Below are positions 1-64,000 of a stretch of DNA of 64,000 bases, piece by piece. Under the pieces are notes generated by a model that did not search any database, was not told where the DNA came from, and saw only the letters and a list, made by a program, of their open reading frames with translations. The position numbers were made by a program, and so were the translations under genes. This stretch comes from an uncultured bacterium. Lineage in GTDB: Bacteria > Fidelibacterota > Marinisomatia > Marinisomatales > JAHJCW01. The stretch spans positions 10,764 through 74,763 of the forward strand of contig CAZWKR010000009.1 of NCBI GenBank assembly GCA_964634215.1, in the 5' to 3' direction. Each line of letters begins with the position of its first letter. The stretch's first letter is position 1.

Positions 1-629
1 ACAATAAAGTAACTAAAGTAGCTGATTTAGGTAGCACGCAAATGCTTAAGACTCCGCAATATTATATGATTTTATTAACATTTGCATTTGGTGCAAGTGC
101 AGGTTTAATGAGCATCGGTCTAATGAAATTATTTCCTATGCAAGCATTAACGGCATCAGGATTATCGCCAGCTGCTGCATCAGGTATCGCTGGCACTGCG
201 ATGGCAGTATTTTTCTCACTAGCTAATGGTTTTGGACGTATCGCATGGGGTGCAATAAGTGATAAACTCGGAAGACGTAATTCTATTATGATAATGATGG
301 CCACACAAGGTATTGCAGTAATTTTATTCCAATGGATGGCAGGTACACCTGCATTACTCTACCTTGGTGCAACTTTAATAGGATTTAACTTTGGTGGAAA
401 TTTTGCACTTTTCCCAACAATTACTGCAGATACTTTTGGAGCTAAATTTATTGGTCAAAATTATGGCTGGGTATTTTTAGCATATGGAATAGGTGGAATT
501 TTTGGACCGATTCTAGGTGGGAAGCTTGGCGACTTAGGTAATTTCCCGCTTGCCTTTACAATTTGTGGTATCCTTTGTTTGGTGGCAGCAGGTATAATCT
601 CTATGGTAAAACCACCTCAAACAGCATAA
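1..629 (+). CDS. MFS transporter, oxalate/formate-antiporter-like, C-terminal part (5' end outside window)
   Basis: The frame of ORF 42..629 stays open back to nt 3, so the gene starts upstream of the window. The sequence is hydrophobic, Gly/Ala-rich and multi-TM, with the loop motif GRIAWGAISDKLGRR typical of the second half of MFS proteins. Confidence 0.7.
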   Translation, partial: NKVTKVADLGSTQMLKTPQYYMILLTFAFGASAGLMSIGLMKLFPMQALTASGLSPAAASGIAGTAMAVFFSLANGFGRIAWGAISDKLGRRNSIMIMMATQGIAVILFQWMAGTPALLYLGATLIGFNFGGNFALFPTITADTFGAKFIGQNYGWVFLAYGIGGIFGPILGGKLGDLGNFPLAFTICGILCLVAAGIISMVKPPQTA

Positions 630-650
630 TTCATATTACTGATTAAATAT

Positions 651-682
651 AAAAAACTCCCCTTAACAAAGGGGAGTTTTTT
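651..682. terminator. Bidirectional rho-independent terminator between convergent genes
   Basis: Perfect hairpin aaaaaactcccc-ttaacaaa-ggggagtttttt, with an A-run on one side and a T-run on the other. It lies between the stop at 629 (+) and the stop at 695 (-). Confidence 0.8.
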
Positions 683-694
683 ATAATCAAAAGT

Positions 695-2053
695 TTAAAA
701 ATCAAATTCCAATCCTAAAGATAAATGTGAAAAATCTTCCATTTGAGTAAAACTATTTTCAGGATCATTTTCATCTCCAATAAAATGACTAACTCCTAAC
801 TCTAATTCCCAATTCTCAATTGGTGAATAACTTACATTCATTCCAAGCATATAACCGATTTCTTCAAGATTTATCAAACTCATTGCTTCAATGCATACTT
901 GGTCATCTAATAAATTAGTGGAGCCATTTACTATTAATGCTTTCTCAGCGATCATCGCAAATGGGGTTCCCATTCCTGGTACGAAGTTATTTTTTGTTAG
1001 GTCGACAAATCCCATTCCTGTAAAAGTTAAACCATCTGCTGAAATAATACTTGTACCTAGAAATTGAATACCAATATTAATATCAGAAAAACCTGAATAT
1101 TCGAATTGTAATACATACTGAATGTACTCTGCTGATATTTTTGGGTTTTGATACAATAAATACAACATTGCCAATTCTTGAGCTGTTCGGCTATCAAAGA
1201 ATAACTGCATGTCGGCAGGTGTATAATTTGGATCAAAATCAATCCGACTATCCTTGATTTTATTGTATTCATCATTATTAGTTTTAAAATACCCTACTTC
1301 GGATCTAATAGTAAAATCTTTGATAAACGTAACAATATCAGCACCGATCATTTCAGTTTTGCGATAGCCAAATACCGGTACTATAAAATTACCATCCGTT
1401 AAAATATCGGTCATTCTTAACCAACTAAATGCTTTGTCATGTCCGTCGAAATATGAAATTGATGCATCACCCCAATTAAATGCTGATTGCAAACGAATTC
1501 CATATTCATATTCATCAGCGACTATTTTTGCAAATCTATCAAATTCAGGAAATTGAATAGGAAAATCTTCTTCTCCGAATGGTAATCTATTTGCGGTATG
1601 CTCAGGCACAACAATCACCTCAGCATTTAAATTATTCCAATATGCTTTTAGTGACCCCGATAGAACACCAATTTTTCTATCTGCGCCTGCTAAGAACATA
1701 TAATAAAAATCATACGGATTAATATTATCGGTTGGATTGTTGCCGTCCGCAGCACCCCAGGTGTGGATCATTTTCCCAAGCTTAACTTCCCCAAATGATG
1801 GATACCATGTTAAATATGCTTCTCTCAAATCTAAAGTAGCTTCAGTATCTTTCCAGCGTGTTTCCACTGCGGTATTCGTCTTCAGTTCAAAGTCACCGTA
1901 TGAGTAACTTAATTGTAAATCAGCTAACCGGAACGGTAAAGAAATTTCCGAACCATCAGAGATCCGCAAAAGGTATGTCGGCGATACCGAACCGGAATAA
2001 TTGATTTGAGCAAATAGGATTATTGGTAAAATAAGTAAACTCAAATATTTCAT
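695..2053 (-). CDS. Outer-membrane beta-barrel protein (alginate-export/DUF1302-like), last gene of the MMPL operon
   Basis: Signal peptide MKYLSLLILPIILFAQ. Alternating hydrophobic strands. C-terminus ...LGLEFDF ends in Phe, as in OMP barrels. The segment LREAYLTW..GEVKLGKMIHTWG resembles the conserved motif of alginate-export/DUF1302 barrels (from memory, not searched). Confidence 0.6.
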   Translation of the reverse strand: MKYLSLLILPIILFAQINYSGSVSPTYLLRISDGSEISLPFRLADLQLSYSYGDFELKTNTAVETRWKDTEATLDLREAYLTWYPSFGEVKLGKMIHTWGAADGNNPTDNINPYDFYYMFLAGADRKIGVLSGSLKAYWNNLNAEVIVVPEHTANRLPFGEEDFPIQFPEFDRFAKIVADEYEYGIRLQSAFNWGDASISYFDGHDKAFSWLRMTDILTDGNFIVPVFGYRKTEMIGADIVTFIKDFTIRSEVGYFKTNNDEYNKIKDSRIDFDPNYTPADMQLFFDSRTAQELAMLYLLYQNPKISAEYIQYVLQFEYSGFSDINIGIQFLGTSIISADGLTFTGMGFVDLTKNNFVPGMGTPFAMIAEKALIVNGSTNLLDDQVCIEAMSLINLEEIGYMLGMNVSYSPIENWELELGVSHFIGDENDPENSFTQMEDFSHLSLGLEFDF

Positions 2054-2055
2054 TT

Positions 2056-2370
2056 CTATGCCTTAATCATCACTAACATCATTTTGAATTTTTCAATCGC
2101 TTTTAAGGCATGCGGAACATTAGCGGGCATAATAATCATTTCTCCTTCGGAAACAACATTTGATTTGCCGTTAATTATAACATCGGCTTTACCATCTAAT
2201 ACTTGAACTAGTGCATCAAATGATGCAGTATGCTCACTCAGTCCCTGTTCTTTGTCAAAGGCAAAAACTGTTATTGTCCCTTTCTCTTTTTTGATTATTG
2301 TCTTACTGACTACAGCATCTTTTTGGTATTCTATTAAATTTGCAATTTGATTTGATTTATTTAGATTCAT
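2056..2370 (-). CDS. Cupin-domain protein (about 104 aa)
   Basis: Small beta-rich protein with the cupin-like motifs GLSEHTASFDALVQVLDG and MIIMPANVPHAL. I prefer the internal Met (MNLNKS..., 2370) because the longer ORF (to 2430) would overlap the upstream gene that ends at 2378. Confidence 0.6.
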   Translation of the reverse strand: MNLNKSNQIANLIEYQKDAVVSKTIIKKEKGTITVFAFDKEQGLSEHTASFDALVQVLDGKADVIINGKSNVVSEGEMIIMPANVPHALKAIEKFKMMLVMIKA

Positions 2371-2377
2371 TGTAGTT

Positions 2378-3127
2378 TTACCTCGGTAACCGTTTGAGAT
2401 TTTTTTCTTGAAATAGATCATCTTTAACATTGGTATCTAATTCAAGATTGTCAAAAGTTAGTGTAGTACTGTGGTTCTTTTGAATATTCTTAACATATAT
2501 TTCAACAGGGACATTATAACCTTTTAATTTGACAAAATTTATTGTTTTAGTTTTCAATAATCGTTCTGCATTGTCATAAGATTCTTCCTTCTTGATCAAG
2601 AAATCATTTTTTGTTACCCATGATAAATGTTTAGAATATTCTGAATCCAATTCCGGCTTCGGTATTGATTCCAATAAATAATATTCTACATTATCAAGTG
2701 TTTCACTTCCGACTAGACTATATGTATAATCATCCAGTTCTCTTGACGTCATATCTTCATAGCTCATATCAGAACCCATGAATGAGTCTGATTTTTGATT
2801 TGAGGATATTCTCCTAACTTTATTAAAAGCCGGTAACCACAAACGCATTTCATCGTCTTTCCCATCATGCTCAATTTTTAAGAAAGCAACACCCTTATCA
2901 TCTGCCGGAGCTAGAAACCAAATAATTTGTTTTTTTGAATCATCTTTAGTGATCGAACTAATTGTTGAATTACGCGATTTACCTTTTTTGTTAGTTAAAA
3001 CCATTGTAAGGTTGGCTTTCATGTCATCCGGCTTTTCTTTTTCATCAACAAATCTTGCAATCTCTAAACCGGTTTGTGAAAATACAAAACTGGTAATTAA
3101 AACGATTATATTAAAATATTTTTTCAT
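2378..3127 (-). CDS. LolA-like outer membrane lipoprotein-sorting family protein (periplasmic carrier), copy 1
   Basis: Signal peptide MKKYFNIIVLITSFVFSQ. It has the motif SDSFMGSDMSYEDM, shared with the paralog at 6127..6897 (TSRFMNTEFSYEDL) and typical of the LolA_like (PF17131-type) family. It sits immediately downstream of an MMPL exporter. Confidence 0.65.
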   Translation of the reverse strand: MKKYFNIIVLITSFVFSQTGLEIARFVDEKEKPDDMKANLTMVLTNKKGKSRNSTISSITKDDSKKQIIWFLAPADDKGVAFLKIEHDGKDDEMRLWLPAFNKVRRISSNQKSDSFMGSDMSYEDMTSRELDDYTYSLVGSETLDNVEYYLLESIPKPELDSEYSKHLSWVTKNDFLIKKEESYDNAERLLKTKTINFVKLKGYNVPVEIYVKNIQKNHSTTLTFDNLELDTNVKDDLFQEKNLKRLPR

Positions 3128-3130
3128 TAT

Positions 3131-5437
3131 CTAATTCTCCAAATAATTGTTATTCATAAGTTTGTTCTTCAATAATTCTATTAAAGAGGCCATTAAAGTA
3201 AGTGTGCCCACTGAAGTGGCGAACATGGCAAGAACCATCAGTCCTCCAATCTGTTGAATTGGAATAAAGGCTGAAAACATTAATGCCCCGAAAGCCATAT
3301 TTGATCCTGCATCCAAAAGTATCGGATATCCGACGTCATCAATAACTTCATTGGTTATTTTATCATTATCCTTTGATCTAGTAGAAATACGTTTGAATTG
3401 TGAGATATAGTGGATCGCAAAATCCACCCCAACCCCAATGATTACCGAAGATAGTATTGCTGTAACATGACTAAAATCGATACCGATTAAACCCATCAGA
3501 CCAAAGTTCAATATTACTGCTGAAATTAATGGAGCAACTGCCATTATTCCCCATAATGCCCGTTTAAAAAATATGCCTGCAATAAGACCAATTAACAAAA
3601 TAGATGCAAATATACTAATAAATGAAGAATGAACAATTAAATCAGTCATATCACGAAAAACAACTAAAATTCCTGTACTTGTAATTGATACTTTGTCACT
3701 TATATTTTCCTCAACAAATTGATCAATTTCATCAACAAATCTTGCAATCTCTTGTGTTGAGACATTGCGCATTAACGCTGTTACCAGACCTGTTTCGTAT
3801 TCATAGTCAACAAGTGATTCAAAATCATCCGGATCACCAGACATTGAGTAAAGTGTAAATAAATTATTTATTTTTTCTCGTGTATCTGGTGTTATATCAT
3901 AGACAGGATCGCCATCCATAACAGTTTTATGCATCAATTTGATGATATCGGCAATAGAAATTGATGTAGCTACATCAGGATGCTTATGTAGAAATTCTTG
4001 TATCATTTCCATATCCAACAATACCTCAGGAGATTTGATATCACCTTCAATTCTAAATTCCATATCCATTGTACCCGTCATTTCATCGTCCAAAAATTCC
4101 AGACTATTGCGTATATCGGTGCCTTTCTTAAAAAAAGTCATAATATTTACTTCAATGTTGAGCAATGTAGTACCGTATGCGGCTATACCAACAATTATGA
4201 TTCCGGTTGATAAAATGATTTTGGGGTATCTCATCACATTCCCACCAATTTTATCGATAATTCTTTCAAATAATCCGGCTGCACTCATAGCTTTTGAATC
4301 AAGATTCCATTTTTTCAAAGAAATCATTGCCGGTAAAAACATTGAGGACAATATCCACGCCCAAGCAATGCCGACAGATACACCAACTCCGTATCCTATC
4401 AATTGTTGTAAAGGTGCAAACACCATCGCCATAAAGGCAGAAATTGTTGTGATACTTGTTAAAAATATTGGCAATAAAAGTGAGTCCATAGTAATTGTTA
4501 ACGCCTTGCGAACATCTTTAACTAATCTCATCTTTTTAAAATATTTTGTTAATACATGAACGCCGTCAGAGTTGGCAATGGTTAATAGAACAATCGGCAT
4601 TGATGTATTCAACAATGAAAATATGAATTTATCAGATCCTGTTAATCTATAAATCCAACCCAAAAATCCCATCATCGCAATAAGCGATAAGAAAATTACT
4701 GCCATGTTCATTAATACCGCCGGCACACTACGGAGGCTAAACAGTAAGATTAATACCATTATAACTAATCCAACACGCATTAAGAAGTTTATATCACCAC
4801 GGATCATTGCTGGCATAGCACCCATCAAATAAACTTGTCCACCATAGTGTTTTTCATAATCAACCAAAATTTTATCAGCAACTTCAACAACATTATTGCT
4901 AAAATCATCCATATCAATACCTGAAACAGGACGAATAATTATATTTAAATAATCACCGTTTTTACTAACTAGGCGGTCAGAGATATCCTTATTCTCCTCC
5001 AGATAACTCTTAATAGAAATAATCTCATCATCACTCAAATCTCTAGCAGGTTGTAAAGCACCTACTTCCAAAAAACCATCTTCACTATCCATTCGATTAC
5101 TAGTTGTAATCGTCATGATTTCATTTACTTCCGGTATTTTTTCCAGTGCATCACTAATATCCCATAACGTTTTTAATATTTCTGTGTTATACACTGATAC
5201 ACCACGGGTTCCAAATGCAATAAACATCATATCTGTAGCACCGAACTCATCCTTAATCGTTTCCCATGTTTTTACTGACTCAATATCTTTTGGTAATATT
5301 TTCATCATATCATCTTCGATAACTAGCCATTGTAATCCATAGGCAAAAAGCAAAGTCATTAATATACTGATTATAATTGTTCTTTTAGGATGATCCAAAG
5401 ACTGGGTAATTGCCCAATTTTTAATTTTTGCTGTCAT
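3131..5437 (-). CDS. MMPL/RND-superfamily exporter (COG1033-type, HpnN-like), copy 1
   Basis: 768 aa. Two hydrophobic multi-TM blocks each follow a large soluble loop, the duplicated architecture of RND/MMPL proteins. The start overlaps the tetR stop by 4 nt. Confidence 0.8.
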   Translation of the reverse strand: MTAKIKNWAITQSLDHPKRTIIISILMTLLFAYGLQWLVIEDDMMKILPKDIESVKTWETIKDEFGATDMMFIAFGTRGVSVYNTEILKTLWDISDALEKIPEVNEIMTITTSNRMDSEDGFLEVGALQPARDLSDDEIISIKSYLEENKDISDRLVSKNGDYLNIIIRPVSGIDMDDFSNNVVEVADKILVDYEKHYGGQVYLMGAMPAMIRGDINFLMRVGLVIMVLILLFSLRSVPAVLMNMAVIFLSLIAMMGFLGWIYRLTGSDKFIFSLLNTSMPIVLLTIANSDGVHVLTKYFKKMRLVKDVRKALTITMDSLLLPIFLTSITTISAFMAMVFAPLQQLIGYGVGVSVGIAWAWILSSMFLPAMISLKKWNLDSKAMSAAGLFERIIDKIGGNVMRYPKIILSTGIIIVGIAAYGTTLLNIEVNIMTFFKKGTDIRNSLEFLDDEMTGTMDMEFRIEGDIKSPEVLLDMEMIQEFLHKHPDVATSISIADIIKLMHKTVMDGDPVYDITPDTREKINNLFTLYSMSGDPDDFESLVDYEYETGLVTALMRNVSTQEIARFVDEIDQFVEENISDKVSITSTGILVVFRDMTDLIVHSSFISIFASILLIGLIAGIFFKRALWGIMAVAPLISAVILNFGLMGLIGIDFSHVTAILSSVIIGVGVDFAIHYISQFKRISTRSKDNDKITNEVIDDVGYPILLDAGSNMAFGALMFSAFIPIQQIGGLMVLAMFATSVGTLTLMASLIELLKNKLMNNNYLEN

Positions 5438-6051
5438 TTTGTTCCTTTATTATGTTGCTTCATTGCCAATATACCCTTTTCAGTAAACATTCCTTCAGTT
5501 ATGAGCTTAATAAACAATTTGACAGTATCAACAGGTGCCAAATTATTTGTAAAGAAAAATTCCGGTTGAAATGTTGAATTCACAATATTCATATATACTG
5601 TTGCCACAATATCCATATCAATATCTTTTCTAGCAAATCCTTTCTCTTGGGCTTCAGTAAATATTATCGCGAAATCACGTGTCAATCCTTGTCGAAATAT
5701 TTCAAATTTATTCCATATAACCGGATGACGATTTTGTACTTCAACTAATTTATCCATTGACATTCGACTGACTTTATTCATTATAAAATCCATTATCTTA
5801 GTATATTTTTCTACTGGATCAGCATCGGATTCAATAATTCGTTTTATTTTTCGCTTAATCATTCCAGTAAAATAATCGAATATTTTTTCAATTAGAATTT
5901 CTTTAGAAGGGAAATATTTATAAATAGTTTTTTTACTCATACCAAGATGAGCTGCCAAGGATTCTACTGTAAAATACCTTACACCATTTTGAGTTATTGT
6001 CTCAAACCCCTGTTCTAATATCTGTTCTTTTGATTGTTTATCTTTATCCAC
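5434..6051 (-). CDS. TetR/AcrR-family transcriptional regulator
   Basis: N-terminal HTH FTVESLAAHLGMSKKTIYKYFPSKEILI is the TetR signature. The start codon appears to be GTG (revcomp of cac 6049..6051). It overlaps the downstream MMPL gene by 4 nt. Confidence 0.85.
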   Translation of the reverse strand: MDKDKQSKEQILEQGFETITQNGVRYFTVESLAAHLGMSKKTIYKYFPSKEILIEKIFDYFTGMIKRKIKRIIESDADPVEKYTKIMDFIMNKVSRMSMDKLVEVQNRHPVIWNKFEIFRQGLTRDFAIIFTEAQEKGFARKDIDMDIVATVYMNIVNSTFQPEFFFTNNLAPVDTVKLFIKLITEGMFTEKGILAMKQHNKGTK

Positions 6052-6081
6052 AGGAAACGTTTAGTGTTTATTTCGTTTCCT
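6052..6081. promoter_or_regulatory. Perfect 8-bp inverted repeat AGGAAACG-N14-CGTTTCCT abutting the tetR start codon (candidate operator or intercistronic hairpin)
   Basis: Read directly: aggaaacg at 6052..6059 and cgtttcct at 6074..6081. It lies in the 75-nt gap between the LolA-like copy 2 stop and the tetR start. Confidence 0.35.
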
Positions 6082-6126
6082 AATTTATAATAAATATATT
6101 GTGAAACACAAGAAAGATATTAATTG

Positions 6127-6897
6127 TTACGGTTTTACTAAAGATTCTTTTGTAAAATAATTGTCGGGGAGATCAATGTTATATTCTATATCAGAAACAT
6201 CCATAATAGTATGTGAGCCAGTTTGGATATTCTTCATTATTAATTTTGTAGAGAAATTGTAATTCTCAAAATTTTGATATTCACTTATAGTTAAAACCTT
6301 AAATAGCTTGTTACTTTTATCATAGAATTCTACTCTGCGCAGTAACCAATCACTGCTATCTATCCAAACTAAGCGGCGTTTATACTGTGTTTGAGTATGA
6401 CCAATTACTTCTACAATATAGCAATGAGTACTGTCAACATTCTCTTCAGCCTCTAAGAAATATTGCTCATCTGACTGATTAAAGCTTTCTAAATCTTCAT
6501 AGGAGAATTCAGTATTCATAAATCTTGAAGTTTTTTCTTTTGACTCAATTTGTTTTGCTGTTTTTAATTTTGGTAGGAATAGCCATTGCTCATTACCTCC
6601 TAATTGTTTTGACCAAATTAAAAACCCGGTTCCTTTAACAATATCAGGTTTTAAAAACCTCAGCAATGATTTACTCTTATAATTACTATCGTTATATCTT
6701 TTGTGATACCTGATCATTTCTCGGATTTTCACTTTTTCTTTACCACGTTTTATATCCATTTGTGTCAATTTTATATTCATCTTTGTAGTTAGCACTTTTT
6801 TAGATGATTCCATATTGACAATGACATCACGACCGGTTAAATCACTAGCAGATAATGAAATCAATAAACTAAATAGTAATAATAATAATTTTTTCAT
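6127..6897 (-). CDS. LolA-like outer membrane lipoprotein-sorting family protein, copy 2
   Basis: Signal peptide MKKLLLLLFSLLISLSAS. It has the FMNTEFSYEDL motif and the same length class as copy 1. It overlaps the upstream MMPL gene by 4 nt. Confidence 0.65.
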   Translation of the reverse strand: MKKLLLLLFSLLISLSASDLTGRDVIVNMESSKKVLTTKMNIKLTQMDIKRGKEKVKIREMIRYHKRYNDSNYKSKSLLRFLKPDIVKGTGFLIWSKQLGGNEQWLFLPKLKTAKQIESKEKTSRFMNTEFSYEDLESFNQSDEQYFLEAEENVDSTHCYIVEVIGHTQTQYKRRLVWIDSSDWLLRRVEFYDKSNKLFKVLTISEYQNFENYNFSTKLIMKNIQTGSHTIMDVSDIEYNIDLPDNYFTKESLVKP

Positions 6898-9182
6898 TTA
6901 AATAAGAATTTTGGTTTTAATAGACTGATTATTGCCGGTAATAACGCTAAAGCACCTACCAAGCACATCCCAATAGATAATAAAATTAATATACCAAAGA
7001 AATTAACCGGAACAAAAACTGAAAACAATAATACAGAAAATCCGATAATAACTGACAAAGCGTTAAACACAATACCCTTCCCGGACAATCTCAATGTAGT
7101 GAAAATTGCTGTATTCAAATCCTGCCCCTCTTTGATATGCTCTTTTACATGCCACAAAAAGTGAACCGTATAATCGATACCAACACCAATCATAATACTG
7201 GATAGCATAGCAGTAGCAATGTCTAAGTCAATACCAGTATAACCCATAAATCCAAATACGATTATTATCGCAGATATAAGCGGAACAATCGAAATAATAC
7301 CACCGACTATCGATCTGAAAACAATTGCCATTATTGTAAACATAATGATCAATGAAATTATTAAGCTAACCATTTGCCCTTTTACAATTAATTGTGCCAA
7401 TGTTCCCAGCATTGCAGCTCCACCTGATAATTTCATTGATCCCATATTTGCAAAATTTGTCTGAATAAAATCTTGCGTTTCGTTAACAATAATAGATATC
7501 TGATTTGTATTAATTTCCTTTATACGAACTATTAACTGCGAGTTCTCAGGAAAATCTATATCATCAATTAACACTGATATACTGGATTGCGTATCAGTTA
7601 AACCGTAAAGAAATATATATTGAGCAATTAATTCTTCATCATCAGGTATCGCATAAAATGTTGAATCACCATTGTTAAATGCCATATGAATTGTTTTAAC
7701 AACATCTACTATTGACGCTGTTTGGCTTACCAATGGATATTTTTTAAAATGTTCAGTCAATAAATCAATATTATGCAGTACCTGTGGATCAAATGCATTT
7801 CCTTCAACCAATACAGATAATTGAGCTGTACCTCCAAAACCTTTTGATATTGCATCATTATGAATTCTTATTCTAGCATCTTTTTTATAATAATTATTAG
7901 GATTGGAATCAACGCTCACTAATTTTATCCCAAAGCCGGCGACTACCAATACGATCAGCGTACTAATAATGGCTGTGCGATTATATTTTATAAAAAACTT
8001 ACCCCAATGGTTTAGGCCAGTATTAATACGTCTAAAACTTAGAGGATTACTTAGGAGAGCTGGTCTCTTTGCAATATTAAGAATTGCTGGAATTAATAAT
8101 ACACTTATTATAAATGCAATAAAGATACCAAAAGCCACAAAAACACCAAGCTCACGGGCCTTCGGTAAAATATGACTTAACAAACCTAAAAACCCTAAAA
8201 CCGTAGTTAATCCGGCAAGAAATATGGGGAAGCTTACGCTCTCCAATGTTTTTTTAATTATTTGTACTCGCGATGCTTTTAAATCATCCTTAGAATAATC
8301 ATAATAATGTGAGATGATATGAATACCATAATTATTGGTGATCGCAATTAACATTACAGGAATCAAAATGCCTGTAAATGGCAGATTTAGTCCAAGATAG
8401 CCCATTAACCCCAAAGTCCAAATCGTTGAAATAACTACAACCATTAATGGTAACAGAACGCCTAACCAACTTCTAAAACTGAGAATCAAAAACAATATCA
8501 TTAATACTAAACCAACAGGGAGAAAAATCGACATATCACGGCGCATTTGATCTGTAACATTTGCACGCGTTAACGGCATTCCAGCGAAATAAATATTTTC
8601 AGATCCTTCAAATTGATTTACAAGATCCTCAATCGTTTTAATTAGTTTATGCTCGTCATAGTCAAATGATACTGTCAATTGGCAAATGAATGACATCATT
8701 CGAAAATCATCAGAAATAATGTTTCCAACTACCCTACTAGTTGTACTGAGATAATCCTTTAATGATTCAACTTGCGCATCAGTATTAGGGAATTGCTCTA
8801 TCAAGGGATTGATTTGGAAACCATCTACAGTACTAGAAATTTTTGATGACGAGTATAACGATACTACTTTATCAATAATATCGATATTTGCCAGAGAATC
8901 GGCAAATGCTTTATATTTTATTAATGTGTGATCATATAATAGACTATCGGATTCAACAGCCAAAACTAATATAGTCGTGCCTCCAAATAAATCATCAATT
9001 TCATCCATAGTTTGTAGGAATTCATGTTGTTTAGGTACCATCGACTTCAGCGATGGATCAAATTCAAGTCTTAATGCCCCTAAAAGAAAAAATACTGTCG
9101 TCGCAATAATTGCGATGACTAACGCCCACGGTTTATGCGAAATAATTTTGTATAAAATATTTGTAAATTGTTTTGAATCCAT
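6894..9182 (-). CDS. MMPL/RND-superfamily exporter (COG1033-type), copy 2
   Basis: 762 aa with the same 2 x (loop + TM bundle) architecture as 3131..5437. It is a diverged paralog. Confidence 0.8.
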   Translation of the reverse strand: MDSKQFTNILYKIISHKPWALVIAIIATTVFFLLGALRLEFDPSLKSMVPKQHEFLQTMDEIDDLFGGTTILVLAVESDSLLYDHTLIKYKAFADSLANIDIIDKVVSLYSSSKISSTVDGFQINPLIEQFPNTDAQVESLKDYLSTTSRVVGNIISDDFRMMSFICQLTVSFDYDEHKLIKTIEDLVNQFEGSENIYFAGMPLTRANVTDQMRRDMSIFLPVGLVLMILFLILSFRSWLGVLLPLMVVVISTIWTLGLMGYLGLNLPFTGILIPVMLIAITNNYGIHIISHYYDYSKDDLKASRVQIIKKTLESVSFPIFLAGLTTVLGFLGLLSHILPKARELGVFVAFGIFIAFIISVLLIPAILNIAKRPALLSNPLSFRRINTGLNHWGKFFIKYNRTAIISTLIVLVVAGFGIKLVSVDSNPNNYYKKDARIRIHNDAISKGFGGTAQLSVLVEGNAFDPQVLHNIDLLTEHFKKYPLVSQTASIVDVVKTIHMAFNNGDSTFYAIPDDEELIAQYIFLYGLTDTQSSISVLIDDIDFPENSQLIVRIKEINTNQISIIVNETQDFIQTNFANMGSMKLSGGAAMLGTLAQLIVKGQMVSLIISLIIMFTIMAIVFRSIVGGIISIVPLISAIIIVFGFMGYTGIDLDIATAMLSSIMIGVGIDYTVHFLWHVKEHIKEGQDLNTAIFTTLRLSGKGIVFNALSVIIGFSVLLFSVFVPVNFFGILILLSIGMCLVGALALLPAIISLLKPKFLFK

Positions 9183-9261
9183 AATAATCGGGCAGAAATA
9201 TACATTATTTTTTTATTTCAAACATACAGCCATTTAAATTGAAATTCATGTAAATTATTGT

Positions 9262-10182
9262 ATGCTTCCTGATATAAATACATTATTAAAACCACGTCCT
9301 AAGAAATACAGAAATTTAGTAAAACATATTAGACATGATCTAGTTTTTCAGAATTCAGAGTCACTTTCTTTAACTCAGGAAGAATTATTTAATGATCTAA
9401 CTACTAGTCGTGGTACTTCAAGATTTTTAGGTGTTTTTAGCACGCGTGGGATAGAGTTTACTCTAAGAAGATTTGGTTATTTTGATCACCTTAAACAAGT
9501 AGGATTGGCAGATCCAATTGTTAGTTTGGATACTACTGATTCATATAAACATCGAGTTCAAATTAGTCATAGAATTGGAGGGGAATTTTTCCTTTCTGGC
9601 GAAATAGTAATGCGGCGCAGTACTTTTAAATCTCCTCCTTTAAGTGAAAAAAAATATCCACCTGCTGATTTGTTAGTAATCGAATGGTTTTTATTACAGA
9701 ATCCATTAAAAAAATTCGCTCGTCGGCGACAGCAATTACCGGGTCAAGATTATCCCGGACTAGGAATAAGCAATATTATATTTGAAATTTTCTATTGGAT
9801 GGCAAAACGACTCAAAGCAGATGGAGTTGTTCTAGTACCAAATTACTTACATACCGGTATTTTTTACGGTAGAAGATTTTTATTTATTAATCCAACGAAA
9901 CAGGGAACCTTATTTGCTATCGATAAGATTCGAACCATTAAATATTCTCTAAATCAGCTTTCGTGGGCTTGTGCGGAGGGACAGCTTATCAATAAAAAAA
10001 CAGATTCAATATTTCTATGGAAACCTGCACCAATGATACTTCCTGTCTCAAAAATTGCTAAAGAATATTTCGGATCAGAAATATACAAAAAAGAAGCAAA
10101 ATCAGCTCAAAATAAATTAAACTTAAAAATTAACCGAGGTTATAAAAAACAATTTGATCTAAAGTGGAAAGCAATATCATGA
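9262..10182 (+). CDS. Conserved-looking hypothetical protein (306 aa, basic, no recognisable domain)
   Basis: Long uninterrupted ORF. Its stop overlaps the thiN start (ATGA). No motif I can name. Confidence 0.5.
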   Translation: MLPDINTLLKPRPKKYRNLVKHIRHDLVFQNSESLSLTQEELFNDLTTSRGTSRFLGVFSTRGIEFTLRRFGYFDHLKQVGLADPIVSLDTTDSYKHRVQISHRIGGEFFLSGEIVMRRSTFKSPPLSEKKYPPADLLVIEWFLLQNPLKKFARRRQQLPGQDYPGLGISNIIFEIFYWMAKRLKADGVVLVPNYLHTGIFYGRRFLFINPTKQGTLFAIDKIRTIKYSLNQLSWACAEGQLINKKTDSIFLWKPAPMILPVSKIAKEYFGSEIYKKEAKSAQNKLNLKINRGYKKQFDLKWKAIS

Positions 10183-10808
10183 GTAAGAAAAAATTAATAG
10201 AACCAATAGTAATCTTGGCCAACGGTAAATACCCATCCCATCACTATCCACATGAATTAATTGAAAGCGCTAAAACAATTATCTGCACTGACGGCTCTGC
10301 TAATAAGCTAAAAAACCATGGATATGATCCTGAATTTGTAATTGGAGATATGGACTCTATCAAAAATATTAAGGATTTTAACGAATCTGAGTTCCTTCAT
10401 ATTCCCAAACAAGATAACACTGATCTCGAGAAAACTTTTGATTTTTGCGTTGATTCATTAGTAAAAAAAGTAACAGTACTTGGTGCAACCGGAATTCGCG
10501 ATGACCTCGCCATGACAAATATGTTATTATTAATGAAATATCATAAAAAATTAAAAATTCAATTGGTCACAGATATTTATACTGTAGAATGTATAAAGGG
10601 TAAAAACACATTTAATTCATTCCAAGATCAACATATTTCTCTCATAGCAGTATACAGAGTAAAATCGGTAACGACTAAAGGCCTAAAATATTCACTGACA
10701 AAACAGTCACTTTTACCTTCAGGACAGGGAGTAAGTAATTTAGCCACCGGTACTCAGTTTACTGTTAGATCCTCAAATAGAACGCTGCTTTTCCGAGGTC
10801 ATAAGTAG
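10179..10808 (+). CDS. thiN: Thiamine pyrophosphokinase
   Basis: Motifs ILANG...IICTDGSAN...VIGDMDS...DNTDLEK match the TPK catalytic domain, and the C-terminal beta domain is present. I chose the start at 10179 (MSKKKL) because of the ATGA overlap with the upstream gene. Confidence 0.8.
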   Translation: MSKKKLIEPIVILANGKYPSHHYPHELIESAKTIICTDGSANKLKNHGYDPEFVIGDMDSIKNIKDFNESEFLHIPKQDNTDLEKTFDFCVDSLVKKVTVLGATGIRDDLAMTNMLLLMKYHKKLKIQLVTDIYTVECIKGKNTFNSFQDQHISLIAVYRVKSVTTKGLKYSLTKQSLLPSGQGVSNLATGTQFTVRSSNRTLLFRGHK

Positions 10809-10812
10809 TTGC

Positions 10813-12198
10813 ATGCATGATTTAGATTTTTCAATAGTACTTATATACTTCACTATTGTTATAGCTATCGGTTTTTACCGAAGCAAGATTTCTTCCGAAA
10901 ATTCAAAAAATTATATTCTCGCAGGGCGAAAACTCAGCTTACCGGGTTTTATCGCAACTCTAGTTACTACTTGGTATGGCGGAATTTTAGGGATCGGTGA
11001 AAATACTTACAATTTTGGAATTCAAACTTGGTTTATTTTCGGACTACCTTATTATTTCTTTGCAATTTTATTTGCGATATTTATTGCGCCGCGAATCAGA
11101 AAACTAAATTTTATCTCAATACCTGATCACTTTCATAACCGATATGGAAAAACTACAGGTGTTGTAAGTGGCTTATTCCTACTCTTTTTAGCAAGTCCTG
11201 CTCCCTATATTTTAAGTATAGGAATTTTGTTAGAATATACCATCGGGGTACCGTTTTTGTGGGCGTTAATAGTAGCAACAATTTTTAGTTTAATATATAT
11301 ATGGAAGGGTGGTTTTGGAGCAATTGTACGAACCGATATTCTTCAGTTTATATTAATGTTTGGTGGATTTATACTGCTAATAATATTTGCATGGATAAAA
11401 ATCGGTTCGCCTTTTGAAGTCATTAAACAGTTGCCCGCTGAACATCTATCACCAACCGGTGGAAATTCAATTCAATATATTTTTGTTTGGTTTTTCATTG
11501 CAATGTGGACATTTATTGATCCCGGATTTTATCAACGTTGTTCCGCGGCTAAATCGCCTAAAATCGCACAAAAAGGAATTCTAATTTCCGTATTATTTTG
11601 GTTTGTATTTGATTCACTTACCCTGACTTCAGGATTATACGCTCGTGTTTTACTGGATAATGGACAAGGACTATTTGCCTTTCCTGCTCTCGGACAAGCG
11701 CTACTACCACCAATATTCTTCGGATTATTTATCACAGGATTGCTTGCAACAATAATGTCAACAATTGATTCACTTGGATTTATTAGTGCATTCACATTTG
11801 GCAGAGATATTGTTGGGCGTATAAAAAACAAAAATAAGGATGATATTGATGATTTAGCATCTTTAATCCGTTTAGGATTAATTATTATGGCAGCCATAGC
11901 AATTCTCTTAGCCTATGCGTTACCATCGGTAGTAAAATTATGGTATATAACCGGATCGATCTTTGTCCCGGGATTACTACTTCCATTTTTACTAACATTT
12001 ACTAAAATAAAGTTGAAAAATTGGCAGGGTCAATATTTATTAATAATACCTGTAATTATTTCGATCTCATGGTTTATTCTTAACAGTACTATATCAAATT
12101 TTACCTTGAAAATTGAGCCATTTTACCCAGGGATACTTTCATCAATATTTTTATTTATTTTATTCGTAATTGGCAATAGAGGGAGAGATGCAAAATAA
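10813..12198 (+). CDS. Sodium:solute symporter (SSF) family transporter
   Basis: 461 aa, about 12-13 TM, with an SSF-like N-terminal region (AGRKLSLPGFIATLVTTWYGG). It starts 5 nt after thiN. Confidence 0.7.
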   Translation: MHDLDFSIVLIYFTIVIAIGFYRSKISSENSKNYILAGRKLSLPGFIATLVTTWYGGILGIGENTYNFGIQTWFIFGLPYYFFAILFAIFIAPRIRKLNFISIPDHFHNRYGKTTGVVSGLFLLFLASPAPYILSIGILLEYTIGVPFLWALIVATIFSLIYIWKGGFGAIVRTDILQFILMFGGFILLIIFAWIKIGSPFEVIKQLPAEHLSPTGGNSIQYIFVWFFIAMWTFIDPGFYQRCSAAKSPKIAQKGILISVLFWFVFDSLTLTSGLYARVLLDNGQGLFAFPALGQALLPPIFFGLFITGLLATIMSTIDSLGFISAFTFGRDIVGRIKNKNKDDIDDLASLIRLGLIIMAAIAILLAYALPSVVKLWYITGSIFVPGLLLPFLLTFTKIKLKNWQGQYLLIIPVIISISWFILNSTISNFTLKIEPFYPGILSSIFLFILFVIGNRGRDAK

Positions 12199-12490
12199 TT
12201 CAAAATATATCAGATATGTGATTTTAATTAATAGACAAAAAGACTATTCTATTGATGTAATCAAAAAACACGTTGAACGTTTAAAAAAGTTGGATGAAAA
12301 CGGTCAATTAGTAATATGTGGACCATTTCTAGATTACAATGGCGGAATAGTGATTATTAGAGCTGAATCAATTGAAGAAGCTAAAATAATAGCAGAATCC
12401 GATCCATTTATTGCTGAAGGATTTAGTACTTATGAAGTACGGACTTTGGAATTATCCAACAAAGAAAACAAATACCTATTAAATATATAA
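12188..12490 (+). CDS. YciI-family protein
   Basis: About 100 aa with the pattern HVERLKKLDENGQLVICGPF...IIRAESIEEAKIIAESDPF..G typical of YciI-like proteins. I chose the start at 12188 (MQNNSK), which is preceded by GGGAGAG. Confidence 0.65.
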   Translation: MQNNSKYIRYVILINRQKDYSIDVIKKHVERLKKLDENGQLVICGPFLDYNGGIVIIRAESIEEAKIIAESDPFIAEGFSTYEVRTLELSNKENKYLLNI

Positions 12491-12504
12491 TTATAGAGAA
12501 TATT

Positions 12505-12771
12505 ATGAAGACAATATTACTTGCATTTGGAACAATATTTTTAGCTGAACTCGGAGATAAAACTCAGTTGGCAATATTAGCTTTGAAATCTAAAGGATTA
12601 TCCGGGTGGGGTTTGTTTGTTGGGGCTATGTTAGCATTTACAGTTTTAACTGCAATTGCCATTCTATTTGGAGATTGGCTGCAGACAAGATTTTCTGCTG
12701 AGGTCATTAAAAAAATTGCAGCAGGAAGTTTTATGATTATTGGACTTCTAATGTGGATTGGAAAATTATAA
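12505..12771 (+). CDS. UPF0016/GDT1 (TMEM165) family single-domain membrane protein, putative Mn2+/Ca2+ transporter half
   Basis: The signature E-L-G-D-K-T-Q (ELGDKTQLA) lies in the first TM. The protein is 88 aa with 3 TM. Confidence 0.75.
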   Translation: MKTILLAFGTIFLAELGDKTQLAILALKSKGLSGWGLFVGAMLAFTVLTAIAILFGDWLQTRFSAEVIKKIAAGSFMIIGLLMWIGKL

Positions 12772-12790
12772 CAAATTTATTTGCAATATA

Positions 12791-14260
12791 TTACCGTCTA
12801 GCGGTATGGTCTAAATAATTATCCAATGGATTAACTGAGGAGGTATTGAGCGAAGTGATCCAATCAATTGTAGGTTGATGATAATTCATTGAAGTGTAAT
12901 ATGGATTTGTATCATATTGGCTGAAAGGTTGATCTGTACGAGCATATAAATAATCTGTTGTTAAAACGCTATAGGTAGTATTCTCATCTATCTCTGTACC
13001 ATCTAAAAGAAAATAGCCGCCAATTGTTGTCATTCCACCCACTATAATATCGTAACTAATACAATGAATTAATTCCGATCCGGTTAATTGCAATTCAATA
13101 ATATGATTTTGGAAAGGTAATACACCAATAATTACCTCTTTATTGATTTCACCAGCCGGAATTGATTGCCTAATTCCTCCGGCATTTGTCATCGCAATGT
13201 CAGCGGATGGATATTTATATAACCATGAATCAACTACCATATTATGCATAGCGTTGGAATATCTTTCAATTTCACTATCCGTATAACCGATAACTTCTGA
13301 CAACTCAGCATCTGTCTGTACTCTCCAATATGACACTACATCAGCAACTGCCTGATCAGGAACTCCACCTGTATTAATATGACCACTAGGTGTCATGGAT
13401 ACTACTTCTTTTTCAAGGGTGTTATATGTTATTTTAAGTTTAGCGTAACTCTGCATAAATGAAGTGCTTTTTATGAGAGCCACGTCACCCTGCGCACTAC
13501 TAATAATTTGGCTAACCATATCGTCATGACAATGCCCCCCACCAATTGCAGCTATTCCCATGTTTATTAATGTGGGTGCTAACCCAACCATCTCAGTGTA
13601 GCAAATATGGGCTATTATGATTAATAATTCAGCTCCATCTTGTTTCACTTGAGGTACTATCTCTTCTAACGCTATTGAATAATCAATAAAATTGTAGTCT
13701 TCTACATAGTCGGGGAAGGTTGTGTACGGCGTTGATGCTGTTGTTAACCCTATTATACCGATCATTATCCCATCAATGTCCCTAATTACATATGGTGTTG
13801 CAAAATCAGGAATAGTACCACTAGCCTTTTCTCGAATATTTGCCGATAGATACGGAAAGTTTGCTTGCGCGATTCGTTCTTCCAATCCATCAACTTGAAA
13901 ATCAAATTCATGATTTCCGATTGCAGCAGCATCATATTCCATAGTATTCATCACTTCAACTGTTGATTCTCCTTCAAACCAGGTTGATATGGCTGGACCT
14001 GTCCAATTATCTCCACCGCTTAAAATTAAATATCTATCATCTCCGTCATACCCCTCATCTTCACGCCATAATCCCATCATTTTGGTGGCGCCATCTGAAT
14101 ACTCTGAATTTTCTATCCAGCCATGCTCATCATTAGTATATAAAATCATAATAGTACTTGTTTCATCATCGATATCATTGTTATTAACTTGATTTTTATC
14201 ACAAGAATAGGCGAATAAGATTAGTACTATAGAAAACCATCTATAATTTATATAACTCAT
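12791..14260 (-). CDS. 5'-nucleotidase / metallophosphoesterase (UshA-like) lipoprotein
   Basis: Lipobox ...LFAYSC. Calcineurin-like motifs are present: TNDEHG, GGDNWTG, GNHEFD, GGGHCH. A C-terminal 5'-nucleotidase substrate domain is also present. Confidence 0.8.
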   Translation of the reverse strand: MSYINYRWFSIVLILFAYSCDKNQVNNNDIDDETSTIMILYTNDEHGWIENSEYSDGATKMMGLWREDEGYDGDDRYLILSGGDNWTGPAISTWFEGESTVEVMNTMEYDAAAIGNHEFDFQVDGLEERIAQANFPYLSANIREKASGTIPDFATPYVIRDIDGIMIGIIGLTTASTPYTTFPDYVEDYNFIDYSIALEEIVPQVKQDGAELLIIIAHICYTEMVGLAPTLINMGIAAIGGGHCHDDMVSQIISSAQGDVALIKSTSFMQSYAKLKITYNTLEKEVVSMTPSGHINTGGVPDQAVADVVSYWRVQTDAELSEVIGYTDSEIERYSNAMHNMVVDSWLYKYPSADIAMTNAGGIRQSIPAGEINKEVIIGVLPFQNHIIELQLTGSELIHCISYDIIVGGMTTIGGYFLLDGTEIDENTTYSVLTTDYLYARTDQPFSQYDTNPYYTSMNYHQPTIDWITSLNTSSVNPLDNYLDHTARR

Positions 14261-14306
14261 AGTATTTTACTTTTGCAAAATTAATTGCAAAGTATTGAAA
14301 AATATT

Positions 14307-15467
14307 CTAAATCAAATCTGCGAGACTTTTACTCAAATCAAATTTATATTTTTTGACGTCAATTTTGGGGTCATGCCATACACCATAATTGCCTGCCATG
14401 ATCAATTTTTGGATATATGATTTTGTTAGAGCTTCTGTACATTTATTATCGTACCAACGAATATCGATCTTTGAACTTGTTTCACTTATAGCGCCAAGCA
14501 TGGCGGATAAGAAAGTTTGACGATTCTCGGTATCGGTATTGATCTTGCAAAATCCAGCTTCGATCAATCCTTCAATCTGAGCCCAATCTGTTCCAACAAA
14601 ATCCAACCACTTCTGTTTGGAATTTGTTGGAACATTCATTTTATCTAATTGTTCAACAGCATATTTGACTACTTCGGGATAAAGTGTAGAAGCACCATGT
14701 GCTACAAATGTTATTTCAGGATTAATTCCATCAGCAACAGCAAGCAATTCATGTGCTAACTTAATATTTAATTTAACTTTCGAACCCGGTTTGCCTTTAT
14801 TTGGTCCATGCATAGTTCCAATTGTTGGCGCTAACATTAAAACACCGCTGTGTCTTAAAAATTGATCTAATTCATCTGGATTTGTATATGTTGAAAACTC
14901 AGATTTGGTGTCTTCATCTTCTTCGCCTGCTAAAACTCCTAATTCACCCTCCACCGAAAGTCCAAGTGGATGCGCCATATCGACAACTTCGCGAGTCAAG
15001 TCAGCATTATCCTGCAATGGCATTGCTCGCTTTTTTACCTTATCGGTAGAGTTGTCTGCCATGACACTTGTTAAATGCTGAACGGATGCTTGCACAACTC
15101 GCCGTCCTGCATCGGAGATGTAATCTCCGTGATCCAAATGGGTAGCAATTCTCACATTAGACCTAGCCGCTTTTTTAGCGATATAGTCAGAAGCAATTTC
15201 CAATCCATAAATAGCATCGCCCTCGCCAAAATGTTTTAGTGCCGAATTCGATACTGCTAAAAGTCCTGAGGATCCCAATAACTCAAATGCTTTGAACGCC
15301 GCATTTATTCCCTGAAAATGTGTAATGTTGAATGCTGGCACAGCATACCGCTTACCTTTTTGATTTCCCTTTTCTCCATTTTTCGCTTTTAAACACAATG
15401 CATGCGCAGTCATCATATTTGTTGGAAATCTTCTATCTGTATTTAATTTGGGGGGTAATTTTTTCAT
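14307..15467 (-). CDS. fba: Class II fructose-bisphosphate aldolase (long form)
   Basis: Class II motifs are present: VPAFN, THLDHG, SVMADNS, VEGELGVLAGEEDE, GTMHG, CKINTDTE. Confidence 0.75.
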   Translation of the reverse strand: MKKLPPKLNTDRRFPTNMMTAHALCLKAKNGEKGNQKGKRYAVPAFNITHFQGINAAFKAFELLGSSGLLAVSNSALKHFGEGDAIYGLEIASDYIAKKAARSNVRIATHLDHGDYISDAGRRVVQASVQHLTSVMADNSTDKVKKRAMPLQDNADLTREVVDMAHPLGLSVEGELGVLAGEEDEDTKSEFSTYTNPDELDQFLRHSGVLMLAPTIGTMHGPNKGKPGSKVKLNIKLAHELLAVADGINPEITFVAHGASTLYPEVVKYAVEQLDKMNVPTNSKQKWLDFVGTDWAQIEGLIEAGFCKINTDTENRQTFLSAMLGAISETSSKIDIRWYDNKCTEALTKSYIQKLIMAGNYGVWHDPKIDVKKYKFDLSKSLADLI

Positions 15468-15485
15468 GATATCTCCTTAATAAAT

Positions 15486-16676
15486 TTAAATTTGTCCAAT
15501 TGATTTCAATAATGTTTGAAACCATCCTTGTTTAATATCAAATTCTTTTCCACCTTTAATTCTTTGAAAATCGATGAGTTTTAACTCATCATTAGCTTCA
15601 TAATCCATTCCTACAACGCCGTTTTTACCGGCGATTGCACTTTCAGCCGCCAACATTGATGATCCCTTAATTAACGCTAAATCGCGATCATTTGGTGCAG
15701 CAGACCTTGCAAAATATCCACTTTTTTGTACCATAGTTCTGTCCGCTTCTAATTCTTTTGAAAACTGTTTCGCGAACCATTTCCCGGGATTAATTTTATC
15801 CAATTTCACGTGACCAAAAGCATCACGGGGGACTTCCTCTCCATTAGATTCCATTTCAGATACTATTTCATCTTTTCCTGCGCCCTCGCTTAGAAATATA
15901 TTTACGCAATCTTTTTTATCCATCAACTTTTTCAAACGCGCTATTTCCGATTTCATATCAATATTTAATTCGGGTACATATACTGCATCAATATCCCATC
16001 TGTCTTGTGATAGTTGAATTTCCGGTAAAAATGTTCGTTTATTTAAACGATGCCGATACGCAACTGCCGTCGCTGCAGTTAGCCACCCGCAATGGCGACC
16101 CATAACCTCATGAATAATTAATTGGCGAGTACTTGTTGTATTTTCATTAGCAATATTTTCAAAGAAAATGGCGCCCTGTTCGGCGGCTGTTAATGCTCCT
16201 AAGGTTTGAGTAATTGGTATAACATCATTATCAACGGTTTTGGGCATTCCTACAACAGTCAAATTGTAATTATTTTCTTTTAAATATTTAGCTAATTCCG
16301 CTGCCATGGTATTGGTATCATCACCACCGATTGTATGCAAAATGTCAACTTTATCCTTTACTAACTGATTGGCTGCAACTTCCAATGGATTTTCTCCTTC
16401 TTTAACATAACCATTCTTCACACAATCTTCAATATTAGTAAGTTTCACGCGACTATTACCAATCGGGCTACCGCCAAATTCATACAAGGTTTTTGCATTA
16501 CTTTTTACAGATTCAGGAATTGTAATGCTTTTCCCAAGTAGAAGACCACGGTAACCATTTAGATATCCTAGTAGCTCAGCATTTGGAGAAAGTTTATTAT
16601 ATTCCTCGATCAATGCTCCAATCGAAGCAGATAAGCAAGGTGCTATACCTCCGGCTGTTAAAAATGCTATTTTCAT
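15486..16676 (-). CDS. pfp: Pyrophosphate-dependent 6-phosphofructokinase
   Basis: PFK family. It has GGDDTN (Asp where ATP-PFK has GGDGS) and MPKTVDND (Lys where ATP-PFK has Gly). These are the two classical PPi-specificity residues. Confidence 0.8.
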   Translation of the reverse strand: MKIAFLTAGGIAPCLSASIGALIEEYNKLSPNAELLGYLNGYRGLLLGKSITIPESVKSNAKTLYEFGGSPIGNSRVKLTNIEDCVKNGYVKEGENPLEVAANQLVKDKVDILHTIGGDDTNTMAAELAKYLKENNYNLTVVGMPKTVDNDVIPITQTLGALTAAEQGAIFFENIANENTTSTRQLIIHEVMGRHCGWLTAATAVAYRHRLNKRTFLPEIQLSQDRWDIDAVYVPELNIDMKSEIARLKKLMDKKDCVNIFLSEGAGKDEIVSEMESNGEEVPRDAFGHVKLDKINPGKWFAKQFSKELEADRTMVQKSGYFARSAAPNDRDLALIKGSSMLAAESAIAGKNGVVGMDYEANDELKLIDFQRIKGGKEFDIKQGWFQTLLKSIGQI

Positions 16677-16743
16677 AATATTCTTATTCTTTTAATAAAT
16701 AAATTTTGTATGATAATCATATTTAGTTCTTGTATTTTTTTAT

Positions 16744-18708
16744 ATGGATAATCCGGCAAAAAAGATACTCTGGAAACCCGCAAAAAAACAAATCCAAGAT
16801 TCACAAATGACACGATTTGTAGATTTTGTGAACAATCATCACCAATTATCTTTGCAAAATTACAACGAATTACACAATTGGTCTGTAAATAATATAGCTG
16901 ATTTTTGGCAAACTTTTTGGGATTTTAGTATGATTATTCATACTGGTAAAATTAAATCAGTAGTTGATAATGATTCTAAAATGCCGGGAGCTAAATGGTT
17001 CTCAGGTATTAAATTTAATTTTGCAGAAAATCTCTTACATCATAGAGATGATAAAATTGCACTCATTTTTAAAGGTGAGGGCAGGAAATCGCAATCTCTC
17101 ACATATAAACAATTATATGAAAGAGTATCATTATTAGCTGGTGCCATGAGAGATGTGGGTGTCAATCCTGGAGATAGGATTGCTGGTTTTTTACCCAACA
17201 TGCCAATTGCAGTAATTGCGATGCTCGCTACAGCTTCAATCGGAGCAATTTGGAGTTCCTGTTCCCCTGATTTTGGTATCAAGGGAGTATTGGATAGATT
17301 CAAACAAATTGAACCTAAACTATTATTTACTGTTGATGGATATAATTATAATGGTAAAAAGTTTAATTATCTTGATAAAGTAAAACAAATTGCAGAAAAA
17401 TTACCATCATTAAAAAATATTATTGTAAATCCAAATATTTCTCATTCAGTTTATGTTGATGACATCCCAAAAGGAATCAGTTATAAAGAGTTCATCAATA
17501 AATCTACCAAACAAGAAATGGAATTTGAGCAATTACCATTTGATCATCCTGTATATATCATGTATTCCTCAGGTACAACAGGTAAGCCAAAGGCAATCGT
17601 TCATAGTGCAGGCGGTACATTAATTCAACATTTGAAGGAATTACGATTGCATACAAATTTAACTCGCGATGACAATATTTTCTATTTTACAACATGTGGA
17701 TGGATGATGTGGAATTGGTTAGTATCCTCTTTAGCTGTTGGATCAACTATAATTTTATATGATGGTTCACCATTCTATCCTGGTGGGAATGCATTATGGA
17801 AATTAACTGATGAACTTGGTATTACTATTTTTGGAACAAGTGCGAAATACATCGCCAGCTGTGAAGCTGCCGGAGTGAAACCTTCTGCTAATAATAAGTT
17901 ATCCAAATTAAGGACAATACTTTCGACTGGTTCACCGCTATCTCCCGAAAGTTTTGACTATATTTACAACGATGTTAAAAAGGATGTCACTCTTTCATCA
18001 ATAGCCGGAGGAACTGATATTATCTCTTGTTTCGTTCTTGGAAATCCCAATTTACCGGTACATCGCGGAGAGATACAGTGTAAAGGATTGGGAATGAATG
18101 TGCATTCATACTCTATTGATGGTAAACCACTTATTGATAAACAGGGCGAATTAGTTTGCACAAGTCCATTCCCTTCTGCGCCAATCTATTTTTGGAATGA
18201 TGAAAATGGTGAAAAATACAAAAAAGCATATTTTGAAGAATATCCCGGTATCTGGCATCATGGAGATTACATTTCTATCAGTGAACATAGCGGAGTAACA
18301 ATGCACGGTCGTAGTGATGCCACACTAAATCCAGGTGGAGTACGAATTGGCACCTCAGAAATTTACAGAGTAGTGGAAAACCTGCCTGAAATTGATGATA
18401 GTTTAGTAATTGGTCAAGAGTGGCAAGGGGATGAAAGAGTAATCTTATTCATCAAATTAAATGATGAATACAAACTTGATAATAATTTAATTGTAAAAAT
18501 CAATACCGCTATAAAATCAAATTGTTCACCCCGTCATGTCCCTGCAAAGATTTTAGAAACTCCTGATATTCCATATACAATCAATGGTAAAAAAGTGGAA
18601 ATTGCCGTTAAGAAGATTATTCATGGAAAAGAGGTGGGCAATAGAGATGCATTGGCAAACCCTGAGAGTTTGGATTATTATAAAGATTTAAAAGAATTAG
18701 AAAATTAA
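16744..18708 (+). CDS. Acetoacetyl-CoA synthetase (acetoacetate-CoA ligase)
   Basis: 654-aa AMP-forming acyl-CoA synthetase (YSSGTTGKPK). The N-terminal pattern LW.P......MTRF...Y..LH.WSV....FW matches acetoacetyl-CoA synthetases. Confidence 0.75.
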   Translation: MDNPAKKILWKPAKKQIQDSQMTRFVDFVNNHHQLSLQNYNELHNWSVNNIADFWQTFWDFSMIIHTGKIKSVVDNDSKMPGAKWFSGIKFNFAENLLHHRDDKIALIFKGEGRKSQSLTYKQLYERVSLLAGAMRDVGVNPGDRIAGFLPNMPIAVIAMLATASIGAIWSSCSPDFGIKGVLDRFKQIEPKLLFTVDGYNYNGKKFNYLDKVKQIAEKLPSLKNIIVNPNISHSVYVDDIPKGISYKEFINKSTKQEMEFEQLPFDHPVYIMYSSGTTGKPKAIVHSAGGTLIQHLKELRLHTNLTRDDNIFYFTTCGWMMWNWLVSSLAVGSTIILYDGSPFYPGGNALWKLTDELGITIFGTSAKYIASCEAAGVKPSANNKLSKLRTILSTGSPLSPESFDYIYNDVKKDVTLSSIAGGTDIISCFVLGNPNLPVHRGEIQCKGLGMNVHSYSIDGKPLIDKQGELVCTSPFPSAPIYFWNDENGEKYKKAYFEEYPGIWHHGDYISISEHSGVTMHGRSDATLNPGGVRIGTSEIYRVVENLPEIDDSLVIGQEWQGDERVILFIKLNDEYKLDNNLIVKINTAIKSNCSPRHVPAKILETPDIPYTINGKKVEIAVKKIIHGKEVGNRDALANPESLDYYKDLKELEN

Positions 18709-18739
18709 AAGGCCTTGCAGAGTAATCCTGCAAGGCCTT
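18709..18739. terminator. Bidirectional hairpin terminator between convergent genes
   Basis: Perfect 12-bp stem aaggccttgcag-agtaatc-ctgcaaggcctt, directly after the stop at 18708 and before the gap stop at 18780. Confidence 0.75.
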
Positions 18740-18779
18740 AATAATATGGATTTCCGATTTAATCGGGAATGACAAATTG

Positions 18780-19781
18780 TTAATCCAATTCTCGTAGTAG
18801 ATCAATCAAATCAACAACGCGATTAGAATAACCCCATTCATTATCATACCAATTTAGTGTCTTTACAAAATTACCATCAATAACCCGAGTGAATGGTGCA
18901 TCATAAATTGATGAATGTGGGTTACCAATAATATCACTAGATACTACCGGTAAAGTGGAATATTCCAATACCTTCTTTAAACGTTTCGATGAAGCTGCTG
19001 CTTTTACTGCTCCGTGTATCTGATCGGGAGTCACATCATGTTTAAGTTGCGCTACTAAATCTACTACTGAGCCATCGGGAACCGGTACGCGCATTGCAAT
19101 ACCGTCTAGCTTGCCTTTTAGTTCGGGCAAGACAACTCCAACAGCTCGCGCTGCTCCGGTTGTCGTAGGTATCACATTTTCTGCAGCAGTACGACCACGA
19201 CGCCAATCACTATGTGGTACATCCGCAAGGCGTTGGTCATTTGTGTAAGCGTGGATCGTATTAATAACACCATATTCAATACCGAATGCATCATTTAAAA
19301 CTTTTGCCATTGGTGCTAAGCAATTTGTTGTACAACTTGCATTTGAGATAATGCGGTGTTCCTTATTCAATCCGTCGTCATTTACACCAATAACAACTGT
19401 ATAATCAATTTCATCTTTGGCTGGTACTGTTAAAATTACGCGCTTAGCACCGGCTTTTAAGTGTGCGGATAAAGTTTCCTTGGTACGAAAAATTCCGGTT
19501 GCTTCGATCACAATATCAATTCCGAGTTCCCCCCATGGAAGGTCTTCCGGATTTCTCTCTTCCAACATTTTTACTTTATTTTCACTTGTTTCAAGAACAT
19601 CGCCTTTCAATTCAACTTTATCAGGGAAACGTCCCATCACCGTATCATATTTCAATAAATATACTAATGAATCCGATGGTGAAATATCATTGATAGCTAC
19701 AATCTCAATATCATCTCGAGCATTCATAATACGAAATACTGATCGACCAATTCTTCCAAAACCATTAAGTGCAATTCTCAT
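18780..19781 (-). CDS. gap: Glyceraldehyde-3-phosphate dehydrogenase, type I (canonical)
   Basis: NGFGRIGR NAD motif, active site SNASCTTNCLAP, HAYT, TTGAARAV and RVPVPDGS are all present. Confidence 0.9.
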   Translation of the reverse strand: MRIALNGFGRIGRSVFRIMNARDDIEIVAINDISPSDSLVYLLKYDTVMGRFPDKVELKGDVLETSENKVKMLEERNPEDLPWGELGIDIVIEATGIFRTKETLSAHLKAGAKRVILTVPAKDEIDYTVVIGVNDDGLNKEHRIISNASCTTNCLAPMAKVLNDAFGIEYGVINTIHAYTNDQRLADVPHSDWRRGRTAAENVIPTTTGAARAVGVVLPELKGKLDGIAMRVPVPDGSVVDLVAQLKHDVTPDQIHGAVKAAASSKRLKKVLEYSTLPVVSSDIIGNPHSSIYDAPFTRVIDGNFVKTLNWYDNEWGYSNRVVDLIDLLRELD

Positions 19782-20797
19782 TATTTCACCTCCAATTTTG
19801 AATAGGCTTCAATTAGTTCGAGTATCCGTTTGGAAAAACTCCATCCATTATCATACCAACAGAGTGTTTTTAACAACTTTTCTTGAGTTATCATAGTTGC
19901 TTTTCCATCAAAAATCATTGTCTCACTTGTTCCTAATACATCAGATGAAACAATTGGATCATCGGTGTAACCGACGATTCCATTCAGCGAACCATCTGCA
20001 TATGATTTAATAGCTTCATTTAATTCCTTAACAGAAGGCATATTTTTTAATTCTGTTGATAGATCAACACAGGAGCCATCAGGAACCGGAACGTTAAGTG
20101 CCATACCGGCTAATTTACCTTTGAATTTCGGCATTAATTCGCCGACTAAGCGTGGCGATTCATTATCGTTAGGAATAATATTTTCCACTGCCGAGCGACT
20201 ACGTCGCAAATCAGAACGAACTGCATCAGCAAGCGGTTGATCAGAAGTATAAGCATGAATTGAGGTCATCATTGCTCTTTCAACACCGAATTTTTCATCG
20301 AGCATTTTGACCATTAATGCCAATACCTGCGTAGTTGATGACGTAACCGAAATCAGCTTATCGTCAGCATCAATTTCATCTTCATTGATTCCTGCAATGA
20401 CGATACGATCGCCTGCTTCTTCCGGTGGGACAGCAACGATTACACGTTTCGCTCCTTCATCAATATGTGCCTGCAAATCAGCACGATGATGATATTTGCC
20501 GGTTGCATCTATCACAAAATCAACATTATATGCATCCCAAGGAATACTTCCCGGTTTGCCACCTTCCAATAACCTGGTATTTTGATGACGCACCTTTAAA
20601 TAATTGCCATCAAGAACAACATTTTCTGTCATTGTACCATAAACGGAATCCCGCATTAGAAGATAATGCATTGCTTCCTGTTCACCCAAATCACTGATTG
20701 CCACAAAATCAAATAAAGGATTGTCATATCCTAATCGAAATAAATTCCGACCGATGCGACCAAAGCCCATTATACCAATTCTAATTTTCTTTTTCAT
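19781..20797 (-). CDS. GAPDH-like paralog lacking catalytic Cys (active-site-degenerate)
   Basis: The same fold and NAD motif (MGFGRIGR) are present. By manual alignment to the neighbouring gap, the active site reads SVTSSTTQVLAL (Cys to Ser, second Cys to Val), TTGAA is replaced by NDNES, and RVPV is replaced by NVPV. Its stop overlaps the gap start (TAATG). Confidence 0.8.
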   Translation of the reverse strand: MKKKIRIGIMGFGRIGRNLFRLGYDNPLFDFVAISDLGEQEAMHYLLMRDSVYGTMTENVVLDGNYLKVRHQNTRLLEGGKPGSIPWDAYNVDFVIDATGKYHHRADLQAHIDEGAKRVIVAVPPEEAGDRIVIAGINEDEIDADDKLISVTSSTTQVLALMVKMLDEKFGVERAMMTSIHAYTSDQPLADAVRSDLRRSRSAVENIIPNDNESPRLVGELMPKFKGKLAGMALNVPVPDGSCVDLSTELKNMPSVKELNEAIKSYADGSLNGIVGYTDDPIVSSDVLGTSETMIFDGKATMITQEKLLKTLCWYDNGWSFSKRILELIEAYSKLEVK

Positions 20798-20918
20798 ATT
20801 ATCTCCACCATTTATACATTAAAATTTAACTTATAAGTTACTTCTAAATTACTTCACTAAAAATTGAGATTTGATTGATGACAATGTATAGTATTATATT
20901 TTCTATACAATAGTGTTT

Positions 20919-22724
20919 TTATTCTTCCGATTTCTTGTTTCTTTTCCTGTCATGTTCGCTTAGCAATATTTTTCTTAAACGTATAGACTTGGGGGTCACT
21001 TCAACATATTCATCTTTTCCAATATATTCCAATGATTCTTCCAATGAAAATTTTACAGCTGGAGCAATTGATACTTTTTCATCTGATCCTGAAGCCCGCA
21101 TATTGGATAATTTTTTTGTCTTTGTGACATTTATTACTATATCTTCGTATCTTGTACTCTCTCCTATCACTTGTCCAGCATAAACTTTTTCGTTTGGATC
21201 AATGAAAAATCTACCTCTATCTTGTAACTTATCAATTGAGTAAGCAATAGATGTTCCTGATTCCATAGATATTAATGCACCATTTTTCTTGCTTAATATA
21301 TCACCTTTCCACGGTTCAAAATCTTTAAACCGATGTGATATTACGGCTTCGCCTTTTGTTGCCGTTAATATTAAATTGGTAAGTCCAATCAATCCTCTTG
21401 CTGATATTTTGAATTCATGGTTTATTCGGTCATTCTTTTTCTCAATATTGATAATATCACCCTTACGTTTTGCAACTATTTCGATTACTTTTCCGGATAA
21501 ATCCTGTGGAACATCAATATATAATAGCTCAATCGGTTCATTTTTATAGCCATCTATTTCTTTAATTACAACTTTAGGTTGACCTATTTGAAGTTCATAT
21601 CCCTCCCTTCTCATTGTTTCAACGAGAATGGATAAATGAAGGATGCCTCTACCATAAACCAGTAATTTGTCAGGCGAATCAGTTTCTTCAACCCTTAAGG
21701 CTAGGTTCTTTTCTGTTTCTTTATATAATCTTTCTCTGATATGCCTTGATGTAATAAACTTACCTTCTTTACCAAAAAACGGAGAGTTATTAATAGTAAA
21801 TAGCATACTCATGGTCGGCTCATCCACAGATATGGGTATTAAGGCTTTCGGCTCATCACTATCAGCAACTGTATCTCCAATTTCAAAATTTTCCAATCCC
21901 ATAATGGCAACAATCTCACCGGATTTAACTTCAGTTTTAATTTTTTCCTTACCCAAACCTTCAAAAATATATAGTTCCTTAACTACTGACTTATGAATTA
22001 GTCCATTTCTTTGTACAATAGAAACTCTATCACCCATTTCAATACTTCCTCTATGTACTCTTCCAACAGCAATTCTTCCTGTGTATGATGAATAATCTAA
22101 TGAGCTGATTTGTACCTGCAATGTCCCTGGATTATCTTTCGGGGGATCAATATATTCAATAATGGTATCTAATAAATAAGTAATATCATTTGTTGGTTTC
22201 GTCCATTCACTTCCCATCCAACCTTGTTTAGATGAACCATAAACAGTTGGAATATCTAATTGATCTTCCGTGGCATCTAGAGAAATCATTAAATCAAATA
22301 CCTGTTCATTCGCCTCATCCGGATTGCAATTTGGTTTGTCTACTTTATTGATAACAACGATAGGTTTTAAACCTAACTCTAATGCTTTTTGTAAAACAAA
22401 TCGTGTTTGTGGCATTGGACCCTCGAAAGCATCAACTAGCAGTAGCACACCATCGGCCATATTTAGTACACGTTCCACCTCTCCGCCAAAATCTGAGTGA
22501 CCCGGAGTATCTATAATGTTTATTTTTGTTCCTTTATATCTAACAGATACATTCTTAGATAAAATGGTTATGCCCCTCTCTCGTTCAAGATCGTTGGAGT
22601 CCAGAATCAAATCCTGGACTTCTTGATTATCTCGAAACATATTCACTTGATGCAGAATTCTATCGACCATGGTTGTTTTACCATGATCCACATGCGCAAT
22701 TATTGCAATATTTCTTATTTCCAT
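20919..22724 (-). CDS. typA: Translational GTPase TypA/BipA
   Basis: [36 protein letters not shown], and EF-G-like domains. I chose the start at 22724 rather than the 22-codon upstream extension in the ORF track. Confidence 0.9.
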
Positions 22725-22795
22725 AATATTCTTAATATTTTTTAATGACCTACAAAATTGATATTTATAATTTATCTTAATATTTAACATAACAA

Positions 22796-22817
22796 AACCC
22801 CGTTGTAAAACGAGGTT
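22796..22817 (-). terminator. Hairpin terminator downstream of tRNA-Val
   Basis: The minus-strand RNA reads AACCUCGUU-UUAC-AACGGGGUU (9 bp with one G.U), followed by UUUUGUU. Confidence 0.5.
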
Positions 22818-22824
22818 TCATGAG

Positions 22825-22898
22825 TGGGCGTTGAGAGATTCGAACTCCCGACATCTGCCTTGTAAGGGCAGCGCTCTGACCATCTGAGCTAAACGCCC
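22825..22898 (-). tRNA. tRNA-Val (anticodon TAC)
   Basis: Hand-folded 74-nt cloverleaf: acceptor GGGCGTT/AACGCCC, anticodon stem CTGCC/GGCAG with loop CTTACAA, T-loop TTCGAAT. CCA is not encoded. Confidence 0.85.
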
Positions 22899-22930
22899 AA
22901 AATAATGGGTCGAAAATTACATCTATTATG

Positions 22931-25339
22931 TTATTTTGTCTCCTTCTTTTTCACACCATCCATTTTTATTCCGGGAATGGCAATTTCTATTACATCCTTC
23001 ATATCGCTTGCAAATTTAAATACTAAATCTTTTTTAATATGATCAGGAATTTCTTCTAAATCTTTCTGGTTATGATCGGGAAGAATTATAGTTTTAATTC
23101 CTAGACGATGCGCAGCAGTAACTTTTTCCTTAACACCACCTATAGGGAGAACGTTTCCTCGTAAGGTAATCTCACCAGTCATTGCTAAGTGATCTTTAAC
23201 CGATTTATCCGACAATAATGATACTAATGCAGTAAAGATTCCTACACCTGCAGATGGACCATCTTTAGGTATTGCACCTGCAGGAACGTGAATATGGATA
23301 TCTGTATCTTTATAGAAATCTTCATCAATTCCAAATAACTTGGCATGTGATCTAACATAAGTCAATGCGGCTGTTGCCGATTCCTTCATAACATCGCCCA
23401 ACTTACCGGTAAGAGTCAATTTACCGTTTCCTTTCATCTTTGACGCTTCAATAAATAATATATCTCCACCAGCCATTGTCCATGCCAAACCGATTACAAT
23501 GCCCGGCTTTGTAGCTCTTTCCGCAATATCAGAATAGAATCTCTGAGCGCCAAGATAATCAGTAACTTGTTTTTTTGTTATTTTAATTTTGCCAGATTTT
23601 TTCTCAACCTTTTCGCGGGCGACTTTACGCAATACATTTGCGATTTCTCTCTCAAGATTTCTAACTCCTGCTTCTCTAGTATATGAGCTGATTAATTCCT
23701 TAATACCGGCTACTTCAAAACTAACATCTTTATCGGTAAGTCCATTTTCTTCAATCTGTTTAGGAATAAGATGTTGTTGTGCTATGTTAATCTTTTCATC
23801 TTCAATATATCCTGTAAAATCTAATATTTCCATTCGGTCTTGCAATGCCGGAGGGATTGCATCTTTATAATTACCAGTTGCAATAAACATTACTTTGCTT
23901 AAATCAAAATCAACTTCGAGATAATGATCACTAAATGAGTAGTTCTGTTCAGGGTCTAACACCTCTAATAGAGCGGATGATGGATCACCTCTAAAATCAT
24001 TGCCGATCTTATCAATTTCATCAAGCATGAATAGCGGATTGTTAGAACCAGCTTTTTTAATCGATTGGATTATTCTACCCGGAAGTGCACCGATATATGT
24101 TCTACGATGACCACGAATTTCTGCTTCATCTCTTACGCCACCGAGCGATAGGCGAACAAACTCTCTTCCCATAGCTCTGGCGATTGACTTACCAAGTGAC
24201 GTTTTTCCAACACCGGGAGGTCCGGCAAAACATAAAATTGGACCACGCACAGCACCATCGGGACTTTTCTTCTGTTTTAAATTACGTACAGCTAAATATT
24301 CAAGAATTCTTTCCTTTACTTTACTCAATCCATAGTGGTCTTCATCTAATATTTTAAGAGCTTTTTCAATATTTATTTGATCTTTGGTAGAGTTGCTCCA
24401 AGGTAAATCGGCTAACCATTCAACATAGGTGCGTGCAACTGAATATTCAGGTGATTGAGTTGGTATTTTTGTTAATCTATCTAGTTCTTTTAATGCAACT
24501 TTATTAGCTTCATCAGTCATCTTGGCAGATTTTATACGATCCTCAAGTTCTTTTAATTCAACCGATGATTCATCTTCACCCAACTCTTTTCTGATAGCCT
24601 TCATTTGCTCGCGTAAATAATATTCACGTTGTGATTTAGAAATTTCATCTTGAACTTCACTTTGAATTTCTTCGCCTAACTTTATTCTCTGTATTTCACT
24701 ATTCAATATTTTTATAGACTTTTCTACTCTCTTCTTGATATTCATTTCCTCTAATATATCTTGTTTCTCTGAATTTGAAACTGATACAAGAGATATTGTT
24801 CTATCAGCAAGGCGTGATGCTTTCTGAATATTTGTCAACATTCCAGAATGCTCTTCTGTAAGATTGGGAGCTACTTTTACTAATTCATTAAATGCATTAT
24901 GTAAATTATTTTTTAGTGCGTCAAGTTCGACATCACCTTTAGTTTCTTCGGATTTAATTCTTTCGATAGATGCCGTAAAATATGGTTCTTCCTCTAAATA
25001 TGATAAAATCTTGACCCTTTGAACACCTTGCACAATTGCTGACTTACTATTGTCTGGCATATCAAATACTTTTAGTACAACAGCCAATGTACCATATGCA
25101 TATAGATCCGTTGGTTTAGGATCTTCGATGGAACCATCTTCTTGAGCGACTACAACAATATGCTTATCTTTAGGATCTAATTCTTCAATAAGTTTTAGTG
25201 ATCTTTCTCGACCTATATAAATTGGAATAACTTGTTGTGGAAAAAGTACCGTATTCCTTAAAGGCATAACAGGATATGAACCTGTTTTGCTTGTTTCGTC
25301 GGGTTCAATTATTACATCTTTACTATATTTTTCGCTCAT
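22931..25339 (-). CDS. lon: ATP-dependent Lon protease
   Basis: 802 aa. It has an N-terminal LON domain, Walker A GPPGVGKTS, and the protease motif PKDGPSAGV with the catalytic Ser. Confidence 0.95.
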   Translation of the reverse strand: MSEKYSKDVIIEPDETSKTGSYPVMPLRNTVLFPQQVIPIYIGRERSLKLIEELDPKDKHIVVVAQEDGSIEDPKPTDLYAYGTLAVVLKVFDMPDNSKSAIVQGVQRVKILSYLEEEPYFTASIERIKSEETKGDVELDALKNNLHNAFNELVKVAPNLTEEHSGMLTNIQKASRLADRTISLVSVSNSEKQDILEEMNIKKRVEKSIKILNSEIQRIKLGEEIQSEVQDEISKSQREYYLREQMKAIRKELGEDESSVELKELEDRIKSAKMTDEANKVALKELDRLTKIPTQSPEYSVARTYVEWLADLPWSNSTKDQINIEKALKILDEDHYGLSKVKERILEYLAVRNLKQKKSPDGAVRGPILCFAGPPGVGKTSLGKSIARAMGREFVRLSLGGVRDEAEIRGHRRTYIGALPGRIIQSIKKAGSNNPLFMLDEIDKIGNDFRGDPSSALLEVLDPEQNYSFSDHYLEVDFDLSKVMFIATGNYKDAIPPALQDRMEILDFTGYIEDEKINIAQQHLIPKQIEENGLTDKDVSFEVAGIKELISSYTREAGVRNLEREIANVLRKVAREKVEKKSGKIKITKKQVTDYLGAQRFYSDIAERATKPGIVIGLAWTMAGGDILFIEASKMKGNGKLTLTGKLGDVMKESATAALTYVRSHAKLFGIDEDFYKDTDIHIHVPAGAIPKDGPSAGVGIFTALVSLLSDKSVKDHLAMTGEITLRGNVLPIGGVKEKVTAAHRLGIKTIILPDHNQKDLEEIPDHIKKDLVFKFASDMKDVIEIAIPGIKMDGVKKKETK

Positions 25340-25475
25340 AAAAATCCTTTAATTATATATCCTTTATATTCTCAAAAAGTGTGCCAAAGATAAAATATGG
25401 TTTTACTGACAGAAAATTACTAATATGACTGATAAAATGGCAGGGAATATTCTAATAATAAATATTATATCACTT

Positions 25476-26336
25476 TCAATTTTTCAAAATTAATGATGCC
25501 TGTTCATCAGCATGATACGAACTGCGAACTAAAGGACCGGATTCAATTATATCAAATCCCATTTTCAATCCTTCCTCCTTATATAAATCAAATTCATACT
25601 TTTCAACGTATCTATCAACAGGAAGATTATTCTTCGTCGGTTGTAAATATTGACCTACTGTAAATACTCTTACTCCTAATTTCACTACTTGTTGCATCGT
25701 TTCAAGCACTTCATCATTACTCTCTCCTAATCCAACCATCATTCCACTTTTTGTTAGTAAACCATATTCAACCGATCTTTGCAAAACCCTTAAAGTTCGT
25801 TGCCATACAGCTTGTGCTCTAACCTGTTTACTTATCCTTTCTACACATTCAACATTGTGACTAAAAATATCAGGTTTGGCTTCAAAAACTGTTTGTAGAG
25901 CAGGGGGATATCCTTGAAAATCTGGTGTCAGAACTTCAATAGTGCAATCTGGTGAGGTTTTTCGAATTTCTGAAATAGTTTCTGCCCAAATAGTTGCTCC
26001 AAAATCATCTTTCAAATCGTCCCGATCAACTGAAGTTAACACAACATGCCGCAGCCCCATCTCATTAACTGCGTGACTTATACGACTTGGTTCCTTTAAA
26101 TCAATTGATGATGGTTTCCCTGTTTTTACAGAACAAAATCCACAAGCTCGTGTGCACACATCTCCTAATATCATAATAGTTGCAGTTTCCCTGCCCCAAC
26201 AATCATAAATATTTGGACAGCGAGCTTCCTCGCAGACAGTATTAAGACGGTTGCCTGATATAATTTTATTAATATTCTTATAACCATCAGTCATTCGCAA
26301 TTGTATCTTAGGTTTCGCTGAACGTGATATTTTCAT
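25476..26336 (-). CDS. lipA: Lipoyl synthase
   Basis: Both cluster motifs are present: CEEARCPN and the radical-SAM motif CTRACGFC. Confidence 0.9.
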   Translation of the reverse strand: MKISRSAKPKIQLRMTDGYKNINKIISGNRLNTVCEEARCPNIYDCWGRETATIMILGDVCTRACGFCSVKTGKPSSIDLKEPSRISHAVNEMGLRHVVLTSVDRDDLKDDFGATIWAETISEIRKTSPDCTIEVLTPDFQGYPPALQTVFEAKPDIFSHNVECVERISKQVRAQAVWQRTLRVLQRSVEYGLLTKSGMMVGLGESNDEVLETMQQVVKLGVRVFTVGQYLQPTKNNLPVDRYVEKYEFDLYKEEGLKMGFDIIESGPLVRSSYHADEQASLILKN

Positions 26337-26348
26337 TATATTTATTTA

Positions 26349-26963
26349 TTAAAAATATTTTGCAATTTCTTTGATAATTATATCTTTTACTAGATTTAAT
26401 TCAATATTTTTATTTAACAATTGTTCCATAGATGTCACTTTACAATTTTCTATTCCACAAGGAATAATCCCATCATAATATGATAGATTGGTATTTACAT
26501 TTAATGCAAACCCATGCATCGTAACACCATTTTTCACCCTAACACCAATTGCACCTATCTTTTTATCTCCAACCCATACACCAATCAATTTATCTCGTAT
26601 TTGAGCAGATATATCAAATTCCTTTAAAATATTAATCAAGATATTTTCTAATGTATGAACATATCTACCAATACTCATGTCTAACTTTTTTATATTAATG
26701 ATTGGATATCCAACTAATTGACCAGGACCATGATAAGTTACATCGCCACCACGGTCAATATTATAAATTTCTACATCTTTTGGATAATTAGTTAAAATAT
26801 TTCCTTGATCTGCGTTTTTACCAAGAGTGTAAACATGCTCATGTTCAACAAAAATAATTGAATTAGTTAATTCTTGATTAAGAACTTTTTCATGAGTGTT
26901 GGTCTGTTGTTCTAAACTAACTTTGTAAGAGCAATGTCCCAGATCAATAATATCTAATGACAC
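26349..26963 (-). CDS. lipB: Octanoyl/lipoyl transferase
   Basis: RGGDVTYHGPGQLVGYP and the KIGAIGV motif are typical of LipB. It is adjacent to lipA. Confidence 0.85.
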   Translation of the reverse strand: MSLDIIDLGHCSYKVSLEQQTNTHEKVLNQELTNSIIFVEHEHVYTLGKNADQGNILTNYPKDVEIYNIDRGGDVTYHGPGQLVGYPIINIKKLDMSIGRYVHTLENILINILKEFDISAQIRDKLIGVWVGDKKIGAIGVRVKNGVTMHGFALNVNTNLSYYDGIIPCGIENCKVTSMEQLLNKNIELNLVKDIIIKEIAKYF

Positions 26964-26969
26964 TTGTAC

Positions 26970-27545
26970 CTACAAATTCTTAAGTCCAATAATGCTGAAG
27001 AACTCATTTCTTGTTTCAACCTCATCATGGAATTCACCTATCATTGCGGAAGTAGTTGCAAAACTATTCTGCTTTTCAACGCCCCGCATTTGCATGCAAA
27101 GATGTCGCCCTTCAAGGATCACCGCCACACCGATTGGATCCAATATATCTTTTAGGGTATAGGCTATTTGATGTGTTAAACGTTCTTGCACTTGCAAACG
27201 CCGTGCAAATACATCTACCAACCGTGGTATTTTTGACAATCCAATGATTTTACCATTTGGTATATATCCAACGTGTGCTTTACCAAAAAATGGTAACATA
27301 TGGTGTTCACACATACTAAAGAATTCTATATCACGTACTACCACCATTTCCGTGCACTCTTCGTCCTCAAAAATTGCCTTATTGATAACATCATCTAAAT
27401 CAGTACGATAACCCCTAGCTAAATATTCCCAGGCACGGGCAACCCTATTTGGTGTTTTTACAAGACCCTCCCTGGTAACATCCTCACCAATTTCCTCTAA
27501 CAGAGTACTAGTAATATTTTCTATTTTTTTTAAATCTATTGTCAT
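26970..27545 (-). CDS. folE: GTP cyclohydrolase I
   Basis: [11 protein letters not shown] and the Q.QERLT motif are present. 191 aa. Confidence 0.9.
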
Positions 27546-28240
27546 AATGCTTCTTCCTTAAATGAATGATAGCCCCACTGTTTCTCGTCGGGATCATCGT
27601 GAACTTTTGGTTTCAAATACCAAACCCCTAAATAAAATAATGGTGTATCAAGAAAGGCTACCATAACTTTAAAAATAAATCCATTTTCAAGTAAACCGGG
27701 GAATCGCGACCATTCTACAACACCAGTTATGCAAAGCAATAAAAGTACACTGGCAGTATCAACAAATTGTGATATAATTGTTGATCCATTATTTCTCAAC
27801 CAGAGATGTTTACCTTTTGTTAATCTTTTCCAAAAATGGAAAATTCTAATATCAATAAATTGTGCAATTAAATAAGCAACCATCGAGGCGAACACTGCCG
27901 GACCAAATAATCCAAAAACCTTATTGAATGTTTCATCATTCACCGGTGACCATACTGTCTGAGGCATCGCATTTGCGAGAAGAACTACACCCATTACAAA
28001 CACACTTGCTACTAAACCGGAAATAACTATTTGATCTGCTTTTTTCTTACCGTATAACTCAGAGATTAAATCTGTCACTAAAAATGTAATCGGATAGGGT
28101 AATATTCCAACCGACAGTTCAAAAGTATATATTCCAAATGGTGCCCATGTAAAAAACTTTTGAAATATTAGATTTGACGTTATCAATGATGCAATGAAAA
28201 TTCCACCGAGAATGATATATAAACGATTTCTAAAATCCAT
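27542..28240 (-). CDS. yhhQ: Queuosine-precursor transporter (YhhQ/DUF165, VUT family)
   Basis: 232-aa polytopic membrane protein with a YhhQ-like pattern ([23 protein letters not shown]). It overlaps both queD and folE. Confidence 0.7.
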
Positions 28241-28644
28241 TATCCGTAATAATCCGTATAAATGGTTGGTGTTTCTACAATTCTAATACGATACAGTTTA
28301 GCATTTATTAGATGTCTTGAAATTTCTTCCCAAATAAAAATTACTAAATTCTCCGAAGAAGGTTGTTTATCTAAAAAGTATGGTAAATCTTTTTCAAATT
28401 GGCTATGATCAAGCTTACTAATTACATTTTCATTTACGATTTTTGAAAGCTCGCCCAAATCAATTAGAAAGCCGGTTTCGGGGTTGATGTCACCCGTAAC
28501 TGTTACTTCCAATTTATAATTGTGACCGTGTACTCTTGCATCAGGACCAAATACTTCTTTATTTTTTTCATCTGTCCAATCTGATTGACCATATTGATGC
28601 GCCGCACAGAAATGATATACCTTTGTAATGTATGGATTACTCAT
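28240..28644 (-). CDS. queD: 6-carboxy-5,6,7,8-tetrahydropterin synthase
   Basis: The CAAHQ...HGHNYKLEV motif of PTPS/QueD is present. 134 aa. Confidence 0.85.
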   Translation of the reverse strand: MSNPYITKVYHFCAAHQYGQSDWTDEKNKEVFGPDARVHGHNYKLEVTVTGDINPETGFLIDLGELSKIVNENVISKLDHSQFEKDLPYFLDKQPSSENLVIFIWEEISRHLINAKLYRIRIVETPTIYTDYYG

Positions 28645-28710
28645 AATTATTAATTCTTAATTTAAATGAACAGAAAATTTAGGATTATCTTGTAGGCGAC
28701 AAAAGGGATA

Positions 28711-29361
28711 TTAATTTGAAACTATAGCAGATGGACACAAATCTGCCAACACACATCTATCACATTGTGGTCGCCTAGCAATACAAACAGCCCTGCCATG
28801 GTCGATGATCATATGTGTTAATTTTACCCAATCCTCTTTATCAAAAATCTCCATTAAATCAGATTCCATTTTGACTGCATTTTTAGTATTGCTGAATCCC
28901 AATAAATTAAAGATACGTATCATGTGAGTATCTATCACCATTGACGGAACATTAAAACATTCCCCAAGTACACAACTAGCTGTTTTTCTTCCTACTCCAG
29001 GTAAACCAACTAAATCAGTCATATTTGTTGGCAATCGACCATCGTGCTCTTCAATAATTTTTAGAGCAGAACCTTGTATCGATCGGGCTTTTGAATTGTG
29101 ATAGCCAGCTGAACGTATATCTTGCGACAATTCGCCAACATCACAATAAGCGAAACTTTCTACATTTTTGTATTTATCAAATAGATTTGGAGTTATCTGA
29201 TTTACCCTTTTATCGGTACATTGTGCCGATAAAATTGTTGCAACCAATAACTGATGATCAGTTTTATAATTTAACGAACATTTAGCGTTTGGATATTCTG
29301 CCCTTAAGTGTTGTACAATTTCTGCAGCACGTTTTCGCTCTGAGGCGATATCTTTTTCCAT
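28711..29361 (-). CDS. nth: Endonuclease III
   Basis: HhH-GPD motif LPGVGRKTA and C-terminal 4Fe-4S loop C..RRPQCDRCVLADLC. Confidence 0.9.
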   Translation of the reverse strand: MEKDIASERKRAAEIVQHLRAEYPNAKCSLNYKTDHQLLVATILSAQCTDKRVNQITPNLFDKYKNVESFAYCDVGELSQDIRSAGYHNSKARSIQGSALKIIEEHDGRLPTNMTDLVGLPGVGRKTASCVLGECFNVPSMVIDTHMIRIFNLLGFSNTKNAVKMESDLMEIFDKEDWVKLTHMIIDHGRAVCIARRPQCDRCVLADLCPSAIVSN

Positions 29362-29362
29362 A

Positions 29363-29704
29363 TTATGAAATGAGTGTATGGAGATTCTTTACAAACGATG
29401 ATTTTGGCAGGATGATATCGCAGCCTGCGGCTTTTAGCCGATCATAAGTTTCTTTATGGATTACTTTCATATATCCTGCAATTTTCATATTTTTATTGAT
29501 ATTTCGTAATCCTGCGATAAAAGCAACCGTTTGAAAGACAGAATCGTCTAAATCTAAAATAACTAATCTTGTATCATCATTGATCTGTGACAGGCCAAAC
29601 CGTTCACCTTCTGCAAACTTAACTGACATGTTTTGGTCAGTTAATGCTTCGGAAATTTTAGTCCCTAAACGAAAATTCTTTACAAATAGTAGTATGTCTG
29701 TCAT
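29363..29704 (-). CDS. Small receiver-like (pseudo-receiver) protein, hypothetical
   Basis: 113 aa with a CheY-like beta/alpha periodicity: ILLFV, LVILDLDD, IAGYM, IILPKS. It lacks the N-terminal acidic pair. This is a weak call by eye. Confidence 0.35.
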   Translation of the reverse strand: MTDILLFVKNFRLGTKISEALTDQNMSVKFAEGERFGLSQINDDTRLVILDLDDSVFQTVAFIAGLRNINKNMKIAGYMKVIHKETYDRLKAAGCDIILPKSSFVKNLHTLIS

Positions 29705-29728
29705 TGTGCTTCTACTCCCTGGTAGTTA

Positions 29729-30571
29729 TCAAAATCTTATTGTATCTTTCTTTTTATAATGTTTCCCATCATGTTGAATTGTACAAGCTATGATATCGGG
29801 ATCGTGCTCAAAAAATAACATCCAATTCTTATCCACTGCACTATGGTAAAAATGTTTTTTCTCTTGTATTGTGACAATTGGTTGTACATCGTATGCCATT
29901 ACCCATGGTGACGGAATATGAGTAGACGTTGGAATTAAATCTGCCCCATAAACCAGAGTATTATTATTATCTGAAATAACCGGTAGCATCATGCCAGGTG
30001 TATGTCCATCTGAAATGATTATATCAATATTAGGCAAGAATTGCTCTGTTCCATTCACAAAATTTATCATATCGTTCTCAGCTAAAACAGTCCAATCATC
30101 TTGCATAAAACTACCTTGATCTTTTTCACTTGGCGAATTGGCTGTTTGCCAATTAACCTGACTCATCCAATATTTTGCATTTGGAAATGATGGTACAATT
30201 TTCCCATCTTCAATTTTAGTATTCCCACCGATATGATCAAAATGTAAATGTGTACAGAAAACGTCAGTAATATCATTAGCAGTAAAACCAATTTTTGCTA
30301 ATGATGATTCTAAATTTACTGATATAGTATCAATTTCATATATTTTTTTGAACTTCTCCTGCCATTTATTTCCATTGCCCGTATCAATTAAAATTCGTTT
30401 ATCTTTATTTACTAACAATAATGATCGGGTAACCATTTGAATACGGTTCAATTCATCGGATGGCATCTTTTTGTTCCACAATGTTTTAGGAATAATACCA
30501 AACATTGCTCCACCATCTAATTTAAAATGACTAGTGAGAATTGGGTATAGATCGTATCCAGCTATATTCAT
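29729..30571 (-). CDS. MBL-fold metallo-hydrolase
   Basis: HLHFDHIGG (HxHxDH) motif. 280 aa. Confidence 0.8.
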   Translation of the reverse strand: MNIAGYDLYPILTSHFKLDGGAMFGIIPKTLWNKKMPSDELNRIQMVTRSLLLVNKDKRILIDTGNGNKWQEKFKKIYEIDTISVNLESSLAKIGFTANDITDVFCTHLHFDHIGGNTKIEDGKIVPSFPNAKYWMSQVNWQTANSPSEKDQGSFMQDDWTVLAENDMINFVNGTEQFLPNIDIIISDGHTPGMMLPVISDNNNTLVYGADLIPTSTHIPSPWVMAYDVQPIVTIQEKKHFYHSAVDKNWMLFFEHDPDIIACTIQHDGKHYKKKDTIRF

Positions 30572-30592
30572 GATTCTAATAAAGCTACTACT

Positions 30593-31069
30593 CTACCCAC
30601 CATAATGCCAGTTAGTATCCGCCATAGTAAGTAAATCAATATCTTGGCGTAGAATTGTGTTTACAACTTCACAAATAAATATTGGATGATCACCCTTATC
30701 AATTATTTCAATAATTTTAACTTCCAATATCATCGGGATATCATCTAATATTGGATTATTTAGGTCACTCCAATTAATACTATATCCATTAATAGAATTT
30801 TTTGATTGATCTTTTATTTTAAAAAATGATGATACGATTGATAACTGTTCTTTGCTAGGAAAGTGAACAGCCAAATATTCATTTTTTTCTGCTACTTTGT
30901 ATAAAGAGGAATCTTTACGAATTGCTACAACAATATATGACGGATCAATAGAAATTTGTGTAACGAAAGAAATAACAGCTCCTGTACCATTATCCCCATC
31001 TTTTGTAGTTACAATAAAAAGTCCACCTGGAATTTTTCTCAGTATAGTTTTCTTATGCTCAAGATTCAT
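30593..31069 (-). CDS. Flavin reductase-like domain protein
   Basis: 158 aa with the pattern GLFIVTTKDGDN.TGAVISFVTQISIDP typical of the Flavin_Reduct family. Confidence 0.65.
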   Translation of the reverse strand: MNLEHKKTILRKIPGGLFIVTTKDGDNGTGAVISFVTQISIDPSYIVVAIRKDSSLYKVAEKNEYLAVHFPSKEQLSIVSSFFKIKDQSKNSINGYSINWSDLNNPILDDIPMILEVKIIEIIDKGDHPIFICEVVNTILRQDIDLLTMADTNWHYGG

Positions 31070-31070
31070 T

Positions 31071-32759
31071 TTATTTAATCAATAACATTTTTTTTGTTAA
31101 AGTGGTGCTATCTAGTATTAAATTATAAATATAAACTCCTGAGCTGACAGGATTTCCATTGTTGTCTGTTCCATTCCAAGCAATGCTCTTCATCCCGGGA
31201 GTTTCAATATGATTTGCTAACTTGATTACTTCCCGACCCAATATATCGTATATAATTAATTCTACATGAGATTTCTGTTTCAAATCATAGTCTATTGTTG
31301 TCGAGGAATTAAATGGATTTGGATAATTTTGGTATAATTCAAAAGTACCTGGAATCATAAAGTCTACCGCCATTAATGAATCAATATTTATATTTATTGC
31401 TTTCCATACATCAATTACACCATAACCATACACATTATTTGGAGTATCCGAGTTATTGGCGGTTGCCATTAGGGCAGCCCTCACCATCATAGGTGTCCAA
31501 GATGGATTAGCGCTTAATAATACTGCTGCTGCACCCGCTACTAATGGTGTTGATAAAGAGGTACCGCTCGCGAAACCATATGAAACACCATTACCAGATG
31601 CACTTGCGGTACTTACGCCCCTAGCACACACTTCAGGTTTAACTCTGCCATCATAAGAAGGACCATGCGAGCTAAAACCTGCTATTGTACCCAAATTATC
31701 TACAGCCCCAACAGATATTACCGAGTCAGCATCCGCTGGTGCGATGATATGATTCCATATGTCACCATTCTCGTTTCCTGCAGCAGTAACACATAACATA
31801 CCCATACTTGTTGCTATATCAACTGCTTTTGTTGTAACTGCAGTATCGCCATTCATATCTTCCCAAGTATACCAATCGGTGTAACCAAGTGATGATGAAG
31901 CAATATCTGCTCCAAGTATTTCACCCCATTCTAATGCTCGAACAAAGTGATCTTCCTCAATTTGAATTTCTTGATCATATATTTCAGTCTTTGCTAAAAG
32001 AAAATCTGCTCTGAAGGCAGGACCGACTAGTGTACCGGGGGCATATCCACCAAGTGCTGAAAAAGTGGCTGTCCCATGATTATGTTGGCTTGAGACATCT
32101 TGACCATCTTCATTTTTAGTGGTTGAATCATCATTTATCACATCCCATTCGGCAATCACATTTAGCGAATCGAAAACGGGATGGTCTAAATTATAACCGG
32201 TATCTAACATTAAAACTGTTACTCCTTGGCCATAAAATCCAGCATCATGTGCCGTAAGTACATTAATTTGTTCTAACTGCTCTTGTGCATTACCGTAATC
32301 AATATCACTTATTGATCCATATTTTTGTAAGCTTCTATTCGGTAGTGTTTCTTCAAAATTCTTGCGATGAAATAGATTTACAGATTTAATTTCCTTTACA
32401 AATGGCATATATGATATTTCGATCAATTCGTTTTCTGTGCATTCAATTGAAACTGCGTTTAACCATCTGCTTTTATTTCTGAGTTTTGCTCCTGTATTTA
32501 TAACTTTATTAATATAATCCCCAGATGGACTTTGATCGTACCACTCGTAATTTTTATTTGGGTTTACCTTATTACGTCTATTTAATGTTTTCTGAGAAAT
32601 AGTTGGTTTCTCAATACTTTTAGTTTTGTCAACAAAATATATCCATGCATGGTATTTACCATTATCTCGAATTGCAGAGTCCATTTTTTGCAATTGATGT
32701 ACTTGTCCATGGGAAAAAAATGATAATACAAAAAAGATTGTTATAATATATTTATACAT
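31071..32759 (-). CDS. Secreted S8 (subtilisin-family) serine peptidase with T9SS C-terminal sorting domain
   Basis: Signal peptide. Catalytic triad contexts are MLDTGY (Asp), HGTATFS (His) and SGTSLSTPLVAG (Ser). The C-terminus YQNYPNPFNSSTTIDY...GVYIY is a T9SS type-A CTD. Confidence 0.85.
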   Translation of the reverse strand: MYKYIITIFFVLSFFSHGQVHQLQKMDSAIRDNGKYHAWIYFVDKTKSIEKPTISQKTLNRRNKVNPNKNYEWYDQSPSGDYINKVINTGAKLRNKSRWLNAVSIECTENELIEISYMPFVKEIKSVNLFHRKNFEETLPNRSLQKYGSISDIDYGNAQEQLEQINVLTAHDAGFYGQGVTVLMLDTGYNLDHPVFDSLNVIAEWDVINDDSTTKNEDGQDVSSQHNHGTATFSALGGYAPGTLVGPAFRADFLLAKTEIYDQEIQIEEDHFVRALEWGEILGADIASSSLGYTDWYTWEDMNGDTAVTTKAVDIATSMGMLCVTAAGNENGDIWNHIIAPADADSVISVGAVDNLGTIAGFSSHGPSYDGRVKPEVCARGVSTASASGNGVSYGFASGTSLSTPLVAGAAAVLLSANPSWTPMMVRAALMATANNSDTPNNVYGYGVIDVWKAININIDSLMAVDFMIPGTFELYQNYPNPFNSSTTIDYDLKQKSHVELIIYDILGREVIKLANHIETPGMKSIAWNGTDNNGNPVSSGVYIYNLILDSTTLTKKMLLIK

Positions 32760-32837
32760 AATTTCACTAATTAAATTATTCTATAGCTGATAAGTTCACA
32801 ATTATTTATGAATCTATCAAATAGAAGTTTTTAAAAC

Positions 32838-32863
32838 AAAAAACCCGAATATTCGGGTTTTTT
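32838..32863. terminator. Rho-independent terminator downstream of maeB (symmetric hairpin)
   Basis: Perfect palindrome aaaaaacccgaat/attcgggtttttt, flanked by A/T runs on both sides. Confidence 0.8.
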
Positions 32864-32890
32864 GTTTTATTTTTAAATAGCTAACTATTT

Positions 32891-35149
32891 TTAACAGATT
32901 TTTTCTGATTGCGCATCCAAAACGGCTATTGCAGTAATATTAACAATATCTTGTACTGTACTAGCAAATGCTTGTAATACATGTACCGGTTTTGACATAC
33001 CCATGAGTATTGGTCCAATTGCTGTCGCTCCACCCAGTTGTTCTAATAATTTGTAGGATGTATTTCCAGACATTAAATCCGGGAATATTAATACATTGGC
33101 TTCAGATTGTAACACTGAGAACGGATATCTCTTTTGTAGTATTTCTGTCGATACTGCAACATCAGCATGCATCCCACCATCTACTAACAATTCAGGATCC
33201 TTACTATGAATTATTTCAATCGCTTTCATAATTTTATCATATTGCGGATGTTTTATGCTACCAAAGTTGCTAAAACTCAACATTGCCATCCTAGGTGTGA
33301 TTCCAAGTCTCCGAGCTTCTTGTGCAGTGAGCATCGCAATTTCCGCCAATGTTTCGGCATCCGGGTCGATATTTACAGTAACATCAGCAAAAATTTTCAT
33401 TTTATTTTTAAAAGCTAAAATATGCATGCCGGCTACATGCTTGACACCATCACAAGTTTTCAGGACTTTAAGTGCAGGACGCAATATATCAACATAATCT
33501 TGAGCAACGCCCGAAACCATACCATCAGCATCACCATTTTTCACCATCATTGGTCCAAACCAATTTTCCTCTCTTATCCTCTTAAACGCTCTTGTTCTAG
33601 TCATTCCAGTACGTTGACGTAACTTATAAATCTGTTTTTCATATTCAGAACATTTCGGAGAATCCGACGGATTAACCATTTCTACACCATCCAACTTTAT
33701 GCGTAACCGCTTTGCCTCAGCCTTAATCTTATCGGGATCACCTAATAATATTGGGATGGCTATTTTTTCGGAGATTATTTGACTACTTGCACGGATGATT
33801 CTTTCCGATGTACCCTCCGGAAATACAATTCGCTTTGGATCCTTTTTAGCTTTGTGAATGATGGTACGCATTAACTCGCGACCTCGACCTAACCGTGCCT
33901 CCAATTGATCTCTATACTCATCAATATCAATTATTTTCTCAGCTACTCCACTATCCATAGCAGCTTGAGCAACTGCCGAAGCTTCCCAAATTAATACTCT
34001 CGGGTCAAAAGGTTTTGGAATTATATAATCAGGTCCATATTCAAGATGGGTAGCCCCATAGACACTCATTACCTCATCCGGGACATCCTCCTTGGCAAGT
34101 TTCGCTAACGCTATAGAAGCAGCAATTTTCATTTCTTCATTGATCGTTTTTGCCTGTACGTCTAAAGCTCCACGAAATATAAATGGGAATCCTAAAACAT
34201 TATTTACTTGATTAGGATAGTCTGAACGACCTGTTGCCATAATCACATCGTCACGTGCAGCTTTTGCATCAGGATAAGTTATTTCTGGATTCGGATTTGC
34301 CATGGCAAAAACCATCGGCTTATCTGCCATAGACTTAACCATCTCTTGGGAAACAAGTCCCGCTCGGGATAATCCAACAAAAACGTCTGCCCCTACCATT
34401 GCCTCTTCAAGAGTGCGTAATTTTGTGTCAACAGCGAACTTCTCTTTGTACTTGTTGATACTATCTTTGCGACCTTTATATAAAACTCCTTTACTATCAC
34501 ACATAATAATATTTTTGAGTTTAACTCCAAATCGCAGATAATGCGTTGCGCACGCAATAGCTGATGCCCCGGCACCACTAATAACAATTCTAATTTTGTC
34601 CATCTTTTTATTAGTCAGTTCTACAGCATTTACCAAAGCCGCTGCCGAGATTATTGCTGTCCCATGTTGGTCATCATGGAATACGGGAATATTCATTTCT
34701 TTTATTAAACGTTTTTCTATTTCAAAACATTCTGGTGCCTTAATATCTTCTAAGTTTATTCCGCCAAACGTCGGTTCCATTAATTTTACTGCATTAACAA
34801 TCTCATCTATGTTTTTTGAGTCTAATTCAATATCAAATACATCAATATCGGCAAACCGCTTAAACAACACACCTTTTCCTTCCATTACTGGTTTTCCGGC
34901 CAATGCACCAATATCGCCCAATCCCAATACTGCCGTACCATTTGATACGACTGCAACAAGATTAGCGCGTGCGGTATAGATATTGGCAAGACTTGGATCT
35001 TTTTCAATCTCAAGACAGGGATCTGCCACGCCAGGAGTGTACGCAAGCGATAAATCACGTTGAGTAATACAAGGTTTTGTTGCAACAACTTCTATCTTTC
35101 CAGCTCGGCCAGTGGAATGATAGTCTAAAGCTTCATTTTTTGTTACCAT
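32891..35149 (-). CDS. maeB: NADP-dependent malic enzyme with C-terminal phosphotransacetylase-like domain
   Basis: 752 aa. An N-terminal malic-enzyme region (YTPGVA, GTAVLGLGDIG, VISGAGASA) is followed by a PTA-like domain. Confidence 0.9.
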   Translation of the reverse strand: MVTKNEALDYHSTGRAGKIEVVATKPCITQRDLSLAYTPGVADPCLEIEKDPSLANIYTARANLVAVVSNGTAVLGLGDIGALAGKPVMEGKGVLFKRFADIDVFDIELDSKNIDEIVNAVKLMEPTFGGINLEDIKAPECFEIEKRLIKEMNIPVFHDDQHGTAIISAAALVNAVELTNKKMDKIRIVISGAGASAIACATHYLRFGVKLKNIIMCDSKGVLYKGRKDSINKYKEKFAVDTKLRTLEEAMVGADVFVGLSRAGLVSQEMVKSMADKPMVFAMANPNPEITYPDAKAARDDVIMATGRSDYPNQVNNVLGFPFIFRGALDVQAKTINEEMKIAASIALAKLAKEDVPDEVMSVYGATHLEYGPDYIIPKPFDPRVLIWEASAVAQAAMDSGVAEKIIDIDEYRDQLEARLGRGRELMRTIIHKAKKDPKRIVFPEGTSERIIRASSQIISEKIAIPILLGDPDKIKAEAKRLRIKLDGVEMVNPSDSPKCSEYEKQIYKLRQRTGMTRTRAFKRIREENWFGPMMVKNGDADGMVSGVAQDYVDILRPALKVLKTCDGVKHVAGMHILAFKNKMKIFADVTVNIDPDAETLAEIAMLTAQEARRLGITPRMAMLSFSNFGSIKHPQYDKIMKAIEIIHSKDPELLVDGGMHADVAVSTEILQKRYPFSVLQSEANVLIFPDLMSGNTSYKLLEQLGGATAIGPILMGMSKPVHVLQAFASTVQDIVNITAIAVLDAQSEKIC

Positions 35150-35278
35150 AATATCCTCTTTTTAGGAAAAATCTTTTAAAATTGACTATAAAATTTAACA
35201 GTATTAAATAATAAAAAACGAGTAAAACAGGATTTATTTATCCACTATTATTTTGTCTGATAAAATAGCTGTGAAATA

Positions 35279-35941
35279 TTAGTTTTGTATTGAATAGAAT
35301 GTCTTATATATTTGTCGTAATCTGCCTGCTGTCATTCCGATTCCATAAATTATTATGCAATAGAATAATAAGTTTGAATTCAAAGCCCAATCAACTATTG
35401 CTAACATCGTTATCACATTCATAGAATCTGGATAACGAAAAAGGGATTGAATAAATCCTCGTCTTTTAATATCTAATCCACTGTTAGTTGATGAAATGAT
35501 TTTTTCGGTTTTTATTGTAAATAATGCCGCTAGAAATCCAGCTATAAGCGTTAAAATCTGTCCGGTCTCTAAAAATAGACCCAACCCTAATCCAAAATAG
35601 TAAAATGGGATTACTATCATATGCCCAATTAAGTCCAAGAATTTTCCGCTTTCACTCTGTTGGTTTTTCCATCTAGCTACTTCGCCGTCGCTACAATCTA
35701 AAATGTATCCTAGTTGTAAAAACAATGCTCCCAAGACATATCTTCCAAAACCAAATAGAATTGCTCCAATTACACCTAATATCTCCTGAAGAATTGTTAC
35801 TTGGTTTGCAGAAATTGGTGTTCGAACAAATACCCATGTAAATAAAATGGAAATTGGTCTTACTACATATTTGGCGTACGGTTCAGGTTCAACATCCTTT
35901 TGAACAATTTTTTTAAGATTTTTTAATGTTGGGCCAGTCAT
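35279..35941 (-). CDS. CDP-alcohol phosphatidyltransferase-family membrane enzyme (DIPPS-like small form)
   Basis: Signature D-CS-DG-EV-AR-x8-G-KFL-D-LIG-H: the family motif DxxDGxxAR..G...D...D with the last Asp replaced by His (manual alignment). About 6 TM. It overlaps the upstream nucleotidyltransferase by 4 nt. Confidence 0.75.
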   Translation of the reverse strand: MTGPTLKNLKKIVQKDVEPEPYAKYVVRPISILFTWVFVRTPISANQVTILQEILGVIGAILFGFGRYVLGALFLQLGYILDCSDGEVARWKNQQSESGKFLDLIGHMIVIPFYYFGLGLGLFLETGQILTLIAGFLAALFTIKTEKIISSTNSGLDIKRRGFIQSLFRYPDSMNVITMLAIVDWALNSNLLFYCIIIYGIGMTAGRLRQIYKTFYSIQN

Positions 35942-36666
35942 TTATAAAAAACACTATCTATTAACGATTTAGCTTCTTCAAAATCTTCTAAAAAATCAAT
36001 TTCTTTGCTTGGCAGATCTGACACATCTTCGTAATAGAGTGCATTTTCTGATAACAACGGGTCAATCGCAGCTTCAAAATAATCCGATTTACCTCCTGCA
36101 TAAATCAGATTGTTCAAAGATTCAAAAAACTCTTTCATAAACACATCTGAAAATTTAGCAACGCCGATAAATTCCCCTAACGAATTTTCTTCTATTAGTT
36201 TTTTCCCTATCGCAACAATGCGATTATTCTCACCTTCTATGACCTTAACCTCCTCCTGACCACATTGTTTAATTTCAACTGCTAGGAGATTTTTTTGTTT
36301 TGAAACTACTAAGCGTTTTAGTAACTCGATTGGAAACAACACATCTGCATTCATTAATAAGATATCATCATCACGGGCAATTTCTTGACACAACCATACT
36401 GAATAAGAAGTATTTGTTTCAAAAAAATGATGATTGGTTATTACTGATAATTTAAAATCACTATGGTTTTTATTAATATGATCAATGAACAACTCTTTAT
36501 AGTAACCTAATACAAGTACTATTTCAGATATACCTATTGATCTTAATGCATCTAATTGATAGTCAATTATTGGTTTATTATTAATTTTCAGTAAACTTTT
36601 TGGTGTGTCCAATGTTAATGGATACAACCTACGGGACACTCCAGCTGCTAGGATTATTGCTTTCAT
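35938..36666 (-). CDS. Nucleotidyltransferase (LicC/IPCT-like alcohol- or sugar-phosphate cytidylyltransferase)
   Basis: N-terminal MKAIILAAGVSRRLYPLT...PKSLL is the NTP-transferase signature. 242 aa. Confidence 0.75.
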   Translation of the reverse strand: MKAIILAAGVSRRLYPLTLDTPKSLLKINNKPIIDYQLDALRSIGISEIVLVLGYYKELFIDHINKNHSDFKLSVITNHHFFETNTSYSVWLCQEIARDDDILLMNADVLFPIELLKRLVVSKQKNLLAVEIKQCGQEEVKVIEGENNRIVAIGKKLIEENSLGEFIGVAKFSDVFMKEFFESLNNLIYAGGKSDYFEAAIDPLLSENALYYEDVSDLPSKEIDFLEDFEEAKSLIDSVFYK

Positions 36667-36675
36667 GCCATAAAT

Positions 36676-37818
36676 TTACGCAGTATTTGTGCTCACATTC
36701 TCTGAAAGAATGTCATCAATTATCATTTTTATTCTATTTGACGTTTTACCATCACATTTATAAAAATATTTTTCCTTATCTTGCATTACGTTATCAATCC
36801 TATCTTGCGTTGGATTTAATGCATTATAAATAGCATCTTTTAACTGTAAAGGAGAATCTATATGAATAAATGAATTCTTTAGGAATTTATCATCGCGTAA
36901 TAGTAGCGGTTCATCATCAGTATGTTTCAAATTATTATCATTTAAGTCATAAACTATACCAACTTTATTAGTAATTAAGAATTCTGAAATAGCACCCGAT
37001 GCCTCTGAAATAATAGTATCAGCAACAGCATACAACGGAACAATATTATAGTTGTCACGAGGAATTAATACAGCATGATCATACTGCGATATTCTTTTTT
37101 TAACACTCTTGCTCTGATTGCGATTAGCATATTTACCCATCCATGAATAATGATGAAGCTTGATAATTAAATTATAATCTTTTGTAGCATTAAATATTTC
37201 GTCCTTTAAATCATATAACGAAGTCGGTTTATACGTTGGTGCATAAAGGATTGTTTTCTTGCCATGATCAAGGCCAAGCTTGGATAATATTTTTTTCTTA
37301 TTAAACTTGTTATTAATAATAGGATCTATTTTTGGAAAGCCTACAATTTTAGTTTCTGAAGAACCAAGGCAATCTGCATCGGTTAGTTTATCGACTGCAT
37401 ATTGGCTTTCTGCAAATATTAAATATTTATCGTTTTTATGTTTTCTCAGTTCCCTAAATGTAACAGATTTATTAAAGATCGGACCATGATAAATCATACA
37501 AATTATACTACTCTGATAATTGCTGCCTTTCACTACATCTGAAACAAAAACAACATCGAACTTTTCATTTTTTTTTGCTGTTCTTACATTGTTATCGATA
37601 AATTTTTTTAAATACTCCTTATTTTTTTTTCTCCTAAATATTCCAAAATGATAATCAAAATCATGAGATAATGTAACTGCAATATCATAGCTTTTATCAT
37701 GACTAAATATTTCAATTACCGGTTCTAATGCAGGTAAATGGTATAAATAATTTAATTTGAATAATATTTTTTTTGATTTGGTCATTTCTATTGGGAGACT
37801 AACTGTCGAGTTTTCCAT
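36676..37818 (-). CDS. CDP-glycerol glycerophosphotransferase family protein (TagB/TagF-like)
   Basis: Glyphos_transf hallmarks are present: ILYAPTYK, HHYSW, and ISEASGAISEF near the C-terminus. An alternative start at 37785 (MTKSKK) would remove the 31-nt overlap with the upstream gene. Confidence 0.75.
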   Translation of the reverse strand: MENSTVSLPIEMTKSKKILFKLNYLYHLPALEPVIEIFSHDKSYDIAVTLSHDFDYHFGIFRRKKNKEYLKKFIDNNVRTAKKNEKFDVVFVSDVVKGSNYQSSIICMIYHGPIFNKSVTFRELRKHKNDKYLIFAESQYAVDKLTDADCLGSSETKIVGFPKIDPIINNKFNKKKILSKLGLDHGKKTILYAPTYKPTSLYDLKDEIFNATKDYNLIIKLHHYSWMGKYANRNQSKSVKKRISQYDHAVLIPRDNYNIVPLYAVADTIISEASGAISEFLITNKVGIVYDLNDNNLKHTDDEPLLLRDDKFLKNSFIHIDSPLQLKDAIYNALNPTQDRIDNVMQDKEKYFYKCDGKTSNRIKMIIDDILSENVSTNTA

Positions 37819-38813
37819 CTATTCAATTTATCAATCATATTAAATTTATTTTTAGATGGTCGTCCATTTGTCAAAATATTAGATACTGCATCTACCATTC
37901 GCTCGGATGATTTACCATCATTATATGGGTGTAATTCATCGAGATAAAACATGCGACTATCTTTAAATTCATCCGGGTCATTAAGTGCACGAACTATTGC
38001 CCCTTCTAAATCTAAGGATGAAAAAATATTAATTCCTTTATCGACTCGGGTTTTGGCGTTAAATGTTATTATAGGTTTGTCAAAAAGTAGGTATTCATAT
38101 GCAACAGACGATGTATCCGTTAGTAAAACATCCGATTCAGACATATTTCGCAATATAGTGTGATCAGTAACCATTCTGAAATTATCACTCTCTAAAAATT
38201 TATATTGTTCTACCAACCGATCATCCATTAATTCATGAAACTTAATAATCCAGTTATAATCAAGATTTTGGAGAGATTTTATCGTATCGAAAAGTTTATA
38301 GGCAGAAGTTAGTTTTTTACTAAAGGTAGGAGCATATAGAATTGTTGGATAATTGTTTTTAAATATTGACGATTTGAAATCCTCCCAAGTATTTCTATCG
38401 TCTAATTTAGGCCAGCCTGTTTCTATAATTATATATTTTCCATTTTTGTTTTTATTTTTAAATTTATTAGTAATAAATGGACCTGGTGTACAGTACACAT
38501 CAAAAAGTCCATTTAGACGGTAATGGCCATGTTTTTCTTCACCTAAACCATGAAATATTTGAATTTTAAGTCCAGACCAATGAGATGGTACGACATTGCC
38601 TGGTGCAAATATTACATCTGGATTGTATTGCATTACCTTTTCATTTGTCTCTAGCCAAATATCTTTTTTTAATCCAAAGCGATTATTAGTAGTAGAAAAC
38701 CAATACACTTCTCCACGATCATTATTTAAAATTAAATCGTATAATGGTTTTAATATTGGATATGAATAATCCTTTGTTAAGAAAAGTAAATATTTAGTTG
38801 CTTTATTAGCCAT
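37788..38813 (-). CDS. CDP-glycerol glycerophosphotransferase family protein (TagB/TagF-like), second copy
   Basis: ILYAPTFS, KFHE and LLTDTSSVAYEYLLFDKPII match the TagF-family C-terminal catalytic domain. Confidence 0.75.
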   Translation of the reverse strand: MANKATKYLLFLTKDYSYPILKPLYDLILNNDRGEVYWFSTTNNRFGLKKDIWLETNEKVMQYNPDVIFAPGNVVPSHWSGLKIQIFHGLGEEKHGHYRLNGLFDVYCTPGPFITNKFKNKNKNGKYIIIETGWPKLDDRNTWEDFKSSIFKNNYPTILYAPTFSKKLTSAYKLFDTIKSLQNLDYNWIIKFHELMDDRLVEQYKFLESDNFRMVTDHTILRNMSESDVLLTDTSSVAYEYLLFDKPIITFNAKTRVDKGINIFSSLDLEGAIVRALNDPDEFKDSRMFYLDELHPYNDGKSSERMVDAVSNILTNGRPSKNKFNMIDKLNRWKTRQLVSQ

Positions 38814-38947
38814 TTAAGTAATATCGAATCAATTGCTTCACCGGAAACTATATGAACCAAGTATTCTTGATGTTACTAAATAATTAGTAATAACATATTG
38901 TAACCTGGTAAATTTACCCTACTTGATTAAGTATACAAATTTTCTTA

Positions 38948-39949
38948 ATGAAAAAAGTTACAAAAAACAATAGACCAATATTTATTGTGGGTTGTGAAAG
39001 GTCTGGCACCACAATGTTAAGATTAATACTTCATTCCCACGCAAATATTGCGATACCGCCTCAAACTAAATACGTAAAAAAAATTTACAAACGGAGAATA
39101 TTTTTTGGCAATTTATCAAAACTAAAAAATCGAAATAAAATTATTCATTGGTTTTCTAATAATCATAACAAAAAAACAAAAATTATTGATTTAGGTCTAG
39201 ATCCAAATGATATACAAAATGAGATGATGAAATCCGGTGATAGTTTAGGTTCAATTTTATCAACAATATTTCAACTCTATTCTAATAAACTTAATAAAAA
39301 TCGTTGGGGAGATAAACATCCCTATTATATTAAATATCTAGATCAATTATTTAATCTTTTTCCCGATGCTCAGGTTGTCCATATTGTTCGTGATGGACGT
39401 GATGCAGTTGCATCATTAAAAACAATGCCGTGGTGGAAAAATGATAGTATTTATTCTATGTTAAATTGGCAGGAAGCCATTTCTAATGGTAAAAAAGCTA
39501 AATTAAAATATAAATCTAATCAATTTATTGAAATACGATATGAAGACATAATTGATGAACCTGAAAAACATATTAAATCATTATGCAGTTTTCTCGATGA
39601 AAAATATTCACCAAAAATGTTAGAATTTTATAAAATTGCAGATGCAGCAGTACCCAATTATAAAATGGGTTGGCACTCAGATACAAAATCACAAATGAGT
39701 TCTAAGAAAATTGGTCGTTGGCAAAAAGATTTAGAACCTTGGGAATCAAATTTAATGAATCGCAAAATGAAGAAAGAATTATTACAACACAATTATGAAA
39801 TACCCAATTTCCACGGTAAAATTCCATTTTGGAAGTCAATTAATTATTTAATAATTAAATTACACTATAAAATAACTCAATATACGCTGTTGATAGCAGA
39901 TAAGATTATGACCATATTTTATCCTTGGTCACTGGATTATAGAAAATAG
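38948..39949 (+). CDS. PAPS-dependent sulfotransferase family protein
   Basis: 5'-PSB loop CERSGTTML and 3'-PB motif VRDGRDAVAS. 333 aa with a hydrophobic C-terminal tail. It is the only plus-strand gene inside the minus-strand polymer locus. Confidence 0.75.
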   Translation: MKKVTKNNRPIFIVGCERSGTTMLRLILHSHANIAIPPQTKYVKKIYKRRIFFGNLSKLKNRNKIIHWFSNNHNKKTKIIDLGLDPNDIQNEMMKSGDSLGSILSTIFQLYSNKLNKNRWGDKHPYYIKYLDQLFNLFPDAQVVHIVRDGRDAVASLKTMPWWKNDSIYSMLNWQEAISNGKKAKLKYKSNQFIEIRYEDIIDEPEKHIKSLCSFLDEKYSPKMLEFYKIADAAVPNYKMGWHSDTKSQMSSKKIGRWQKDLEPWESNLMNRKMKKELLQHNYEIPNFHGKIPFWKSINYLIIKLHYKITQYTLLIADKIMTIFYPWSLDYRK

Positions 39950-39953
39950 ACAC

Positions 39954-40694
39954 TTAATTAGTTATATTTGAAAATAACTTTTCGGCATTCTTCAGATCCT
40001 CTTCAGTATCAATTTCATACCAAGCTGTTTTATTAAAATTTACTGCTTCTAATAAAAATTTATTTTCTGATACGGCTTTTGCTATAGCTTGTTCATAATA
40101 TACATGTTTCTGCCCGGATTCTATTAAATAATATAAGTTCGGCTCGACAAATTTGTTAAATGAATTATAACTAAAACTATAAATATTGACGGTTTTATAA
40201 AGATTGTAAATATTGTCTTTTGGGAACTTATCTGCTTTTAAAATAAACTCAATTACATTATTTTTCTTATCAATATCAATTAGAGTACCATCCATATATT
40301 GTTTGTAATTATCAACGGCTATTCTATCAGGTAATAACATATTTTTGAACGCATCCCAAGTAAAAATTAAATCGCCCTCAAGTAGTATAAAATCTTCCTT
40401 GATATACGGGACTGCGAGGTTTAATGAGACAACATTATTTGTAGTTTCCCAATCTTTGTTGTGTACATACTGAATAGTCATATCACCATAATTATTGCCC
40501 ACAAGAGATTGTATCTTTTCACCTTTATAACCAATAACTAAAATAACTTTTTCAATTCCGCCTAATTGCAAAAATTCAAGCATTCTGATTAAAAGAATTT
40601 GATTATTTACAGGTATTAAACACTTTGGAATTTCGTTAGTATAAGGTTTTAATCTAATTCCACCACCCGCCAGTAAAAACACTGCTAATTTCAT
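39954..40694 (-). CDS. Nucleotidyltransferase (LicC-like cytidylyltransferase), second copy
   Basis: MKLAVFLLAGGGIRLKPYTNEIPKCLIPV is the NTP-transferase signature. 246 aa. Confidence 0.7.
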   Translation of the reverse strand: MKLAVFLLAGGGIRLKPYTNEIPKCLIPVNNQILLIRMLEFLQLGGIEKVILVIGYKGEKIQSLVGNNYGDMTIQYVHNKDWETTNNVVSLNLAVPYIKEDFILLEGDLIFTWDAFKNMLLPDRIAVDNYKQYMDGTLIDIDKKNNVIEFILKADKFPKDNIYNLYKTVNIYSFSYNSFNKFVEPNLYYLIESGQKHVYYEQAIAKAVSENKFLLEAVNFNKTAWYEIDTEEDLKNAEKLFSNITN

Positions 40695-40700
40695 TCGGTA

Positions 40701-41324
40701 TTATTTCTTCTTCTTTGGTTTATGATCCGAATAAATAATTGCACCATCATCTTTTGCAAATCTCCACTTTTTCTTAGGTGTTTTCCAATCCCCGTAACGA
40801 AATTGCAAATATTCTTCTTTTTTAACAGGTAAAAAATAATCGTTATTGTTAAAATTTACTTTTTCTAAATCATCATAAAAATGCGCCGGGACTGCTTTTT
40901 TAGTGTATTTTCGTTCACCGCCACAAGACCAAATATATTGGTCGTTATTTTTTGTGGCAATGAAGCAATCCATCATAACCTCACCTTTAAAAAATAATTT
41001 CTTCTTACTGAAAACCTTAATTAACCGAGCTTCACCTTTTTTCAATGGTGGATCTTCTTTTTCTTGATATCTAACTCGAGTAATATATCCAGCTTTTTTC
41101 ATTTTAGATAATGATTTAAGCAACTTCTTGCGGTCTTCGCTAAATACTCTTAAATCCATATCTCTATCCCAGGGTAGCAATCTATCCTCCCTTACTATTC
41201 CAAGCAAAGTACCAGCGGTTACAGAATATTTTATATTCGACTCGTCAAAGATTGTTGTTACATCTTTTAACATTTTTAAAGCAATCTTAAGATTTTCACC
41301 CGTGAGTGTATATTTACCAGACAT
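40701..41324 (-). CDS. LicD-family phosphotransferase (phosphocholine / polyol-phosphate transferase family)
   Basis: The LicD motif TAGTLLGIVREDRLLPWDRDMDL is present, including the DxD. Confidence 0.75.
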   Translation of the reverse strand: MSGKYTLTGENLKIALKMLKDVTTIFDESNIKYSVTAGTLLGIVREDRLLPWDRDMDLRVFSEDRKKLLKSLSKMKKAGYITRVRYQEKEDPPLKKGEARLIKVFSKKKLFFKGEVMMDCFIATKNNDQYIWSCGGERKYTKKAVPAHFYDDLEKVNFNNNDYFLPVKKEEYLQFRYGDWKTPKKKWRFAKDDGAIIYSDHKPKKKK

Positions 41325-41333
41325 ATCTATTTA

Positions 41334-42425
41334 TCACATAATTTGTTCTAGTAATTGATGTACATCTTCTTTACTTATTTTTATAACGTTATTGGAGATT
41401 CTGCTTTTAGTGAATGATCTCTCAACTATTTCATCGATATTTTCGCTTTTAATTCCCCACTTACTTAAATTAAAATCAATTACATTCTTTGGAATGTCTA
41501 GTATTTGTTTTTCCAATTCTTCGTAATTAATATTTACAAATGATAATAATTTATTGATTTCATCTGCAATTGCTTCTTTATTCAACCGTAATAAAGGAAT
41601 AATTGGTAAGGAACAGGCAATTCCATGTGGTATGTTATAAGTAAAAGTTAATGGATAACTAATAGAATGTGCTGCTGCGGTTTTTGTATTTGAAAATGCT
41701 AATCCTGCCAAATTAGATGCTCTTAATAATTTTGTTCTAACTTCTAGATCTGTGTGATTTTTTTTCAGTTTTGGTATTTCTTCAATGATCAATTTAATAG
41801 ATTTATATGCATACTCTAAAGATTGAGGATTAGAATTTTTATTCCAAATTGTTTCGAAACTATGGCTTAACGCATCCAAAACTGTTATTATTGAGAGTTG
41901 GATATCCATAGTAACAGTCAATTTTGCGTCTAAAATTGCTATGTCAGGATATAACGAGAGATGAGAAAGAGAATATTTTTGCTTCTCTTCCATATTCCAT
42001 ATTGCTCCCCACATTGTAACTTCACTTGCAGTCCCATGCGTGGTGGGTATAAAAATTGCAGGAATACGATTTGGAAATTGTGTTTCATAATCTATTAATT
42101 CTCTTAATTCGTAAACATTAGTACCTATTGCAGCCATCATAACTTTTGCTGTATCCATTACAGATCCGCCACCTAAAGCAATTATACCATCACATTTTAC
42201 ATTCTTCACAAAATTTATTGCTTCTTCACAACTCACAAATGTAGGATTATTTTGAATGTCTGTAAAAATGCGTTCCATATTAATAACATCTGATAGTTGA
42301 TTCCTCTCAACATTTCCTTTAGATGTTACAAACAAGGGATTCTGGATATTTAGTTCCTGTTTACATTTCTCAAGAGTACGTTCCCAATCATGAGTCTCTA
42401 TTATTTTTACTGGATTATTATACAT
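41334..42425 (-). CDS. Iron-containing (group III) alcohol dehydrogenase family protein
   Basis: GGGSVMDTAK nucleotide motif plus the His-rich metal site (LSHSFE, AAAHSISY, PHGIA). 363 aa. Confidence 0.75.
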   Translation of the reverse strand: MYNNPVKIIETHDWERTLEKCKQELNIQNPLFVTSKGNVERNQLSDVINMERIFTDIQNNPTFVSCEEAINFVKNVKCDGIIALGGGSVMDTAKVMMAAIGTNVYELRELIDYETQFPNRIPAIFIPTTHGTASEVTMWGAIWNMEEKQKYSLSHLSLYPDIAILDAKLTVTMDIQLSIITVLDALSHSFETIWNKNSNPQSLEYAYKSIKLIIEEIPKLKKNHTDLEVRTKLLRASNLAGLAFSNTKTAAAHSISYPLTFTYNIPHGIACSLPIIPLLRLNKEAIADEINKLLSFVNINYEELEKQILDIPKNVIDFNLSKWGIKSENIDEIVERSFTKSRISNNVIKISKEDVHQLLEQIM

Positions 42426-42455
42426 TTATATTCTGGTTACAGATAACTTATTAAA

Positions 42456-44291
42456 CTATTTGTTAAACTGATATTCATACAACCTTTTATACAAGCCACC
42501 TTTATCTAAAAGGTCTTTATGTGTTCCTGATTCTGCGATTTGTCCTTTTTCTAGAACAATTATTTTATCTGCTTTTTGAATTGTTGAAAGTCGATGAGCA
42601 ATAACTAACACTGTTCTATCATTCATTAATCTTTCTAATGCTTCTTGTACAAGTTTTTCTGACCGGGTATCCAATGATGATGTTGCTTCATCCAAAATTA
42701 AAATTGGAGGGTTGTCCAATACGGCTCGTGCAATTGCTAGCCGCTGTCTTTGTCCACCCGATAATCGCACACCTTTATCACCGATTATTGTGTCAAAACC
42801 ATTCGGTTGTTCTAGAATGAAATCGAGTGCGTTAGCAGTTTTGGCGGCAGAAATTACCTCATTGTCATTAACATTAGGCAATCCATAAGCAATATTGGCA
42901 CGTATTGTATCATTAAATAATATTGTTTCTTGTGTTACAATTCCCATTAGCTTGCGCAACGATTTTGTTGATACATTTCTTAAATCATTTCCATCAATTG
43001 ATATTACCCCATCAGTCACATCATAAAATCTCGGTACAAGATCAGCGATCGTAGATTTACCGGCACCACTTTCACCAACTAGTGCAACTACCTCGCCCTT
43101 CTTAATTGTAAAAGTGACATCCGATAATATTATATCTTCATAGTTATTATATGCGAAACTCACATTATTAAACTCAATTGTGTTTTTAAAAGAATCCAAA
43201 TGTTGTGCATCTGGATGGACAAAAATATCTGATTTAGAATCTAACTTTCCAAATACACGTTCAGCAGATGCTAAACCAGTTTGAATTTCCATATTCACAT
43301 TGCTCAATAATCTGATAGGTGCTAATGCACTAAATAGGACCAAGATGAATCGTAAAAAATCTTCCGAAGTCATAGATTGATCTACTAGCACTTTGTTTCC
43401 ACCAATAATAATTAAGACAGCCGCTACACAAACTCCGATAATTTCTGTTAACGGTACTGCTAAAAGACGTAATCTTGCTCGATGTAGTATTAATTTAAAA
43501 AATTTAAATGTCTCTTTTTGAAATCGTTGGTTTTCAAAATTTTCAGTTGTAAAAGCTTTTACTATACGTATTGAGTTTAATGTTTCGGTATTGACGTTTG
43601 TAATATCGGCAATTTTTGCCGCAATGCGACGCGACTTTCGTCTGACACTTCGCCCAATGGTGGTTATTGCAACACCCGTTATGGGGACAATTAATATGGC
43701 AATTAACGCCAATTGTGTATTAATGATAAATAATAAAACAATAAATGCAATGATATTAAGCGGTTCAACAAATGCTCGCTGAAAACCGACAGTAAATGCA
43801 CGACGCATGTTGCTCACGTCGGTTATTATTATAGAAGTCAGCTCACCGGATTTTTGTTTGTTGAAAAATGATAATGAAAGTGAAAGATATTTTTTATACA
43901 GATTATTTCTGAGTGTGGTGATAAAATTATATTGAACATGTGTTATTAATATATTTTTAATATATAGGAATAGATTTTTTAGCAGAAAAACAATTATAAT
44001 TAATATAGATAGAACTTTTAATGTTTCAAATGCTGTATCGCGAAGAATGAAATTGTTTGTCCAATACTTAAATTGTTGATTTAAACTTAAATCTACAGCA
44101 TTTTTAAAGGTTTCATGCTCGGATAAAAATTCTTGAAAATTACCCAGAATACTATTTAATAACGATGCAGTAAACCAAATAGATGCGCTATTAAATGCAA
44201 CATAGAATAGTGCCGCTAAAGTGGACCCGGTAAGGTATGGCCAATACGGTTTAATCAACCTCAGTAATCGTTTATATATAGATTCGTTCAT
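42456..44291 (-). CDS. ABC exporter, fused TMD-NBD half transporter (MsbA-like)
   Basis: 611 aa. An N-terminal 6-TM domain is followed by Walker A GESGAGKST, signature LSGGQRQR and Walker B ILILDEATS. Confidence 0.85.
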   Translation of the reverse strand: MNESIYKRLLRLIKPYWPYLTGSTLAALFYVAFNSASIWFTASLLNSILGNFQEFLSEHETFKNAVDLSLNQQFKYWTNNFILRDTAFETLKVLSILIIIVFLLKNLFLYIKNILITHVQYNFITTLRNNLYKKYLSLSLSFFNKQKSGELTSIIITDVSNMRRAFTVGFQRAFVEPLNIIAFIVLLFIINTQLALIAILIVPITGVAITTIGRSVRRKSRRIAAKIADITNVNTETLNSIRIVKAFTTENFENQRFQKETFKFFKLILHRARLRLLAVPLTEIIGVCVAAVLIIIGGNKVLVDQSMTSEDFLRFILVLFSALAPIRLLSNVNMEIQTGLASAERVFGKLDSKSDIFVHPDAQHLDSFKNTIEFNNVSFAYNNYEDIILSDVTFTIKKGEVVALVGESGAGKSTIADLVPRFYDVTDGVISIDGNDLRNVSTKSLRKLMGIVTQETILFNDTIRANIAYGLPNVNDNEVISAAKTANALDFILEQPNGFDTIIGDKGVRLSGGQRQRLAIARAVLDNPPILILDEATSSLDTRSEKLVQEALERLMNDRTVLVIAHRLSTIQKADKIIVLEKGQIAESGTHKDLLDKGGLYKRLYEYQFNK

Positions 44292-44361
44292 CAGATTAAA
44301 TCAATAAAATCAGAGCCGGGTAAATTACATTACTAAAACAATGATTAAAAATGGAGAGTTC

Positions 44362-44781
44362 CTATTTAAGTATCATTTTTTTATGTGAAATATCCGCTTC
44401 ATAAAAGCGATTACCAACAATTTCAAATCCGTATTTTTCATAAAACTTAATAACCGACTCCTGAGCGTTAAGATAAATAAATTCACTATCCTTTAGCCTA
44501 TCTAAAGTATATTTTACAAGTTCCTCCCCCACGCCTTTTCCACGTGCTTCATTCAACACAGCAAAACGTTCCAATTTTGCACCCTCTTCAGTAAAACGCC
44601 AACGTGCTGTTCCAACCGGTTGGTCATCAATATATGCTAATATGTGGATTGCAATATCATCAAATTCATCCATTTCAATTTCTTCTGATACATTTTGTTC
44701 TATGCAAAAAACTTGTCGACGGATAGCAATAGCCTTTTCTATATCGAGTGAATTAGTGATTTGTTTTATTTCTATGGACAT
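44362..44781 (-). CDS. GNAT-family N-acetyltransferase
   Basis: 139 aa with the acetyl-CoA motif RGKGVGEELV. Confidence 0.75.
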   Translation of the reverse strand: MSIEIKQITNSLDIEKAIAIRRQVFCIEQNVSEEIEMDEFDDIAIHILAYIDDQPVGTARWRFTEEGAKLERFAVLNEARGKGVGEELVKYTLDRLKDSEFIYLNAQESVIKFYEKYGFEIVGNRFYEADISHKKMILK

Positions 44782-44883
44782 TTTTAAACCGATTGAAGTT
44801 AATTACGCAATTGTATTAATATAAAATAGAGAATGTTAGTATATTTAAATAATTGAGATGATCTGTTTTATTGTTCAAGAAAT

Positions 44884-45924
44884 ATGAAGCACTTCAAAAT
44901 AAGTTTTATTATCTATTTACCGTTAGCATTACTACTTGTTATTTTTGGAATCTCTTGTGACACCAATGAAGAAGACCCTTATGCGCTATGGAAAGAACAG
45001 CCCAATGAAAGAATCGTTTTTATGTCTAAGGCCGATTCACCTGAAGGTGAATTGTACCTTCTAGAAAAGAATGGTGAGACAACCAGACTGACCAATAACA
45101 ATCGCCATGAAAATAATCCAGCCATCTCTTTCGATGGTAAAAAGGTGGCTTTCAATGGAGGTGATGAAAGCAATCAGTTAACTTGGGAAATTTACATTCT
45201 TAATTTGAATACGGGAGAGGAAACACAACTAACTTATAATAACGTTATTGACGCCCATGCCGATTGGTCTCCTGATGATTCCAAAATCGTATTTGGGTCT
45301 TTCCGAGATTCTCAAGGGAATCCATCAGGTACAGCGGATATCTATGTAATGAATAATGATGGAAGCGCACTAACGCAATTAACTGATAACACGTGGGAAG
45401 ACAATGATTCTGAGTGGTCACCAGATGGAACAAAGATTGTTTTTAAATCTACACGTAATACTCAACAAAGTGGGCGTGAAGAAATTTACATCATGAATAG
45501 TGATGGAACTAGTCCACAAAGGTTGACAACAACAAACGGTTGGCAGTCCGACCATGATCCAAGCTGGAGCCCAAACAGTGACCAGATTATTTTCACCAGA
45601 TTTGAAGGTGACAGAATTTGGTATGACGTAACCAATTTTGCCCAAGATTGGGAGGAACTTACTCCTTGGAACATTCATCGTGTTGATTTGAATGGAACCG
45701 TTGAGAGATTAACTAATAACAGCGATGCAGGTTGGGGAGTTACGCTATATTCCGCTGATCCTAGCAGTATACTTTTTGGTACAATAGATTGGATCACTGA
45801 CAATAGCAATCATGTGATCGGTGGTAATCATAGATTAGTATTGATAGACCTTGATGGTTCAAACCAACAACAACTTCTTCCAGATGACGAACACACCGGC
45901 ACACTAGAATATTTTGATTGGTGA
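44884..45924 (+). CDS. TolB-like beta-propeller lipoprotein (PD40/WD40-like repeats)
   Basis: Lipobox VIFGISC. Repeated units of the form ...PAISFDGKKVAF / DWSPDDSKIVF / EWSPDGTKIVF / SWSPNSDQIIF. Confidence 0.75.
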   Translation: MKHFKISFIIYLPLALLLVIFGISCDTNEEDPYALWKEQPNERIVFMSKADSPEGELYLLEKNGETTRLTNNNRHENNPAISFDGKKVAFNGGDESNQLTWEIYILNLNTGEETQLTYNNVIDAHADWSPDDSKIVFGSFRDSQGNPSGTADIYVMNNDGSALTQLTDNTWEDNDSEWSPDGTKIVFKSTRNTQQSGREEIYIMNSDGTSPQRLTTTNGWQSDHDPSWSPNSDQIIFTRFEGDRIWYDVTNFAQDWEELTPWNIHRVDLNGTVERLTNNSDAGWGVTLYSADPSSILFGTIDWITDNSNHVIGGNHRLVLIDLDGSNQQQLLPDDEHTGTLEYFDW

Positions 45925-46008
45925 AAACAATCATAAAGAATATATGGGAGTGATAGATTCCTTTTTTATTTTTCTGTAAAGAAAAAGTAGTATATTTGAA
46001 TAATTGGC

Positions 46009-46452
46009 ATGAACACTAAATCGTCAAAATTAATTGTTTCGCATCGCAGCCTCAAAATCTTAGCTGCGCTTTTATGGTACACCGGAAGTATCATACTATG
46101 GCTTAAAGGTAGCAGTTTGTTATCGGAAGCAGAGACATTAAAACCAGAGGAGGGTTGGCCTTGGCAAGTTGCTGTTCTCGGAATATTCCTAGGTGGTTTA
46201 AAAGCAAAATTTATTTTCAACAAAAGTTGTCAAAAAAATCTAGACAGAATAGAAACTCTAGTAAAACCAAGAATATGGCAATTTTTCAGAATTAGATTTT
46301 TTGCTGCTTTAACATTGATGATCTTTGTAGGTTTTACTTTATCAATGCTTGCTCACAATAATTATCCAATGCTAATCAGTGTGGCTTTTTTAGATATTAG
46401 TATTGGCATTGCTCTGCTAGGAAGCAGTTATATCTTTTGGACACAGAAGTAA
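46009..46452 (+). CDS. Hypothetical small membrane protein (about 4 TM)
   Basis: Hydrophobic segments with no motif I can name. I preferred it over the overlapping 85-aa minus-strand ORF. Confidence 0.4.
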   Translation: MNTKSSKLIVSHRSLKILAALLWYTGSIILWLKGSSLLSEAETLKPEEGWPWQVAVLGIFLGGLKAKFIFNKSCQKNLDRIETLVKPRIWQFFRIRFFAALTLMIFVGFTLSMLAHNNYPMLISVAFLDISIGIALLGSSYIFWTQK

Positions 46453-46456
46453 TATA

Positions 46457-47131
46457 TCATGGTTTCCAAGTAATTGGATAGATTGATTCACCAAATATGC
46501 CAACTTTTGCTCTATAAAAATATCTGAGGTCTTTTTTTACAAAAGGTGCTTCGTGACTTTCCCCATCATGGGTATCACCAAAATAATTTCCGCCATATTC
46601 TTTTAATGAAGCATTACTTCGCACGATGCGTACCGGATGAACATCGGCTTTAATAGCGGCGATTATATCGGTATCGGAATCACCGTAATAAATATCCAAA
46701 CCGAGTTTTTCCATGACACGATGTTTGGTTGTGTACTTAAATCCGTCCACATATTCCTTATGTGAGAAAAACAGATTACTATCAACTTTTACATCAAAAT
46801 TTAGGTTTTCAGAAAGGAAGACTGCCACGCTATCGCCATTTGGTCCTGGACGGGCAGTTATAAAGAATACTTCGTGACCATTTGCTCTAAAATAGTTGAT
46901 AAGCGTAACAACTGGATCAATAAATAACGAATATTCCTTATCATGAGTATTAATCCAGGAATAATCAGTACGACCGCTTTCAGTTTTAGGCGCTACGACA
47001 AAGGCGCGCTCTGAATATAAAGTTGTATCGTCTATATCAAATCCTACTTTCAATTTTCCGGTCTGCGAGAATGGAATTGAACTGATAAATAAAAATATTA
47101 AAATTTGTTTTATAATTAATCTTTTAAACAT
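46457..47131 (-). CDS. Class B acid phosphatase-like HAD-superfamily phosphatase (AphA-like), secreted
   Basis: Signal peptide. HAD motif I is FDIDDTTL and motif IV is YGDSDTDI. Confidence 0.7.
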   Translation of the reverse strand: MFKRLIIKQILIFLFISSIPFSQTGKLKVGFDIDDTTLYSERAFVVAPKTESGRTDYSWINTHDKEYSLFIDPVVTLINYFRANGHEVFFITARPGPNGDSVAVFLSENLNFDVKVDSNLFFSHKEYVDGFKYTTKHRVMEKLGLDIYYGDSDTDIIAAIKADVHPVRIVRSNASLKEYGGNYFGDTHDGESHEAPFVKKDLRYFYRAKVGIFGESIYPITWKP

Positions 47132-47212
47132 TTAATCCTCTAGTTAATACTCTAAAATTACCTTCATATTTTGATTATTCTAACGATTGATTATTTAGTT
47201 GTAATTTTTAAT

Positions 47213-48343
47213 ATGAATACAGCTGGAATATATATACATTTTCCTTTCTGCAAAGCAAAATGTATCTACTGTGATTTTTATTCTGTAGCTGGTCAAGATG
47301 AAAGAACAAATAATTTTGTTAATACGCTTGTCCATGAAATTGAACAATGCCCTACCGATGCTTCCAATTGGATTTTTGATACGGTTTTTATAGGTGGCGG
47401 TACTCCAAGCCTGCTAAATGCAAAGCAAATAGAAAAAATAATTTCTGCATTAAACACCAAATATGATTTAAGTAAAATTAAAGAATTCACAATTGAAGCA
47501 AATCCCGGTGAGGCACCTAAAGAAAAATTGTATGAATTTTATTCGCTCGGGATAAACCGATTGTCCATGGGTGTGCAATCTTTCAAACCTGAATTAATTC
47601 AATTTTTAACAAGAATTCATTTAGTAGAGGATGTTTTTAGAACATTTGAATCAGCAAGGGATGTTGGCTTTAATAATATCAATTGTGATTTAATCTACAA
47701 CATTCCTGGACAGTCATTAGATGATTGGCAATTTGATATAAATACGTTTGTTAATTTAAATCCAGAACATATATCAGCATATTCTTTAACTGTTGAACAG
47801 AATACAAAATTGTTTGAATTGGTGCACAATAAAACAATCATAATGCCAATTGATGAACTACATCAGAAGTTTAACTCTATTACGAATTACACTTTACAGA
47901 AAAGTAATTATACACAATATGAAATATCCAATTATTCACAGCTCAATAAGGAATGTTTTCATAATCTGCATTACTGGGAAAATGATTTTTACTTAGGCTT
48001 TGGACCTTCTGCACACAGTTATGATGGGAATAAACGATGGAATAATATTAGTAATTTGGATAAATATATTTCATTACTAGAGAATGATGAATCCCCTATC
48101 GAAACTATTGATAACATTACTGAAGTGAAACAAGTTAACGAAATAATTGGATTTGGATTGCGAATGGTAAGCGGGTTTGAAATCACAAAAATACCTGTAA
48201 AATTAAGAAAATCATTTGATAAACAATTGGAGCAAACACAAATAAAATTTCCTAAAATGATTATTAAAGAAAATAATCGGATTGGACTTACTCAAAAAGG
48301 AATGAATTTTGCAGATGCTATCGCAGTGGAATTAATGGTATAA
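47213..48343 (+). CDS. hemW: Radical-SAM heme chaperone HemW (HemN-like, oxygen-independent coproporphyrinogen oxidase family)
   Basis: YIHFPFCKAKCIYCDF (CxxxCxxC) and the GGGTPS motif. I chose the start at 47213 rather than the 14-codon extension. Confidence 0.8.
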   Translation: MNTAGIYIHFPFCKAKCIYCDFYSVAGQDERTNNFVNTLVHEIEQCPTDASNWIFDTVFIGGGTPSLLNAKQIEKIISALNTKYDLSKIKEFTIEANPGEAPKEKLYEFYSLGINRLSMGVQSFKPELIQFLTRIHLVEDVFRTFESARDVGFNNINCDLIYNIPGQSLDDWQFDINTFVNLNPEHISAYSLTVEQNTKLFELVHNKTIIMPIDELHQKFNSITNYTLQKSNYTQYEISNYSQLNKECFHNLHYWENDFYLGFGPSAHSYDGNKRWNNISNLDKYISLLENDESPIETIDNITEVKQVNEIIGFGLRMVSGFEITKIPVKLRKSFDKQLEQTQIKFPKMIIKENNRIGLTQKGMNFADAIAVELMV

Positions 48344-48345
48344 TA

Positions 48346-49224
48346 ATGATACAAAGATATTATCAAATAATCTCTTTAATTTTTCTAATTGTATTACCAA
48401 TACCCGGAGAAACCCACACTGTTAGCAACCAACAAAGAAATGAATTTGGAATAATCCTGATCAACGATGCATTATTTCAAACCGATAAAGATAACACAGG
48501 ATCATTTGGCGTATTTTATAAATTTAAGTTATATCCACTATCAATTAAATATCAGATCGATGCCTACACACCAAACGCTAAATATAAAGAATTAACAGTA
48601 CCTAAAGAGGGTATGCATCCTTATGCAGGATTTGGATTTATAGGAACAGAATATAAAATTCAAAATAATAATTTCTTACTTTGTTTGTGTATGCAATTGG
48701 GTGCAACCGGTAATAAGTCTCTTGCGAGAGAACTACAAGACATAACACATAACAGCCTTAATCAATCTACATTTGCAGGTTGGGATTCACAAATTCAAGC
48801 AAAATTCGGCTATATATTCAATCCACAACTAGAATATATCTTCAACACAGAATATTTTACACTTTTACCTGCTATTAGTGTGAAAATTGGTAATCTGATA
48901 TCTACACAAACTATTGGAATACAGCTCATTAGTGGTATTAATTATAATAAGGACTTTCTTTTTACTAATTTTTCAAAGAAATCAAATTATAATATTTTTA
49001 TATCATATGAAATTTCTAATATTTCTAAAAATGTATTCTTAACGGGTTTTGAGGGATATAAATATGGTGTTAATATTATTAATACTGTTTGCGAATTAAA
49101 AGTTGGAATGGATATTCAGTTCATGTCATACGGTGTTACAATTCAGAACCATTATAGAAGCAGTGAATATAAATCGCAAAATGATAATAAATTCACTACT
49201 ATAGTCATTTATTATAAAATTTAA
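48346..49224 (+). CDS. Outer-membrane protein, possible lipid A deacylase LpxR family (DUF2219-like)
   Basis: N-terminal hydrophobic signal. INDALFQTDKDNTGSFG resembles the ENDxx..DRxYTnG start of LpxR-family barrels, and ITHNSL....AGWDSQ resembles its central motif. This is from memory and was not searched. Confidence 0.45.
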   Translation: MIQRYYQIISLIFLIVLPIPGETHTVSNQQRNEFGIILINDALFQTDKDNTGSFGVFYKFKLYPLSIKYQIDAYTPNAKYKELTVPKEGMHPYAGFGFIGTEYKIQNNNFLLCLCMQLGATGNKSLARELQDITHNSLNQSTFAGWDSQIQAKFGYIFNPQLEYIFNTEYFTLLPAISVKIGNLISTQTIGIQLISGINYNKDFLFTNFSKKSNYNIFISYEISNISKNVFLTGFEGYKYGVNIINTVCELKVGMDIQFMSYGVTIQNHYRSSEYKSQNDNKFTTIVIYYKI

Positions 49225-49233
49225 CGCAGTTTG

Positions 49234-50007
49234 TTAATACCCAAAATGTTTAATCTTATCACCTTGTTTATCAATTGTGGCTAGAGCCTGAATTCCAACT
49301 TCAAGATGTAAATTTACATATTCTTTCGTTACATTTTTATCGGACTCAGCAGTTTTGATTCCGTCAGGAATCATAGGTCTATCAGAAACTAGAAGTAAAG
49401 CACCGCGAGCAATTTCATTGGCAAGTCCCGTAATAAATATAGTAGCCGTCTCCATGTCAATACCCAGCGCACGTACTTTGCGTAAATACCGTTTAAATCT
49501 TTCATCCCATTCCCAAAGACGCCGATTGGTTGTATATACAACCCCAGTTCTGTATTCCAAATTTTTATTAACTAATATTTCTGATACAAACTTATGTAGT
49601 TTAAACGAAGGCATCGCCGGAACAACTTGTGGAAAATAATCATCACTTGTTCCTTCACCACGAATTGCAGCAATTGGTAAAATAAAATGACCGATATCGG
49701 TGGTTTTTTTTAGCCCCCCACATTTACCAAGGAATAACACGCCTCTTGGTTTAGCACTCGATAACAAATCCATAATTGTAGCAGCATTGGCACTACCCAT
49801 TCCAAAATTTATAATACTTAATTCATCATTGTTAGTTGTTGATGTCATTGGACCACCAACACCATTAATCTTTGATCCAAATTTTTCTGCAAATTGATCA
49901 ACATAATTTTGAAAATTAGTTAACAGTATCCAATCACCCAATTCATCGGGTTCCGATCCTGTATAACGTTTTAACCAACTTTGTGCAATTTCAATTTTTG
50001 ACTTCAT
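49234..50007 (-). CDS. AMP nucleosidase-like nucleoside phosphorylase (short form, PNP_UDP_1 fold)
   Basis: WLKRYTG...ILLTNFQNYV..FA and the GKCGG motif. I chose the start at 50007, which is preceded by AAGGAG. Confidence 0.65.
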   Translation of the reverse strand: MKSKIEIAQSWLKRYTGSEPDELGDWILLTNFQNYVDQFAEKFGSKINGVGGPMTSTTNNDELSIINFGMGSANAATIMDLLSSAKPRGVLFLGKCGGLKKTTDIGHFILPIAAIRGEGTSDDYFPQVVPAMPSFKLHKFVSEILVNKNLEYRTGVVYTTNRRLWEWDERFKRYLRKVRALGIDMETATIFITGLANEIARGALLLVSDRPMIPDGIKTAESDKNVTKEYVNLHLEVGIQALATIDKQGDKIKHFGY

Positions 50008-50008
50008 T

Positions 50009-50629
50009 TTAATTCTCCTTATCCGATGATTTCCTAACAATCGCTCTCACAACAACCGCTTTACCATCATGCATATCTCCCTCGTGCAAATATACAACAT
50101 CCTTTTTGAGCATTTCAATTTTTCCGGTTGGAAATGAATTTTGAATATCCTGTGTATCATATAACAATGAAATATCTTTAGGACCACCTGTATTTAATGG
50201 TAATTGCTCTTTTGCAAATACCTCCATAAAGAACACTCCATTTGGCTTTAAGGCATTTAAATATTTAGAATGTAATTTATTTATCTCCTCAATTCTAAAA
50301 TGAGCAAAGATAGAAACAATCCCATCATATTTATTTTGACCGAAATCGTAATTTAGTAAATCAGCACATATAGTTTTAATTGATACATTATTTTCCTGCG
50401 CCAATCTATTGGTCTTTTCAATTGCTTTCAGTGAGAAATCAATGGATGTTACACGATATCTTTGTTTAGCAAGCCATACTCCGTTACGTCCTTCCCCATC
50501 GGCAAGACAAAGTATATTTCCCTTAGGAATTGAATTAACATTTTGTTTTAAGAATAAATTTGGTTCCCTTCCATAAACATATCCATCAACACCATACCGT
50601 TCATCCCATTTATCAGGTCCGTATTTCAT
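50009..50629 (-). CDS. Class I SAM-dependent methyltransferase
   Basis: Motif I ILCLADGEGRNGVWLA followed by VTSIDFS. 206 aa. Confidence 0.7.
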   Translation of the reverse strand: MKYGPDKWDERYGVDGYVYGREPNLFLKQNVNSIPKGNILCLADGEGRNGVWLAKQRYRVTSIDFSLKAIEKTNRLAQENNVSIKTICADLLNYDFGQNKYDGIVSIFAHFRIEEINKLHSKYLNALKPNGVFFMEVFAKEQLPLNTGGPKDISLLYDTQDIQNSFPTGKIEMLKKDVVYLHEGDMHDGKAVVVRAIVRKSSDKEN

Positions 50630-50638
50630 ACAATTAAT

Positions 50639-51400
50639 TTATTCAATCTCAAGAGATACTGGACAATGATCTGAACCCATCACATCTTGATGGATATCGG
50701 CATCAATAATATGATCTGTAAACGCTTCATTTGTCCAAAAATAATCAATGCGCCAACCTACGTTTCTATCGCGTGCGCCAAAGCGATATGTCCACCACGA
50801 GTATCTGTTGGGCTCAGGGTGAAACATTCGGAATGTATCAACATAACCGTGCTCAACATATTTATCCAACATTGCTCTCTCCTCCGGTAAAAACCCGGAA
50901 TTCTTTACATTATCTTTTGGGCGAGCTAAGTCAATTGGTTTGTGTGCAGTATTCCAATCCCCGGCCACAACAACATTATTTCCTGATTCTACTTGTTCGT
51001 TTAAAATGTTTAATAATTCTTCATAAAATTCCATTTTATAATCAAGGCGTTCTTGATTTTTTTGACCATTCGGGAAATAAATATTATAAAGTAAAAAGTT
51101 TTCATGTTCTGTTAGAATAACACGACCCTCTCGATCAAATTTTTCGATTCCTAATCCTTTCTGTTCATATAGTGGTTTATTTTTACAGAATGTTGATACA
51201 CTACTGTAACCACGTTTCTCAGCAGAATGCCAAATAGTATGATAACCATGATTTTCTAATATATCTTTAGACAATTGTTCTTCGTGTGCTTTAGTTTCTT
51301 GCAAACATATAATATCGGCGTTAGCTGTTTTTACCCAATCTAAAAATCCTTTTTTTTCAGCTGCTCGGATACCATTTACGTTCCATGAGTATAATTTCAT
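50639..51400 (-). CDS. xth: Exodeoxyribonuclease III
   Basis: SWNVNG, CLQETK, GDWN, RIDY and C-terminal SDHCPV are EEP-family ExoIII motifs. Confidence 0.9.
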   Translation of the reverse strand: MKLYSWNVNGIRAAEKKGFLDWVKTANADIICLQETKAHEEQLSKDILENHGYHTIWHSAEKRGYSSVSTFCKNKPLYEQKGLGIEKFDREGRVILTEHENFLLYNIYFPNGQKNQERLDYKMEFYEELLNILNEQVESGNNVVVAGDWNTAHKPIDLARPKDNVKNSGFLPEERAMLDKYVEHGYVDTFRMFHPEPNRYSWWTYRFGARDRNVGWRIDYFWTNEAFTDHIIDADIHQDVMGSDHCPVSLEIE

Positions 51401-51545
51401 TCATTTTCCCTTTTTACTCTAAAATATTATCGATAAATATACAAGATACTTGATTGAAAAAGAAAATGTGAAGTAACCTTAATAATTATGCTTTGTCAAA
51501 TACAAAACAAGCAATAAATTCGCGCCGCTATTTAAACTATATATT

Positions 51546-51617
51546 GGTCCGTTCGTCTAGTGGTTAGGACTCCAGGTTTTCATCCTGGCAACAGGGGTTC
51601 GATTCCCCTACGGACTA
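51546..51617 (+). tRNA. tRNA-Glu (anticodon TTC)
   Basis: Hand-folded 72-nt cloverleaf: acceptor GGTCCGT/ACGGACT (G1.U72), anticodon stem CCAGG/CCTGG with loop TTTTCAT, T-arm AGGGG-TTCGATT-CCCCT. Confidence 0.85.
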
Positions 51618-51619
51618 CA

Positions 51620-51652
51620 AAAAAGCCATCTAAAGTGATGGCTTTTTGTTTT
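51620..51652 (+). terminator. Rho-independent terminator after tRNA-Glu
   Basis: Hairpin agccatc-taaagt-gatggct followed by ttttgtttt. Confidence 0.75.
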
Positions 51653-51668
51653 AATTTCAGAAGCAAAA

Positions 51669-52793
51669 ATGAAAAGTACAAGTTATAACTCAGATGTAAT
51701 TATTTTAGGTGCAGGAATTAACGGTTGCGGTATTGCAAGGGAACTTGCGATGAGTGGTAAAACAGTAACCATTATCGATAAATCTACTATTGGGAGTGGT
51801 ACTTCATCAAAATCATCAAGATTAATTCACGGTGGATTACGCTATTTAGAGACTCTTCAGTTCAAATTAGTACACGAAGCTCTTTTAGACCGCCAAGAAT
51901 TGCTCAAAATATACCCTGATTTAGTTAAGATGAGATCATTTTATATTCCAATCTACAAACCAAGCCCACGCCCTGCTTGGATGATTTGGTTCGGTTTAAA
52001 ATTTTATGATTTATTATCAAGAAAAAACAAACAGCACCATTCTAGAGTAATTCCTCGAACACAATTCTCGGTGCATGCAGCAAGTTTTAAACCAAAGGGA
52101 TTAAAAGCTGTTTTTCATTATTATGACGCAAAAACGAATGATCTACAATTAACTCGACGAGTTGCTCTGGATGCAATTGAAAACGGAGCGAAATTTTATA
52201 AAAATATATATATTTCTAGTATTAGTAATGATAATGATTCTTTTACAATAAGAACAAATCAAGGAGATTTTATTGCACCGATTTTAGTCAATTCCACCGG
52301 ACCCTGGATTGATGAAGTGAATAACAAATTTAAATTTCCGGCTAAATTTAGTATAAGAAAAGTAAGTGGAATTCATATAATTGTCGAAGGATTGCTCACA
52401 AATGATTTGATGTTTATGCAAACTAAGCAAAAGAGAATTTTCTTTGTTATACCTGAACCTGAAAATAACCAAACATTAATTGGAACAACAGAACGTGAAG
52501 AAACTGATCCAATTGATAATATTGTTGTGAACGAAGATGACATTCTTTATTTAATAAAAAATATAAATAATTATCTTAAACCGGGATTCCAAATATTAAG
52601 AAAAAATGTCAAAGATGCATTCATCGGAGTTAGACCGTTAGTTGCCGAAGCAGATAACCCAACTAATTTGTCCCGTGAATATGCACTAGATAAACATACA
52701 ATTGGAAACACAACTCTGTTACATGTTTTTGGCGGGAAGTTAACAACATACCTTTCATTAGCAAGAAAAGTTCGAAAACTTTTATATCGCTAA
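51669..52793 (+). CDS. FAD-dependent oxidoreductase, glycerol-3-phosphate dehydrogenase (GlpD/GlpA)-like short form
   Basis: DVIILGAGINGCGIA dinucleotide fold followed by GTSSKSSRLIHGGLRYLE, typical of GlpD. At 374 aa it lacks the C-terminal domain of long GlpD. Confidence 0.6.
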   Translation: MKSTSYNSDVIILGAGINGCGIARELAMSGKTVTIIDKSTIGSGTSSKSSRLIHGGLRYLETLQFKLVHEALLDRQELLKIYPDLVKMRSFYIPIYKPSPRPAWMIWFGLKFYDLLSRKNKQHHSRVIPRTQFSVHAASFKPKGLKAVFHYYDAKTNDLQLTRRVALDAIENGAKFYKNIYISSISNDNDSFTIRTNQGDFIAPILVNSTGPWIDEVNNKFKFPAKFSIRKVSGIHIIVEGLLTNDLMFMQTKQKRIFFVIPEPENNQTLIGTTEREETDPIDNIVVNEDDILYLIKNINNYLKPGFQILRKNVKDAFIGVRPLVAEADNPTNLSREYALDKHTIGNTTLLHVFGGKLTTYLSLARKVRKLLYR

Positions 52794-52941
52794 TAATTTA
52801 CTGACCTTTCCTAACTAATTTTCTTTTCAGCATATGTCACTTAGCTGACATCATCATTTCTGTACATATTGTTAATCTTTGCAACAATAATAATGAAAAA
52901 CTTTAAGTATACATTTTTGTAATCCCTATAAGAGGAAAACA

Positions 52942-53967
52942 ATGAAATATATATCGATAATTTTAATACTGTTACTCTTTTCTTGCTCAAATCTCTCAAG
53001 TATAGATCAAGAAGATTGGACTATTAATGCAGACTATATTCGAGAGGGTTGTTTTGCAGGGAAAGATTGCATTCCGAGTATAGATTCCCCACATTACTCC
53101 AACATTGGAGGAAATAATTTAGGATTTCTTGATGATAGCGATCTTGTGGTAGGAATTTGGGATGGCTCAAATTATATTGCTTATCCACACCCCATTTTAG
53201 ATTGGCATGAAGTTGTCAACGAGAATGGTTATAGTATTTCTTATTGCCCCCTAACCGGTAGTGCTATCCATTTCGAAACTTCTGGTGAATTTGGAGTTTC
53301 AGGGAAATTGTATAATAGTAATTTGATCATGTATGATAGAAAATCAGATAGTTATTGGCCTCAGATGCTATTAAAATCGGCGGCAGGCGATAGACAAAAT
53401 GAGCATCTCAACCTTTTACCCCTCCTAGAAACTACCTGGGAGTCATGGAAAAAACTATTTCCAAACACCAAAATTCTTAACACAAATACTAATCATAATA
53501 GAGATTACAATCAATACCCTTACGGAGAGTATAAAACTTGTAGTTCACATTCCTGTCCCGATTACATATATTTTCCTGTAGAGGTTAGTGATGATAGGTT
53601 GCCGGCAAAAGAGAGAGTGGTTACAATTATTTCTGATGATAATGCCTTGGTGACTAAAATTAATTCATACAATAATCCTGAGATTATTCATACAACCTTT
53701 AATGAAAAAAAATATGTTGTCGTCGTTTCGGGCAATGATAATATTGGTATAGCATTCCAAACTGATAAACTTTTAGAGATTGAGAAATGGGATATAACAA
53801 ACGGTGATATCACAATTTTAGAACAAAATTCAACAAATCGTTGGAATATCTTAGGACACGCTTTAGGAGGGAATCAAACCAATGGAGATTTAAGAATCGC
53901 TAACTCTTACATTGCATACTGGTTTTCAGTTGCTGCTTTTTATCCCGATGCTGAAATAATTCAATGA
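52942..53967 (+). CDS. DUF3179-domain lipoprotein
   Basis: Lipobox LLLFSCS. The pattern D.IPSID.P...YPH.ILDWHEVVNE...YCPLTGS...GKLYNSNLIMYDR.SDSYWPQ matches DUF3179 as I remember it. Confidence 0.65.
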   Translation: MKYISIILILLLFSCSNLSSIDQEDWTINADYIREGCFAGKDCIPSIDSPHYSNIGGNNLGFLDDSDLVVGIWDGSNYIAYPHPILDWHEVVNENGYSISYCPLTGSAIHFETSGEFGVSGKLYNSNLIMYDRKSDSYWPQMLLKSAAGDRQNEHLNLLPLLETTWESWKKLFPNTKILNTNTNHNRDYNQYPYGEYKTCSSHSCPDYIYFPVEVSDDRLPAKERVVTIISDDNALVTKINSYNNPEIIHTTFNEKKYVVVVSGNDNIGIAFQTDKLLEIEKWDITNGDITILEQNSTNRWNILGHALGGNQTNGDLRIANSYIAYWFSVAAFYPDAEIIQ

Positions 53968-54878
53968 GAATTTTACAACGTACAGTAGTAATCTTTTACT
54001 TTATATCTGTTGGATATTCACAAGTATGTTGTTCGCTCGTTGGATCAGTTAGCGGCAGCAGTTCTGCTTTAAGCAACTGGGATACACAATGGCCATCACC
54101 ATTAGATTTTAATCGTAAAGCAAATTGGATCGTCGGTGCAAAATTAGGTAAACCATTTAACGGAGATCTGAATATAAAATATGGTTTAAATAGTACAGTT
54201 TACACAGAATTTTCAAATTATATTTTTCCAGGTACAGTAGGTTATGTTATTAGTTCTTATAATTTCTCCAATATTTCTGAACAAATTTCGTTTGATCAAT
54301 CTGAAACTAATATTAATCAATTTAATCTTGATATAGGTTTTAGATATTATATAAATAACAGGATCGGATTGATAAATGGTTCGTTGCACATTCCACTAAT
54401 TACAGAATTTACTAACGATAAATTTTTATTTAAAACTAATGCCGTACCATCTGTTTCAGCAACTTGGATTAAGACGTTTTTAGTATCTAATTCAACTATT
54501 AATCAAAGATTATCATTTCAATTATCAGCAAGAAAGAATCTAAAAATAGATCCGCAAGTATATATCGATGATAATTATAATTTTAATTTATCAACACCTT
54601 TTAAACTTTTCAGTCAAATTTCATTCAATCCAAATATAACTATTAATTACTATAAATTATTGGCACCACTCAGTCCTTATGATTCAGAAAGGCAAGATAG
54701 ATGGTTAGGCATTACATCTATTGGGTTTGATATCACACCGGTAAATAATAATATCAATTGGCTACACTTTAATGGTAGTATTCCACTTTTTTCTTGGGCT
54801 TCAGAAATTGGATTTCCCGATGGGACGCAACCTACACCATCGTTTTCGATCACAATAGTTAAAAAGTTAATTAAATAA
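53964..54878 (+). CDS. Hypothetical secreted / outer-membrane beta-rich protein
   Basis: N-terminal signal-like segment. The sequence is Asn/Ser-rich with alternating strands. It overlaps the DUF3179 gene by 4 nt. No motif I can name. Confidence 0.45.
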   Translation: MRILQRTVVIFYFISVGYSQVCCSLVGSVSGSSSALSNWDTQWPSPLDFNRKANWIVGAKLGKPFNGDLNIKYGLNSTVYTEFSNYIFPGTVGYVISSYNFSNISEQISFDQSETNINQFNLDIGFRYYINNRIGLINGSLHIPLITEFTNDKFLFKTNAVPSVSATWIKTFLVSNSTINQRLSFQLSARKNLKIDPQVYIDDNYNFNLSTPFKLFSQISFNPNITINYYKLLAPLSPYDSERQDRWLGITSIGFDITPVNNNINWLHFNGSIPLFSWASEIGFPDGTQPTPSFSITIVKKLIK

Positions 54879-54881
54879 TTA

Positions 54882-55625
54882 TTAAATAACTTTAATTACT
54901 GAGCGATCTATAAATATATATTGAGGTTTATAACCAATCTCCTTATAAAGATCGGGCGGAACGCTGATATCAGCAACATATAGTTTTCCCACACATTCTT
55001 TTGCATTAGTTTCGACTAAACCAGACTTTGGTATAGCCAAGGTCATCGTTGCATATGCTTTAATACATAATTCTTCCTTAAAATCACCGGTTGTTGTATT
55101 AAGACCAGATGGTGCATCTAACGATAAAACATTTTGATTTTGTGTATTTAATATTTCGTGAATCACGTGGGCGGGAATTCCTTTTAGTTCTCCACGCATA
55201 CCATAACCAATGATAGCATCTATAATCAAATCCGCTTCATTAAAAACACCGAGCGTATCACTACTATTGGCAATTATCATTCCCACCGGTAATTTTTTTA
55301 AGATATTCCATTGTTTTAACGGAATCGATTTTAATTTTGATTCTGCTCCTGTTAGCACAACAGTTACATTAAAGCCGTGATTTGAAAGATGGCGTGCAGC
55401 CACCATTCCACCACCTCCATTATTTCCTAATCCACATGCAACTACAACATTCTTGGGATTATGATTTTCTGAATTATTGTCTGTCAAATTAAATGCAAGT
55501 TCTGCTAGATTCGAACCGGCATTTTCCATCATTTGAATTAATTCAATTCCATATTTATTTATCATTAAATTATCAACTTTACGCATTTGTTCAGTTGAGA
55601 TCGATGGTATTTTTATTTTATTCAT
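54882..55625 (-). CDS. NAD(P)H-hydrate epimerase (YjeF N-terminal domain)
   Basis: LMENAG and VACGLGNNGGGGMVAARHL motifs. 247 aa. Confidence 0.8.
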   Translation of the reverse strand: MNKIKIPSISTEQMRKVDNLMINKYGIELIQMMENAGSNLAELAFNLTDNNSENHNPKNVVVACGLGNNGGGGMVAARHLSNHGFNVTVVLTGAESKLKSIPLKQWNILKKLPVGMIIANSSDTLGVFNEADLIIDAIIGYGMRGELKGIPAHVIHEILNTQNQNVLSLDAPSGLNTTTGDFKEELCIKAYATMTLAIPKSGLVETNAKECVGKLYVADISVPPDLYKEIGYKPQYIFIDRSVIKVI

Positions 55626-55655
55626 TTAACACATATTTAATTTGTTCTAAAACGA

Positions 55656-55699
55656 AAAATGGGAAAGCTAGGAGTAGAAATATTTTGCTTTCCCATTTT
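55656..55699 (-). terminator. Rho-independent terminator downstream of the DoxX gene
   Basis: 13-bp perfect stem aaaatgggaaagc...gctttcccatttt. On the minus strand it is followed by TTTTTCGTTTT. Confidence 0.7.
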
Positions 55700-55721
55700 C
55701 ACTTTGAGGTACTTCCCTCAA

Positions 55722-56108
55722 CTATCCATTATCCTTAAATAGACCTGCTATTAATAATGCTCCACCTGCTAACGACATATCTTTCATAATACTCGGCATT
55801 GCCATTTGATCGCCACCCATCATGCTCGGTAAATGTACTGTTACAACAAATATAATTAACAATACAGCAAGTAGTAATGAAGCTAGATAAATATGTTTCT
55901 TAGTAATTAGGCTAACGGCTGCTGCGATTAAAGCCAATCCGGTTACATATACCCAAAATACACCACCTGGTACCCATGCCGGAACCATTCCTGCCATATC
56001 GCCAGCTACCATAAAATGCATCATTCCAAATATTGCAAACGGAATTGCATACATTATTCGACCTATGTTTTTTAAGTTACTCATTATGTTCTCCTTGTTA
56101 TTATTCAA
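55722..56108 (-). CDS. DoxX-family membrane protein
   Basis: About 4 TM, 128 aa, with a DoxX-like pattern (AIPFAIFGMMHF...). The start could instead be the Met at 56084. Confidence 0.6.
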   Translation of the reverse strand: MNNNKENIMSNLKNIGRIMYAIPFAIFGMMHFMVAGDMAGMVPAWVPGGVFWVYVTGLALIAAAVSLITKKHIYLASLLLAVLLIIFVVTVHLPSMMGGDQMAMPSIMKDMSLAGGALLIAGLFKDNG

Positions 56109-56120
56109 ATAAATGTTTAT

Positions 56121-56393
56121 TTACTGTAAACTGATCAACTCGTTAATTTTTTCATCAAATCTGGTAATATTTACCTTACCCGCATACCACATCCTGTCAT
56201 TTACCCAAATTGATGGTGTTATTGAAGAATGTTTCCTATTAAAATCATTATCATCATCTAAGTCAATTATTGTAAAATTTATGTGGTTCTTGTCTTTCAT
56301 ATAAATTGAGAGAATTCTTAACACTTCTTTACATTCATAACATGATTCACGCATTAAGAACATTACATCAACTTTAATGTTTTCCTTTCCCAT
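56121..56393 (-). CDS. Thioredoxin/glutaredoxin-fold protein with CxxC
   Basis: 90 aa with CYEC after the first beta strand and a TPS (cis-Pro-like) motif later. Confidence 0.55.
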   Translation of the reverse strand: MGKENIKVDVMFLMRESCYECKEVLRILSIYMKDKNHINFTIIDLDDDNDFNRKHSSITPSIWVNDRMWYAGKVNITRFDEKINELISLQ

Positions 56394-56456
56394 ATTAATA
56401 GGAAAGTACGAGGATTTACTTTAGTGCACTGTCGCTAGAGCGACATAAAATAAATA

Positions 56457-57131
56457 TTATATCCAGTTTTTTCGGAGAACCTGAAAATATCGACGTGTAT
56501 ATTTTATATCTTGATTGGAAACTAAATCATTTAAAATGGAATTAACGGTTTGTCTGGAGGTGGCTGTTAAATCGGCAATTTCTTGATGTGTGAGGAACGG
56601 TCTTACCATCCATCCGTCAATCATTTCTTTGCCAAATGTTTTTGCATATCGCTTTAAAAAAGCGACTACTCTTTCGTGGGCATCTTTAAATACTAAATCT
56701 TCAACATGAGCTTGAATTTTTCTAATTCTTAACCCAATAAATTTGTTAATGCTGAGATTCATTTTGGGATTGTTTGCTAACATTTCTTGAAACATTGTTC
56801 GGTTAATTGAGCAAATCACAGCATCCTCTACAACTTCAGCTATATTTTCACGTTTTTCTTGACCTAAAATAGCACTTTCGCCAAAAATCTCACCGGGACC
56901 GATAAGTTGAAGTGTCATTTTTTTACCATCCTCAGATACTCGCGATATTTTTACTTTACCCTCTTTCAGCATATATATATTATCACTGCGTTCTTCTGGA
57001 AAATAAATTATTTCACGTTTGGATGATTTCGTCATTTTACTTTTTTGATCCATCATTTCCATGGAAGATTCATCCATTCCTTTTATCAAATTAAAATTTT
57101 GTAAGTACCAAATCTTTGTCTTTTCAGCCAT
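56457..57131 (-). CDS. Crp/Fnr-family transcriptional regulator (no FNR-type Cys cluster)
   Basis: N-terminal cNMP-binding-like beta-roll (IYMLKEGKVKI...GPGEIFGE) and C-terminal HTH LTHQEIADLTATSRQTVNSIL. No N-terminal Cys motif. Confidence 0.8.
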   Translation of the reverse strand: MAEKTKIWYLQNFNLIKGMDESSMEMMDQKSKMTKSSKREIIYFPEERSDNIYMLKEGKVKISRVSEDGKKMTLQLIGPGEIFGESAILGQEKRENIAEVVEDAVICSINRTMFQEMLANNPKMNLSINKFIGLRIRKIQAHVEDLVFKDAHERVVAFLKRYAKTFGKEMIDGWMVRPFLTHQEIADLTATSRQTVNSILNDLVSNQDIKYTRRYFQVLRKNWI

Positions 57132-57439
57132 AATTAACCTTTTATTACTGATTAAATGTAAAATATTTATACGTCATATTATAAATAATTATTAATATCC
57201 AGAGCCCTATGTAGATAATGACATCTTTTTATATTGATAAGTTCAATCGTTTACTTTACATTAGCCTTAGCGTTCACTTGATATTGTTAGATACTTATGA
57301 GACTATAAAATAATTTGGAATTGCAAATAAAATTAACTCAGAACATCAATAATCGCAGTGGCTCTCAAAAAGGCACCATCCATCACTCAAAGTTGAATTG
57401 TTCTGCCTCAACTAAAACACCCCAAGGAAATATTTAAAA

Positions 57440-58516
57440 ATGCGACGAATCATATTATTGGTATTCACTTTCTCTCTTTTAATTAATGCACAGGATTGTA
57501 AATCCAAAGACAAACTAACTATACAACCCTATGGATATTTTAAATTAGATATGATCTACGATAGTAATCCTATGTCTATTGGTAATTTCGCACGTTGGGT
57601 TTTACCACAATCCACAGATGATGCTATTCCGACCACACATATCACCGCCAATGAATCAAGATTAGGATTCTCAGTCAATAAAGGTGACATTTCTGGTAAA
57701 ATTGAATTTGATTTTTTTGGCGTTGGGGGGGGGGAAAACAAACCCGGCTTAATGGTTCGTAAAGCTTATGTTCAAGCGAAACTTAAGAATTTTACAATCC
57801 GCGCTGGCCAGGATTCCGACGTTATTTCACCTTTAGTACCTTCAACGATAAATTATACTGTAGCTTGGTGGGCAGGAGACATCGGATACCGACGACCAAT
57901 GGTTAAATTATTTAATACAGATAATGGGTTTACATGGACTGCTGCAATTGCACGAAATATCGGAGGTGATATAAATGGCGATGGACTTGATGATGGTACT
58001 GTAGCTGTAATTCCCGAATTCCAAGGACGACTTGCATATAAATTCTTCAAAAAACATACTGTTGGTATTTCAGGTCATTATGCACAAAGAGACACTCTTG
58101 GAACTGATGGAAAATATAATGCATGGTCTGCTAATATTGACCTAAGTGCAAAAATTAATCAATATCTGACTCTGAATAGTAGTTTTTATACCGGATTAAA
58201 TACGGCTTCTATGCTCGGGGGAATCGGGAATGCAAGTACAATGGACGGTATTGGTTCACAGGGTGGATGGCTCAATATAAAATTTAATCCGAATAATTAT
58301 TCAATTTCTACTGGGATTGTAATGGATGATCCCTGCGATTGTGATTTAAATGATGGTGCAAGAAGTAAGAATACTACAATTTTTACTAATATCTATTACG
58401 ATATCCTTCAAGGGTTTTTAGTTGGATTTGAAATATCATATTGGGCAACAGAATATAAAAATATAGATACTGCAACCGCCCTACGAGGTCAAGTTGCATT
58501 CCGTTATAATTTTTAA
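57440..58516 (+). CDS. Porin-like outer-membrane beta-barrel protein
   Basis: Signal peptide MRRIILLVFTFSLLINAQ. Alternating strand pattern. The C-terminus ...VAFRYNF ends in Phe. It lies 62 nt upstream of the hydrogenase small-subunit gene. Confidence 0.6.
   Translation: MRRIILLVFTFSLLINAQDCKSKDKLTIQPYGYFKLDMIYDSNPMSIGNFARWVLPQSTDDAIPTTHITANESRLGFSVNKGDISGKIEFDFFGVGGGENKPGLMVRKAYVQAKLKNFTIRAGQDSDVISPLVPSTINYTVAWWAGDIGYRRPMVKLFNTDNGFTWTAAIARNIGGDINGDGLDDGTVAVIPEFQGRLAYKFFKKHTVGISGHYAQRDTLGTDGKYNAWSANIDLSAKINQYLTLNSSFYTGLNTASMLGGIGNASTMDGIGSQGGWLNIKFNPNNYSISTGIVMDDPCDCDLNDGARSKNTTIFTNIYYDILQGFLVGFEISYWATEYKNIDTATALRGQVAFRYNF
57725..57734 (+). repeat. Homopolymeric G10 tract inside the porin ORF
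   Basis: Read directly: cgtt GGGGGGGGGG aaaaca, encoding FGVGGGE. This is the only G/C run longer than 6 that I saw in the window. Confidence 0.9.
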
Positions 58517-58578
58517 ATTGATGAAAACAATACAAAACTTAAACAATAGTATTCCTGAATTAATCAAGGAGGAACAAC

Positions 58579-59727
58579 ATGTCTAAACAGCAGATTAAAC
58601 AAGCTTTTGCTGAAAATATAGCACAGAACTTTGATGCTTACGGATTTTCCCGTCGTGATTTCATTAAATTCTGTACGGCAATCACTGCTACAATGGGTTT
58701 ACCATTCAGCATGTCTAAATTGATTGCAAAAACAATTGAAGACCCCGCACGACCACCGGTTATTTGGTTGCATTTTCAAGAATGCACAGGATGTACAGAA
58801 TCACTTTTACGAGCAACACATCCAAAAGTTGAAACTCTTGTATTAGATCTAATTTCCTTGGATTACTCAGAAACACTATGCGCTGCTGCCGGACATCAGG
58901 TTGAGAAATCATTGCATGATTCCATGGAGAAAAATAAGGGTAAATATATATTGGTGGTTGAAGGTTCAATACCAATGAAAGATGATGGAATTTATTGTAA
59001 GGTAGCTGGTAAAACAGCTTTACAGTCCGTAAAGGAAGTCGGTGAACATTGCGCAGCCGCAATTGCGATTGGTTCATGCGCGTCATGGGGCGGAGTACAA
59101 TCAAGCGGACCAAACCCAACAGGTGCTACACCACTCCATAAAGTTCTCGAAGGTAAACCTATTATTAATATACCTGGCTGTCCACCTAATCCATACAATT
59201 TCCTTTCGACAGTTTTGTATTACTTGACTTTAGGAAAACTACCGGAGCTTGATTCTAAAGGTAGGCCAAAATTTGCTTACGGCAGATTAATCCATGAAAA
59301 TTGCGAACGGCGTCCGCATTTTGATGCTGGTAGATTCGCAGACCAGTTTGGCGATGATGGTCATCGTGAAGGATGGTGTTTATACAAACTCGGCTGCAAA
59401 GGACCAGAGACATATGCAAATTGCCCATCTATCTTATTCGGTGATGTTGGCTCAGGTTCTTGGCCTGTTGGCACTGGACATCCATGTTTTGGTTGTTCTG
59501 AAGAAGGTGTGGGTTATACCAAACCGATACATGAACAAGCTGAAGTAAAGACATTTACACCGGGAGCAATTTATCCCGATATACATTCTGAGAAAAAAGG
59601 CGGTGTGAATGTAACAGGAGCGGCAGTTACTGCCGGAGCAGCAGTGGTTGGAGCAAAGCTGGTATCCGACGTATCAAAAAAATTGGGTGAGCACGACCAA
59701 AAAGAATCTTCAACTACTAAATCATAG
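58579..59727 (+). CDS. hybO: [NiFe] hydrogenase small subunit (Tat-exported, C-terminal membrane anchor)
   Basis: Twin-arginine signal SRRDFIKF. FeS ligand motifs are present: ECTGCTES, GSCASWGG, PGCPPNP, CERRPHF, C.YKLGCKGP, GHPCFGCSE. Hydrophobic C-terminal tail. AAGGAGG RBS. Confidence 0.9.
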   Translation: MSKQQIKQAFAENIAQNFDAYGFSRRDFIKFCTAITATMGLPFSMSKLIAKTIEDPARPPVIWLHFQECTGCTESLLRATHPKVETLVLDLISLDYSETLCAAAGHQVEKSLHDSMEKNKGKYILVVEGSIPMKDDGIYCKVAGKTALQSVKEVGEHCAAAIAIGSCASWGGVQSSGPNPTGATPLHKVLEGKPIINIPGCPPNPYNFLSTVLYYLTLGKLPELDSKGRPKFAYGRLIHENCERRPHFDAGRFADQFGDDGHREGWCLYKLGCKGPETYANCPSILFGDVGSGSWPVGTGHPCFGCSEEGVGYTKPIHEQAEVKTFTPGAIYPDIHSEKKGGVNVTGAAVTAGAAVVGAKLVSDVSKKLGEHDQKESSTTKS

Positions 59728-59736
59728 GAGGAAGTT

Positions 59737-60726
59737 ATGAGTATTGGTAGAAGAGATTTCTTTAAGGTGATTTCGGCCGGTGCTGTTACTGCAGCTACAG
59801 CCGGTTCGGTATTTGCCCGCGAAAAAAAGACACTAGCGCCTGATGCTGTCGGCATTCTTTACGACGCTACACTTTGTATTGGTTGTAAAAATTGTGAACG
59901 TGGCTGTAAAGAATATAATGATATGCCGATTGAACAAACGGATAGAGTTGATGATTTGAATGTACCCAAAATATGGGACAATTCAGATGATCTTACAGCA
60001 AAAACACTGAACAAGATCAAATTATATCGCAATGGTAATGCTTCAATCAAAGATCGTGAAGCAGATGGATATTCATTTGTGAAACGCGCCTGTATGCATT
60101 GCGTAGATCCGGATTGTGTATCGGCTTGCCCGGTGACCGCATTAAGCAAAGATGAGGTAACAGGAATTGTTACCTATGATGAAAAAGCATGTATCGGTTG
60201 CCGATATTGTCAGGTAGCATGTCCGTTCAATGTTCCCAAGTTTGAATGGGACGAAGCATTTCCGAAAATTGTAAAATGTCAAATGTGCGAACATAAACAA
60301 GAGGAAGGCGGAATTCCCGGATGCTGTTATTATTGTCCGACCGGCGCTTCAATGTTTGGTAAAGTAGAAGATTTGTTGGATGAAGCACATCGGCGAATTC
60401 AATTAGCTGAAGGTACATACTACGATTTTCCAATCCGTAGTATGGATTCGGATCAAAAATCCACTTTAAAAGCAAAAAAGTATGTTAATTATGTTTATGG
60501 AGAAAAGGAAACCGGCGGTACACAATATATGGTTTTAAGCGCTGTTCCATTCCATAAATTGGGATTACCAACATTACCGGAAAGTTCATCATCCTCAAAA
60601 TCCGAAACAATACAACATACAATATATAAAGGATTGATCGCACCCGGAGCATTATTAGCAGGACTACTCGTTGCAGCATATCATGGTACCAAATCACATA
60701 ATGAAAGCGAAGAAGGGAGGTCATAA
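59737..60726 (+). CDS. hybA: HybA-like 4Fe-4S ferredoxin-type electron-transfer subunit (Tat signal, C-terminal TM)
   Basis: GRRDFFKV Tat motif. Four CxxCxxCxxxC-type clusters (CIGCKNCERGC, CMHCVDPDCVSAC, CIGCRYCQVAC, CQMC...C.YC). TM helix near the C-terminus. Confidence 0.85.
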   Translation: MSIGRRDFFKVISAGAVTAATAGSVFAREKKTLAPDAVGILYDATLCIGCKNCERGCKEYNDMPIEQTDRVDDLNVPKIWDNSDDLTAKTLNKIKLYRNGNASIKDREADGYSFVKRACMHCVDPDCVSACPVTALSKDEVTGIVTYDEKACIGCRYCQVACPFNVPKFEWDEAFPKIVKCQMCEHKQEEGGIPGCCYYCPTGASMFGKVEDLLDEAHRRIQLAEGTYYDFPIRSMDSDQKSTLKAKKYVNYVYGEKETGGTQYMVLSAVPFHKLGLPTLPESSSSSKSETIQHTIYKGLIAPGALLAGLLVAAYHGTKSHNESEEGRS

Positions 60727-61874
60727 TGAGTGAAAACAAAGCACTTGGTGGTAAGATAATCACCAAACCATTCATCATTTTGGCTGCGATTGCAGGTATT
60801 GCCGGAATTCTATTAATCAAACGTTTCATATTCGGTTTAGGAGCGGTAACGAATCTTTCTGATGGATATCCATGGGGAATGTGGATCGTGTATGATGTCT
60901 TGGTTGGAACCGCAATTGGCTGTGGCGGTTATGTGATGGCAATTTTAGTTTACATATTTAATAAGGGTCAATATCATCCAATGGTACGTCCGGCACTATT
61001 AACAAGTGTATTCGGATATACGATGGCGGGAGTCTCAATTTTTATTGATGTGGGACGATATTGGCAATTATATAATGTTTTCTTACCATGGCATACCAAT
61101 CTTAATTCAATAATGTTTGAGGTAGCATTCTGTGTTGCAACTTACGTATTGGTTTTATGGATAGAGTTTTCTCCTGCATTTCTTGAGAAATTCAATAAGA
61201 CCAAAATGCTCGCATTTATGAATAAAACTCTATTCATATTTATTGCAATTGGAGTGTTGCTGCCAACAATGCATCAATCGTCATTAGGTTCATTAATGAT
61301 AATTGCCGGGAATAAACTATCAGCTCTATGGCAAACGGGTTGGCTACCGGTTCTTTTCTTAATATCATCAATTACCATGGGTTATGCAGTTGTGGTTTTT
61401 GAATCGCTATATTCGTCATCAGGGTTTAAACGACCATTTGAAACGCCGCTATTAGGAAAAATTGGAAAATTACTGGCATGGCTGTTAGTGGTCTACTTGG
61501 TAATACGATTCGGCGATTTAGTGTGGCGTGGAAAATTGGGACTCATATTTACTGATGGATGGGTAAATAGTATAATGTTCATAATTGAAAATGCCCTATT
61601 TATAGTTCCAATGATATTGCTTTTTTCAGAGAAACACAGACGCAGTACCAAATCGCTATTTTTAGCGGCAGTGCTATTATTATTAGCCGGAGCTGTATAT
61701 CGCTTTAATGCTTTCCTAGTCGGATTCGATCCAGGTATGGGCTGGCATTATTGGCCATCGGCTAGCGAGTTGCTTATTACAATCGGCATTATAGCCATGG
61801 AAATTATGGCCTACTTGGCGTTTGTAAAATGGCTGCCCGTTTTACCTAATATTAAACATTCAACATCATCATAG
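60726..61874 (+). CDS. hybB: HybB/NrfD-like integral membrane quinone-interacting subunit
   Basis: 382 aa, polytopic (about 10 TM). Its position between the hybA-like gene and the large subunit matches the E. coli hyb order. TAATG overlap with the upstream gene. Confidence 0.75.
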   Translation: MSENKALGGKIITKPFIILAAIAGIAGILLIKRFIFGLGAVTNLSDGYPWGMWIVYDVLVGTAIGCGGYVMAILVYIFNKGQYHPMVRPALLTSVFGYTMAGVSIFIDVGRYWQLYNVFLPWHTNLNSIMFEVAFCVATYVLVLWIEFSPAFLEKFNKTKMLAFMNKTLFIFIAIGVLLPTMHQSSLGSLMIIAGNKLSALWQTGWLPVLFLISSITMGYAVVVFESLYSSSGFKRPFETPLLGKIGKLLAWLLVVYLVIRFGDLVWRGKLGLIFTDGWVNSIMFIIENALFIVPMILLFSEKHRRSTKSLFLAAVLLLLAGAVYRFNAFLVGFDPGMGWHYWPSASELLITIGIIAMEIMAYLAFVKWLPVLPNIKHSTSS

Positions 61875-61885
61875 GGAGTTTAGCA

Positions 61886-63601
61886 ATGGCAAAAAGAATT
61901 ACAGTAGATCCAATCACAAGAATAGAAGGACATTTACGCATAGACTGCGATATTAGTGGTGGTAAAGTTTCCAATGCTTGGTCATCAGGACAGATGTTCC
62001 GAGGTATTGAGGAAATATTATTAGGACGCGATCCGCGTGATGCATGGATATTTACACAAAGATTCTGCGGAGTCTGTACAACCGTTCATGCAATAGCATC
62101 GGTTCGTACAGTAGAGAATGCTCTCGAAATGGAAATTCCGGTGAATGCACAATTTATCCGAAACATGATTATCGCGGCACATGGTATTCACGATCATATT
62201 GTGCATTTCTATCATCTATCTGCACTTGACTGGGTAGATATAGTATCGGCATTATCCGCTGATCCAAAAGCAACATCTAAACTGGCGCAAAGTCTATCAC
62301 CCTGGCCCAATAATGGCGCGATAGAATTCAAAGCGGTGCAGGATAAACTAAAGAAATTCGTTTCATCCGGACAATTAGGGATATTTGCGAATGGCTATTG
62401 GGGGCATCCGGCAATGAAGTTACCACCGGAAGCTAATTTAATGGCAGCCGCGCATTATTTAGAAGCATTTGAATATCAACGGAAAGCAAATAAAATTGTT
62501 GCAATCCTTGGTAGTAAAACACCGCATATCCAAAATTTAGCGGTTGGTGGTGTTTCAAATCCAATTAACCCTGATAGTCAATCAGCACTAAATATGGAAC
62601 GGCTGTTCTATGTCAAAACATTGATGGATGAATTACAAGACTTTATCCGCAATGTATATCTCGTTGACTTAGCAGCAGTTGGTGCTTTGTATGCGGGTTG
62701 GTTGCCATATGGCAAAGGTGTTACCAATTATCTTAGTGTACCTGATTTCCCGATGGATACAAAAGGCACAAAATTTGGTACTCCGGGTGGATATATTTCG
62801 AACGGTGATATCGGTTCATTTAAAGCTGTCAACTCATTCCAGAATAAATTCTTCATGAATGGTGTAAAAGAAAGTGTTAAACACTCATGGTATGAAGGAG
62901 ACGAAACATTACATCCGTACAAAGGCGAAACTAAACCATATTATACTGATTTTAAAGAAAATGACAAATACTCCTGGGTAAAATCTCCGAGCTTCAATGA
63001 TGAACCGGCACAGGTAGGACCGCTGGCAAATGTACTTGGAATGTTTGCAGCCGGTCACAAGCCAACTCAGACATATGCAACTCTTGCTCTAGAAAAGATA
63101 AGTGCGATTGCCGGCACAACTGTTGGAATTGACGCGCTTCATTCAACTCTTGGACGTCATGCTGCTCGCTGTGTAAGAACCAATGTTCTAATTGATGTAT
63201 TGAAAGAAAACTATAATGCATTAATAAGTAATATTGCGACTGGTGATATGGAAACATTTAATCCACCGACCTTCCCGAAGGGTGAGCAGACCGGATTCGG
63301 TTTCCACGAAGCACCTCGAGGTGTATTATCACATTGGATTGTTATTAAAGATGGTAAAATTAAAAACTATCAAGCGGTAGTTCCTTCAACATGGAATGCC
63401 GGTCCACGTAACCAAGATGATAAATTGGGACCGTACGAAGCTTCGTTGGTTGGCAATCCAATCGCTGATGCGGAAAGACCATTAGAAATATTGCGTACAA
63501 TACATTCATTTGATCCATGTTTGGCATGTGCTATTCACGTTCACGATAATAAAAGGCAAGATACAATCCGTGTCAAAACATTATCTAGATTCCCAAGTTA
63601 G
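61886..63601 (+). CDS. hybC: [NiFe] hydrogenase large subunit
   Basis: N-terminal RIEGH and RFCGVCTTVH (L1/L2 motifs). C-terminal DPCLACAIH is followed by a 20-aa tail, the substrate of the maturation protease. Confidence 0.95.
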   Translation: MAKRITVDPITRIEGHLRIDCDISGGKVSNAWSSGQMFRGIEEILLGRDPRDAWIFTQRFCGVCTTVHAIASVRTVENALEMEIPVNAQFIRNMIIAAHGIHDHIVHFYHLSALDWVDIVSALSADPKATSKLAQSLSPWPNNGAIEFKAVQDKLKKFVSSGQLGIFANGYWGHPAMKLPPEANLMAAAHYLEAFEYQRKANKIVAILGSKTPHIQNLAVGGVSNPINPDSQSALNMERLFYVKTLMDELQDFIRNVYLVDLAAVGALYAGWLPYGKGVTNYLSVPDFPMDTKGTKFGTPGGYISNGDIGSFKAVNSFQNKFFMNGVKESVKHSWYEGDETLHPYKGETKPYYTDFKENDKYSWVKSPSFNDEPAQVGPLANVLGMFAAGHKPTQTYATLALEKISAIAGTTVGIDALHSTLGRHAARCVRTNVLIDVLKENYNALISNIATGDMETFNPPTFPKGEQTGFGFHEAPRGVLSHWIVIKDGKIKNYQAVVPSTWNAGPRNQDDKLGPYEASLVGNPIADAERPLEILRTIHSFDPCLACAIHVHDNKRQDTIRVKTLSRFPS

Positions 63602-64000
63602 CCCGGCAGATGTAACAGTACTCGGGATTGGCAATTTATTGATGGGGGATGAAGGTGTTGGTATTCATTTAATACGAACATTAGAAGAATCTTACACCTT
63701 CTCCCCTTTCATTAATTTAATTGATGGTGGTACAACAGGGTTGGATCTTATTCCCTATTTCGAAGAGTGCAAGAAAATGATAATTGTTGACGCAGTTGAC
63801 TCTCAGGAAAAACCTGGATATATTGAAACACTTTATAATGAAGAAATTCATTATAAATTTAACACAAAACTATCTTTACATCATGCCGGTCTATCCGATG
63901 TTTTGAGTGTAATAAAACTGCAAGGGATTGCATCACCTGATATGATGCTGTTAGGGATTCAACCGCTAAAAGTGGAAATGGGTCTAGAACTAAGTGATGT
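63570..64000 (+). CDS. hybD: Hydrogenase maturation endopeptidase (HybD/HyaD family), partial, 3' end outside window
   Basis: My own translation (not in the ORF track because it runs off the window): ...VTVLGIGNLLMGDEGVGIHLIRTLEE...LIDGGTTGLDL...MIIVDAV...SLHHAGLSDVL. There is no in-frame ATG upstream of GIGN. GTG 63570 is the nearest canonical start (alternatives are GTG 63528 and TTG 63510), so the start is uncertain. Confidence 0.8.
   Translation, partial: MSKHYLDSQVSPADVTVLGIGNLLMGDEGVGIHLIRTLEESYTFSPFINLIDGGTTGLDLIPYFEECKKMIIVDAVDSQEKPGYIETLYNEEIHYKFNTKLSLHHAGLSDVLSVIKLQGIASPDMMLLGIQPLKVEMGLELSD

Follow-up and report, generated by a model that had tools for sequence, protein, structure and literature searches.

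The window analysed here, a stretch of bacterial DNA of 64,000 nucleotides, carries two GAPDH-fold genes in tandem (Table 1). The downstream gene, B, encodes a canonical type I GAPDH, while the upstream gene, A, encodes a full-length paralog in which the catalytic cysteine and several phosphate-site residues have been replaced. On balance, we favour the reading that A is a non-catalytic paralog, co-transcribed and translationally coupled with B, which most likely operates together with it in a mixed oligomer. Such a dedicated non-catalytic GAPDH partner subunit is probable because A is always found directly upstream of a normal GAPDH gene, usually overlapping it.

As an earlier note on this DNA had described, the stop codon of A runs into the start codon of B: the last base of the A stop TAA (19783..19781) is the first base of the B ATG (19781..19779), an arrangement that is expected to couple the translation of the two genes. 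A terminator-like hairpin, located 40 nt past the B stop codon, closes the two-gene unit, and a scan of the window revealed no terminator-like site between A and B. When the 120-nt spacer upstream of A was scanned for sigma-70 promoters, no convincing site was detected. The ORF on the upstream side of A is one that we take, from a reading of its sequence, to be GTPase-like and similar to TypA/BipA.

Table 1. Features of the A-B gene pair in the window.
Feature	Position	Strand	Description
Gene A	19781..20797	minus	338 aa, full-length GAPDH-fold paralog, member of the A family
Gene B	18780..19781	minus	333 aa, canonical type I GAPDH, member of the B clade
TAATG stop/start overlap of A and B	19779..19783	minus	read from sequence
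Shine-Dalgarno-like GGTGGAGA	20802..20809	minus	5-12 nt upstream of the gene A ATG, read from sequence
GGAGG Shine-Dalgarno for gene B	19789..19793	minus	within the last codons of gene A
TCA codon, Ser154 of A (position of catalytic Cys149)	20336..20338	minus	
AAC codon, Asn235 of A (position of Arg231, substrate-phosphate site)	20093..20095	minus	
NDNES loop of A, in place of T206-T207-T208-G209-A210 (inorganic-phosphate site)	20156..20170	minus	
Intrinsic-terminator-like hairpin	18699..18739	minus	13-bp stem, 7 G-C pairs, then T-rich tail

The two proteins are 40% identical with a single gap (BLASTP), and both match the Pfam domains Gp_dh_N and Gp_dh_C over their full length, with E-values for A of 2e-26 and 5e-48, respectively. 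Three independent alignments, namely a BLASTP comparison of the two proteins, a phmmer comparison with GAPDH structures of B. stearothermophilus and a MAFFT alignment of 17 sequences, agree in placing Ser154 of A at the position of the Cys149 nucleophile, within an active-site strand that reads SVTSSTTQVLAL in A and SNASCTTNCLAP in B. Misalignment masking a cysteine is ruled out by this agreement and by the fact that the only cysteines of A are residues 243 and 313, neither of which occupies a catalytic position. The replacements that the earlier note had read from the letters, a change of the nucleophile from Cys to Ser (Cys149→Ser), of the second cysteine to Val (Cys153→Val), and of RVPV to NVPV, which puts Asn235 of A at the position of Arg231 in B, all reappear in these alignments. 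The same holds for the proposed replacement of the phosphate loop by NDNES, although its counterpart was given as TTGAA; since NDNES aligns with TTTGA (206-210), that pairing was one residue off. A further substitution, Glu314→Gly (WYDNE→WYDNG), had gone unremarked and is found family-wide.

Both phosphate sites of A are incomplete as a result of these changes. In the Ps site (Thr179, Arg195 and Arg231), Arg231 is Asn and the other two residues are kept; in the Pi site, Ser148 and Thr150 are kept, while Thr208 is Asn and Gly209 is Glu. Also retained are His176 and the GxGxxG Rossmann motif, as claimed previously, together with Asp32 and Asn313. B, by comparison, is canonical throughout (Cys149, His176, Thr179, Arg195, TTTGA, Arg231 and Glu314), in agreement with the earlier description. 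A extends about 5 amino acids further than B at its C-terminus in the 17-sequence MAFFT alignment. An AlphaFold 2 model of A (pLDDT 88.9) has a confident GAPDH fold with a TM score of 0.9 to GAPDH structures, and its nearest solved structures are GAPDHs, topped by C149A and C149S mutants with NAD+.

Scores against curated family models separate the two proteins. B scores 425.8 with TIGR01534, above the cut-off of 367.2, whereas A, with 315.9, falls below it. A matches nine NCBIfam models in all, each for GAPDH or erythrose-4-phosphate dehydrogenase, and reaches the curated cut-off of none of them. It falls below both Epd models (263 against 539 for NF010058 and 256 against 531 for TIGR01532) and below the model for the ArsJ-associated GAPDH (257 against 450 for NF033735); the neighbours of A are the canonical gap and the GTPase-like ORF rather than arsJ. 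Assignment of A to Epd, to the ArsJ-associated form or to another NCBIfam GAPDH was thus rejected on its scores, and no curated family places it in a known enzyme. In the source annotations (NCBI and JGI), A-family proteins are named ‘type I glyceraldehyde-3-phosphate dehydrogenase’; because of this label, metabolic reconstructions of abundant uncultured groups, SAR406/Marinimicrobia among them, are credited with two active GAPDHs, although probably only one is active. No paper that describes the A-B module came to light in a search of the literature on GAPDH pseudoenzymes, Cys-less paralogs, heterotetramers, tandem gap genes, Marinimicrobia and C149S, nor did we find a curated family model for it, and the accessible part of an aldehyde-dehydrogenase superfamily review (PMC12041015) makes no mention of it. 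A is a member of a previously unnamed family, here termed the A family.

The tandem arrangement proved to be conserved in relatives. A lies directly upstream of B on the same strand at every one of the 80 loci taken from named genomes and of the 13 metagenome loci, and the A ORF is unbroken over its full length in all of the roughly 90 loci examined, which cover more than ten phyla. Represented among them are Marinimicrobia, Acidobacteriota, Desulfobacterales, Multivoradales, Bdellovibrionales, Krumholzibacteriia, Eisenbacteria, Actinomycetota, Lentisphaeria, Bacteroidota, Planctomycetota and Halieaceae, a spread which rules out an oddity confined to Marinimicrobia. Cultured carriers include Parahaliea aestuarii (WP_148063465.1 and WP_148063464.1) and Mangrovimicrobium sediminis. 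Between distantly related loci, the genes around the pair vary. The junction itself is tight: the 88 junctions scored include 71 at which A and B overlap (46 by 4 nt and 25 by 1 nt), gaps of 0-3 nt account for another seven, and a Shine-Dalgarno core is present inside the 3' end of A at 74 of 85 related loci.

The A-type genes share substitutions that set them apart from their partners. In a comparison of 84 A-family sequences, position 231 is Asn in 94% (rarely Lys, Ser or Ala), and it is Arg in 100% of the B partners, making Arg231→Asn the family-defining substitution. The 206-210 loop varies within the A family, whereas every B partner has T-[TS]-T-G-A there; the B partners are all fully canonical, with the signature CTCHRT[TS]TGARE. 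The A family, marked by Asn231 and Gly314, is monophyletic. In a crude neighbour-joining tree, the A genes and the B genes form one clade each, the A clade being separate from canonical GAPDH and showing accelerated evolution, and the between-genome distances of A and B are correlated (r = 0.82). A representative of the B clade that was picked independently (P0127) also has an A gene upstream. Of two genes that fall just outside the B clade, one (P0198) has an unrelated gene upstream, and the other (P0207) is followed by pgk, on a contig that ends at the 5' end of the gene. No Rosetta-stone fusion of A and B was found among the long representatives. The only two-unit match (P0125, 509 aa), A-like at the front and B-like at the back, looks like a chimera produced by assembly or recombination; the other long representatives are either single GAPDH units or multi-unit proteins.

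We next consider the nucleophile. Ser154 and Asn235 are invariant in all 120 of the closest homologs, which come from independent Marinimicrobia assemblies, as are the S-S-T-T motif, His176, Thr179 and Arg195. Across the A family as a whole, position 149 may be C, S, A, V, N, I, P or G, while in B it is Cys in 100% of sequences. By parsimony, there have been at least 12 changes between Cys and non-Cys at this position in the A family, and Ser and Ala swap among close relatives within the very subclade that holds the A gene of the window. Cys149 is kept in 94 of the best 120 profile matches and in about 22 of 84 A sequences compared from the loci, and about half of the sampled family members retain both Cys149 and His176, ruling out the idea that the whole family lacks the cysteine. 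The protein in the window is thus no one-off loss, but part of a large family in which roughly half of the sampled members carry Cys149. Judged by these sequences, the nucleophile appears to be dispensable in A.

A is nonetheless under strong purifying selection and is not decaying. Its dN/dS is 0.055 between the window and the relative L093, and five further close pairs give 0.06-0.20; the values of B are only a little lower. Constraint is relaxed in the active-site strand 146-156, on the nicotinamide side at 118-120 and 317, at the S-loop tip (187-190), in the phosphate loop (206-217), and at 180-183, which line the nicotinamide/substrate pocket. Conserved across the family are the glycines of the dinucleotide fold, Asp32, Ser148, Thr150, His176, Thr179, Arg194 and Arg197, and the S-loop and the sheet segments of the C-terminal domain, which build the GAPDH tetramer, are among the better conserved parts of A.

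Taken together, the universal A-then-B order, the mostly overlapping junctions and the chemically unrelated replacements of the nucleophile favour the suggestion, already made in the earlier note, that A is a non-catalytic partner of the neighbouring Gap. A and B would then be produced from one transcript by coupled translation and would most likely assemble into a mixed GAPDH oligomer of the A2B2 type. Within it, thiohemiacetal and phosphorolysis chemistry would be carried out by the B subunits only, while A, in a structural or regulatory capacity, would supply interfaces of the tetramer and probably also a site for NAD(H). Such a system could have arisen by gene duplication followed by early Arg231→Asn and Glu314→Gly changes in one copy, after which Cys149 would have become dispensable and been lost many times, while the copy itself remained indispensable as an assembly partner. 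Given that Cys149 and His176 persist in about half of the members sampled, the A family as a whole is perhaps not inactive, and the ancestral A may have had a distinct catalytic role. Moreover, in the Marinimicrobia proteins the conservation of S-S-T-T, His176, Thr179 and Arg195 goes beyond the needs of a purely structural role, a hint that the former active site may bind a ligand. Extended across the family, this leads to a broader proposal that we put forward tentatively, as a real possibility falling somewhat short of probable: that glycolytic GAPDH in much of the bacterial tree, instead of being the textbook homotetramer, is an obligate hetero-oligomer in which the catalytic subunit is joined by an ancient paralog dedicated to it, one that has lost its nucleophile repeatedly and now has a structural role or a regulatory one as a sensor of NAD(H) or metabolites. 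The groups to which this might apply, with the same reserve, include Marinimicrobia, Acidobacteriota, Bacteroidota, Planctomycetota, Actinomycetota, Desulfobacterales and Halieaceae.

Co-transcription and coupling would fit two separate enzymes of one pathway as well. A could in that case be an NAD(P)-dependent dehydrogenase in its own right, differing in substrate or mechanism and kept near gap by a shared pathway; its substrate might be an aldehyde or alcohol that is not phosphorylated or is phosphorylated differently, or it might oxidise a hydrated aldehyde directly, with His176 as the base. The strong purifying selection, the conservation of the Rossmann motif, Asp32, Asn313, His176, Ser148, Thr150 and Thr179, and the persistence of Cys149 in about half of the family are all what such an enzyme would be expected to show, and its altered Pi loop resembles that of erythrose-4-phosphate dehydrogenase, a non-phosphorylating paralog (see also PMC12041015). 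Yet no single chemistry is conserved at position 149, because the residue there is S, A, N, V, I, P or G according to lineage and, in close relatives, switches back and forth between Ser and Ala. In addition, the pocket residues 118-120, 146-156, 180-183 and 317 are relaxed, A stays below the cut-offs of all the NCBIfam models it matches, and the constant presence of a B-clade neighbour, usually overlapping, is tighter than the usual clustering of pathway genes. The comparative evidence thus speaks against new chemistry at the nucleophile site, and the earlier suggestion of a dehydrogenase for another substrate now seems unlikely. A related view, in which A is a GAPDH subunit of weak activity, with Ser154 serving as the oxygen nucleophile via an acyl-ester intermediate, draws on the invariance of this Ser in the 120 Marinimicrobia homologs, alongside His176, and on Ser being the closest analogue of Cys. 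We regard it as very unlikely, given that Arg231 and the Pi loop have been lost too and that related lineages with Ala, Val, Asn, Ile or Pro at this position show the same selection and gene arrangement. The C149S mutant of B. stearothermophilus GAPDH, the protein of PDB entry 1NQ5, is reportedly less active by orders of magnitude.

Alternatively, A might be a non-enzymatic protein that acts apart from B, for example as an NAD(H)-sensing regulator or as a moonlighter that binds nucleic acids or proteins, and be co-expressed with gap for regulatory convenience. GAPDHs are known for moonlighting, and A has kept the ADP-binding part of the Rossmann fold while its catalytic residues are gone. Against this, a regulator would normally be needed in amounts far below those of a glycolytic enzyme, whereas overlapping genes with an internal Shine-Dalgarno sequence are typical of subunits made in matched amounts; the good conservation of the tetramer-building segments would also be out of place, and a Pfam scan of A found no DNA- or RNA-binding domain and no extra domain. 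A role of this kind therefore seems quite improbable. That the missing cysteine reflects an error of sequencing or assembly, or a pseudogene in decay, has nothing to recommend it beyond the prior expectation that odd residues can be errors. It is refuted by the 120 independent homologs that carry the same residues, by the intact ORFs and by the low dN/dS; furthermore, the TCA codon is two substitutions away from a Cys codon. We consider the chance of an error or a pseudogene to be negligible. A non-catalytic partner subunit of B thus remains our preferred explanation for A.

Few enzymes have been studied as much as GAPDH, which is regarded as a homotetramer whose subunits are all identical and active. 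A two-gene module that is conserved across phyla and includes a catalytically degenerate paralog would introduce a new kind of subunit into central carbon metabolism and, if the two proteins do form a hetero-oligomer, would reveal a previously unrecognised quaternary architecture and control point of a central enzyme. With its Cys-retaining members and those carrying Ser, Ala, Asn, Val, Ile or Pro, the A family also provides a natural series for the path from duplicated enzyme to pseudoenzyme. The idea of a partner subunit is directly testable in the cultured carriers.

Among known proteins, A is most readily compared with type I phosphorylating GAPDH (GapA; TIGR01534, EC 1.2.1.12), which it resembles in both Pfam domains, in about 40% identity and in predicted fold, but from which it differs in lacking Cys149, Cys153, Arg231, Glu314 and the T208-G209 phosphate loop. 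Its best PDB matches, by sequence and by fold, are the engineered C149S and C149A forms of B. stearothermophilus GAPDH (1NQ5 and 1NPT), which indicate that a Cys-less GAPDH still folds and binds NAD+. However, these are laboratory mutants with their other sites intact, whereas A is natural and conserved and has also lost Arg231, Glu314 and the phosphate loop. Epd (TIGR01532 / NF010058) is, like A, a GAPDH paralog with a remodelled 206-210 loop; unlike A, it keeps Cys149 and Arg231, and it is a stand-alone enzyme of pyridoxal synthesis.

Inactive paralogs that pair with an active copy and support it are known as prozyme-type partners, as in the case of the trypanosomatid AdoMetDC prozyme and of deoxyhypusine synthase. 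A is prozyme-like in its loss of catalytic residues, its purifying selection and its genetic tie to an active paralog. It differs from these partners in coming from another enzyme family and in being bacterial and phylum-spanning rather than restricted to one lineage. A further partner of the prozyme type is found in Chlamydia, where an impaired TrpA regulates TrpB (PMC8376405). The closest parallel for an oligomer that combines two GAPDH paralogs is the A2B2 GAPDH of chloroplasts, a heterotetramer of GapA and GapB (PMC11025378, PMC3134340). As in the proposed A-B complex, two paralogs make up one oligomer, and one of them has a non-catalytic role. Both chloroplast subunits are catalytic, however, while A has lost catalytic residues, and GapB owes its regulatory role to a CP12-like C-terminal extension with a Cys pair, of which A has no equivalent. 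The A-B pair differs further from the chloroplast system in the organisation of its genes, which form an overlapping bicistronic unit.

Gene A, the GAPDH-fold paralog without a catalytic cysteine, and gene B, the canonical GAPDH downstream of it, were read as open reading frames lying head to tail, and the 64-kb window has no other GAPDH-like gene; both proteins match Pfam Gp_dh_N and Gp_dh_C from end to end. The overlap of upstream stop and downstream start claimed in the earlier note was borne out. Because stop and start share a base, a GGAGG lies inside gene A and a terminator-like hairpin follows gene B, with no comparable hairpin between A and B in the window sequence, the unit is, judging by its sequence, a bicistronic, translationally coupled pair. 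Its glycolysis neighbourhood (14307..18708) is kept in other Marinimicrobia loci.

Features of the gene pair and its neighbourhood (positions in the window)
Feature	Position	Strand	Remark
Gene A	19781..20797	minus	ORF, 338 aa
Gene B	18780..19781	minus	ORF, 333 aa
A stop TAA / B start ATG	19783..19781 / 19781..19779	minus	one base common to both
GGAGG	19793..19789	minus	within final codons of gene A
A Cys149 to Ser, codon TCA	20338..20336	minus	three alignments
A Arg231 to Asn, codon AAC	20095..20093	minus	three alignments
A Cys243 codon (A's own numbering)	20067..20069
A Cys313 codon (A's own numbering)	19857..19859
Terminator-like hairpin, 13-bp stem	18739..18709	minus	downstream of gene B
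AMP-forming acetoacetyl-CoA/acyl-CoA synthetase-like gene	16744..18708	plus	convergent neighbour of pair
Phosphofructokinase-family gene	15486..16676	minus	beyond synthetase-like gene
Class II aldolase-like gene	14307..15467	minus	beyond synthetase-like gene

The two proteins are 40% identical with one gap by BLASTP, and the same register was obtained by phmmer against B. stearothermophilus GAPDH structures, whose numbering we use, and in a 17-sequence MAFFT alignment. All three alignments agree on serine at position 149, leaving no hidden nucleophilic cysteine, on Cys153 to Val and on the loss of Arg231 (NVPV for RVPV), as the earlier note had it. They also place N-D-N-E-S at T206-T207-T208-G209-A210, so that the loop change described there stands and its register (NDNES for TTGAA) was one residue off, and they reveal Glu314 to Gly, the one change missing from an otherwise accurate list. 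The GxGxxG Rossmann motif and the HAYT histidine (His176) are retained as claimed, together with Asp32, Ser148, Thr150, Thr179, Arg195 and Asn313. Gene B, rightly called canonical, is so at every site altered or kept in A; against the TIGR01534 equivalog cut-off of 367.2, B scores 425.8 and A 315.9. From these residues, A of the window genome is predicted to be unable to form a thiohemiacetal and to be without both phosphate sites. Its AlphaFold2 model (pLDDT 88.9, confident except for S-loop residues 185-202) superimposes on GAPDH structures with a TM of about 0.9; the top fold match is an engineered C149A mutant and the fourth a C149S mutant, which is also the best phmmer sequence match among GAPDH structures. 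The only two cysteines of A, Cys243 and Cys313, lie outside the catalytic site on strands of the catalytic-domain sheet, and these strands may be neighbours; the cysteines are kept in 114/120 and 120/120 of the closest Marinimicrobia homologs, whereas B and most other A lineages lack them.

These 120 closest homologs are 65-93% identical to A, carry Marinimicrobia, Neomarinimicrobiota or Fidelibacterota names where any is given, and without exception have Ser149, Asn231 and Gly314. An exhaustive search over 50%-identity cluster representatives extended the family: among the best 150 matches about 24 lack Cys149, with S, A, N, V, G, P or R there, and most of these also have Asn231. In a neighbour-joining tree, all full-length sequences without Arg231 (the A proteins of fetched loci and 16 cluster representatives) group in a single clade, which we named the A family. 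The partners of A are canonical GAPDHs and group in a clade apart from it, the B clade. Four isolated representatives outside the A clade (P0211, P0197, P0257 and P0267) have Gly, Pro or Arg for Cys149 and keep Arg231; they could have degenerated independently, or their sequences could be in error. One A sublineage, 63% identical to the window's protein (P0121 cluster, 420 aa, 137 members, e.g. GIR22739.1, on contigs of up to 2 Mb), is annotated in many assemblies with about 83 additional residues at its N-terminus; these may truly belong to the protein, or the start may have been mis-called each time. In the 509-aa representative P0125, an A-type unit contributes its first ~280 residues and a second GAPDH unit its last ~225; this probably reflects recombination or mis-assembly between tandem paralogs, not a true A-B fusion.

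The tandem arrangement, whose conservation the earlier note proposed to check, was found in every context retrieved, with A directly upstream of B on the same strand in 80/80 loci of named genomes, in 13 metagenome loci carrying seven distinct A proteins, and at one independently picked B-clade representative. Pair-bearing genomes are labelled Neomarinimicrobiota, Thermoanaerobaculia/Holophagales/Acidobacteriota, Desulfobacterales, Ca. Multivoradales, Bdellovibrionales, Krumholzibacteriia, Eisenbacteria, Acidimicrobiia/Actinomycetota, Lentisphaeria, Bacteroidales/Bacteroidota, Planctomycetota and Pseudomonadales/Halieaceae, and include the cultured Parahaliea aestuarii S2-26 (WP_148063465.1 and WP_148063464.1) and Mangrovimicrobium sediminis. 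Junctions are tight: 46 of 88 are 4-nt overlaps (ATGA or GTGA), 25 are 1-nt overlaps (TAATG or TGATG) and seven are gaps of 0-3 nt, with a Shine-Dalgarno core within the final codons of A in 74/85 loci. Since the surrounding genes differ wholly between distant lineages, selection appears to act on the pair itself. Just outside the B clade, P0198 has an unrelated upstream gene, and P0207, at whose 5' end the contig stops, has pgk next downstream. In the two cultured Halieaceae an ORF of ~890 aa directly follows the pair (L072, 4012..6681; L074, 3945..6644); by its own sequence it is putatively phosphoenolpyruvate carboxylase-like and, if so, would supply a central-carbon context other than the window's.

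The two genes have evolved differently. The B catalytic signature C-T-C-H-R-T-[TS]-T-G-A-R-E is invariant in essentially all loci, whereas that of A is not: position 149 in the A family (n=218) is C in 117, S in 35, A in 23, V in 17, N in 15, I in 6, P in 3 and G in 2. Fitch parsimony on a rooted neighbour-joining tree makes Cys ancestral, with at least 12 Cys/non-Cys changes. Close relatives in the window's subclade (Marinimicrobia, Bacteroidota, Halieaceae, Lentisphaeria) toggle between Ser and Ala, which speaks against the Ser hydroxyl having a conserved role. Family-wide features of A are Asn231 (94%) and Gly, Ser or Ala at 314. Mean p-distance is 0.53 for A and 0.34 for B (a rate about 1.5 times higher); in 99% of locus pairs A has diverged further than B, and the two sets of distances correlate (r = 0.82). 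Purifying selection on A is strong whichever residue occupies 149, with dN/dS between the window and locus L093 of 0.055 (B, 0.030) and of 0.06-0.20 in five other close pairs. Constraint kept in B is gone in A along the active-site strand (146-156), nicotinamide-side residues 118-120 and 317, S-loop residues 180-190, and the phosphate loop with the helix after it (206-217); both conserve the dinucleotide-fold glycines, Asp32, Ser148, Thr150, His176, Thr179, Arg194 and Arg197. In one Planctomycetota MAG (L080) B reads C-A-G-H-R-T-T-T-A-A-R-E (Thr151 to Ala, Cys153 to Gly, Gly209 to Ala) and A keeps Cys149; the division of labour may differ there.

Taken together, these data are best fitted by A being a pseudoenzyme partner of B, because its nucleophile and phosphate sites are gone, yet it is intact, co-translated and co-inherited with B across phyla, and because only in A does the nucleophile position vary freely. 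The comparative data thus support the interpretation preferred in the earlier note, with the A-B complex itself a step that we infer from co-translation, as we infer from a complex what A does. Stop/start overlap with an internal Shine-Dalgarno sequence is the usual layout for subunits made in matched amounts, and a paralog can take part in the isologous interfaces that build the GAPDH tetramer. On balance we therefore favour a mixed oligomer, with A2B2 as its simplest form; B would be its catalyst and A a structural or regulatory subunit probably binding NAD(H). In a likely history, Arg231 to Asn and Glu314 to Gly would have crippled one duplicate early, after which Cys149 would have become dispensable and been lost repeatedly while the protein was still needed for assembly or regulation. 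Since Cys149 and His176 are both present in about half of the family members sampled, some A proteins may retain chemistry, and the invariance of S-S-T-T, His176, Thr179 and Arg195 in Marinimicrobia suggests that something still binds at the old active site.

That A is instead a dehydrogenase in its own right, acting on a new substrate or by a new mechanism, is unlikely, given chemically unrelated residues at 149 in different lineages, relaxed constraint on the pocket and universal coupling to B. This coupling, of a kind suited to matched amounts, also sits poorly with a non-enzymatic role independent of B, which we regard as distinctly improbable. A weakly active GAPDH using serine as nucleophile is contradicted by the missing phosphate sites and by the Ser/Ala toggling, and we give it very little credence. 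An artefact or pseudogene, practically negligible as an explanation, is refuted by the shared residues of the 120 closest homologs and by strong purifying selection, and the A family and its pairing across phyla rule out a local oddity.

The window pair turns out to be one small glimpse of a two-gene GAPDH module that is widespread and apparently undescribed: a full-text literature search of incomplete coverage, in which an earlier description could have escaped, found none of the family or module, and neither NCBIfam nor Pfam yielded a dedicated model for A. Source annotations call it 'type I glyceraldehyde-3-phosphate dehydrogenase' or 'GAPDH NAD-binding domain-containing protein'. A should not be filed under type I GAPDH, with which it shares fold and ancestry, since it fails four defining features (Cys149, Ps site, Pi site and HMM cut-off); by the NCBIfam models it is not an Epd or an ArsJ-type GAPDH either. 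One of the nearest functional analogies to the pair is the plastid GapA/GapB heterotetramer, in which both subunits are active and regulation operates via a C-terminal extension (PMC11025378, PMC3134340). A has no such extension. The other is provided by 'prozyme'-type inactive paralogs, which partner active enzymes in other families.

Follow-up and report, generated by a model that had tools for sequence, protein, structure and literature searches.

What does a diderm bacterium do with a run of TagF-like, LicD and CDP-alcohol phosphotransferase genes that adjoins an MsbA-like exporter and includes no glycosyltransferase? Nine ORFs lie exactly at positions 35279-44291 of a 64-kb window (the whole stretch of DNA analysed) from the genome of an uncultured marine bacterium, a diderm of the Marinimicrobia/SAR406 lineage (FCB group). 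All nine match Pfam profiles above the gathering score, and the ORF coordinates together with these matches bear out the nine genes and every family call of a first-pass annotation, which had taken the locus to encode a teichoic-acid-like surface polymer. We give a probability of about one half to another reading, that of a hypervariable envelope-glycolipid tailoring locus beside a lipid A-core flippase gene, with decoration followed by flipping through MsbA. The probable function of the nine genes is to add sulfate and small alcohols, the latter through phosphate or phosphonate linkages, to a surface glycolipid anchored in the membrane; the best candidate is the lipopolysaccharide (LPS) core or a similar lipid-anchored glycan. 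We found no published description of such a locus, and, as first noted, neither the textbook layout of wall-teichoic-acid loci nor that of group-2 capsules fits it.

Eight genes lie on the minus strand and the sulfotransferase gene opposite, as originally described, but they form two units and not a single msbA-headed operon. The genes are contiguous by ORF coordinates, with 4-30 bp gaps or overlaps between them, and the plus-strand sulfotransferase gene divides the two minus-strand units. The first (msbA-FeADH-licD-NTP1) is tail-to-tail with the sulfotransferase gene, and the second (TagF_B-TagF_A-NTP2-CDPOH) begins past a 134-bp divergent spacer (38814..38947, from ORF coordinates and sequence), its presumed promoter region; a sigma-70 scan found 65 sites versus 59.5 expected. 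The sulfotransferase gene (38948..39949, plus strand, 333 aa; PF13469 Sulfotransfer_3, 133 bits; PF00685, 40 bits) appears intact, which upholds sulfation as a predicted function; its translation contains RSGTT and RDGRD stretches, which we take to be PAPS-binding motifs, and among the loci compared it occurs only in those of variant A (L001, L002 and L040). The core (36.7-41.3 kb) is AT-rich, although less so than claimed: its GC content of 29.1% (29%, not 22%), against 34.1% for the whole window, falls in the lowest 2% among 4.6-kb windows, and its GC3 of 0.228 is within one SD of 0.251 ± 0.036. Because 60-nt lines of the core span 17-40% GC (median 30%), the earlier contrast of 22% with 35% is a sampling effect. 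An LpxR-like lipid A deacylase gene is located 4 kb from the locus, within the window.

That the locus is exchangeable is supported by comparative genomics and not by GC. The slot between msbA and a malic-enzyme gene is a cassette-swapping hotspot, whose anchors are kept in L001, L002, L003, L004, L041, L046 and L047 while its interior differs; one side is GNAT-msbA, and the other is malic enzyme or, where this is absent, an S8 protease and housekeeping genes. Flank proteins of the window and L047 are 76-95% identical and the MsbA proteins 80%, whereas identity drops to 46-58% for TagF_B, TagF_A and the Fe-ADH, and the gene content differs. The nearest relative by flank identity carries in this slot LicD, a cytidylyltransferase-PEP mutase fusion, phosphonopyruvate decarboxylase and an iron-type alcohol dehydrogenase (Fe-ADH), and another (L046) carries inositol-1-phosphate synthase; the first-pass annotation had overlooked both types of cassette. 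The msbA gene stays as neighbour regardless of cassette type.

The window's own Fe-ADH (41334..42425, minus strand, 363 aa; PF00465 Fe-ADH, 116 bits; PF25137 ADH_Fe_C, 117 bits) appears to be phosphonoacetaldehyde-reductase-like, a point absent from the first description. Its best NCBIfam match is TIGR03405 (Phn_Fe-ADH) at 244 bits, the PEP-mutase-linked orthologues of L047 and L041 scoring 249 and 243, and an 80%-identical orthologue is named phosphonoacetaldehyde reductase by NCBI. In the relatives, the Fe-ADH gene directly follows the cytidylyltransferase-PEP mutase fusion and decarboxylase genes in the identical chromosomal slot; since the window contains neither PEP mutase nor decarboxylase, context does not fix the Fe-ADH substrate in this variant.

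Both nucleotidyltransferases are LicC-type, judging from sequence and structure matches. NTP1 (39954..40694, minus strand, 246 aa; PF00483 NTP_transferase, 29 bits) scores 46 bits against each of LicC (1JYK) and PntC (6PD1), the PntC match being full length, and its Glu106 and Glu201 align with PntC Glu104 and Glu196. NTP2 (35938..36666, minus strand, 242 aa; PF00483, 61 bits; PF12804, 52 bits) matches LicC 1JYK over its full length at 73 bits and has orthologues of 69-86% identity in L001, L002 and L046. Two independent activating enzymes of this type are in keeping with the expectation of at least two separately activated CDP-alcohols. The short LicD-family phosphotransferase (40701..41324, minus strand, 207 aa; PF04991, 58 bits) has a PWDRDMD motif and shares ~30% identity with the second domain, the active one, of the long LicD found in the relatives with a phosphonate cassette.

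The fused ABC exporter (42456..44291, minus strand, 611 aa; PF00664 ABC_membrane, 128 bits; PF00005 ABC_tran, 111 bits) anchors the slot on its left and is conserved, with syntenic, 60-90% identical orthologues in all Marinimicrobia variants. Its orthology to MsbA is putative: TIGR02203 (MsbA) is the best NCBIfam model at 513 bits, below the cut-off of 602, HepA_fam reaches 509 and the PglK model is also matched, and among half-transporter structures Sav1866 scores best (362 bits; MsbA, 343-355 bits). It is 36% identical to E. coli MsbA, and K105 and R327 align with R78 and K299, so that two of the three positions that contact lipid A carry basic residues. We regard it as probably an ordinary lipid A-core flippase rather than a dedicated polymer exporter. 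As the first-pass annotation had stated, there is no classical polysaccharide exporter. The ORFs scanned, a subset of the window's ORFs covering about 0.7-63.6 kb, include neither Wzx/Wzy nor an ABC-2 transporter or secretin, and they also lack GT-A/GT-B glycosyltransferases.

TagF_A (36676..37818, minus strand, 380 aa, true start probably Met12; PF04464, 48 bits) has an AlphaFold model (pLDDT 88.6) whose best PDB match is TagF 3L7I (TM 0.70). Its sequence matches point to a narrow orthologous group that is highly conserved across phyla: at E<=1e-30 it is matched by only 66 of 1.84 billion cluster representatives, identity is 38-44% to the orthologues of Gemmatimonadota, Eisenbacteria, Delongbacteria and Zixibacteria, and H111-G112, APTxKPT and KLHH are invariant among orthologues. 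TagF_B (37788..38813, minus strand, 341 aa; PF04464 Glyphos_transf, 63 bits) is a TagF/TagB-family phosphotransferase specific to Marinimicrobia that matches the C-terminal half of TarL 8VA1 (E=9e-4), with FHG, LYAPT, K-F-H and DTSS..YE motifs invariant in nine orthologues. TagF_A orthologues adjoin GT9 heptosyltransferase, LPS-kinase-family and MsbA-like genes in at least four FCB phyla; this is the setting seen in other Marinimicrobia and in Gemmatimonadota and Eisenbacteria. In 25 of 39 genome loci TagF_A has a GT9 homologue no more than 10 kb away, and in 16 the two are directly adjacent (Pfam upheld the GT9 assignment in 7 of 7 sampled). The order in L043 is GT9, TagF_A and an LPS-kinase-family gene (PF06293); Gemmatimonadales have GT9, NTP and TagF_A with an MsbA-like gene no more than 5 kb away, and a Gemmatimonadota chromosome has epimerase, MsbA, NTP, TagF_A, several GT4 and GT9. 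The link to LPS rests on these orthologues in other genomes, because the 64-kb window has neither a GT9 or Kdo transferase gene nor any other gene for the LPS core. This context, and sizes of 341-380 aa that are presumably nearer to single-transfer TagB/TarF than to full-length TagF, argue against the "polymerase pair" and "surface polymer" first proposed, a polymer product being possible.

Such a product would be a lipoteichoic-acid-like polymer in a diderm, which we consider unlikely. CDPOH would make a diacylglycerol- or polyprenol-anchored primer, TagF_B would prime, TagF_A and/or LicD would polymerise a poly(alcohol phosphate or phosphonate), the sulfotransferase would cap it, and the MsbA-like protein would be a dedicated PglK/HepA-type flippase, as its HepA_fam and PglK matches would allow. 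Against tailoring, a set of four phosphotransferases and two activating enzymes with zero glycosyltransferases is also compatible with the building of a chain; polyol phosphates can be polymerised by enzymes of the LicD and TagF families (PMC11666461), 2-hydroxyethylphosphonate retains a free hydroxyl and could in principle be chained, and the TagF_A subfamily also occurs within giant multi-glycosyltransferase fusion proteins of polymerase-like appearance. However, TagF_A in other phyla stands alone with one nucleotidyltransferase in GT9/GT4 core-type clusters, which single decoration fits better; variant B loci (L041, L003 and L004) keep both TagF genes without CDPOH; and the locus encodes no route carrying such a lipid to the outer membrane.

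CDPOH itself (35279..35941, minus strand, 220 aa; PF01066 CDP-OH_P_transf, 42 bits) is a membrane CDP-alcohol phosphotransferase with a variant signature, DxxDGxxAR-x8-G-xxxD-xxxH, in which the fourth Asp is replaced by His, as also in L046 and L047. Its best NCBIfam matches are archaetidylinositol-phosphate and DIPP synthases, and its identity across cassette variants is 70-79%, compared with 46-61% for the TagF genes, as a housekeeping lipid enzyme would show. These features, with the presence of at least two transcription units, would suit a mosaic of separate functions that are merely co-located: msbA as a housekeeping gene; a Kennedy-type pathway for phospholipid head groups (NTP2 and CDPOH), whose lipid could be of the inositol, ethanolamine or phosphonate type, for instance; and, unrelated to these, a set that decorates a glycan or protein glycan (the TagF pair, LicD, NTP1, Fe-ADH and sulfotransferase). 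The pairing of CDPOH with a LicC-type enzyme resembles such a pathway, also to the detriment of tailoring, and corresponds to an alternative inositol-lipid cluster proposed in Bacteroides vulgatus and Prevotella (PMC9246714). We nevertheless think a mosaic unlikely, given the tight spacing of the genes, their co-travel in one slot across variants, the linkage of an MsbA-like gene with TagF_A in several phyla, and the occurrence of CDPOH homologues in a GT9 cluster too (in a complete Fidelibacterota genome, a homologue with 50% identity belongs to a GT2, GT4, GT9, NTP, CDPOH cluster). A group-2-type capsule or classical wall-teichoic-acid pathway, in which TagF-like and LicD enzymes are known (PMC11666461), is very improbable in an FCB-group diderm with no KpsMT/KpsSC/KpsDE, TagO/TagA or TagGH among the scanned window ORFs or the syntenic loci examined. 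The same holds for a remnant of a fosfomycin-like small-molecule phosphonate pathway, which the Fom1/Fom2/FomC-like trio of the relatives recalls: the window has no mutase, decarboxylase or later fosfomycin-type tailoring enzymes, and, as is seen in clusters for phosphonoglycans and phosphonolipids (PMC6697681), the partner genes encode transferases that tailor surfaces (LicD, TagF-like).

For the tailoring reading, we propose that small alcohol phosphates or phosphonates would be made at the cytoplasmic face of the inner membrane, the Fe-ADH reducing a phosphonoacetaldehyde-type aldehyde, and would be activated as CMP/CDP conjugates by NTP1 and NTP2 (LicC/PntC-type). Their transfer to a lipid-anchored acceptor, singly or perhaps as chains, would fall to four phosphotransferases that represent three mechanistic classes (LicD, the membrane CDP-alcohol phosphotransferase and the two TagF-fold enzymes); the likeliest acceptor is the inner core (Kdo/heptose) of lipid A-core. 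The PAPS-type sulfotransferase would add sulfate. MsbA would then flip the decorated glycolipid, which would follow the ordinary LPS pathway to the outer membrane; the locus would lack Wzx/Wzy, an ABC-2 transporter and a secretin because this route exports the product. The head-group cassette would be exchanged among Marinimicrobia lineages like a serotype determinant, relatives making CMP-2-hydroxyethylphosphonate (PEP mutase cassette) or CDP-inositol (inositol-phosphate-synthase cassette) from the same slot.

Several known systems resemble parts of this scheme. The exporter is, like MsbA, a fused TMD-NBD ABCB-type protein with MsbA as its best NCBIfam model; unlike it, it scores below the curated cut-off, is about as similar to Sav1866 and HepA-type exporters, and has an extra ~40-residue segment between TM1 and TM2. 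The Fom1 cytidylyltransferase-PEP mutase fusion leads to CMP-HEP (PMC6697681), and the Fe-ADH, whose TIGR03405 score equals that of the Fe-ADHs in the relatives, recalls the early Fom1/Fom2/FomC steps, which make CMP-2-hydroxyethylphosphonate; the window variant differs in having no mutase or decarboxylase and in downstream enzymes that are transferases, not antibiotic tailoring enzymes. With IPCT/DIPPS and the B. vulgatus-type inositol-lipid cluster (Heaver et al. 2022, PMC9246714), the locus shares the NTP2 and CDPOH gene pair and the inositol-phosphate-type best matches of CDPOH, and the L046 slot adds an IPCT-like enzyme to its synthase; in contrast, the window has no inositol-phosphate synthase or HAD hydrolase, the last signature Asp of CDPOH is His, and all scores are far under the equivalog cut-offs. 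As for the wall-teichoic-acid enzymes TagB/TagF/TarF/TarL, the locus enzymes share PF04464, a modelled GT-B TagF fold in TagF_A, the conserved HG histidine and a second His motif, but structural alignments with solved members give no more than 12-18% identity and TagF_A has SEAS in place of the DxSS motif; the locus has no TagO/TagA primer pathway, KpsS/KpsC, or TagGH or KpsMT exporter, and the neighbours of TagF_A in other phyla are LPS-core genes. The Lic pathway (LicC, LicD) and the Pnt pathway, its counterpart for phosphonates (PntC), follow a logic of cytoplasmic tailoring of surface glycoconjugates (Rice et al. 2019, PMC6697681), which we propose here too: a LicC/PntC-type enzyme adjoins LicD, as in phosphocholine addition to lipooligosaccharide, and NTP1 retains both Glu residues that contact the AEP amine in PntC. 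Unlike those pathways, the window has no LicA kinase, LicB transporter, PEP mutase, decarboxylase or aminotransferase, the Fe-ADH would supply an alcohol instead, and three more phosphotransferases and a sulfotransferase are added. The pairing of TagF-like enzymes with a LicD-family enzyme and a cytidylyltransferase recalls Cps7A (PF04464) and Cps7C (LicD), capsule transition transferases acting on a Kdo glycolipid (Litschko et al. 2024, PMC11666461), of which Cps7A puts a single glycerol-phosphate on the Kdo and the LicD-family enzyme then extends it.

The nine genes of the locus were recovered as open reading frames at exactly the positions reported by the first-pass annotation, and profile searches, which gave Pfam scores above the gathering cut-offs for all nine, upheld each of its family assignments. 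The minus strand carries CDPOH, a CDP-alcohol phosphotransferase (35279-35941, CDP-OH_P_transf); NTP2, a LicC-type cytidylyltransferase (35938-36666, NTP_transferase / NTP_transf_3); the TagF-like TagF_A (36676-37818) and TagF_B (37788-38813), both Glyphos_transf; a second cytidylyltransferase, NTP1 (39954-40694, NTP_transferase); LicD (40701-41324, LicD); FeADH (41334-42425, Fe-ADH + ADH_Fe_C); and an MsbA-like transporter (42456-44291, ABC_membrane + ABC_tran). The sulfotransferase (38948-39949, Sulfotransfer_3) is on the plus strand. These parts are clear members of PF04464, PF04991, PF01066, PF00483, PF00465 and PF13469, and no glycosyltransferase, Wzx/Wzy, ABC-2 transporter or secretin was found among the window ORFs scanned (a subset, about 0.7-63.6 kb), in agreement with what had been noticed from the sequence. 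The single operon headed by an exporter that had been proposed was not seen; instead, two minus-strand units are present: msbA-FeADH-licD-NTP1, which ends against the 3' end of the sulfotransferase gene on the opposite strand, and TagF_B-TagF_A-NTP2-CDPOH, which starts beyond a 134-bp divergent spacer. Promoter and terminator scans gave results no better than shuffles. As listed, the TagF_A ORF shares 31 nt with TagF_B; since most aligned orthologues start level with Met12 or slightly downstream of it, this residue (about 37785) is probably the true start.

The AT-rich core is real, with 29.1% GC at 36.7-41.3 kb versus 34.1% for the window (the lowest 2% of 4.6-kb windows), but the earlier spot value of 22% came from two unrepresentative lines. 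Horizontal transfer was dropped as a conclusion from composition standing alone, because the dip is small (29% versus 34%) and third-position GC (GC3) of the core genes lies less than 1 SD from that of other genes. A search for mobile-element signatures gave only short AT-rich chance repeats, and there is no tRNA adjacent to the locus.

The best genomic matches of the window are to a Candidatus Neomarinimicrobiota single-cell genome (75-90% protein identity) and to other Marinimicrobia/Fidelibacterota. From these matches, together with a protease bearing a T9SS sorting domain at 31071-32759, the window can be assigned to Marinimicrobia (SAR406), which are diderms and belong to the FCB group. 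Housekeeping genes flank the locus, with GNAT, TolB-like and HemW genes on one side and malic enzyme, Lon, lipoate and folate genes on the other. Only 4 kb from the locus lies a gene (48346-49224) for an LpxR-like outer-membrane lipid A 3'-O-deacylase, which suggests that the organism makes and remodels lipid A. Elsewhere in the window, two tandem pairs at 2378-9182, each of an MMPL/RND-type transporter (3131-5437, 6894-9182) and a LolA-like protein (2378-3127, 6127-6897), are possibly lipid or lipoprotein export modules, and two glyceraldehyde-3-phosphate dehydrogenase paralogues lie side by side on the same strand (18780-20797). A NiFe hydrogenase large subunit is encoded at 61886-63601, followed beyond the window by HycI and HypA/B/F/C/D/E genes (L045); the 10 kb of source contig to the right of the window gave hydrogenase maturation genes only, and GC climbs to 0.40-0.44 over this stretch (58579-64000 and L045).

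PF04464 scores are 48.1 bits for TagF_A and 63.2 bits for TagF_B (cut-off 22.1). In a sequence search TagF_A matched none of the solved structures; its AlphaFold model (pLDDT 88.6, pTM 0.88), which is predicted to adopt the GT-B-like TagF fold, has TagF as its best PDB fold match (3L7I, TM 0.70), followed by TarL (8VA1) and the capsule polymerases 8QOY and 8A0C. H111-G112 and K-L-H222-H223 are invariant across 14 TagF_A orthologues from several phyla, as are F-H-G and K-F-H among TagF_B orthologues. At motif level, both enzymes appear to keep catalytic histidines akin to the WHG-type His444 and His584 of TagF, an equivalence taken from a published description (PMC11666461). No TagD-type or TarI/TarJ-type gene lies within the locus, where the nucleotidyltransferase partners are of the LicC/IPCT type. 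The TagF_A subfamily is narrow: among 1.84 billion cluster representatives, only 66 matched its profile at E<=1e-30. It is also strongly conserved (38-44% identity, mean column identity 62%) over Marinimicrobia, Gemmatimonadota, Eisenbacteria, Delongbacteria and Zixibacteria-labelled genomes, with the invariant motifs H111-G112, APTxKPT, KLHH and SEAS. The same profile also matches P0378, P0391 and P0407, fusions of 1,700-3,200 aa that combine GT2, GT4 and two or three PF04464 domains and look like multi-enzyme glycopolymer polymerases.

In the window itself no GT9 heptosyltransferase, Kdo transferase or LPS kinase lies next to the locus. Adjacency to LPS-core genes was seen for TagF_A orthologues in other genomes (loci L043, L007, L008 and L019, and Gemmatimonadales loci) and for a CDPOH homologue (L048). 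The L043 order is GT9 heptosyltransferase, TagF_A and an LPS (Kdo/WaaP) kinase-family gene, with a sulfotransferase, a sulfatase, a PEP mutase set and an MsbA-like gene in the vicinity; L007 and L008 have MsbA and then TagF_A-GT9; a Gemmatimonadota chromosome has the order epimerase, MsbA, NTP, TagF_A, several GT4, methyltransferase, GT9; and Gemmatimonadales have GT9, NTP, TagF_A, with a divergent MsbA-like gene about 4 kb off. Overall, a GT9 homologue lies within 10 kb of TagF_A in 25 of 39 genome loci and is the immediate neighbor in 16 of the 39, its identity being upheld by Pfam in all seven cases sampled. A 50% homologue of CDPOH in a complete Fidelibacterota genome likewise sits in a cluster of GT2, methyltransferase, GT4, GT9, GT2, NTP, CDPOH and CDPOH. 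The nucleotidyltransferase beside TagF_A in Gemmatimonadota (L019, 9257-9973) is IPCT-like (124 bits), a hint that CDP-inositol may be a donor for the subfamily there. A related Marinimicrobia locus, L046, carries an inositol cassette (5905-8989) of inositol-1-phosphate synthase, an IPCT-like nucleotidyltransferase and a third TagF-like gene, and the two observations together suggest TagF-fold enzymes that use CDP-inositol, an activity of which we know no description.

LicD scores 58 bits against PF04991 (cut-off 22.6) and contains the acidic nucleotidyltransferase-fold motif LLPWDRDMDL. CDPOH scores 42.3 bits against PF01066 (cut-off 22), but its motif D..DG..AR x8 G...D...H departs from the family signature D(x)2DG(x)2AR(x)8G(x)3D(x)3D in having His for the fourth Asp. 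This His is kept in orthologues, including those at L046 11857-12516 and L047 11141-11776, and marks CDPOH as a divergent family member, of a subfamily that seems largely limited to Marinimicrobia/Fidelibacterota. The sulfotransferase (PF13469, 133 bits, cut-off 27) contains RSGTT and RDGRD stretches, which we take to be the PAPS-binding 5'-PSB and 3'-PB motifs. The MsbA-like transporter scores 513 bits on TIGR02203, under the curated 602, and in a PDB search Sav1866 (362 bits) scores as well as MsbA (343-355 bits). K105 and R327 align with R78 and K299 of E. coli MsbA, and V175 with R148, leaving two of the three positions that contact lipid A with a basic residue. The transporter can be called a plausible, though unproven, orthologue of MsbA.

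Comparison with Marinimicrobia genomes that share the flanks reveals that the interior of the slot between the msbA-like and malic-enzyme genes varies. Its left anchor is GNAT-msbA, and its right anchor is malic enzyme, or an S8 protease where malic enzyme is absent, followed by beta-lactamase-fold, endonuclease III, PTPS, Vut_1, GTP cyclohydrolase, LipB, LipA and Lon genes; neither repeats nor mobile-element genes were found at its borders. Near the msbA side lies a gene for a class B acid phosphatase (46457-47131), as also in L041 and L046. Variant A (the window, L001, L002, L040) holds FeADH, short LicD, NTP1 and sulfotransferase, then TagF_B and TagF_A, then NTP2 and CDPOH. Variant B (L041, L003, L004) holds long LicD, a cytidylyltransferase-PEP mutase fusion, phosphonopyruvate decarboxylase and FeADH, then TagF_B and TagF_A; variant B' (L047) has the same order plus CDPOH. 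Variant C (L046) holds inositol-1-phosphate synthase, the IPCT-like nucleotidyltransferase, the third TagF-like gene, TagF_B and TagF_A, then NTP2, CDPOH and FeADH. The long LicD of the phosphonate cassettes (L047, 4108-5310) consists of two tandem LicD-like domains, with the acidic motif PWDYDAD only in the second. The window and L047 are 93% identical in GTP cyclohydrolase, 95% in Vut_1, 89% in malic enzyme and 80% in MsbA, the highest flank identity among loci reaching those genes (L001 is nearer within the locus but ends short of the flanks); inside the locus, identity falls to 58% for FeADH, 46% for TagF_B and 50% for TagF_A, and the cassette differs. This pattern indicates allelic replacement of a surface determinant, and the claim that the locus is exchangeable is far better supported by it than by the GC dip. 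The L047 malic-enzyme gene (11949-14209) is called as three pieces and several other L047 genes are fragmented, probably through contig assembly indels and not biology.

The sister cassettes also link the locus to phosphonates. The best NCBIfam model for the window FeADH is the phosphonate-associated TIGR03405 (Phn_Fe-ADH), at 244 bits against a cut-off of 424; on the same model the Fe-ADHs directly behind PEP mutase/decarboxylase score 249 (L047) and 243 bits (L041), and that of variant C 234 bits. The window enzyme is 46-58% identical to the mutase-adjacent orthologues, and an 80%-identical orthologue carries the NCBI name phosphonoacetaldehyde reductase. A cytidylyltransferase-PEP mutase, a decarboxylase and an Fe-ADH constitute the Fom1/Fom2/FomC logic that leads to CMP-2-hydroxyethylphosphonate (PMC6697681), and because their cassette trio matches it, variants B and B' very probably attach hydroxyethylphosphonate. 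NTP1 and NTP2 belong to the LicC type, which handles small alcohol phosphates, and not to the sugar-1-phosphate type: the best solved relative of NTP2 is LicC (1JYK, 73 bits, full length), while LicC and the phosphonate-specific PntC (6PD1) are equal for NTP1 at 46 bits. E106 and E201 of NTP1 align with PntC E104 and E196, which contact the amine of aminoethylphosphonate (PMC6697681); NTP2 has Asn and Glu there. Neither PEP mutase nor phosphonopyruvate decarboxylase was detected in the 64-kb window or 10 kb past its right end (tblastn with L041 and L043 queries), and the window contains no inositol-phosphate synthase. Given the FeADH scores and NTP1 glutamates without mutase or decarboxylase, the right-hand unit looks like a phosphonate-tailoring set whose C-P bond-forming step may have been lost or kept elsewhere, or which may now handle a phosphate-ester analogue. 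Marinimicrobia are counted among marine phosphonate producers in a published survey (PMC9381506).

We propose that an alcohol phosphate or phosphonate is made with the participation of FeADH, a role suggested by homology, and is activated with CTP by NTP1 and NTP2, whose family is established and whose substrate would be of this kind. TagF_B, TagF_A, LicD and the membrane enzyme CDPOH would then pass the activated alcohol to a lipid-anchored acceptor at the cytoplasmic face, probably lipid A-core, as guilt-by-association from the orthologues suggests. The sulfotransferase, with its established family and motif stretches, would add O-sulfate, and the product would be flipped by MsbA and exported by the general LPS route, which would explain why there is no other exporter at the locus. 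We assign this mechanism, tailoring of a lipid A-core-type glycolipid followed by MsbA flipping, a probability of about one half. Of the first-pass annotation, the phospho-alcohol surface locus and its exchangeability are borne out, and the "polymer" and the exporter-headed operon are not. Enzyme size and the lone TagF_A-NTP pairs in core clusters favor single or short additions by TagF_A, TagF_B and LicD.

The number of phosphotransferases and the lack of a glycosyltransferase would also suit a lipoteichoic-acid-like polymer, built on a CDPOH-made diacylglycerol or polyprenol primer and flipped by a dedicated MsbA/PglK/HepA-like exporter; variant B, which has no CDPOH, and the LPS-core contexts make this unlikely. 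It is quite unlikely that separate functions are merely juxtaposed, with NTP2 and CDPOH forming a Kennedy-type phospholipid pathway like that proposed for Bacteroides vulgatus-type inositol lipids (PMC9246714): CDPOH is highly conserved, as such a pathway would have it, but the genes are tightly packed and travel together. A broader extension strikes us as distinctly improbable, namely that the FCB group builds hitherto undescribed teichoic-acid-like phospho- or phosphono-alcohol chains directly on an MsbA-flipped anchor (lipid A-core or diacylglycerol), with units of oligo(2-hydroxyethylphosphonate), inositol-phosphate or, here, sulfated C2/C3 alcohol phosphate, by a dedicated TagF subfamily, LicD and the His-variant CDPOH, the head-group cassette being swapped among SAR406 lineages in a serotype-like manner. 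If chains were built in this way, abundant deep-ocean bacteria would be a direct source of hydroxyethylphosphonate esters in marine dissolved organic matter. A small-molecule phosphonate pathway is essentially excluded by the absence of its defining genes from the window. More likely, the locus provides exchangeable tailoring for a glycolipid flipped by MsbA, and its evolutionary link to phosphonate decoration is clear.

In the dark ocean, Marinimicrobia (SAR406) are one of the most abundant groups of uncultured bacteria, and to our knowledge nothing is known of their envelope chemistry. Judging by the locus and its sister cassettes, their surface glycolipids would carry anionic head groups that can be exchanged (phosphonate, inositol-phosphate or sulfated phospho-alcohol). 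This prediction bears on where the 2-hydroxyethylphosphonate esters of marine organic matter come from and, through them, on aerobic ethylene and methane formation by C-P lyase, as well as on phosphorus economy and recognition by phage and grazers. The locus also defines a narrow TagF subfamily that, in four or more little-studied phyla, is associated with genes of the LPS core; this would extend teichoic-acid enzymology to diderm LPS tailoring and offers concrete enzymes, testable in cultured Gemmatimonadota or Fidelibacterota. The locus and this conserved subfamily thereby open the envelope chemistry of an abundant ocean phylum to direct tests.

The locus differs in its defining features from wall teichoic acid, group-2 capsule, lic1 and PEP-mutase gene clusters. 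TagO/TagA primer enzymes, a TagGH ABC-2 exporter, KpsMT, KpsS/KpsC and KpsD/KpsE are all missing among the scanned window ORFs and the syntenic loci examined, and group 2 capsule and wall teichoic acid are essentially excluded by this absence of their primer and export genes. The lic1 phosphocholine operon has the LicA kinase and the LicB transporter, neither of which is in or next to this locus. Full-text literature searches turned up no account of such a set of genes, of TagF-like enzymes within LPS-core clusters or of envelope polymers in Marinimicrobia. Lipooligosaccharide tailoring by LicC and LicD is the classical Lic paradigm (PMC6697681), and the published precedent for PF04464 and LicD-type chemistry on Kdo is Cps7A (PF04464), which puts one glycerol-phosphate on the Kdo of a capsule glycolipid that the LicD-family Cps7C extends (PMC11666461). 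What is new in the locus is therefore no new category of system; it is known CMP/CDP-alcohol surface tailoring, put together in an undescribed way and in an undescribed context.

Follow-up and report, generated by a model that had tools for sequence, protein, structure and literature searches.

A marine SAR406-type bacterium carries, on the minus strand of the 64-kb stretch of DNA analysed here (the window), a split, translationally coupled gene pair encoding a cytidylyltransferase and a small CDP-alcohol phosphotransferase (CDP-AP) in which the fourth aspartate of the family signature (D4) is a histidine. This histidine is a clade-wide hallmark and not a quirk of the window gene. We lean towards a function in which a small phospho- or phosphono-alcohol is activated by the first enzyme and attached at the membrane by the second, priming or decorating a polymer akin to teichoic acid, with the histidine at the catalytic-base position. 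The two genes and the signature lie as follows:

35279..35941, minus strand: His-type CDP-alcohol phosphotransferase, 220 aa, six transmembrane helices (PF01066 match)
35938..36666, minus strand: NTP1, LicC/IPCT-type cytidylyltransferase, 242 aa (PF00483 and PF12804)
35621..35698, minus strand: signature D82-x2-D85-G-x2-A-R-x8-G99-x3-D103-x3-H107, read from the translation

At the junction between the genes, which reads ...AAATGACTGG, the TGA stop codon of NTP1 shares four nucleotides (ATGA) with the ATG of the transferase. An earlier note on this DNA had described reading frames of 242 and 220 residues with a 4-nt overlap, and its coordinates and junction are both confirmed. The 220-aa transferase belongs to the PF01066 superfamily (E 1.3e-10, 42.3 bits against a cut-off of 22). 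NTP1 matches PF00483 (E 1.7e-16), and its residues 1-236 align full-length to Streptococcus pneumoniae LicC (1jyk; E 2.3e-19); the NTP_transferase fold and the LicC alignment together class it, by sequence, as a predicted LicC/IPCT-type phospho-alcohol cytidylyltransferase. The two partners also occur as a natural fusion of NTP_transferase and His-type transferase (P0258, 496 aa).

Eight residues, D1xxD2GxxAR...GxxxD3xxxD4, have been called absolutely conserved in the CDP-AP family (PMC4634129). D4 is assigned two roles, catalytic base and second-metal ligand (PMC4634129; PMC6506517), and its replacement by Asn nearly abolishes the activity of the Mycobacterium tuberculosis PIP synthase (PMC4634129). 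The window transferase retains seven of the eight (D82, D85, G86, A89, R90, G99 and D103), with His107 at D4. Translation of 35698-35621 on the minus strand gives DCSDGEVARWKNQQSESGKFLDLIGH, and the His107 codon is CAT (35623-35621, minus strand). In phmmer alignments the query residues ‘DligH’ lie over ‘D3xxxD4’ of AF2299 (4o6m), Archaeoglobus fulgidus IPCT-DIPPS (4mnd) and two PIP synthases. In a MAFFT alignment of 238 relatives the D4 column is 100% His in the His group and 100% Asp in the canonical neighbours. The earlier note had placed His at D4 by a manual register; no alignment puts an Asp there, and an error of register is ruled out by the agreement of four independent HMM alignments, the family alignment and a fold search. 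A sequencing error (CAT for GAT) is also ruled out, because all close homologues have His. The protein is a member of the superfamily by homology and fold, yet it departs from the canonical eight-residue signature. A full-text literature search for a D4-to-His variant returned nothing relevant.

An AlphaFold model of the transferase (pLDDT 93, pTM 0.88) gave 4mnd (DIPPS) and 4q7c (AF2299) as best Foldseek matches, with probability 1.00 and TM-scores of 0.69-0.71, and the model contains the six-transmembrane-helix core of AF2299, DIPPS and PIPS. The TM1 motif that contacts cytosine in the family, P(D/N)xx(T/S), reads A-N46-Q-V-T49 here, with Ala for Pro; the Asn and Thr are >90% conserved across the His clade. 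D82, D85, G86, R90 and G99 are invariant in the clade and H107 is almost so, and the CDP- and metal-binding signature residues are all either invariant or >90% conserved. His107 is predicted to sit beside the Asp triad, judging from homology and from its i, i+4 spacing to D103 on helix 97-126. The conserved signature residues, combined with the DIPPS/AF2299-like fold of the model, suggest an active enzyme.

Histidine at D4 extends far beyond this gene. Whether orthologues conserve it, a question raised by the earlier note, is answered by its presence in 120 of 120 close homologues (119 match the motif, and the remaining one, P0117, likewise has His) and in 133 of 142 representatives clustered at 50% identity. 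It is also found in all 56 further profile matches and in 76 of the 80 members of a second marine group. When the His column was removed, a neighbour-joining tree placed 182 of the 183 His proteins in one clade of 210 sequences, apart from the sampled Asp-type paralogues. The clade covers many bacterial and archaeal phyla, including CPR bacteria, DPANN and other archaea, Actinobacteria and SAR406, and its histidine is probably a selected feature. We found no characterised member within it, and a scan of a viral collection yielded no relatives of the His-type protein. A homology search seeded with an alphaproteobacterial member (L017) recovered marine proteins only.

The clade also contains exceptions. 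Ala replaces His in one Streptomyces sublineage (15 loci), and Asn, Gly and other residues occur sporadically at the position, which argues that either the histidine is not universally essential or some members are inactive. Furthermore, a canonical Asp-type paralogue often adjoins the His-type gene in Actinobacteria and Fidelibacterota, which makes a non-catalytic partner role possible. Solved members of the family are dimers (PMC4634129; PMC6506517). Together with the near loss of activity in the D4-to-Asn variant of PIP synthase, these observations are what could be expected if the His-type protein were a catalytically dead regulatory or scaffolding paralogue, for instance the heterodimer partner of a canonical CDP-alcohol transferase. 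We consider this improbable, since D1, D2, D3, both glycines, the Ala-Arg pair and the TM1 Asn and Thr are kept as in active enzymes, and the His itself is almost invariant. In addition, no second CDP-AP gene is present in the window, nor next to the His-type gene in SAR406 or Patescibacteria loci, and the gene is translationally coupled to the maker of its presumed substrate.

That the protein is simply a phospholipid synthase using CDP-diacylglycerol (PgsA, PssA, PIPS or similar) and tolerating His is a slimmer prospect still. Homologues are labelled ‘phosphatidylglycerophosphate synthase’ in some sources, and the window protein has weak matches to the AIPS, PIPS and PssA models, but the scores (50.4 against a cut-off of 180, 33.7 against 170 and 20.3 against 107, respectively) are far too low and PgsA gave no match. 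These NCBIfam cut-offs rule out a known PgsA, PssA or PIPS, and no close homologue with a known PgsA or PssA function, which would have overturned the earlier note, came to light. The His clade is also separate from the sampled Asp-type neighbours, its genes are consistently coupled or fused to a cytidylyltransferase for soluble substrates, and their genomic setting is that of glycan clusters rather than lipid operons.

In the window, the pair forms the final section of a low-GC, hypervariable surface-polymer island, the remainder of which comprises:

36676..37818, minus strand: TagF-like CDP-polyol phosphotransferase (a), 380 aa (PF04464, E 1.1e-12)
37788..38813, minus strand: TagF-like CDP-polyol phosphotransferase (b), 341 aa (PF04464, E 2.7e-17)
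38948..39949, plus strand: sulfotransferase, divergently oriented (PF13469, E 2.1e-38)
39954..40694, minus strand: NTP2, second LicC/IPCT-type nucleotidyltransferase, 246 aa (PF00483)
40701..41324, minus strand: LicD-family phospho-alcohol transferase, 207 aa (PF04991, E 1.9e-15)
41334..42425, minus strand: iron-containing alcohol dehydrogenase (Fe-ADH), putatively of the phosphonate-associated type, 363 aa (PF00465 and PF25137)
42456..44291, minus strand: MsbA-like ABC exporter, 611 aa, marking the island's conserved upstream end (TIGR02203, E 1e-153, below cut-off)

NTP2 is 30% identical to NTP1. No alcohol supply gene linked to NTP1 was found in the window, and a promoter and terminator scan of the island performed no better than shuffled sequence.

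Among SAR406 relatives the island exists in three versions: the window type, a version with PEP mutase and phosphonopyruvate decarboxylase (version B; L089 and L094), and one with inositol-phosphate synthase (L092). Orthologues of TagF-like (a) and (b) are present in all three, at 50-61% and 46-60% identity, respectively, while the sulfotransferase is restricted to the window type and was also found in L001 and L093. Version B occupies the same chromosomal site as the window island, and the window ABC exporter is 81% identical to the ABC protein of L089. The constant core consists of the TagF-like genes, the His-type transferase, the Fe-ADH and the ABC exporter, around which phosphonate, inositol-phosphate and other modules are swapped. 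This swapping suggests that anionic surface polymers vary from strain to strain within an abundant deep-ocean lineage.

The earlier note had likened the pair to IPCT/DIPPS. The split architecture, the nearest solved relatives (IPCT-DIPPS and AF2299) and the P0258 fusion bear out that likeness, but an inositol or DIPPS-like role does not follow from it. In such a pathway, NTP1 would be an inositol-1-phosphate cytidylyltransferase and the His-type enzyme would move inositol phosphate from CDP-inositol to inositol phosphate (DIPPS-like) or to diacylglycerol or ceramide, as in a Kennedy-like inositol lipid route; a split NTP-transferase and CDP-AP route of this kind has been proposed in Bacteroidetes (PMC9246714). 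Both proteins match the NF041135 IPCT/DIPPS model, at only 42.1 bits (transferase) and 62.1 bits (NTP1) against a cut-off of 580. L092, the sole SAR406 relative whose island has an inositol-phosphate synthase, does carry a 79%-identical His-type orthologue and a 69%-identical NTP1 orthologue. Its synthase, however, adjoins a different cytidylyltransferase, whose best NCBIfam match is IPCT (109 bits), which is 25% identical to NTP1 and which is accompanied by an extra TagF-like gene. The NTP1 orthologue and the His-type gene occur with or without the synthase, which is present in none of the other fetched loci. In the window, as the earlier note had stated, there is no inositol-phosphate synthase among the ten ORFs of suitable size, and the pair sits in a TagF/LicD/ABC surface-polymer island. 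Neither this setting nor the arrangement in L092 supports an inositol pathway, be it DIPPS-like or the CDP-inositol-type route that the note had also suggested, and we regard such a pathway as improbable.

A phosphonate could be the transferred group, which would be a sub-case of the priming or decorating function that we favour. In this scheme, phosphonoacetaldehyde would be reduced by the Fe-ADH to 2-hydroxyethylphosphonate, from which NTP1 or NTP2, acting in a PntC-like manner, would make a CMP-phosphonate; a lipid or polymer containing phosphonate would then be assembled by the His-type and TagF-like enzymes. The best NCBIfam match of the window Fe-ADH is the phosphonate-type Fe-ADH model TIGR03405, although its score of 243.9 bits is well under the cut-off of 423.7. 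At the same site in L089 and L094, PEP mutase (393 bits, cut-off 320; motif EDKIGLKRNS) and phosphonopyruvate decarboxylase (462 bits, cut-off 312) are directly followed by an Fe-ADH with which the window enzyme shares 58-60% identity. The three genes stand alongside clade members in SAR406 version B, Pacificibacter, Omnitrophota and Bathyarchaeia. In SAR406 and Pacificibacter loci the PEP mutase is fused to a CTP_transf_like cytidylyltransferase domain, and Fom1-type PEP mutases with a fused PF01467 cytidylyltransferase make CMP-hydroxyethylphosphonate (PMC6697681). CDP-AP genes have been noted previously in phosphonate clusters (PMC5987646). Version B has no LicC-type NTP gene beside the His-type gene; its donor must therefore come from the PEP-mutase-fused domain or from elsewhere. 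Against a phosphonate donor for the window pair, tblastn with the L089 proteins detected neither PEP mutase nor phosphonopyruvate decarboxylase anywhere in the 64-kb window, and phosphonate genes are absent from most His-type loci. We consider this sub-case possible but unlikely.

The neighbourhoods of His-type genes in other lineages share the surface-polymer theme. In about two-thirds of non-redundant His-type loci, a LicC-type NTP_transferase is encoded no more than 8 kb away. A Pfam census of 123 neighbours in 22 such loci counted GT2 (11), NTP_transferase (7), methyltransferases (7), Fe-ADH (6), Wzx-type flippases (5), GT1/4 (5), ABC_tran (5), ABC2_membrane (4), TagF-like (3) and Stealth (2). 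GpsA is directly upstream of the His-type gene in Patescibacteria, and an AraM-like glycerol-1-phosphate dehydrogenase is directly upstream in 20 actinobacterial loci; TagG and TagH also adjoin actinobacterial His-type genes. Together with the PEP mutase, phosphonopyruvate decarboxylase and Fe-ADH genes beside clade members, the GpsA and AraM-like supply genes point to small hydroxyalkyl phosphates or phosphonates as the transferred group. The identity of NTP1 to GpsA-, AraM- or MIPS-linked cytidylyltransferases was uninformative as to its substrate, at 25-33% to all of them. Our order of preference for the transferred group is glycerol phosphate, then 2-hydroxyethylphosphonate, with inositol phosphate the least likely.

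From the gene structure, fold, motif, clade membership and genomic associations described above, we infer a donor, an acceptor, an activity, a catalytic role for the histidine and the nature of the polymer. NTP1 would condense a small phospho- or phosphono-alcohol with CTP, and the resulting CMP-linked donor would be either a CDP-alcohol or a CMP-phosphonate; cytidylyltransferases of the LicC/IPCT type accept phosphocholine, inositol phosphate, phosphoglycerate and aminoethylphosphonate (PMC12275187; PMC6697681). The His-type enzyme would hold the donor in a CDP and metal site formed by N46 and T49 of TM1, D82, D85, G86, A89 and R90 of TM2, and G99 and D103 of TM3. The phospho- or phosphonoalcohol would then pass to a membrane-bound acceptor with release of CMP, candidate acceptors being a lipid (diacylglycerol or polyprenyl phosphate) or a lipid-linked glycan. 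His107, at the position of the proposed base, might deprotonate or position the acceptor, and may also stand in for the carboxylate ligand of the second metal. Lovering et al. (2010) reportedly assigned a His as the general base in CDP-glycerol transfer by the TagF polymerase, an unrelated enzyme. Elongation or decoration of the product would fall to the two TagF-like enzymes, further groups could be added by LicD with NTP2 and by the sulfotransferase, and the lipid-linked product would be exported by the MsbA-like ABC protein.

A bolder version, which we hold to be rather unlikely, sees in the His-type enzymes the missing membrane ‘primer synthases’ of an as yet undescribed but widespread route by which lipid-anchored poly(hydroxyalkyl-phosphate) or -phosphonate polymers would be made. 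Using a CMP-linked donor, they would load glycerol phosphate or 2-hydroxyethylphosphonate onto diacylglycerol or polyprenyl phosphate, after which TagF-like enzymes would extend the chain and ABC transporters export it. With polyprenyl phosphate as acceptor the nucleophile would be a phosphate, a better match for His than for Asp. If this were true, SAR406 would make teichoic-acid-like or poly-phosphonate surface polymers. Hydroxyethylphosphonate esters have been reported in marine dissolved organic matter, and such polymers would be a possible source of them. The actinobacterial cluster of AraM-like, NTP_transferase, CDP-AP, GT2 and TagGH genes would then be the long-sought LtaS-independent lipoteichoic acid pathway.

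A natural clade that keeps all signature residues except D4 offers a ready-made test of the mechanism and metal requirement proposed for the family. Because the clade is tied to surface-polymer loci and supply genes, one characterised member could provide a function for hundreds of gene families now labelled ‘CDP-alcohol phosphatidyltransferase family protein’. The SAR406 island may also bear on the producers of phosphonate-esterified polysaccharides.

Among known systems, A. fulgidus IPCT-DIPPS (4mnd) and AF2299 (4o6m, 4q7c) are the top sequence and fold matches to the window transferase, with which they have in common the six-helix core, the DG-E-x-AR form of the motif and the contacts made to CDP by Asn and Thr of TM1. 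They also resemble the window pair in combining a cytidylyltransferase with a transferase that uses a soluble CDP-alcohol donor. Unlike the window pair, which is encoded by two genes and has His at D4, they are fused and have Asp; identity is only ~20-22%. Their setting in A. fulgidus is compatible-solute synthesis in a hyperthermophile, whereas the window gene lies in the surface-polymer island of a marine mesophile in which no inositol-phosphate synthase was found. The proposed Bacteroides and Prevotella inositol-lipid route, with an NTP transferase, CDP-AP and HAD hydrolase beside MIPS, has the same split, Kennedy-like logic (PMC9246714). It differs in that its CDP-AP was found by a pattern requiring Asp at D4, MIPS is adjacent and the route is unconfirmed.

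Phosphonate tailoring systems (Fom1-type, PntC and LicD-like) also rely on CMP-linked activation and LicC-like cytidylyltransferases for cell-surface decoration (PMC6697681). Sister SAR406 islands have PEP mutase, phosphonopyruvate decarboxylase and Fe-ADH; the window lacks the first two. To our knowledge, the CDP-AP family has no characterised phosphonyl transferase. A likeness can also be proposed to wall teichoic acid synthesis (TagD/TarD, TagB/TagF, TagGH), in which a CDP-polyol donor serves a lipid-linked acceptor at the inner membrane face before ABC export, and TagF-like genes lie in the same operon as the window pair. The activating enzyme, however, is of the TagD type there and of the LicC/IPCT type here, the canonical pathway has no counterpart of the integral-membrane CDP-AP enzyme, and the window host is a diderm.

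The closest functional analogue with experimental support is the Caulobacter ceramide diphosphoglycerate pathway, in which CpgD and CpgA, like the window pair, are a split IPCT-like cytidylyltransferase and a PF01066 membrane protein. CpgD makes CDP-glycerate in vitro. The role of CpgA is assigned by genetics: it is required to add the phospho-acid to a membrane lipid that ends in the outer membrane. Unlike the coupled window pair, the cpgD and cpgA genes are not adjacent, and the acceptor is a sphingolipid.

The nucleotidyltransferase and CDP-alcohol phosphotransferase (CDP-AP) singled out in the earlier note lie at the end of a minus-strand array of surface-polymer genes, with a GC content of 0.285-0.30 over 36-42 kb of the window vs 0.33-0.36 in the flanks.

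Genes of the island in the window, in the order of the array (lengths from the ORF listing)
42456-44291, minus strand: MsbA-like ABC exporter, first of the array
41334-42425, minus strand: Fe-ADH
40701-41324, minus strand: LicD
39954-40694, minus strand: NTP2, a second LicC-type nucleotidyltransferase
38948-39949, divergent: sulfotransferase
37788-38813, minus strand: TagF-like CDP-polyol phosphotransferase, first of two
36676-37818, minus strand: TagF-like CDP-polyol phosphotransferase, second of two
35938-36666, minus strand: NTP1, 242 aa; NTP_transferase (PF00483), E 1.7e-16
35279-35941, minus strand: His-type transferase, 220 aa; CDP-OH_P_transf (PF01066), E 1.3e-10, exceeding the gathering score

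The junction of the last two genes, AAATGACTGG, agrees with the ORF listing and with the 4-nt overlap noted earlier, as the upstream TGA and downstream ATG have four bases in common. The signature region (35698-35621, minus strand) translates as DCSDGEVARWKNQQSESGKFLDLIGH. In phmmer alignments against PDB sequences, the query 'DligH' lies over 'DgvlD' of AF2299, 'DsilD' of AfIPCT-DIPPS and the D3xxxD4 segment of two PIP synthases, where D1 to D4 are the four aspartates of the family signature D1xxD2GxxAR...GxxxD3xxxD4. The manual register of the earlier note was therefore correct: no Asp occupies D4, which is His107 (codon CAT). An AlphaFold model built with 40 homologues (pLDDT 93, pTM 0.88) has IPCT-DIPPS and AF2299 as its top PDB matches (TM-score about 0.70), with PIP synthases ranking next. 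By homology and fold the protein is a CDP-alcohol phosphotransferase; at D4 it departs from the eight canonical signature residues, and it falls short in all equivalog tests for IPCT/DIPPS, AIPS, PIPS and PssA. No NCBIfam equivalog match approaches its cut-off, which leaves the reading clear of the PgsA- or PssA-type function weighed against it in the earlier note. Pneumococcal LicC matches the whole length of NTP1 (E 2.3e-19); by this best match NTP1 is a predicted cytidylyltransferase of phospho-alcohols, not of sugar 1-phosphates.

The eight signature residues have been termed absolutely conserved, D4 is taken as catalytic base and second-metal ligand, and the D93N variant nearly abolishes activity of M. 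tuberculosis PIP synthase (PMC4634129; PMC6506517). No account of a D4-to-His variant turned up in full-text literature searches. All 120 of the closest database proteins, from 100% down to 39% identity, carry His at D4; those with names come from Neomarinimicrobiota/Fidelibacterota (SAR406) assemblies, except one labelled Planctomycetia. When 1.84 billion representatives were searched exhaustively with HMMER, 6144 matched (1153 at E <= 1e-10). The motif was visible in 142 of the best 150, with His in 133, Asn in four and Asp, Glu, Gly, Val and Tyr in one each. D82, D85, G86, R90, G99 and H107 are invariant in a 40-sequence alignment, and R28, S31, T35, N46, T49, E87, A89, S96, L102 and D103 are >90% conserved. 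A neighbour-joining tree of 238 sequences, calculated with column 107 left out, placed 182 of 183 His proteins in one 210-member clade, which also holds 15 Ala proteins, six Asn and a few others, while a second clade unites 26 of 27 Asp-type neighbours of the canonical kind (AF2299-like, 'GAWLDxxxD'). On these alignments and this tree, His at D4 is a property of the clade rather than a chance substitution. Relatives detected by genome scan belong to WOR-3, Patescibacteria, Omnitrophota, DPANN archaea, Methanosarcinales, many Actinomycetota, Acidobacteriota, Bacillota and one Rhodobacterales MAG; at source they are named only as 'CDP-alcohol phosphatidyltransferase family protein' or 'phosphatidylglycerophosphate synthase'.

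The Ala proteins (motif ...LDRLGA; L034, L037, L045, L051, L060 and others) are a Streptomyces sublineage, and some of their loci share a cluster layout with His-bearing relatives. Since His has given way to Ala here and Asp-type paralogues often adjoin the His-type gene, the protein may be accessory or catalytically inactive in some lineages. At SAR406 and Patescibacteria loci, however, the His-type gene is the sole CDP-AP, and the window holds no second one.

Comparison of SAR406 islands is decisive for interpreting the pair. At least three versions occupy one chromosomal position, which has GNAT and ABC genes to one side and, to the other, malic enzyme or S8 peptidase.

Island versions in SAR406
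Version A (window 35279-44291, L001, L093): ABC, Fe-ADH, LicD, NTP2, sulfotransferase, two TagF-like genes, NTP1, His-type transferase, ordered as in the window
Version B (L089:968-8636, L094:2998-10678): ABC, double LicD, PEP mutase fused to TagD-like cytidylyltransferase, phosphonopyruvate decarboxylase, Fe-ADH, two TagF-like genes, His-type transferase
Version C (L092:4049-11773): ABC, inositol-phosphate synthase, NTPa, three TagF-like genes, NTPb, His-type transferase, Fe-ADH

The ABC exporter, Fe-ADH, two TagF-like genes and the His-type transferase form a constant core; NTP1 is present in versions A and C, and no LicC-type gene adjoins the His-type transferase in version B. In version B the mutase, which has the motif EDKIGLKRNS, reaches 393.6 bits on TIGR02320 (cut-off 319.6), and the decarboxylase 462.5 bits on TIGR03297 (cut-off 312.5). 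Neither enzyme is encoded in the window. In version C the synthase has hits to PF07994 and PF01658; of the two cytidylyltransferases there, NTPb shares 69% identity with NTP1 and NTPa only 25%, with IPCT as NTPa's best NCBIfam match (109 bits). The synthase lies beside NTPa, not NTPb, and the core is constant, so the synthase, NTPa and one additional TagF-like gene are an inositol add-on. The IPCT/DIPPS-like reading thus stands for architecture and His, and is not supported for an inositol role; in line with the earlier note's statement that the window has no inositol-phosphate synthase, none was found among its ten ORFs of matching size. The versions suggest that an anionic surface polymer varies from strain to strain. 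The GC dip (window 36000-42000) covers the same stretch as the island's variable part.

An LpxR-family lipid A deacylase (48346-49224, plus strand) lies near the island, as does the MsbA-like exporter, which hints at a polymer or decoration linked to lipid A or LPS. Elsewhere, the window carries two tandem glyceraldehyde-3-phosphate dehydrogenase genes (18780-20797, minus strand; 333 and 338 aa) near class II aldolase and phosphofructokinase genes (14307-16676). NiFe-hydrogenase small-subunit-like, 4Fe-4S dicluster and NrfD-like membrane protein genes (58579-61874, plus strand) lie in DNA of higher GC (0.39-0.40).

A Pfam census of 123 neighbours within 3 kb at 22 non-redundant His-type loci, an undercount because neighbour ORFs in high-GC loci were crudely called, gave GT2 (11), methyltransferases (7), NTP_transferase (7), Fe-ADH (6), Wzx-type flippases (5), GT1/4 (5), ABC_tran (5), a second CDP-AP (5), ABC2_membrane (4), TagF-like (3), Stealth (2) and DUF5941 (2). 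NTP_transferase and His-type transferase also occur as one fused protein. Patescibacteria combine Wzx, GpsA, NTP_transferase and His-type transferase, with GT-C and GT2 genes adjoining; in Fidelibacterota the His-type transferase comes last, after an LPS-core-like glycosyltransferase cluster and a further CDP-AP, Asp-type or other. Streptomyces and other Actinomycetota (L061:4306-11484 from Streptomyces sp. and about 20 other loci, e.g. L035, L058, L071) have an Asp-type CDP-AP fused to DUF5941, NTP_transferase and an AraM-like glycerol-1-phosphate dehydrogenase (NF002022, 241 bits), then a His- or Ala-type transferase, GT2, TagG and TagH, a candidate LtaS-independent poly(glycerol phosphate) pathway of Actinobacteria. 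Hopanoid-type SQS_PSY genes adjoin this cluster, whose Streptomyces synteny has been recorded by annotation only (PMC13118837). A Calditrichota MAG (L082:6991-9822) and a related contig (L087:6249-9807) combine an ApgM-like phosphomutase, a SAM methyltransferase and the His-type transferase, preceded by NTP_transferase in L087 only, which suggests another activated head group, possibly phosphoglycerate-type or methylated. PEP mutase, decarboxylase and a TIGR03405-like Fe-ADH stand beside the transferase in Pacificibacter, two Omnitrophota and one Bathyarchaeon; CDP-AP genes in phosphonate clusters have been recorded by annotation only (PMC5987646). What unites these loci is a small hydroxyalkyl phosphate or phosphonate, CTP-activated for a surface glycopolymer or glycolipid. 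One His-type transferase gene (L090:8001-8654, 217 aa, 62% identical) lies on a phage-like contig of 27 kb, together with genes for Rad52, YqaJ, terminase, HNH nuclease and DNA methylase, and may be a phage-borne modifier of the host surface; a scan of a viral contig collection gave no further such cases.

The CDP and metal site of the His-type transferase is intact, and its fold is that of CDP-APs using soluble CDP-alcohols. Its gene is translationally coupled to that of a LicC-type cytidylyltransferase and co-operonic with those of two TagF-like enzymes. We propose that NTP1 would make a CMP-linked phospho(no)alcohol. The His-type enzyme would pass this group on to an acceptor in the membrane, releasing CMP, and His107 would act as general base and/or altered second-metal ligand; TagF-like enzymes may then extend the product and the MsbA-like protein export it. 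The unrelated TagF polymerase uses a His base for CDP-glycerol transfer. Cytidylyltransferases of NTP1's family take phosphocholine, inositol phosphate, phosphoglycerate and aminoethylphosphonate (PMC12275187; PMC6697681). The favoured donor candidates are glycerol phosphate, backed by the TagF partners and by GpsA/AraM links in other phyla, and hydroxyethylphosphonate, backed by orthology of the window Fe-ADH with version B; inositol phosphate is the least likely.

At the level of enzymes the pair most resembles IPCT-DIPPS and AF2299, and in pathway logic TagD/TagF teichoic acid synthesis, while Caulobacter CpgD and CpgA are the nearest split pair with experimental support.

Follow-up and report, generated by a model that had tools for sequence, protein, structure and literature searches.

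In the porin gene that stands directly before the uptake-hydrogenase operon of this Marinimicrobia genome, a run of ten guanines (G10) lies in frame, and we give about an even chance to the reading that it is a young, lineage-specific homopolymer, probably slippage-prone, at present in the ON state and probably not selected as a switch. An incidental "proto-contingency" tract of this kind is more likely than a switch built and maintained by selection. Coordinates refer to the window, that is, the whole stretch of 64 kb of DNA that was analysed. The first-pass annotation of the window had proposed the run as a candidate phase-variation switch. The anatomy of this proposal (tract, frame and truncation) holds, whereas its functional part is unsupported: the codons of the nine closest orthologues are interrupted and there is no second tract in the window. 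Since position, frame, truncation, porin and downstream operon were all confirmed, the prerequisites of a poly-G switch are present.

Position, coding and rarity of the tract

The tract (GGGGGGGGGG) was read directly at positions 57725-57734 of the plus strand, in the context GCGTT-GGGGGGGGGG-AAAAC. It makes up porin codons 96-98 (GGG GGG GGG) together with the first base of codon 99 (GAA, E99) and is preceded by GTT; the start codon (ATG) of the ORF lies 285 nt upstream. The encoded peptide is V-G-G-G-E, and the sequence agrees with the earlier reading of the run as gtt ggg ggg ggg gaa, about 95 codons into the porin ORF.

The window has a G+C content of 34.1%, and G10 is its sole G/C run longer than 6. 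The next longest are one G6 at 15450 and three C6 at 13535, 19529 and 49714, as had been claimed with a maximum of 6 nt for all other runs, and no second G/C tract of at least 7 was found within the 64-kb window. Runs of at least ten G are expected 5e-4 times per 64 kb under an iid model and 4e-3 times under a first-order Markov model. Moreover, GGG is the rarest glycine codon in the genes of the window (107/1240, 8.6%, counted over 52 ORFs taken as a crude gene set). The probability of three consecutive GGG codons is about 6e-4, which for the six runs of at least three glycines in the window amounts to about 0.004 expected cases. The related loci of low GC, 243 kb in all, contain G/C runs of 7 and of 8, three each, and none that reaches 9. 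Compared with the runs in the window and in its relatives, G10 is a true outlier.

The tail of run lengths is heavier than the Markov model predicts, so that a handful of such tracts per genome would not be extraordinary. Indeed, these loci have one G/C 8-mer in about every 80 kb. One C8 run is found inside hypF of a Marinimicrobia relative (L009, 7656-7663), and the presence of such 8-mers in ordinary genes of relatives indicates that tracts arise without an obvious role in surface variation. A distant porin homologue, of 36% identity and from a genome of 48% GC, has a further C8 run (L036, 4942-4949) in its N-terminal extension, where the run codes for A-P-P-A.

The tract-bearing gene encodes a predicted DcaP-like porin

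The gene (57440-58516, plus strand) encodes a DcaP-family outer-membrane porin of 358 amino acids with a signal peptide and a predicted 16-strand beta-barrel. Its description as an outer-membrane porin gene in the first-pass annotation is upheld by a Pfam DcaP match and by a 16-strand model whose best PDB match is DcaP. The match to PF19577 (E=1.7e-8, 34.4 bits against a gathering cutoff of 27) covers only residues 16-146. The N-terminus is a hydrophobic signal sequence with a helix predicted at residues 2-16. The AlphaFold model, built with 28 homologues, is a 16-strand beta-barrel of moderate confidence (mean pLDDT 70), and a Foldseek search matched it best to DcaP (6eus_A, E=4.9e-14, TM 0.66-0.68), with classical trimeric porins next. 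A PDB sequence search with the 28-sequence profile returned no porin match. Signal peptide and DcaP-like barrel together place the modelled product of the tract-bearing gene at the interface between cell and environment.

The protein resembles DcaP of A. baumannii (6EUS, PF19577) in being matched best by its fold and in scoring above the Pfam gathering threshold, and relatives of the porin carry the NCBI name "DcaP family trimeric outer membrane transporter". It differs from DcaP in sharing only 16% sequence identity, with a Pfam match limited to residues 16-146, in lacking the long N-terminal coiled-coil extension, and in being located in a hydrogenase cluster. Before strand 1 the mature N-terminus has only about 8 residues, and inspection of the model revealed no long coiled-coil. 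Among the DcaP proteins, DcaP3 takes up di- and tri-carboxylic acids (PMC12338516). Homologues of the porin (n=170) come mostly from Marinimicrobia/Neomarinimicrobiota MAGs, and the remoter ones from Latescibacterota, Planctomycetota and Acidobacteriota. The closest of them shares 87% identity with the porin, which is the sole member of its 90% cluster.

The tract falls into the loop formed by codons 93-103 (F-G-V-G-G-G-E-N-K-P-G; 57716-57748, plus strand), which connects strands 3 and 4 and contains the motif DF[YF]G-x-GG-x-ENK. In the AlphaFold model, residues 95-101 are a stretch of low pLDDT between the strands 84-92 and 104-114. By the porin topology rule, with a periplasmic N-terminus and the long connections outside, this stretch would be the short extracellular loop L2. 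G94, E99, N100 and K101 are invariant in 28/28 sequences, whereas residues 96-98 vary among G/S/A/T/D across the 28 (GGG, GSA, TDA, PSV and others), and in some family members the loop is one residue shorter or longer. In-frame changes of 3 nt at the tract, in either direction, would probably do no harm. The motif is conserved across the 120 homologues listed; since this conservation is family-wide, the glycines are ancestral and predate the tract, while the homopolymer is not ancestral.

Conservation of the long loops L1, L3, L4 and L6 equals that of the barrel strands, and no arms-race or hypervariable-surface signature was seen in the porin loops among the 28 homologues. Loop conservation of this sort fits a substrate-specific channel better than a hypervariable target of phages or of immunity. 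Among relatives, identity is 62-87% for the porin, 83-97% for the regulator described below and 77-91% for the hydrogenase subunits; small neighbouring genes (doxX-like, thioredoxin-like) have diverged as much as the porin. The predicted loop L3 (DSDVISPLVPSTINYTVAWWAGDIGYRRP, residues 125-153) is near-invariant across the 28 homologues, with a mean column identity of 0.92, which is consistent with a constriction loop that sets a specific substrate.

Products of slippage and search for variants

By computed translation, loss of one G gives a product of 103 aa ending in ...GVGGGKTNPA* (G9), and gain of one G gives a product of 107 aa ending in ...GVGGGGKQTRLNGS* (G11). The prediction that a change of 1 nt would truncate the porin is thereby confirmed. 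Judged by the AlphaFold model, both products lack 13 of the 16 strands. After the tract the alternative frames end within 5-9 codons, and the first in-frame restart, M105, has no signal peptide.

An exact look-up of the G8, G9, G11 and G12 products and of the C-terminal fragment from M105 among about 15 billion proteins returned none of them; it had next to no power, since all assembled sequence of the population stems from one sample and the porin is alone in its 90% cluster. When the N-terminal 98 residues were used to look for truncated porins, two short proteins came up, P0121 and P0122, with no tract in either. Both were set aside. P0121 comes from a 1.4-kb scaffold on which it is overlapped by a gene call on the opposite strand, and the protein is without the tract. 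For P0122, encoded at locus L104, the porin frame is disrupted at several points, none of them at a homopolymer, and the regulator is split into two calls. The damage at this locus (1172-2710 of PVMK01123599.1), with its non-homopolymer frameshifts in the porin and the adjacent regulator in two gene calls, may reflect either a poor assembly or a decaying region with pseudogenes. With the small-subunit protein of the hydrogenase as an anchor for contigs of the same species, only the Logan contig described below was found, and the regulator is not on record.

Codons at the tract position in relatives

For 102 related loci, retrieved from collections of metagenomes and genomes, we compared the codons that spell the motif. 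The nine closest orthologues share 70-87% amino acid identity with the window porin, the eight closest 82-87%. At the tract position the codons are interrupted in 9/9 of them, and V-G-G-G-E is kept in 7/9. The comparison of orthologous porins, which had been suggested as a check of the switch, has thus brought out the same Gly-rich turn with interrupted codons in seven of the nine. This is one half of what had been named as refuting the switch, the other half being a lack of variation. The glycine triplet is spelled GGT GGT GGA in L002, L005 and L083, GGG GGT GGA in L003, L004 and L006, and GGC GGC GGA in L084; the peptide is altered in L007 (I-S-G-G-E) and in L082 (V-G-V-G-E). No G-run longer than 7 was found at the tract position in about 100 related loci, the longest being one of 7 in a distant homologue. 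What separates the window tract from GGG GGT GGA is one T to G and one A to G change, both synonymous and at third positions.

The tract is accordingly not retained in the relatives compared, the nearest of which has a porin of 87% identity. Read at the codon level, this result takes away any argument from conservation for a switch. We do not regard it as fatal to the switch reading, since tracts in known phase-variable species are often strain-specific.

Genomic neighbourhood

Upstream of the porin, a divergent gene for a regulator of the Crp/Fnr family is located on the minus strand (56457-57131; Pfam cNMP_binding and HTH_Crp_2). A regulator of 83-97% identity stands beside the porin in 16 loci, and one more distant locus has a regulator of 69% identity; in the relatives, the two genes are adjacent at every locus for which upstream sequence was recovered. 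The region between them, which includes the porin leader, comprises 308 nt in the window (57132-57439, plus strand) and belongs to the long class. In an alignment of 14 upstream regions the intergenic lengths fall in two classes of about 150 and about 306 nt, with L009, L010, L012, L084 and L088 on one side and L003, L005, L008, L015, L017, L020, L085 and L086 on the other. Within the long class, about 155 nt of the porin leader are conserved, at about 57245-57400 of the window. A search of the leader against Rfam gave no match at E<=1, a scan for terminators and RNA folding of the leader brought out nothing either, and promoter-like hexamers are not in excess (12 versus 9.5 +/- 3.1 in shuffles).

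Downstream, the stop codon of the porin ends at 58516 and the ATG of the hydrogenase small subunit begins at 58579. The spacer between them (58517-58578, plus strand) is 62 nt long, the very distance given in the first-pass annotation, and carries a strong RBS (AAGGAGG). No terminator-like site, no stable hairpin (fold versus shuffles, z=0.54) and no Rfam match were found within these 62 nt, so that co-transcription of porin and hydrogenase is plausible. Since co-transcription looks likely, the idea of polarity is plausible too, and we infer from this that an OFF allele could possibly be polar on hydrogenase expression.

The [NiFe] hydrogenase operon (58579-63601, plus strand) follows the porin directly, as had been noted, and by its Pfam domains all four genes belong to a Hyb-type periplasmic uptake set. 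They encode the small subunit (58579-59727; Oxidored_q6 and NiFe_hyd_SSU_C, with the twin-arginine motif SRRDFIKF in the translation), a HybA-like 4Fe-4S protein of the ferredoxin type (59737-60726; Fer4_11), a HybB/NrfD-like membrane subunit (60726-61874; NrfD) and the large subunit (61886-63601; NiFeSe_Hases, E=2e-221), all on the plus strand.

In the relatives the hydrogenase structural genes follow the porin at 57-99 nt in L010, L018, L084 and L088 and at about 540-580 nt in L082 and L085; in nine loci the porin is followed directly by hypA-hypB(-hypF-hypC), without structural genes. The porin thus belongs to a conserved hydrogenase neighbourhood, though not all loci couple it tightly to the gene for the small subunit. 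Regulator, porin and hydrogenase genes form a neighbourhood that is conserved in Marinimicrobia MAGs (window 56457-63601; L002-L020, L082-L088, L104). In it, the outer-membrane channel stands first, ahead of the hydrogenase genes.

Support of the tract by assembly

A contig of the Logan assembly (L001, run SRR8146440, 9313 nt) matches the window over its full length with zero mismatches, G10 included, and runs through the tract without a break at the site. The unbroken contig weakly suggests that G10 is dominant in the SRR8146440 sample. Both assemblies contain reads of the same run and are independent as assemblies, not at the read level. This shared origin, in a genome that is a MAG, is what could speak for a consensus error, with G10 an artefact of sequencing or assembly in place of an interrupted run (such as GGG GGT GGG) or of one of another length. 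The many frameshifts of L104, another MAG contig of the porin family, show as well that the quality of such assemblies varies. We consider an artefact quite improbable, since the run keeps the reading frame exactly and yields the conserved V-G-G-G-E, and two different assemblers agree over 9.3 kb with zero mismatches. The poly-G read tails produced by two-colour chemistry are not known to yield an in-frame run of 10 nt flanked by correct gene sequence. A literature search found no mention of SRR8146440. The tract offers a well-defined site at which the raw reads of this run can be inspected.

Origin and possible role of the tract

The reading that we prefer starts from a gene with the spelling GGG GGT GGA, in which the tract would have come about when the second and third of these codons (GGT and GGA) each became GGG, both changes being synonymous and at the third position. 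They would have fallen in the codons of the conserved Gly-rich loop F-G-V-G-G-G-E-N-K of a DcaP-type porin, whose gene stands first in the Crp/Fnr-linked uptake-hydrogenase cluster of this Marinimicrobia genome. The assembled allele is the in-frame ON state. High-frequency slippage at a run of ten G is established knowledge, the actual rate depending on the mismatch-repair status. The run would be a hot spot for slipped-strand mispairing, giving rise to reversible frameshifts of one nucleotide in either direction at a rate that should be far above that of base substitution. Variants of this kind would make only an N-terminal fragment of 103 or 107 aa, and thus no porin, whereas a change of 3 nt would add or remove one loop glycine and nothing else. 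The site would thus behave like a phase-variable switch at some rate.

Comparable tracts are known from several pathogens. Contingency loci of Neisseria and Haemophilus have poly-G/C tracts in coding regions or promoters, for example hmbR, hpuA, opc and porA. The window gene shares with them the class of outer-membrane protein genes and the same logic of homopolymer slippage. In contrast, these are host-adapted pathogens under immune selection, whose tracts are documented to vary among isolates, while the lineage of the window is free-living, uncultured, of marine or sediment origin and known from one assembly. C. jejuni is not known to have mismatch repair. High switching rates are established for its polyG/C tracts of 8-11 nt, those of G8-G9 included, and an extension from G8 to G11 raises mutability 10-fold (PMC3401435). 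The window tract resembles the polyG/C genes of C. jejuni in being an intragenic G/C homopolymer of 8-11 nt in the frame of a surface-related gene of an AT-rich genome, and in that slippage by one nucleotide toggles between a full-length and a truncated product (PMC3401435, PMC4965091). However, C. jejuni has many tracts (about one in every 55 kb), which are found again in other strains and whose switching rates have been measured, whereas the window has a single tract that is absent from all relatives examined.

These precedents lend weight to the view that the tract is an evolved contingency locus, kept by selection for stochastic ON/OFF switching of the porin, a reading which we regard as possible but somewhat unlikely. 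Cells might benefit by evading a phage or predator for which the porin is the receptor, or by bet-hedging on permeability; hydrogenase expression might change as well, by polarity. In tract length (G10), in the position of slippage (codons 96-99 of 358, in an outer-membrane beta-barrel) and in its interface-exposed gene class the site resembles known contingency loci, and changes of one nucleotide truncate the product cleanly. Moreover, an incidental origin has to account for three of the rarest glycine codons in a row in a genome of 34% GC, which drift alone would rarely produce (about 6e-4 per glycine triplet; about 0.004 cases are expected in the window, where it is the only long G/C run); both substitutions oppose the preferred glycine codons and the A+T-rich composition. 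Selection should also remove a long frameshift-prone run from a conserved gene, except where switching does no harm or is of use, and gene class and position in the first third of the ORF match classical contingency loci exactly. The short hydrogenase spacer without a terminator-like site, through which an OFF state could be polar, and the lower identity of the porin among relatives as compared with the regulator and the hydrogenase subunits point in the same direction, but the small doxX-like and thioredoxin-like neighbours are as diverged as the porin, and its long loops are conserved with no arms-race signature visible. Selection for switching is further opposed by the interrupted codons of every orthologue examined, by the lack of a second tract in the window and by the OFF-state product not being on record, the latter in a look-up of low power on a one-sample population. 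In the library searched, no paper was found to link Marinimicrobia to simple-sequence-repeat switching; two that mention both do not connect them in title or abstract.

Another programmed role of the G-run, such as ribosomal or transcriptional slippage for a second product or a structural element in DNA or RNA, has in its favour nothing beyond the existence of the run, and we give it a negligible chance. Programmed frameshifting and a G-quadruplex at the site were rejected, since the alternative frames end after 5-9 codons in short fragments without a barrel and a single G-run cannot form a quadruplex; in addition, the region has no Rfam match and the run is not conserved in any relative.

In its fullest form, the contingency-locus reading would have a poly-G switch that stochastically removes the porin heading the uptake-hydrogenase operon. 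It would give porin-less cells resistant to phages or predators, with the capacity for H2 oxidation co-varying by polarity within a clonal population. We hold this full scenario to be unlikely. If it is true, Marinimicrobia, a marine phylum of uncultured, free-living bacteria, would have its first described contingency locus. Real switching would extend homopolymer phase variation beyond host-adapted pathogens to an abundant uncultured lineage of ocean and sediment and would tie surface variation to energy metabolism; the mechanism would be classical, and at most the phylum would be new for homopolymer switching. As a caution, a single base could flip the annotation of the porin in MAGs between intact and "pseudogene".

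Elsewhere in the window, two T9 runs are located 54 nt apart at 37568-37576 and 37622-37630, reading as A9 on the coding minus strand. The lengths of T-runs in the window decay smoothly (six of 8, two of 9), and the pair is no statistical outlier. It sits in the 5' part of a gene of the CDP-glycerol glycerophosphotransferase family (36676-37818, minus strand), which is adjoined by a second gene of the same family.
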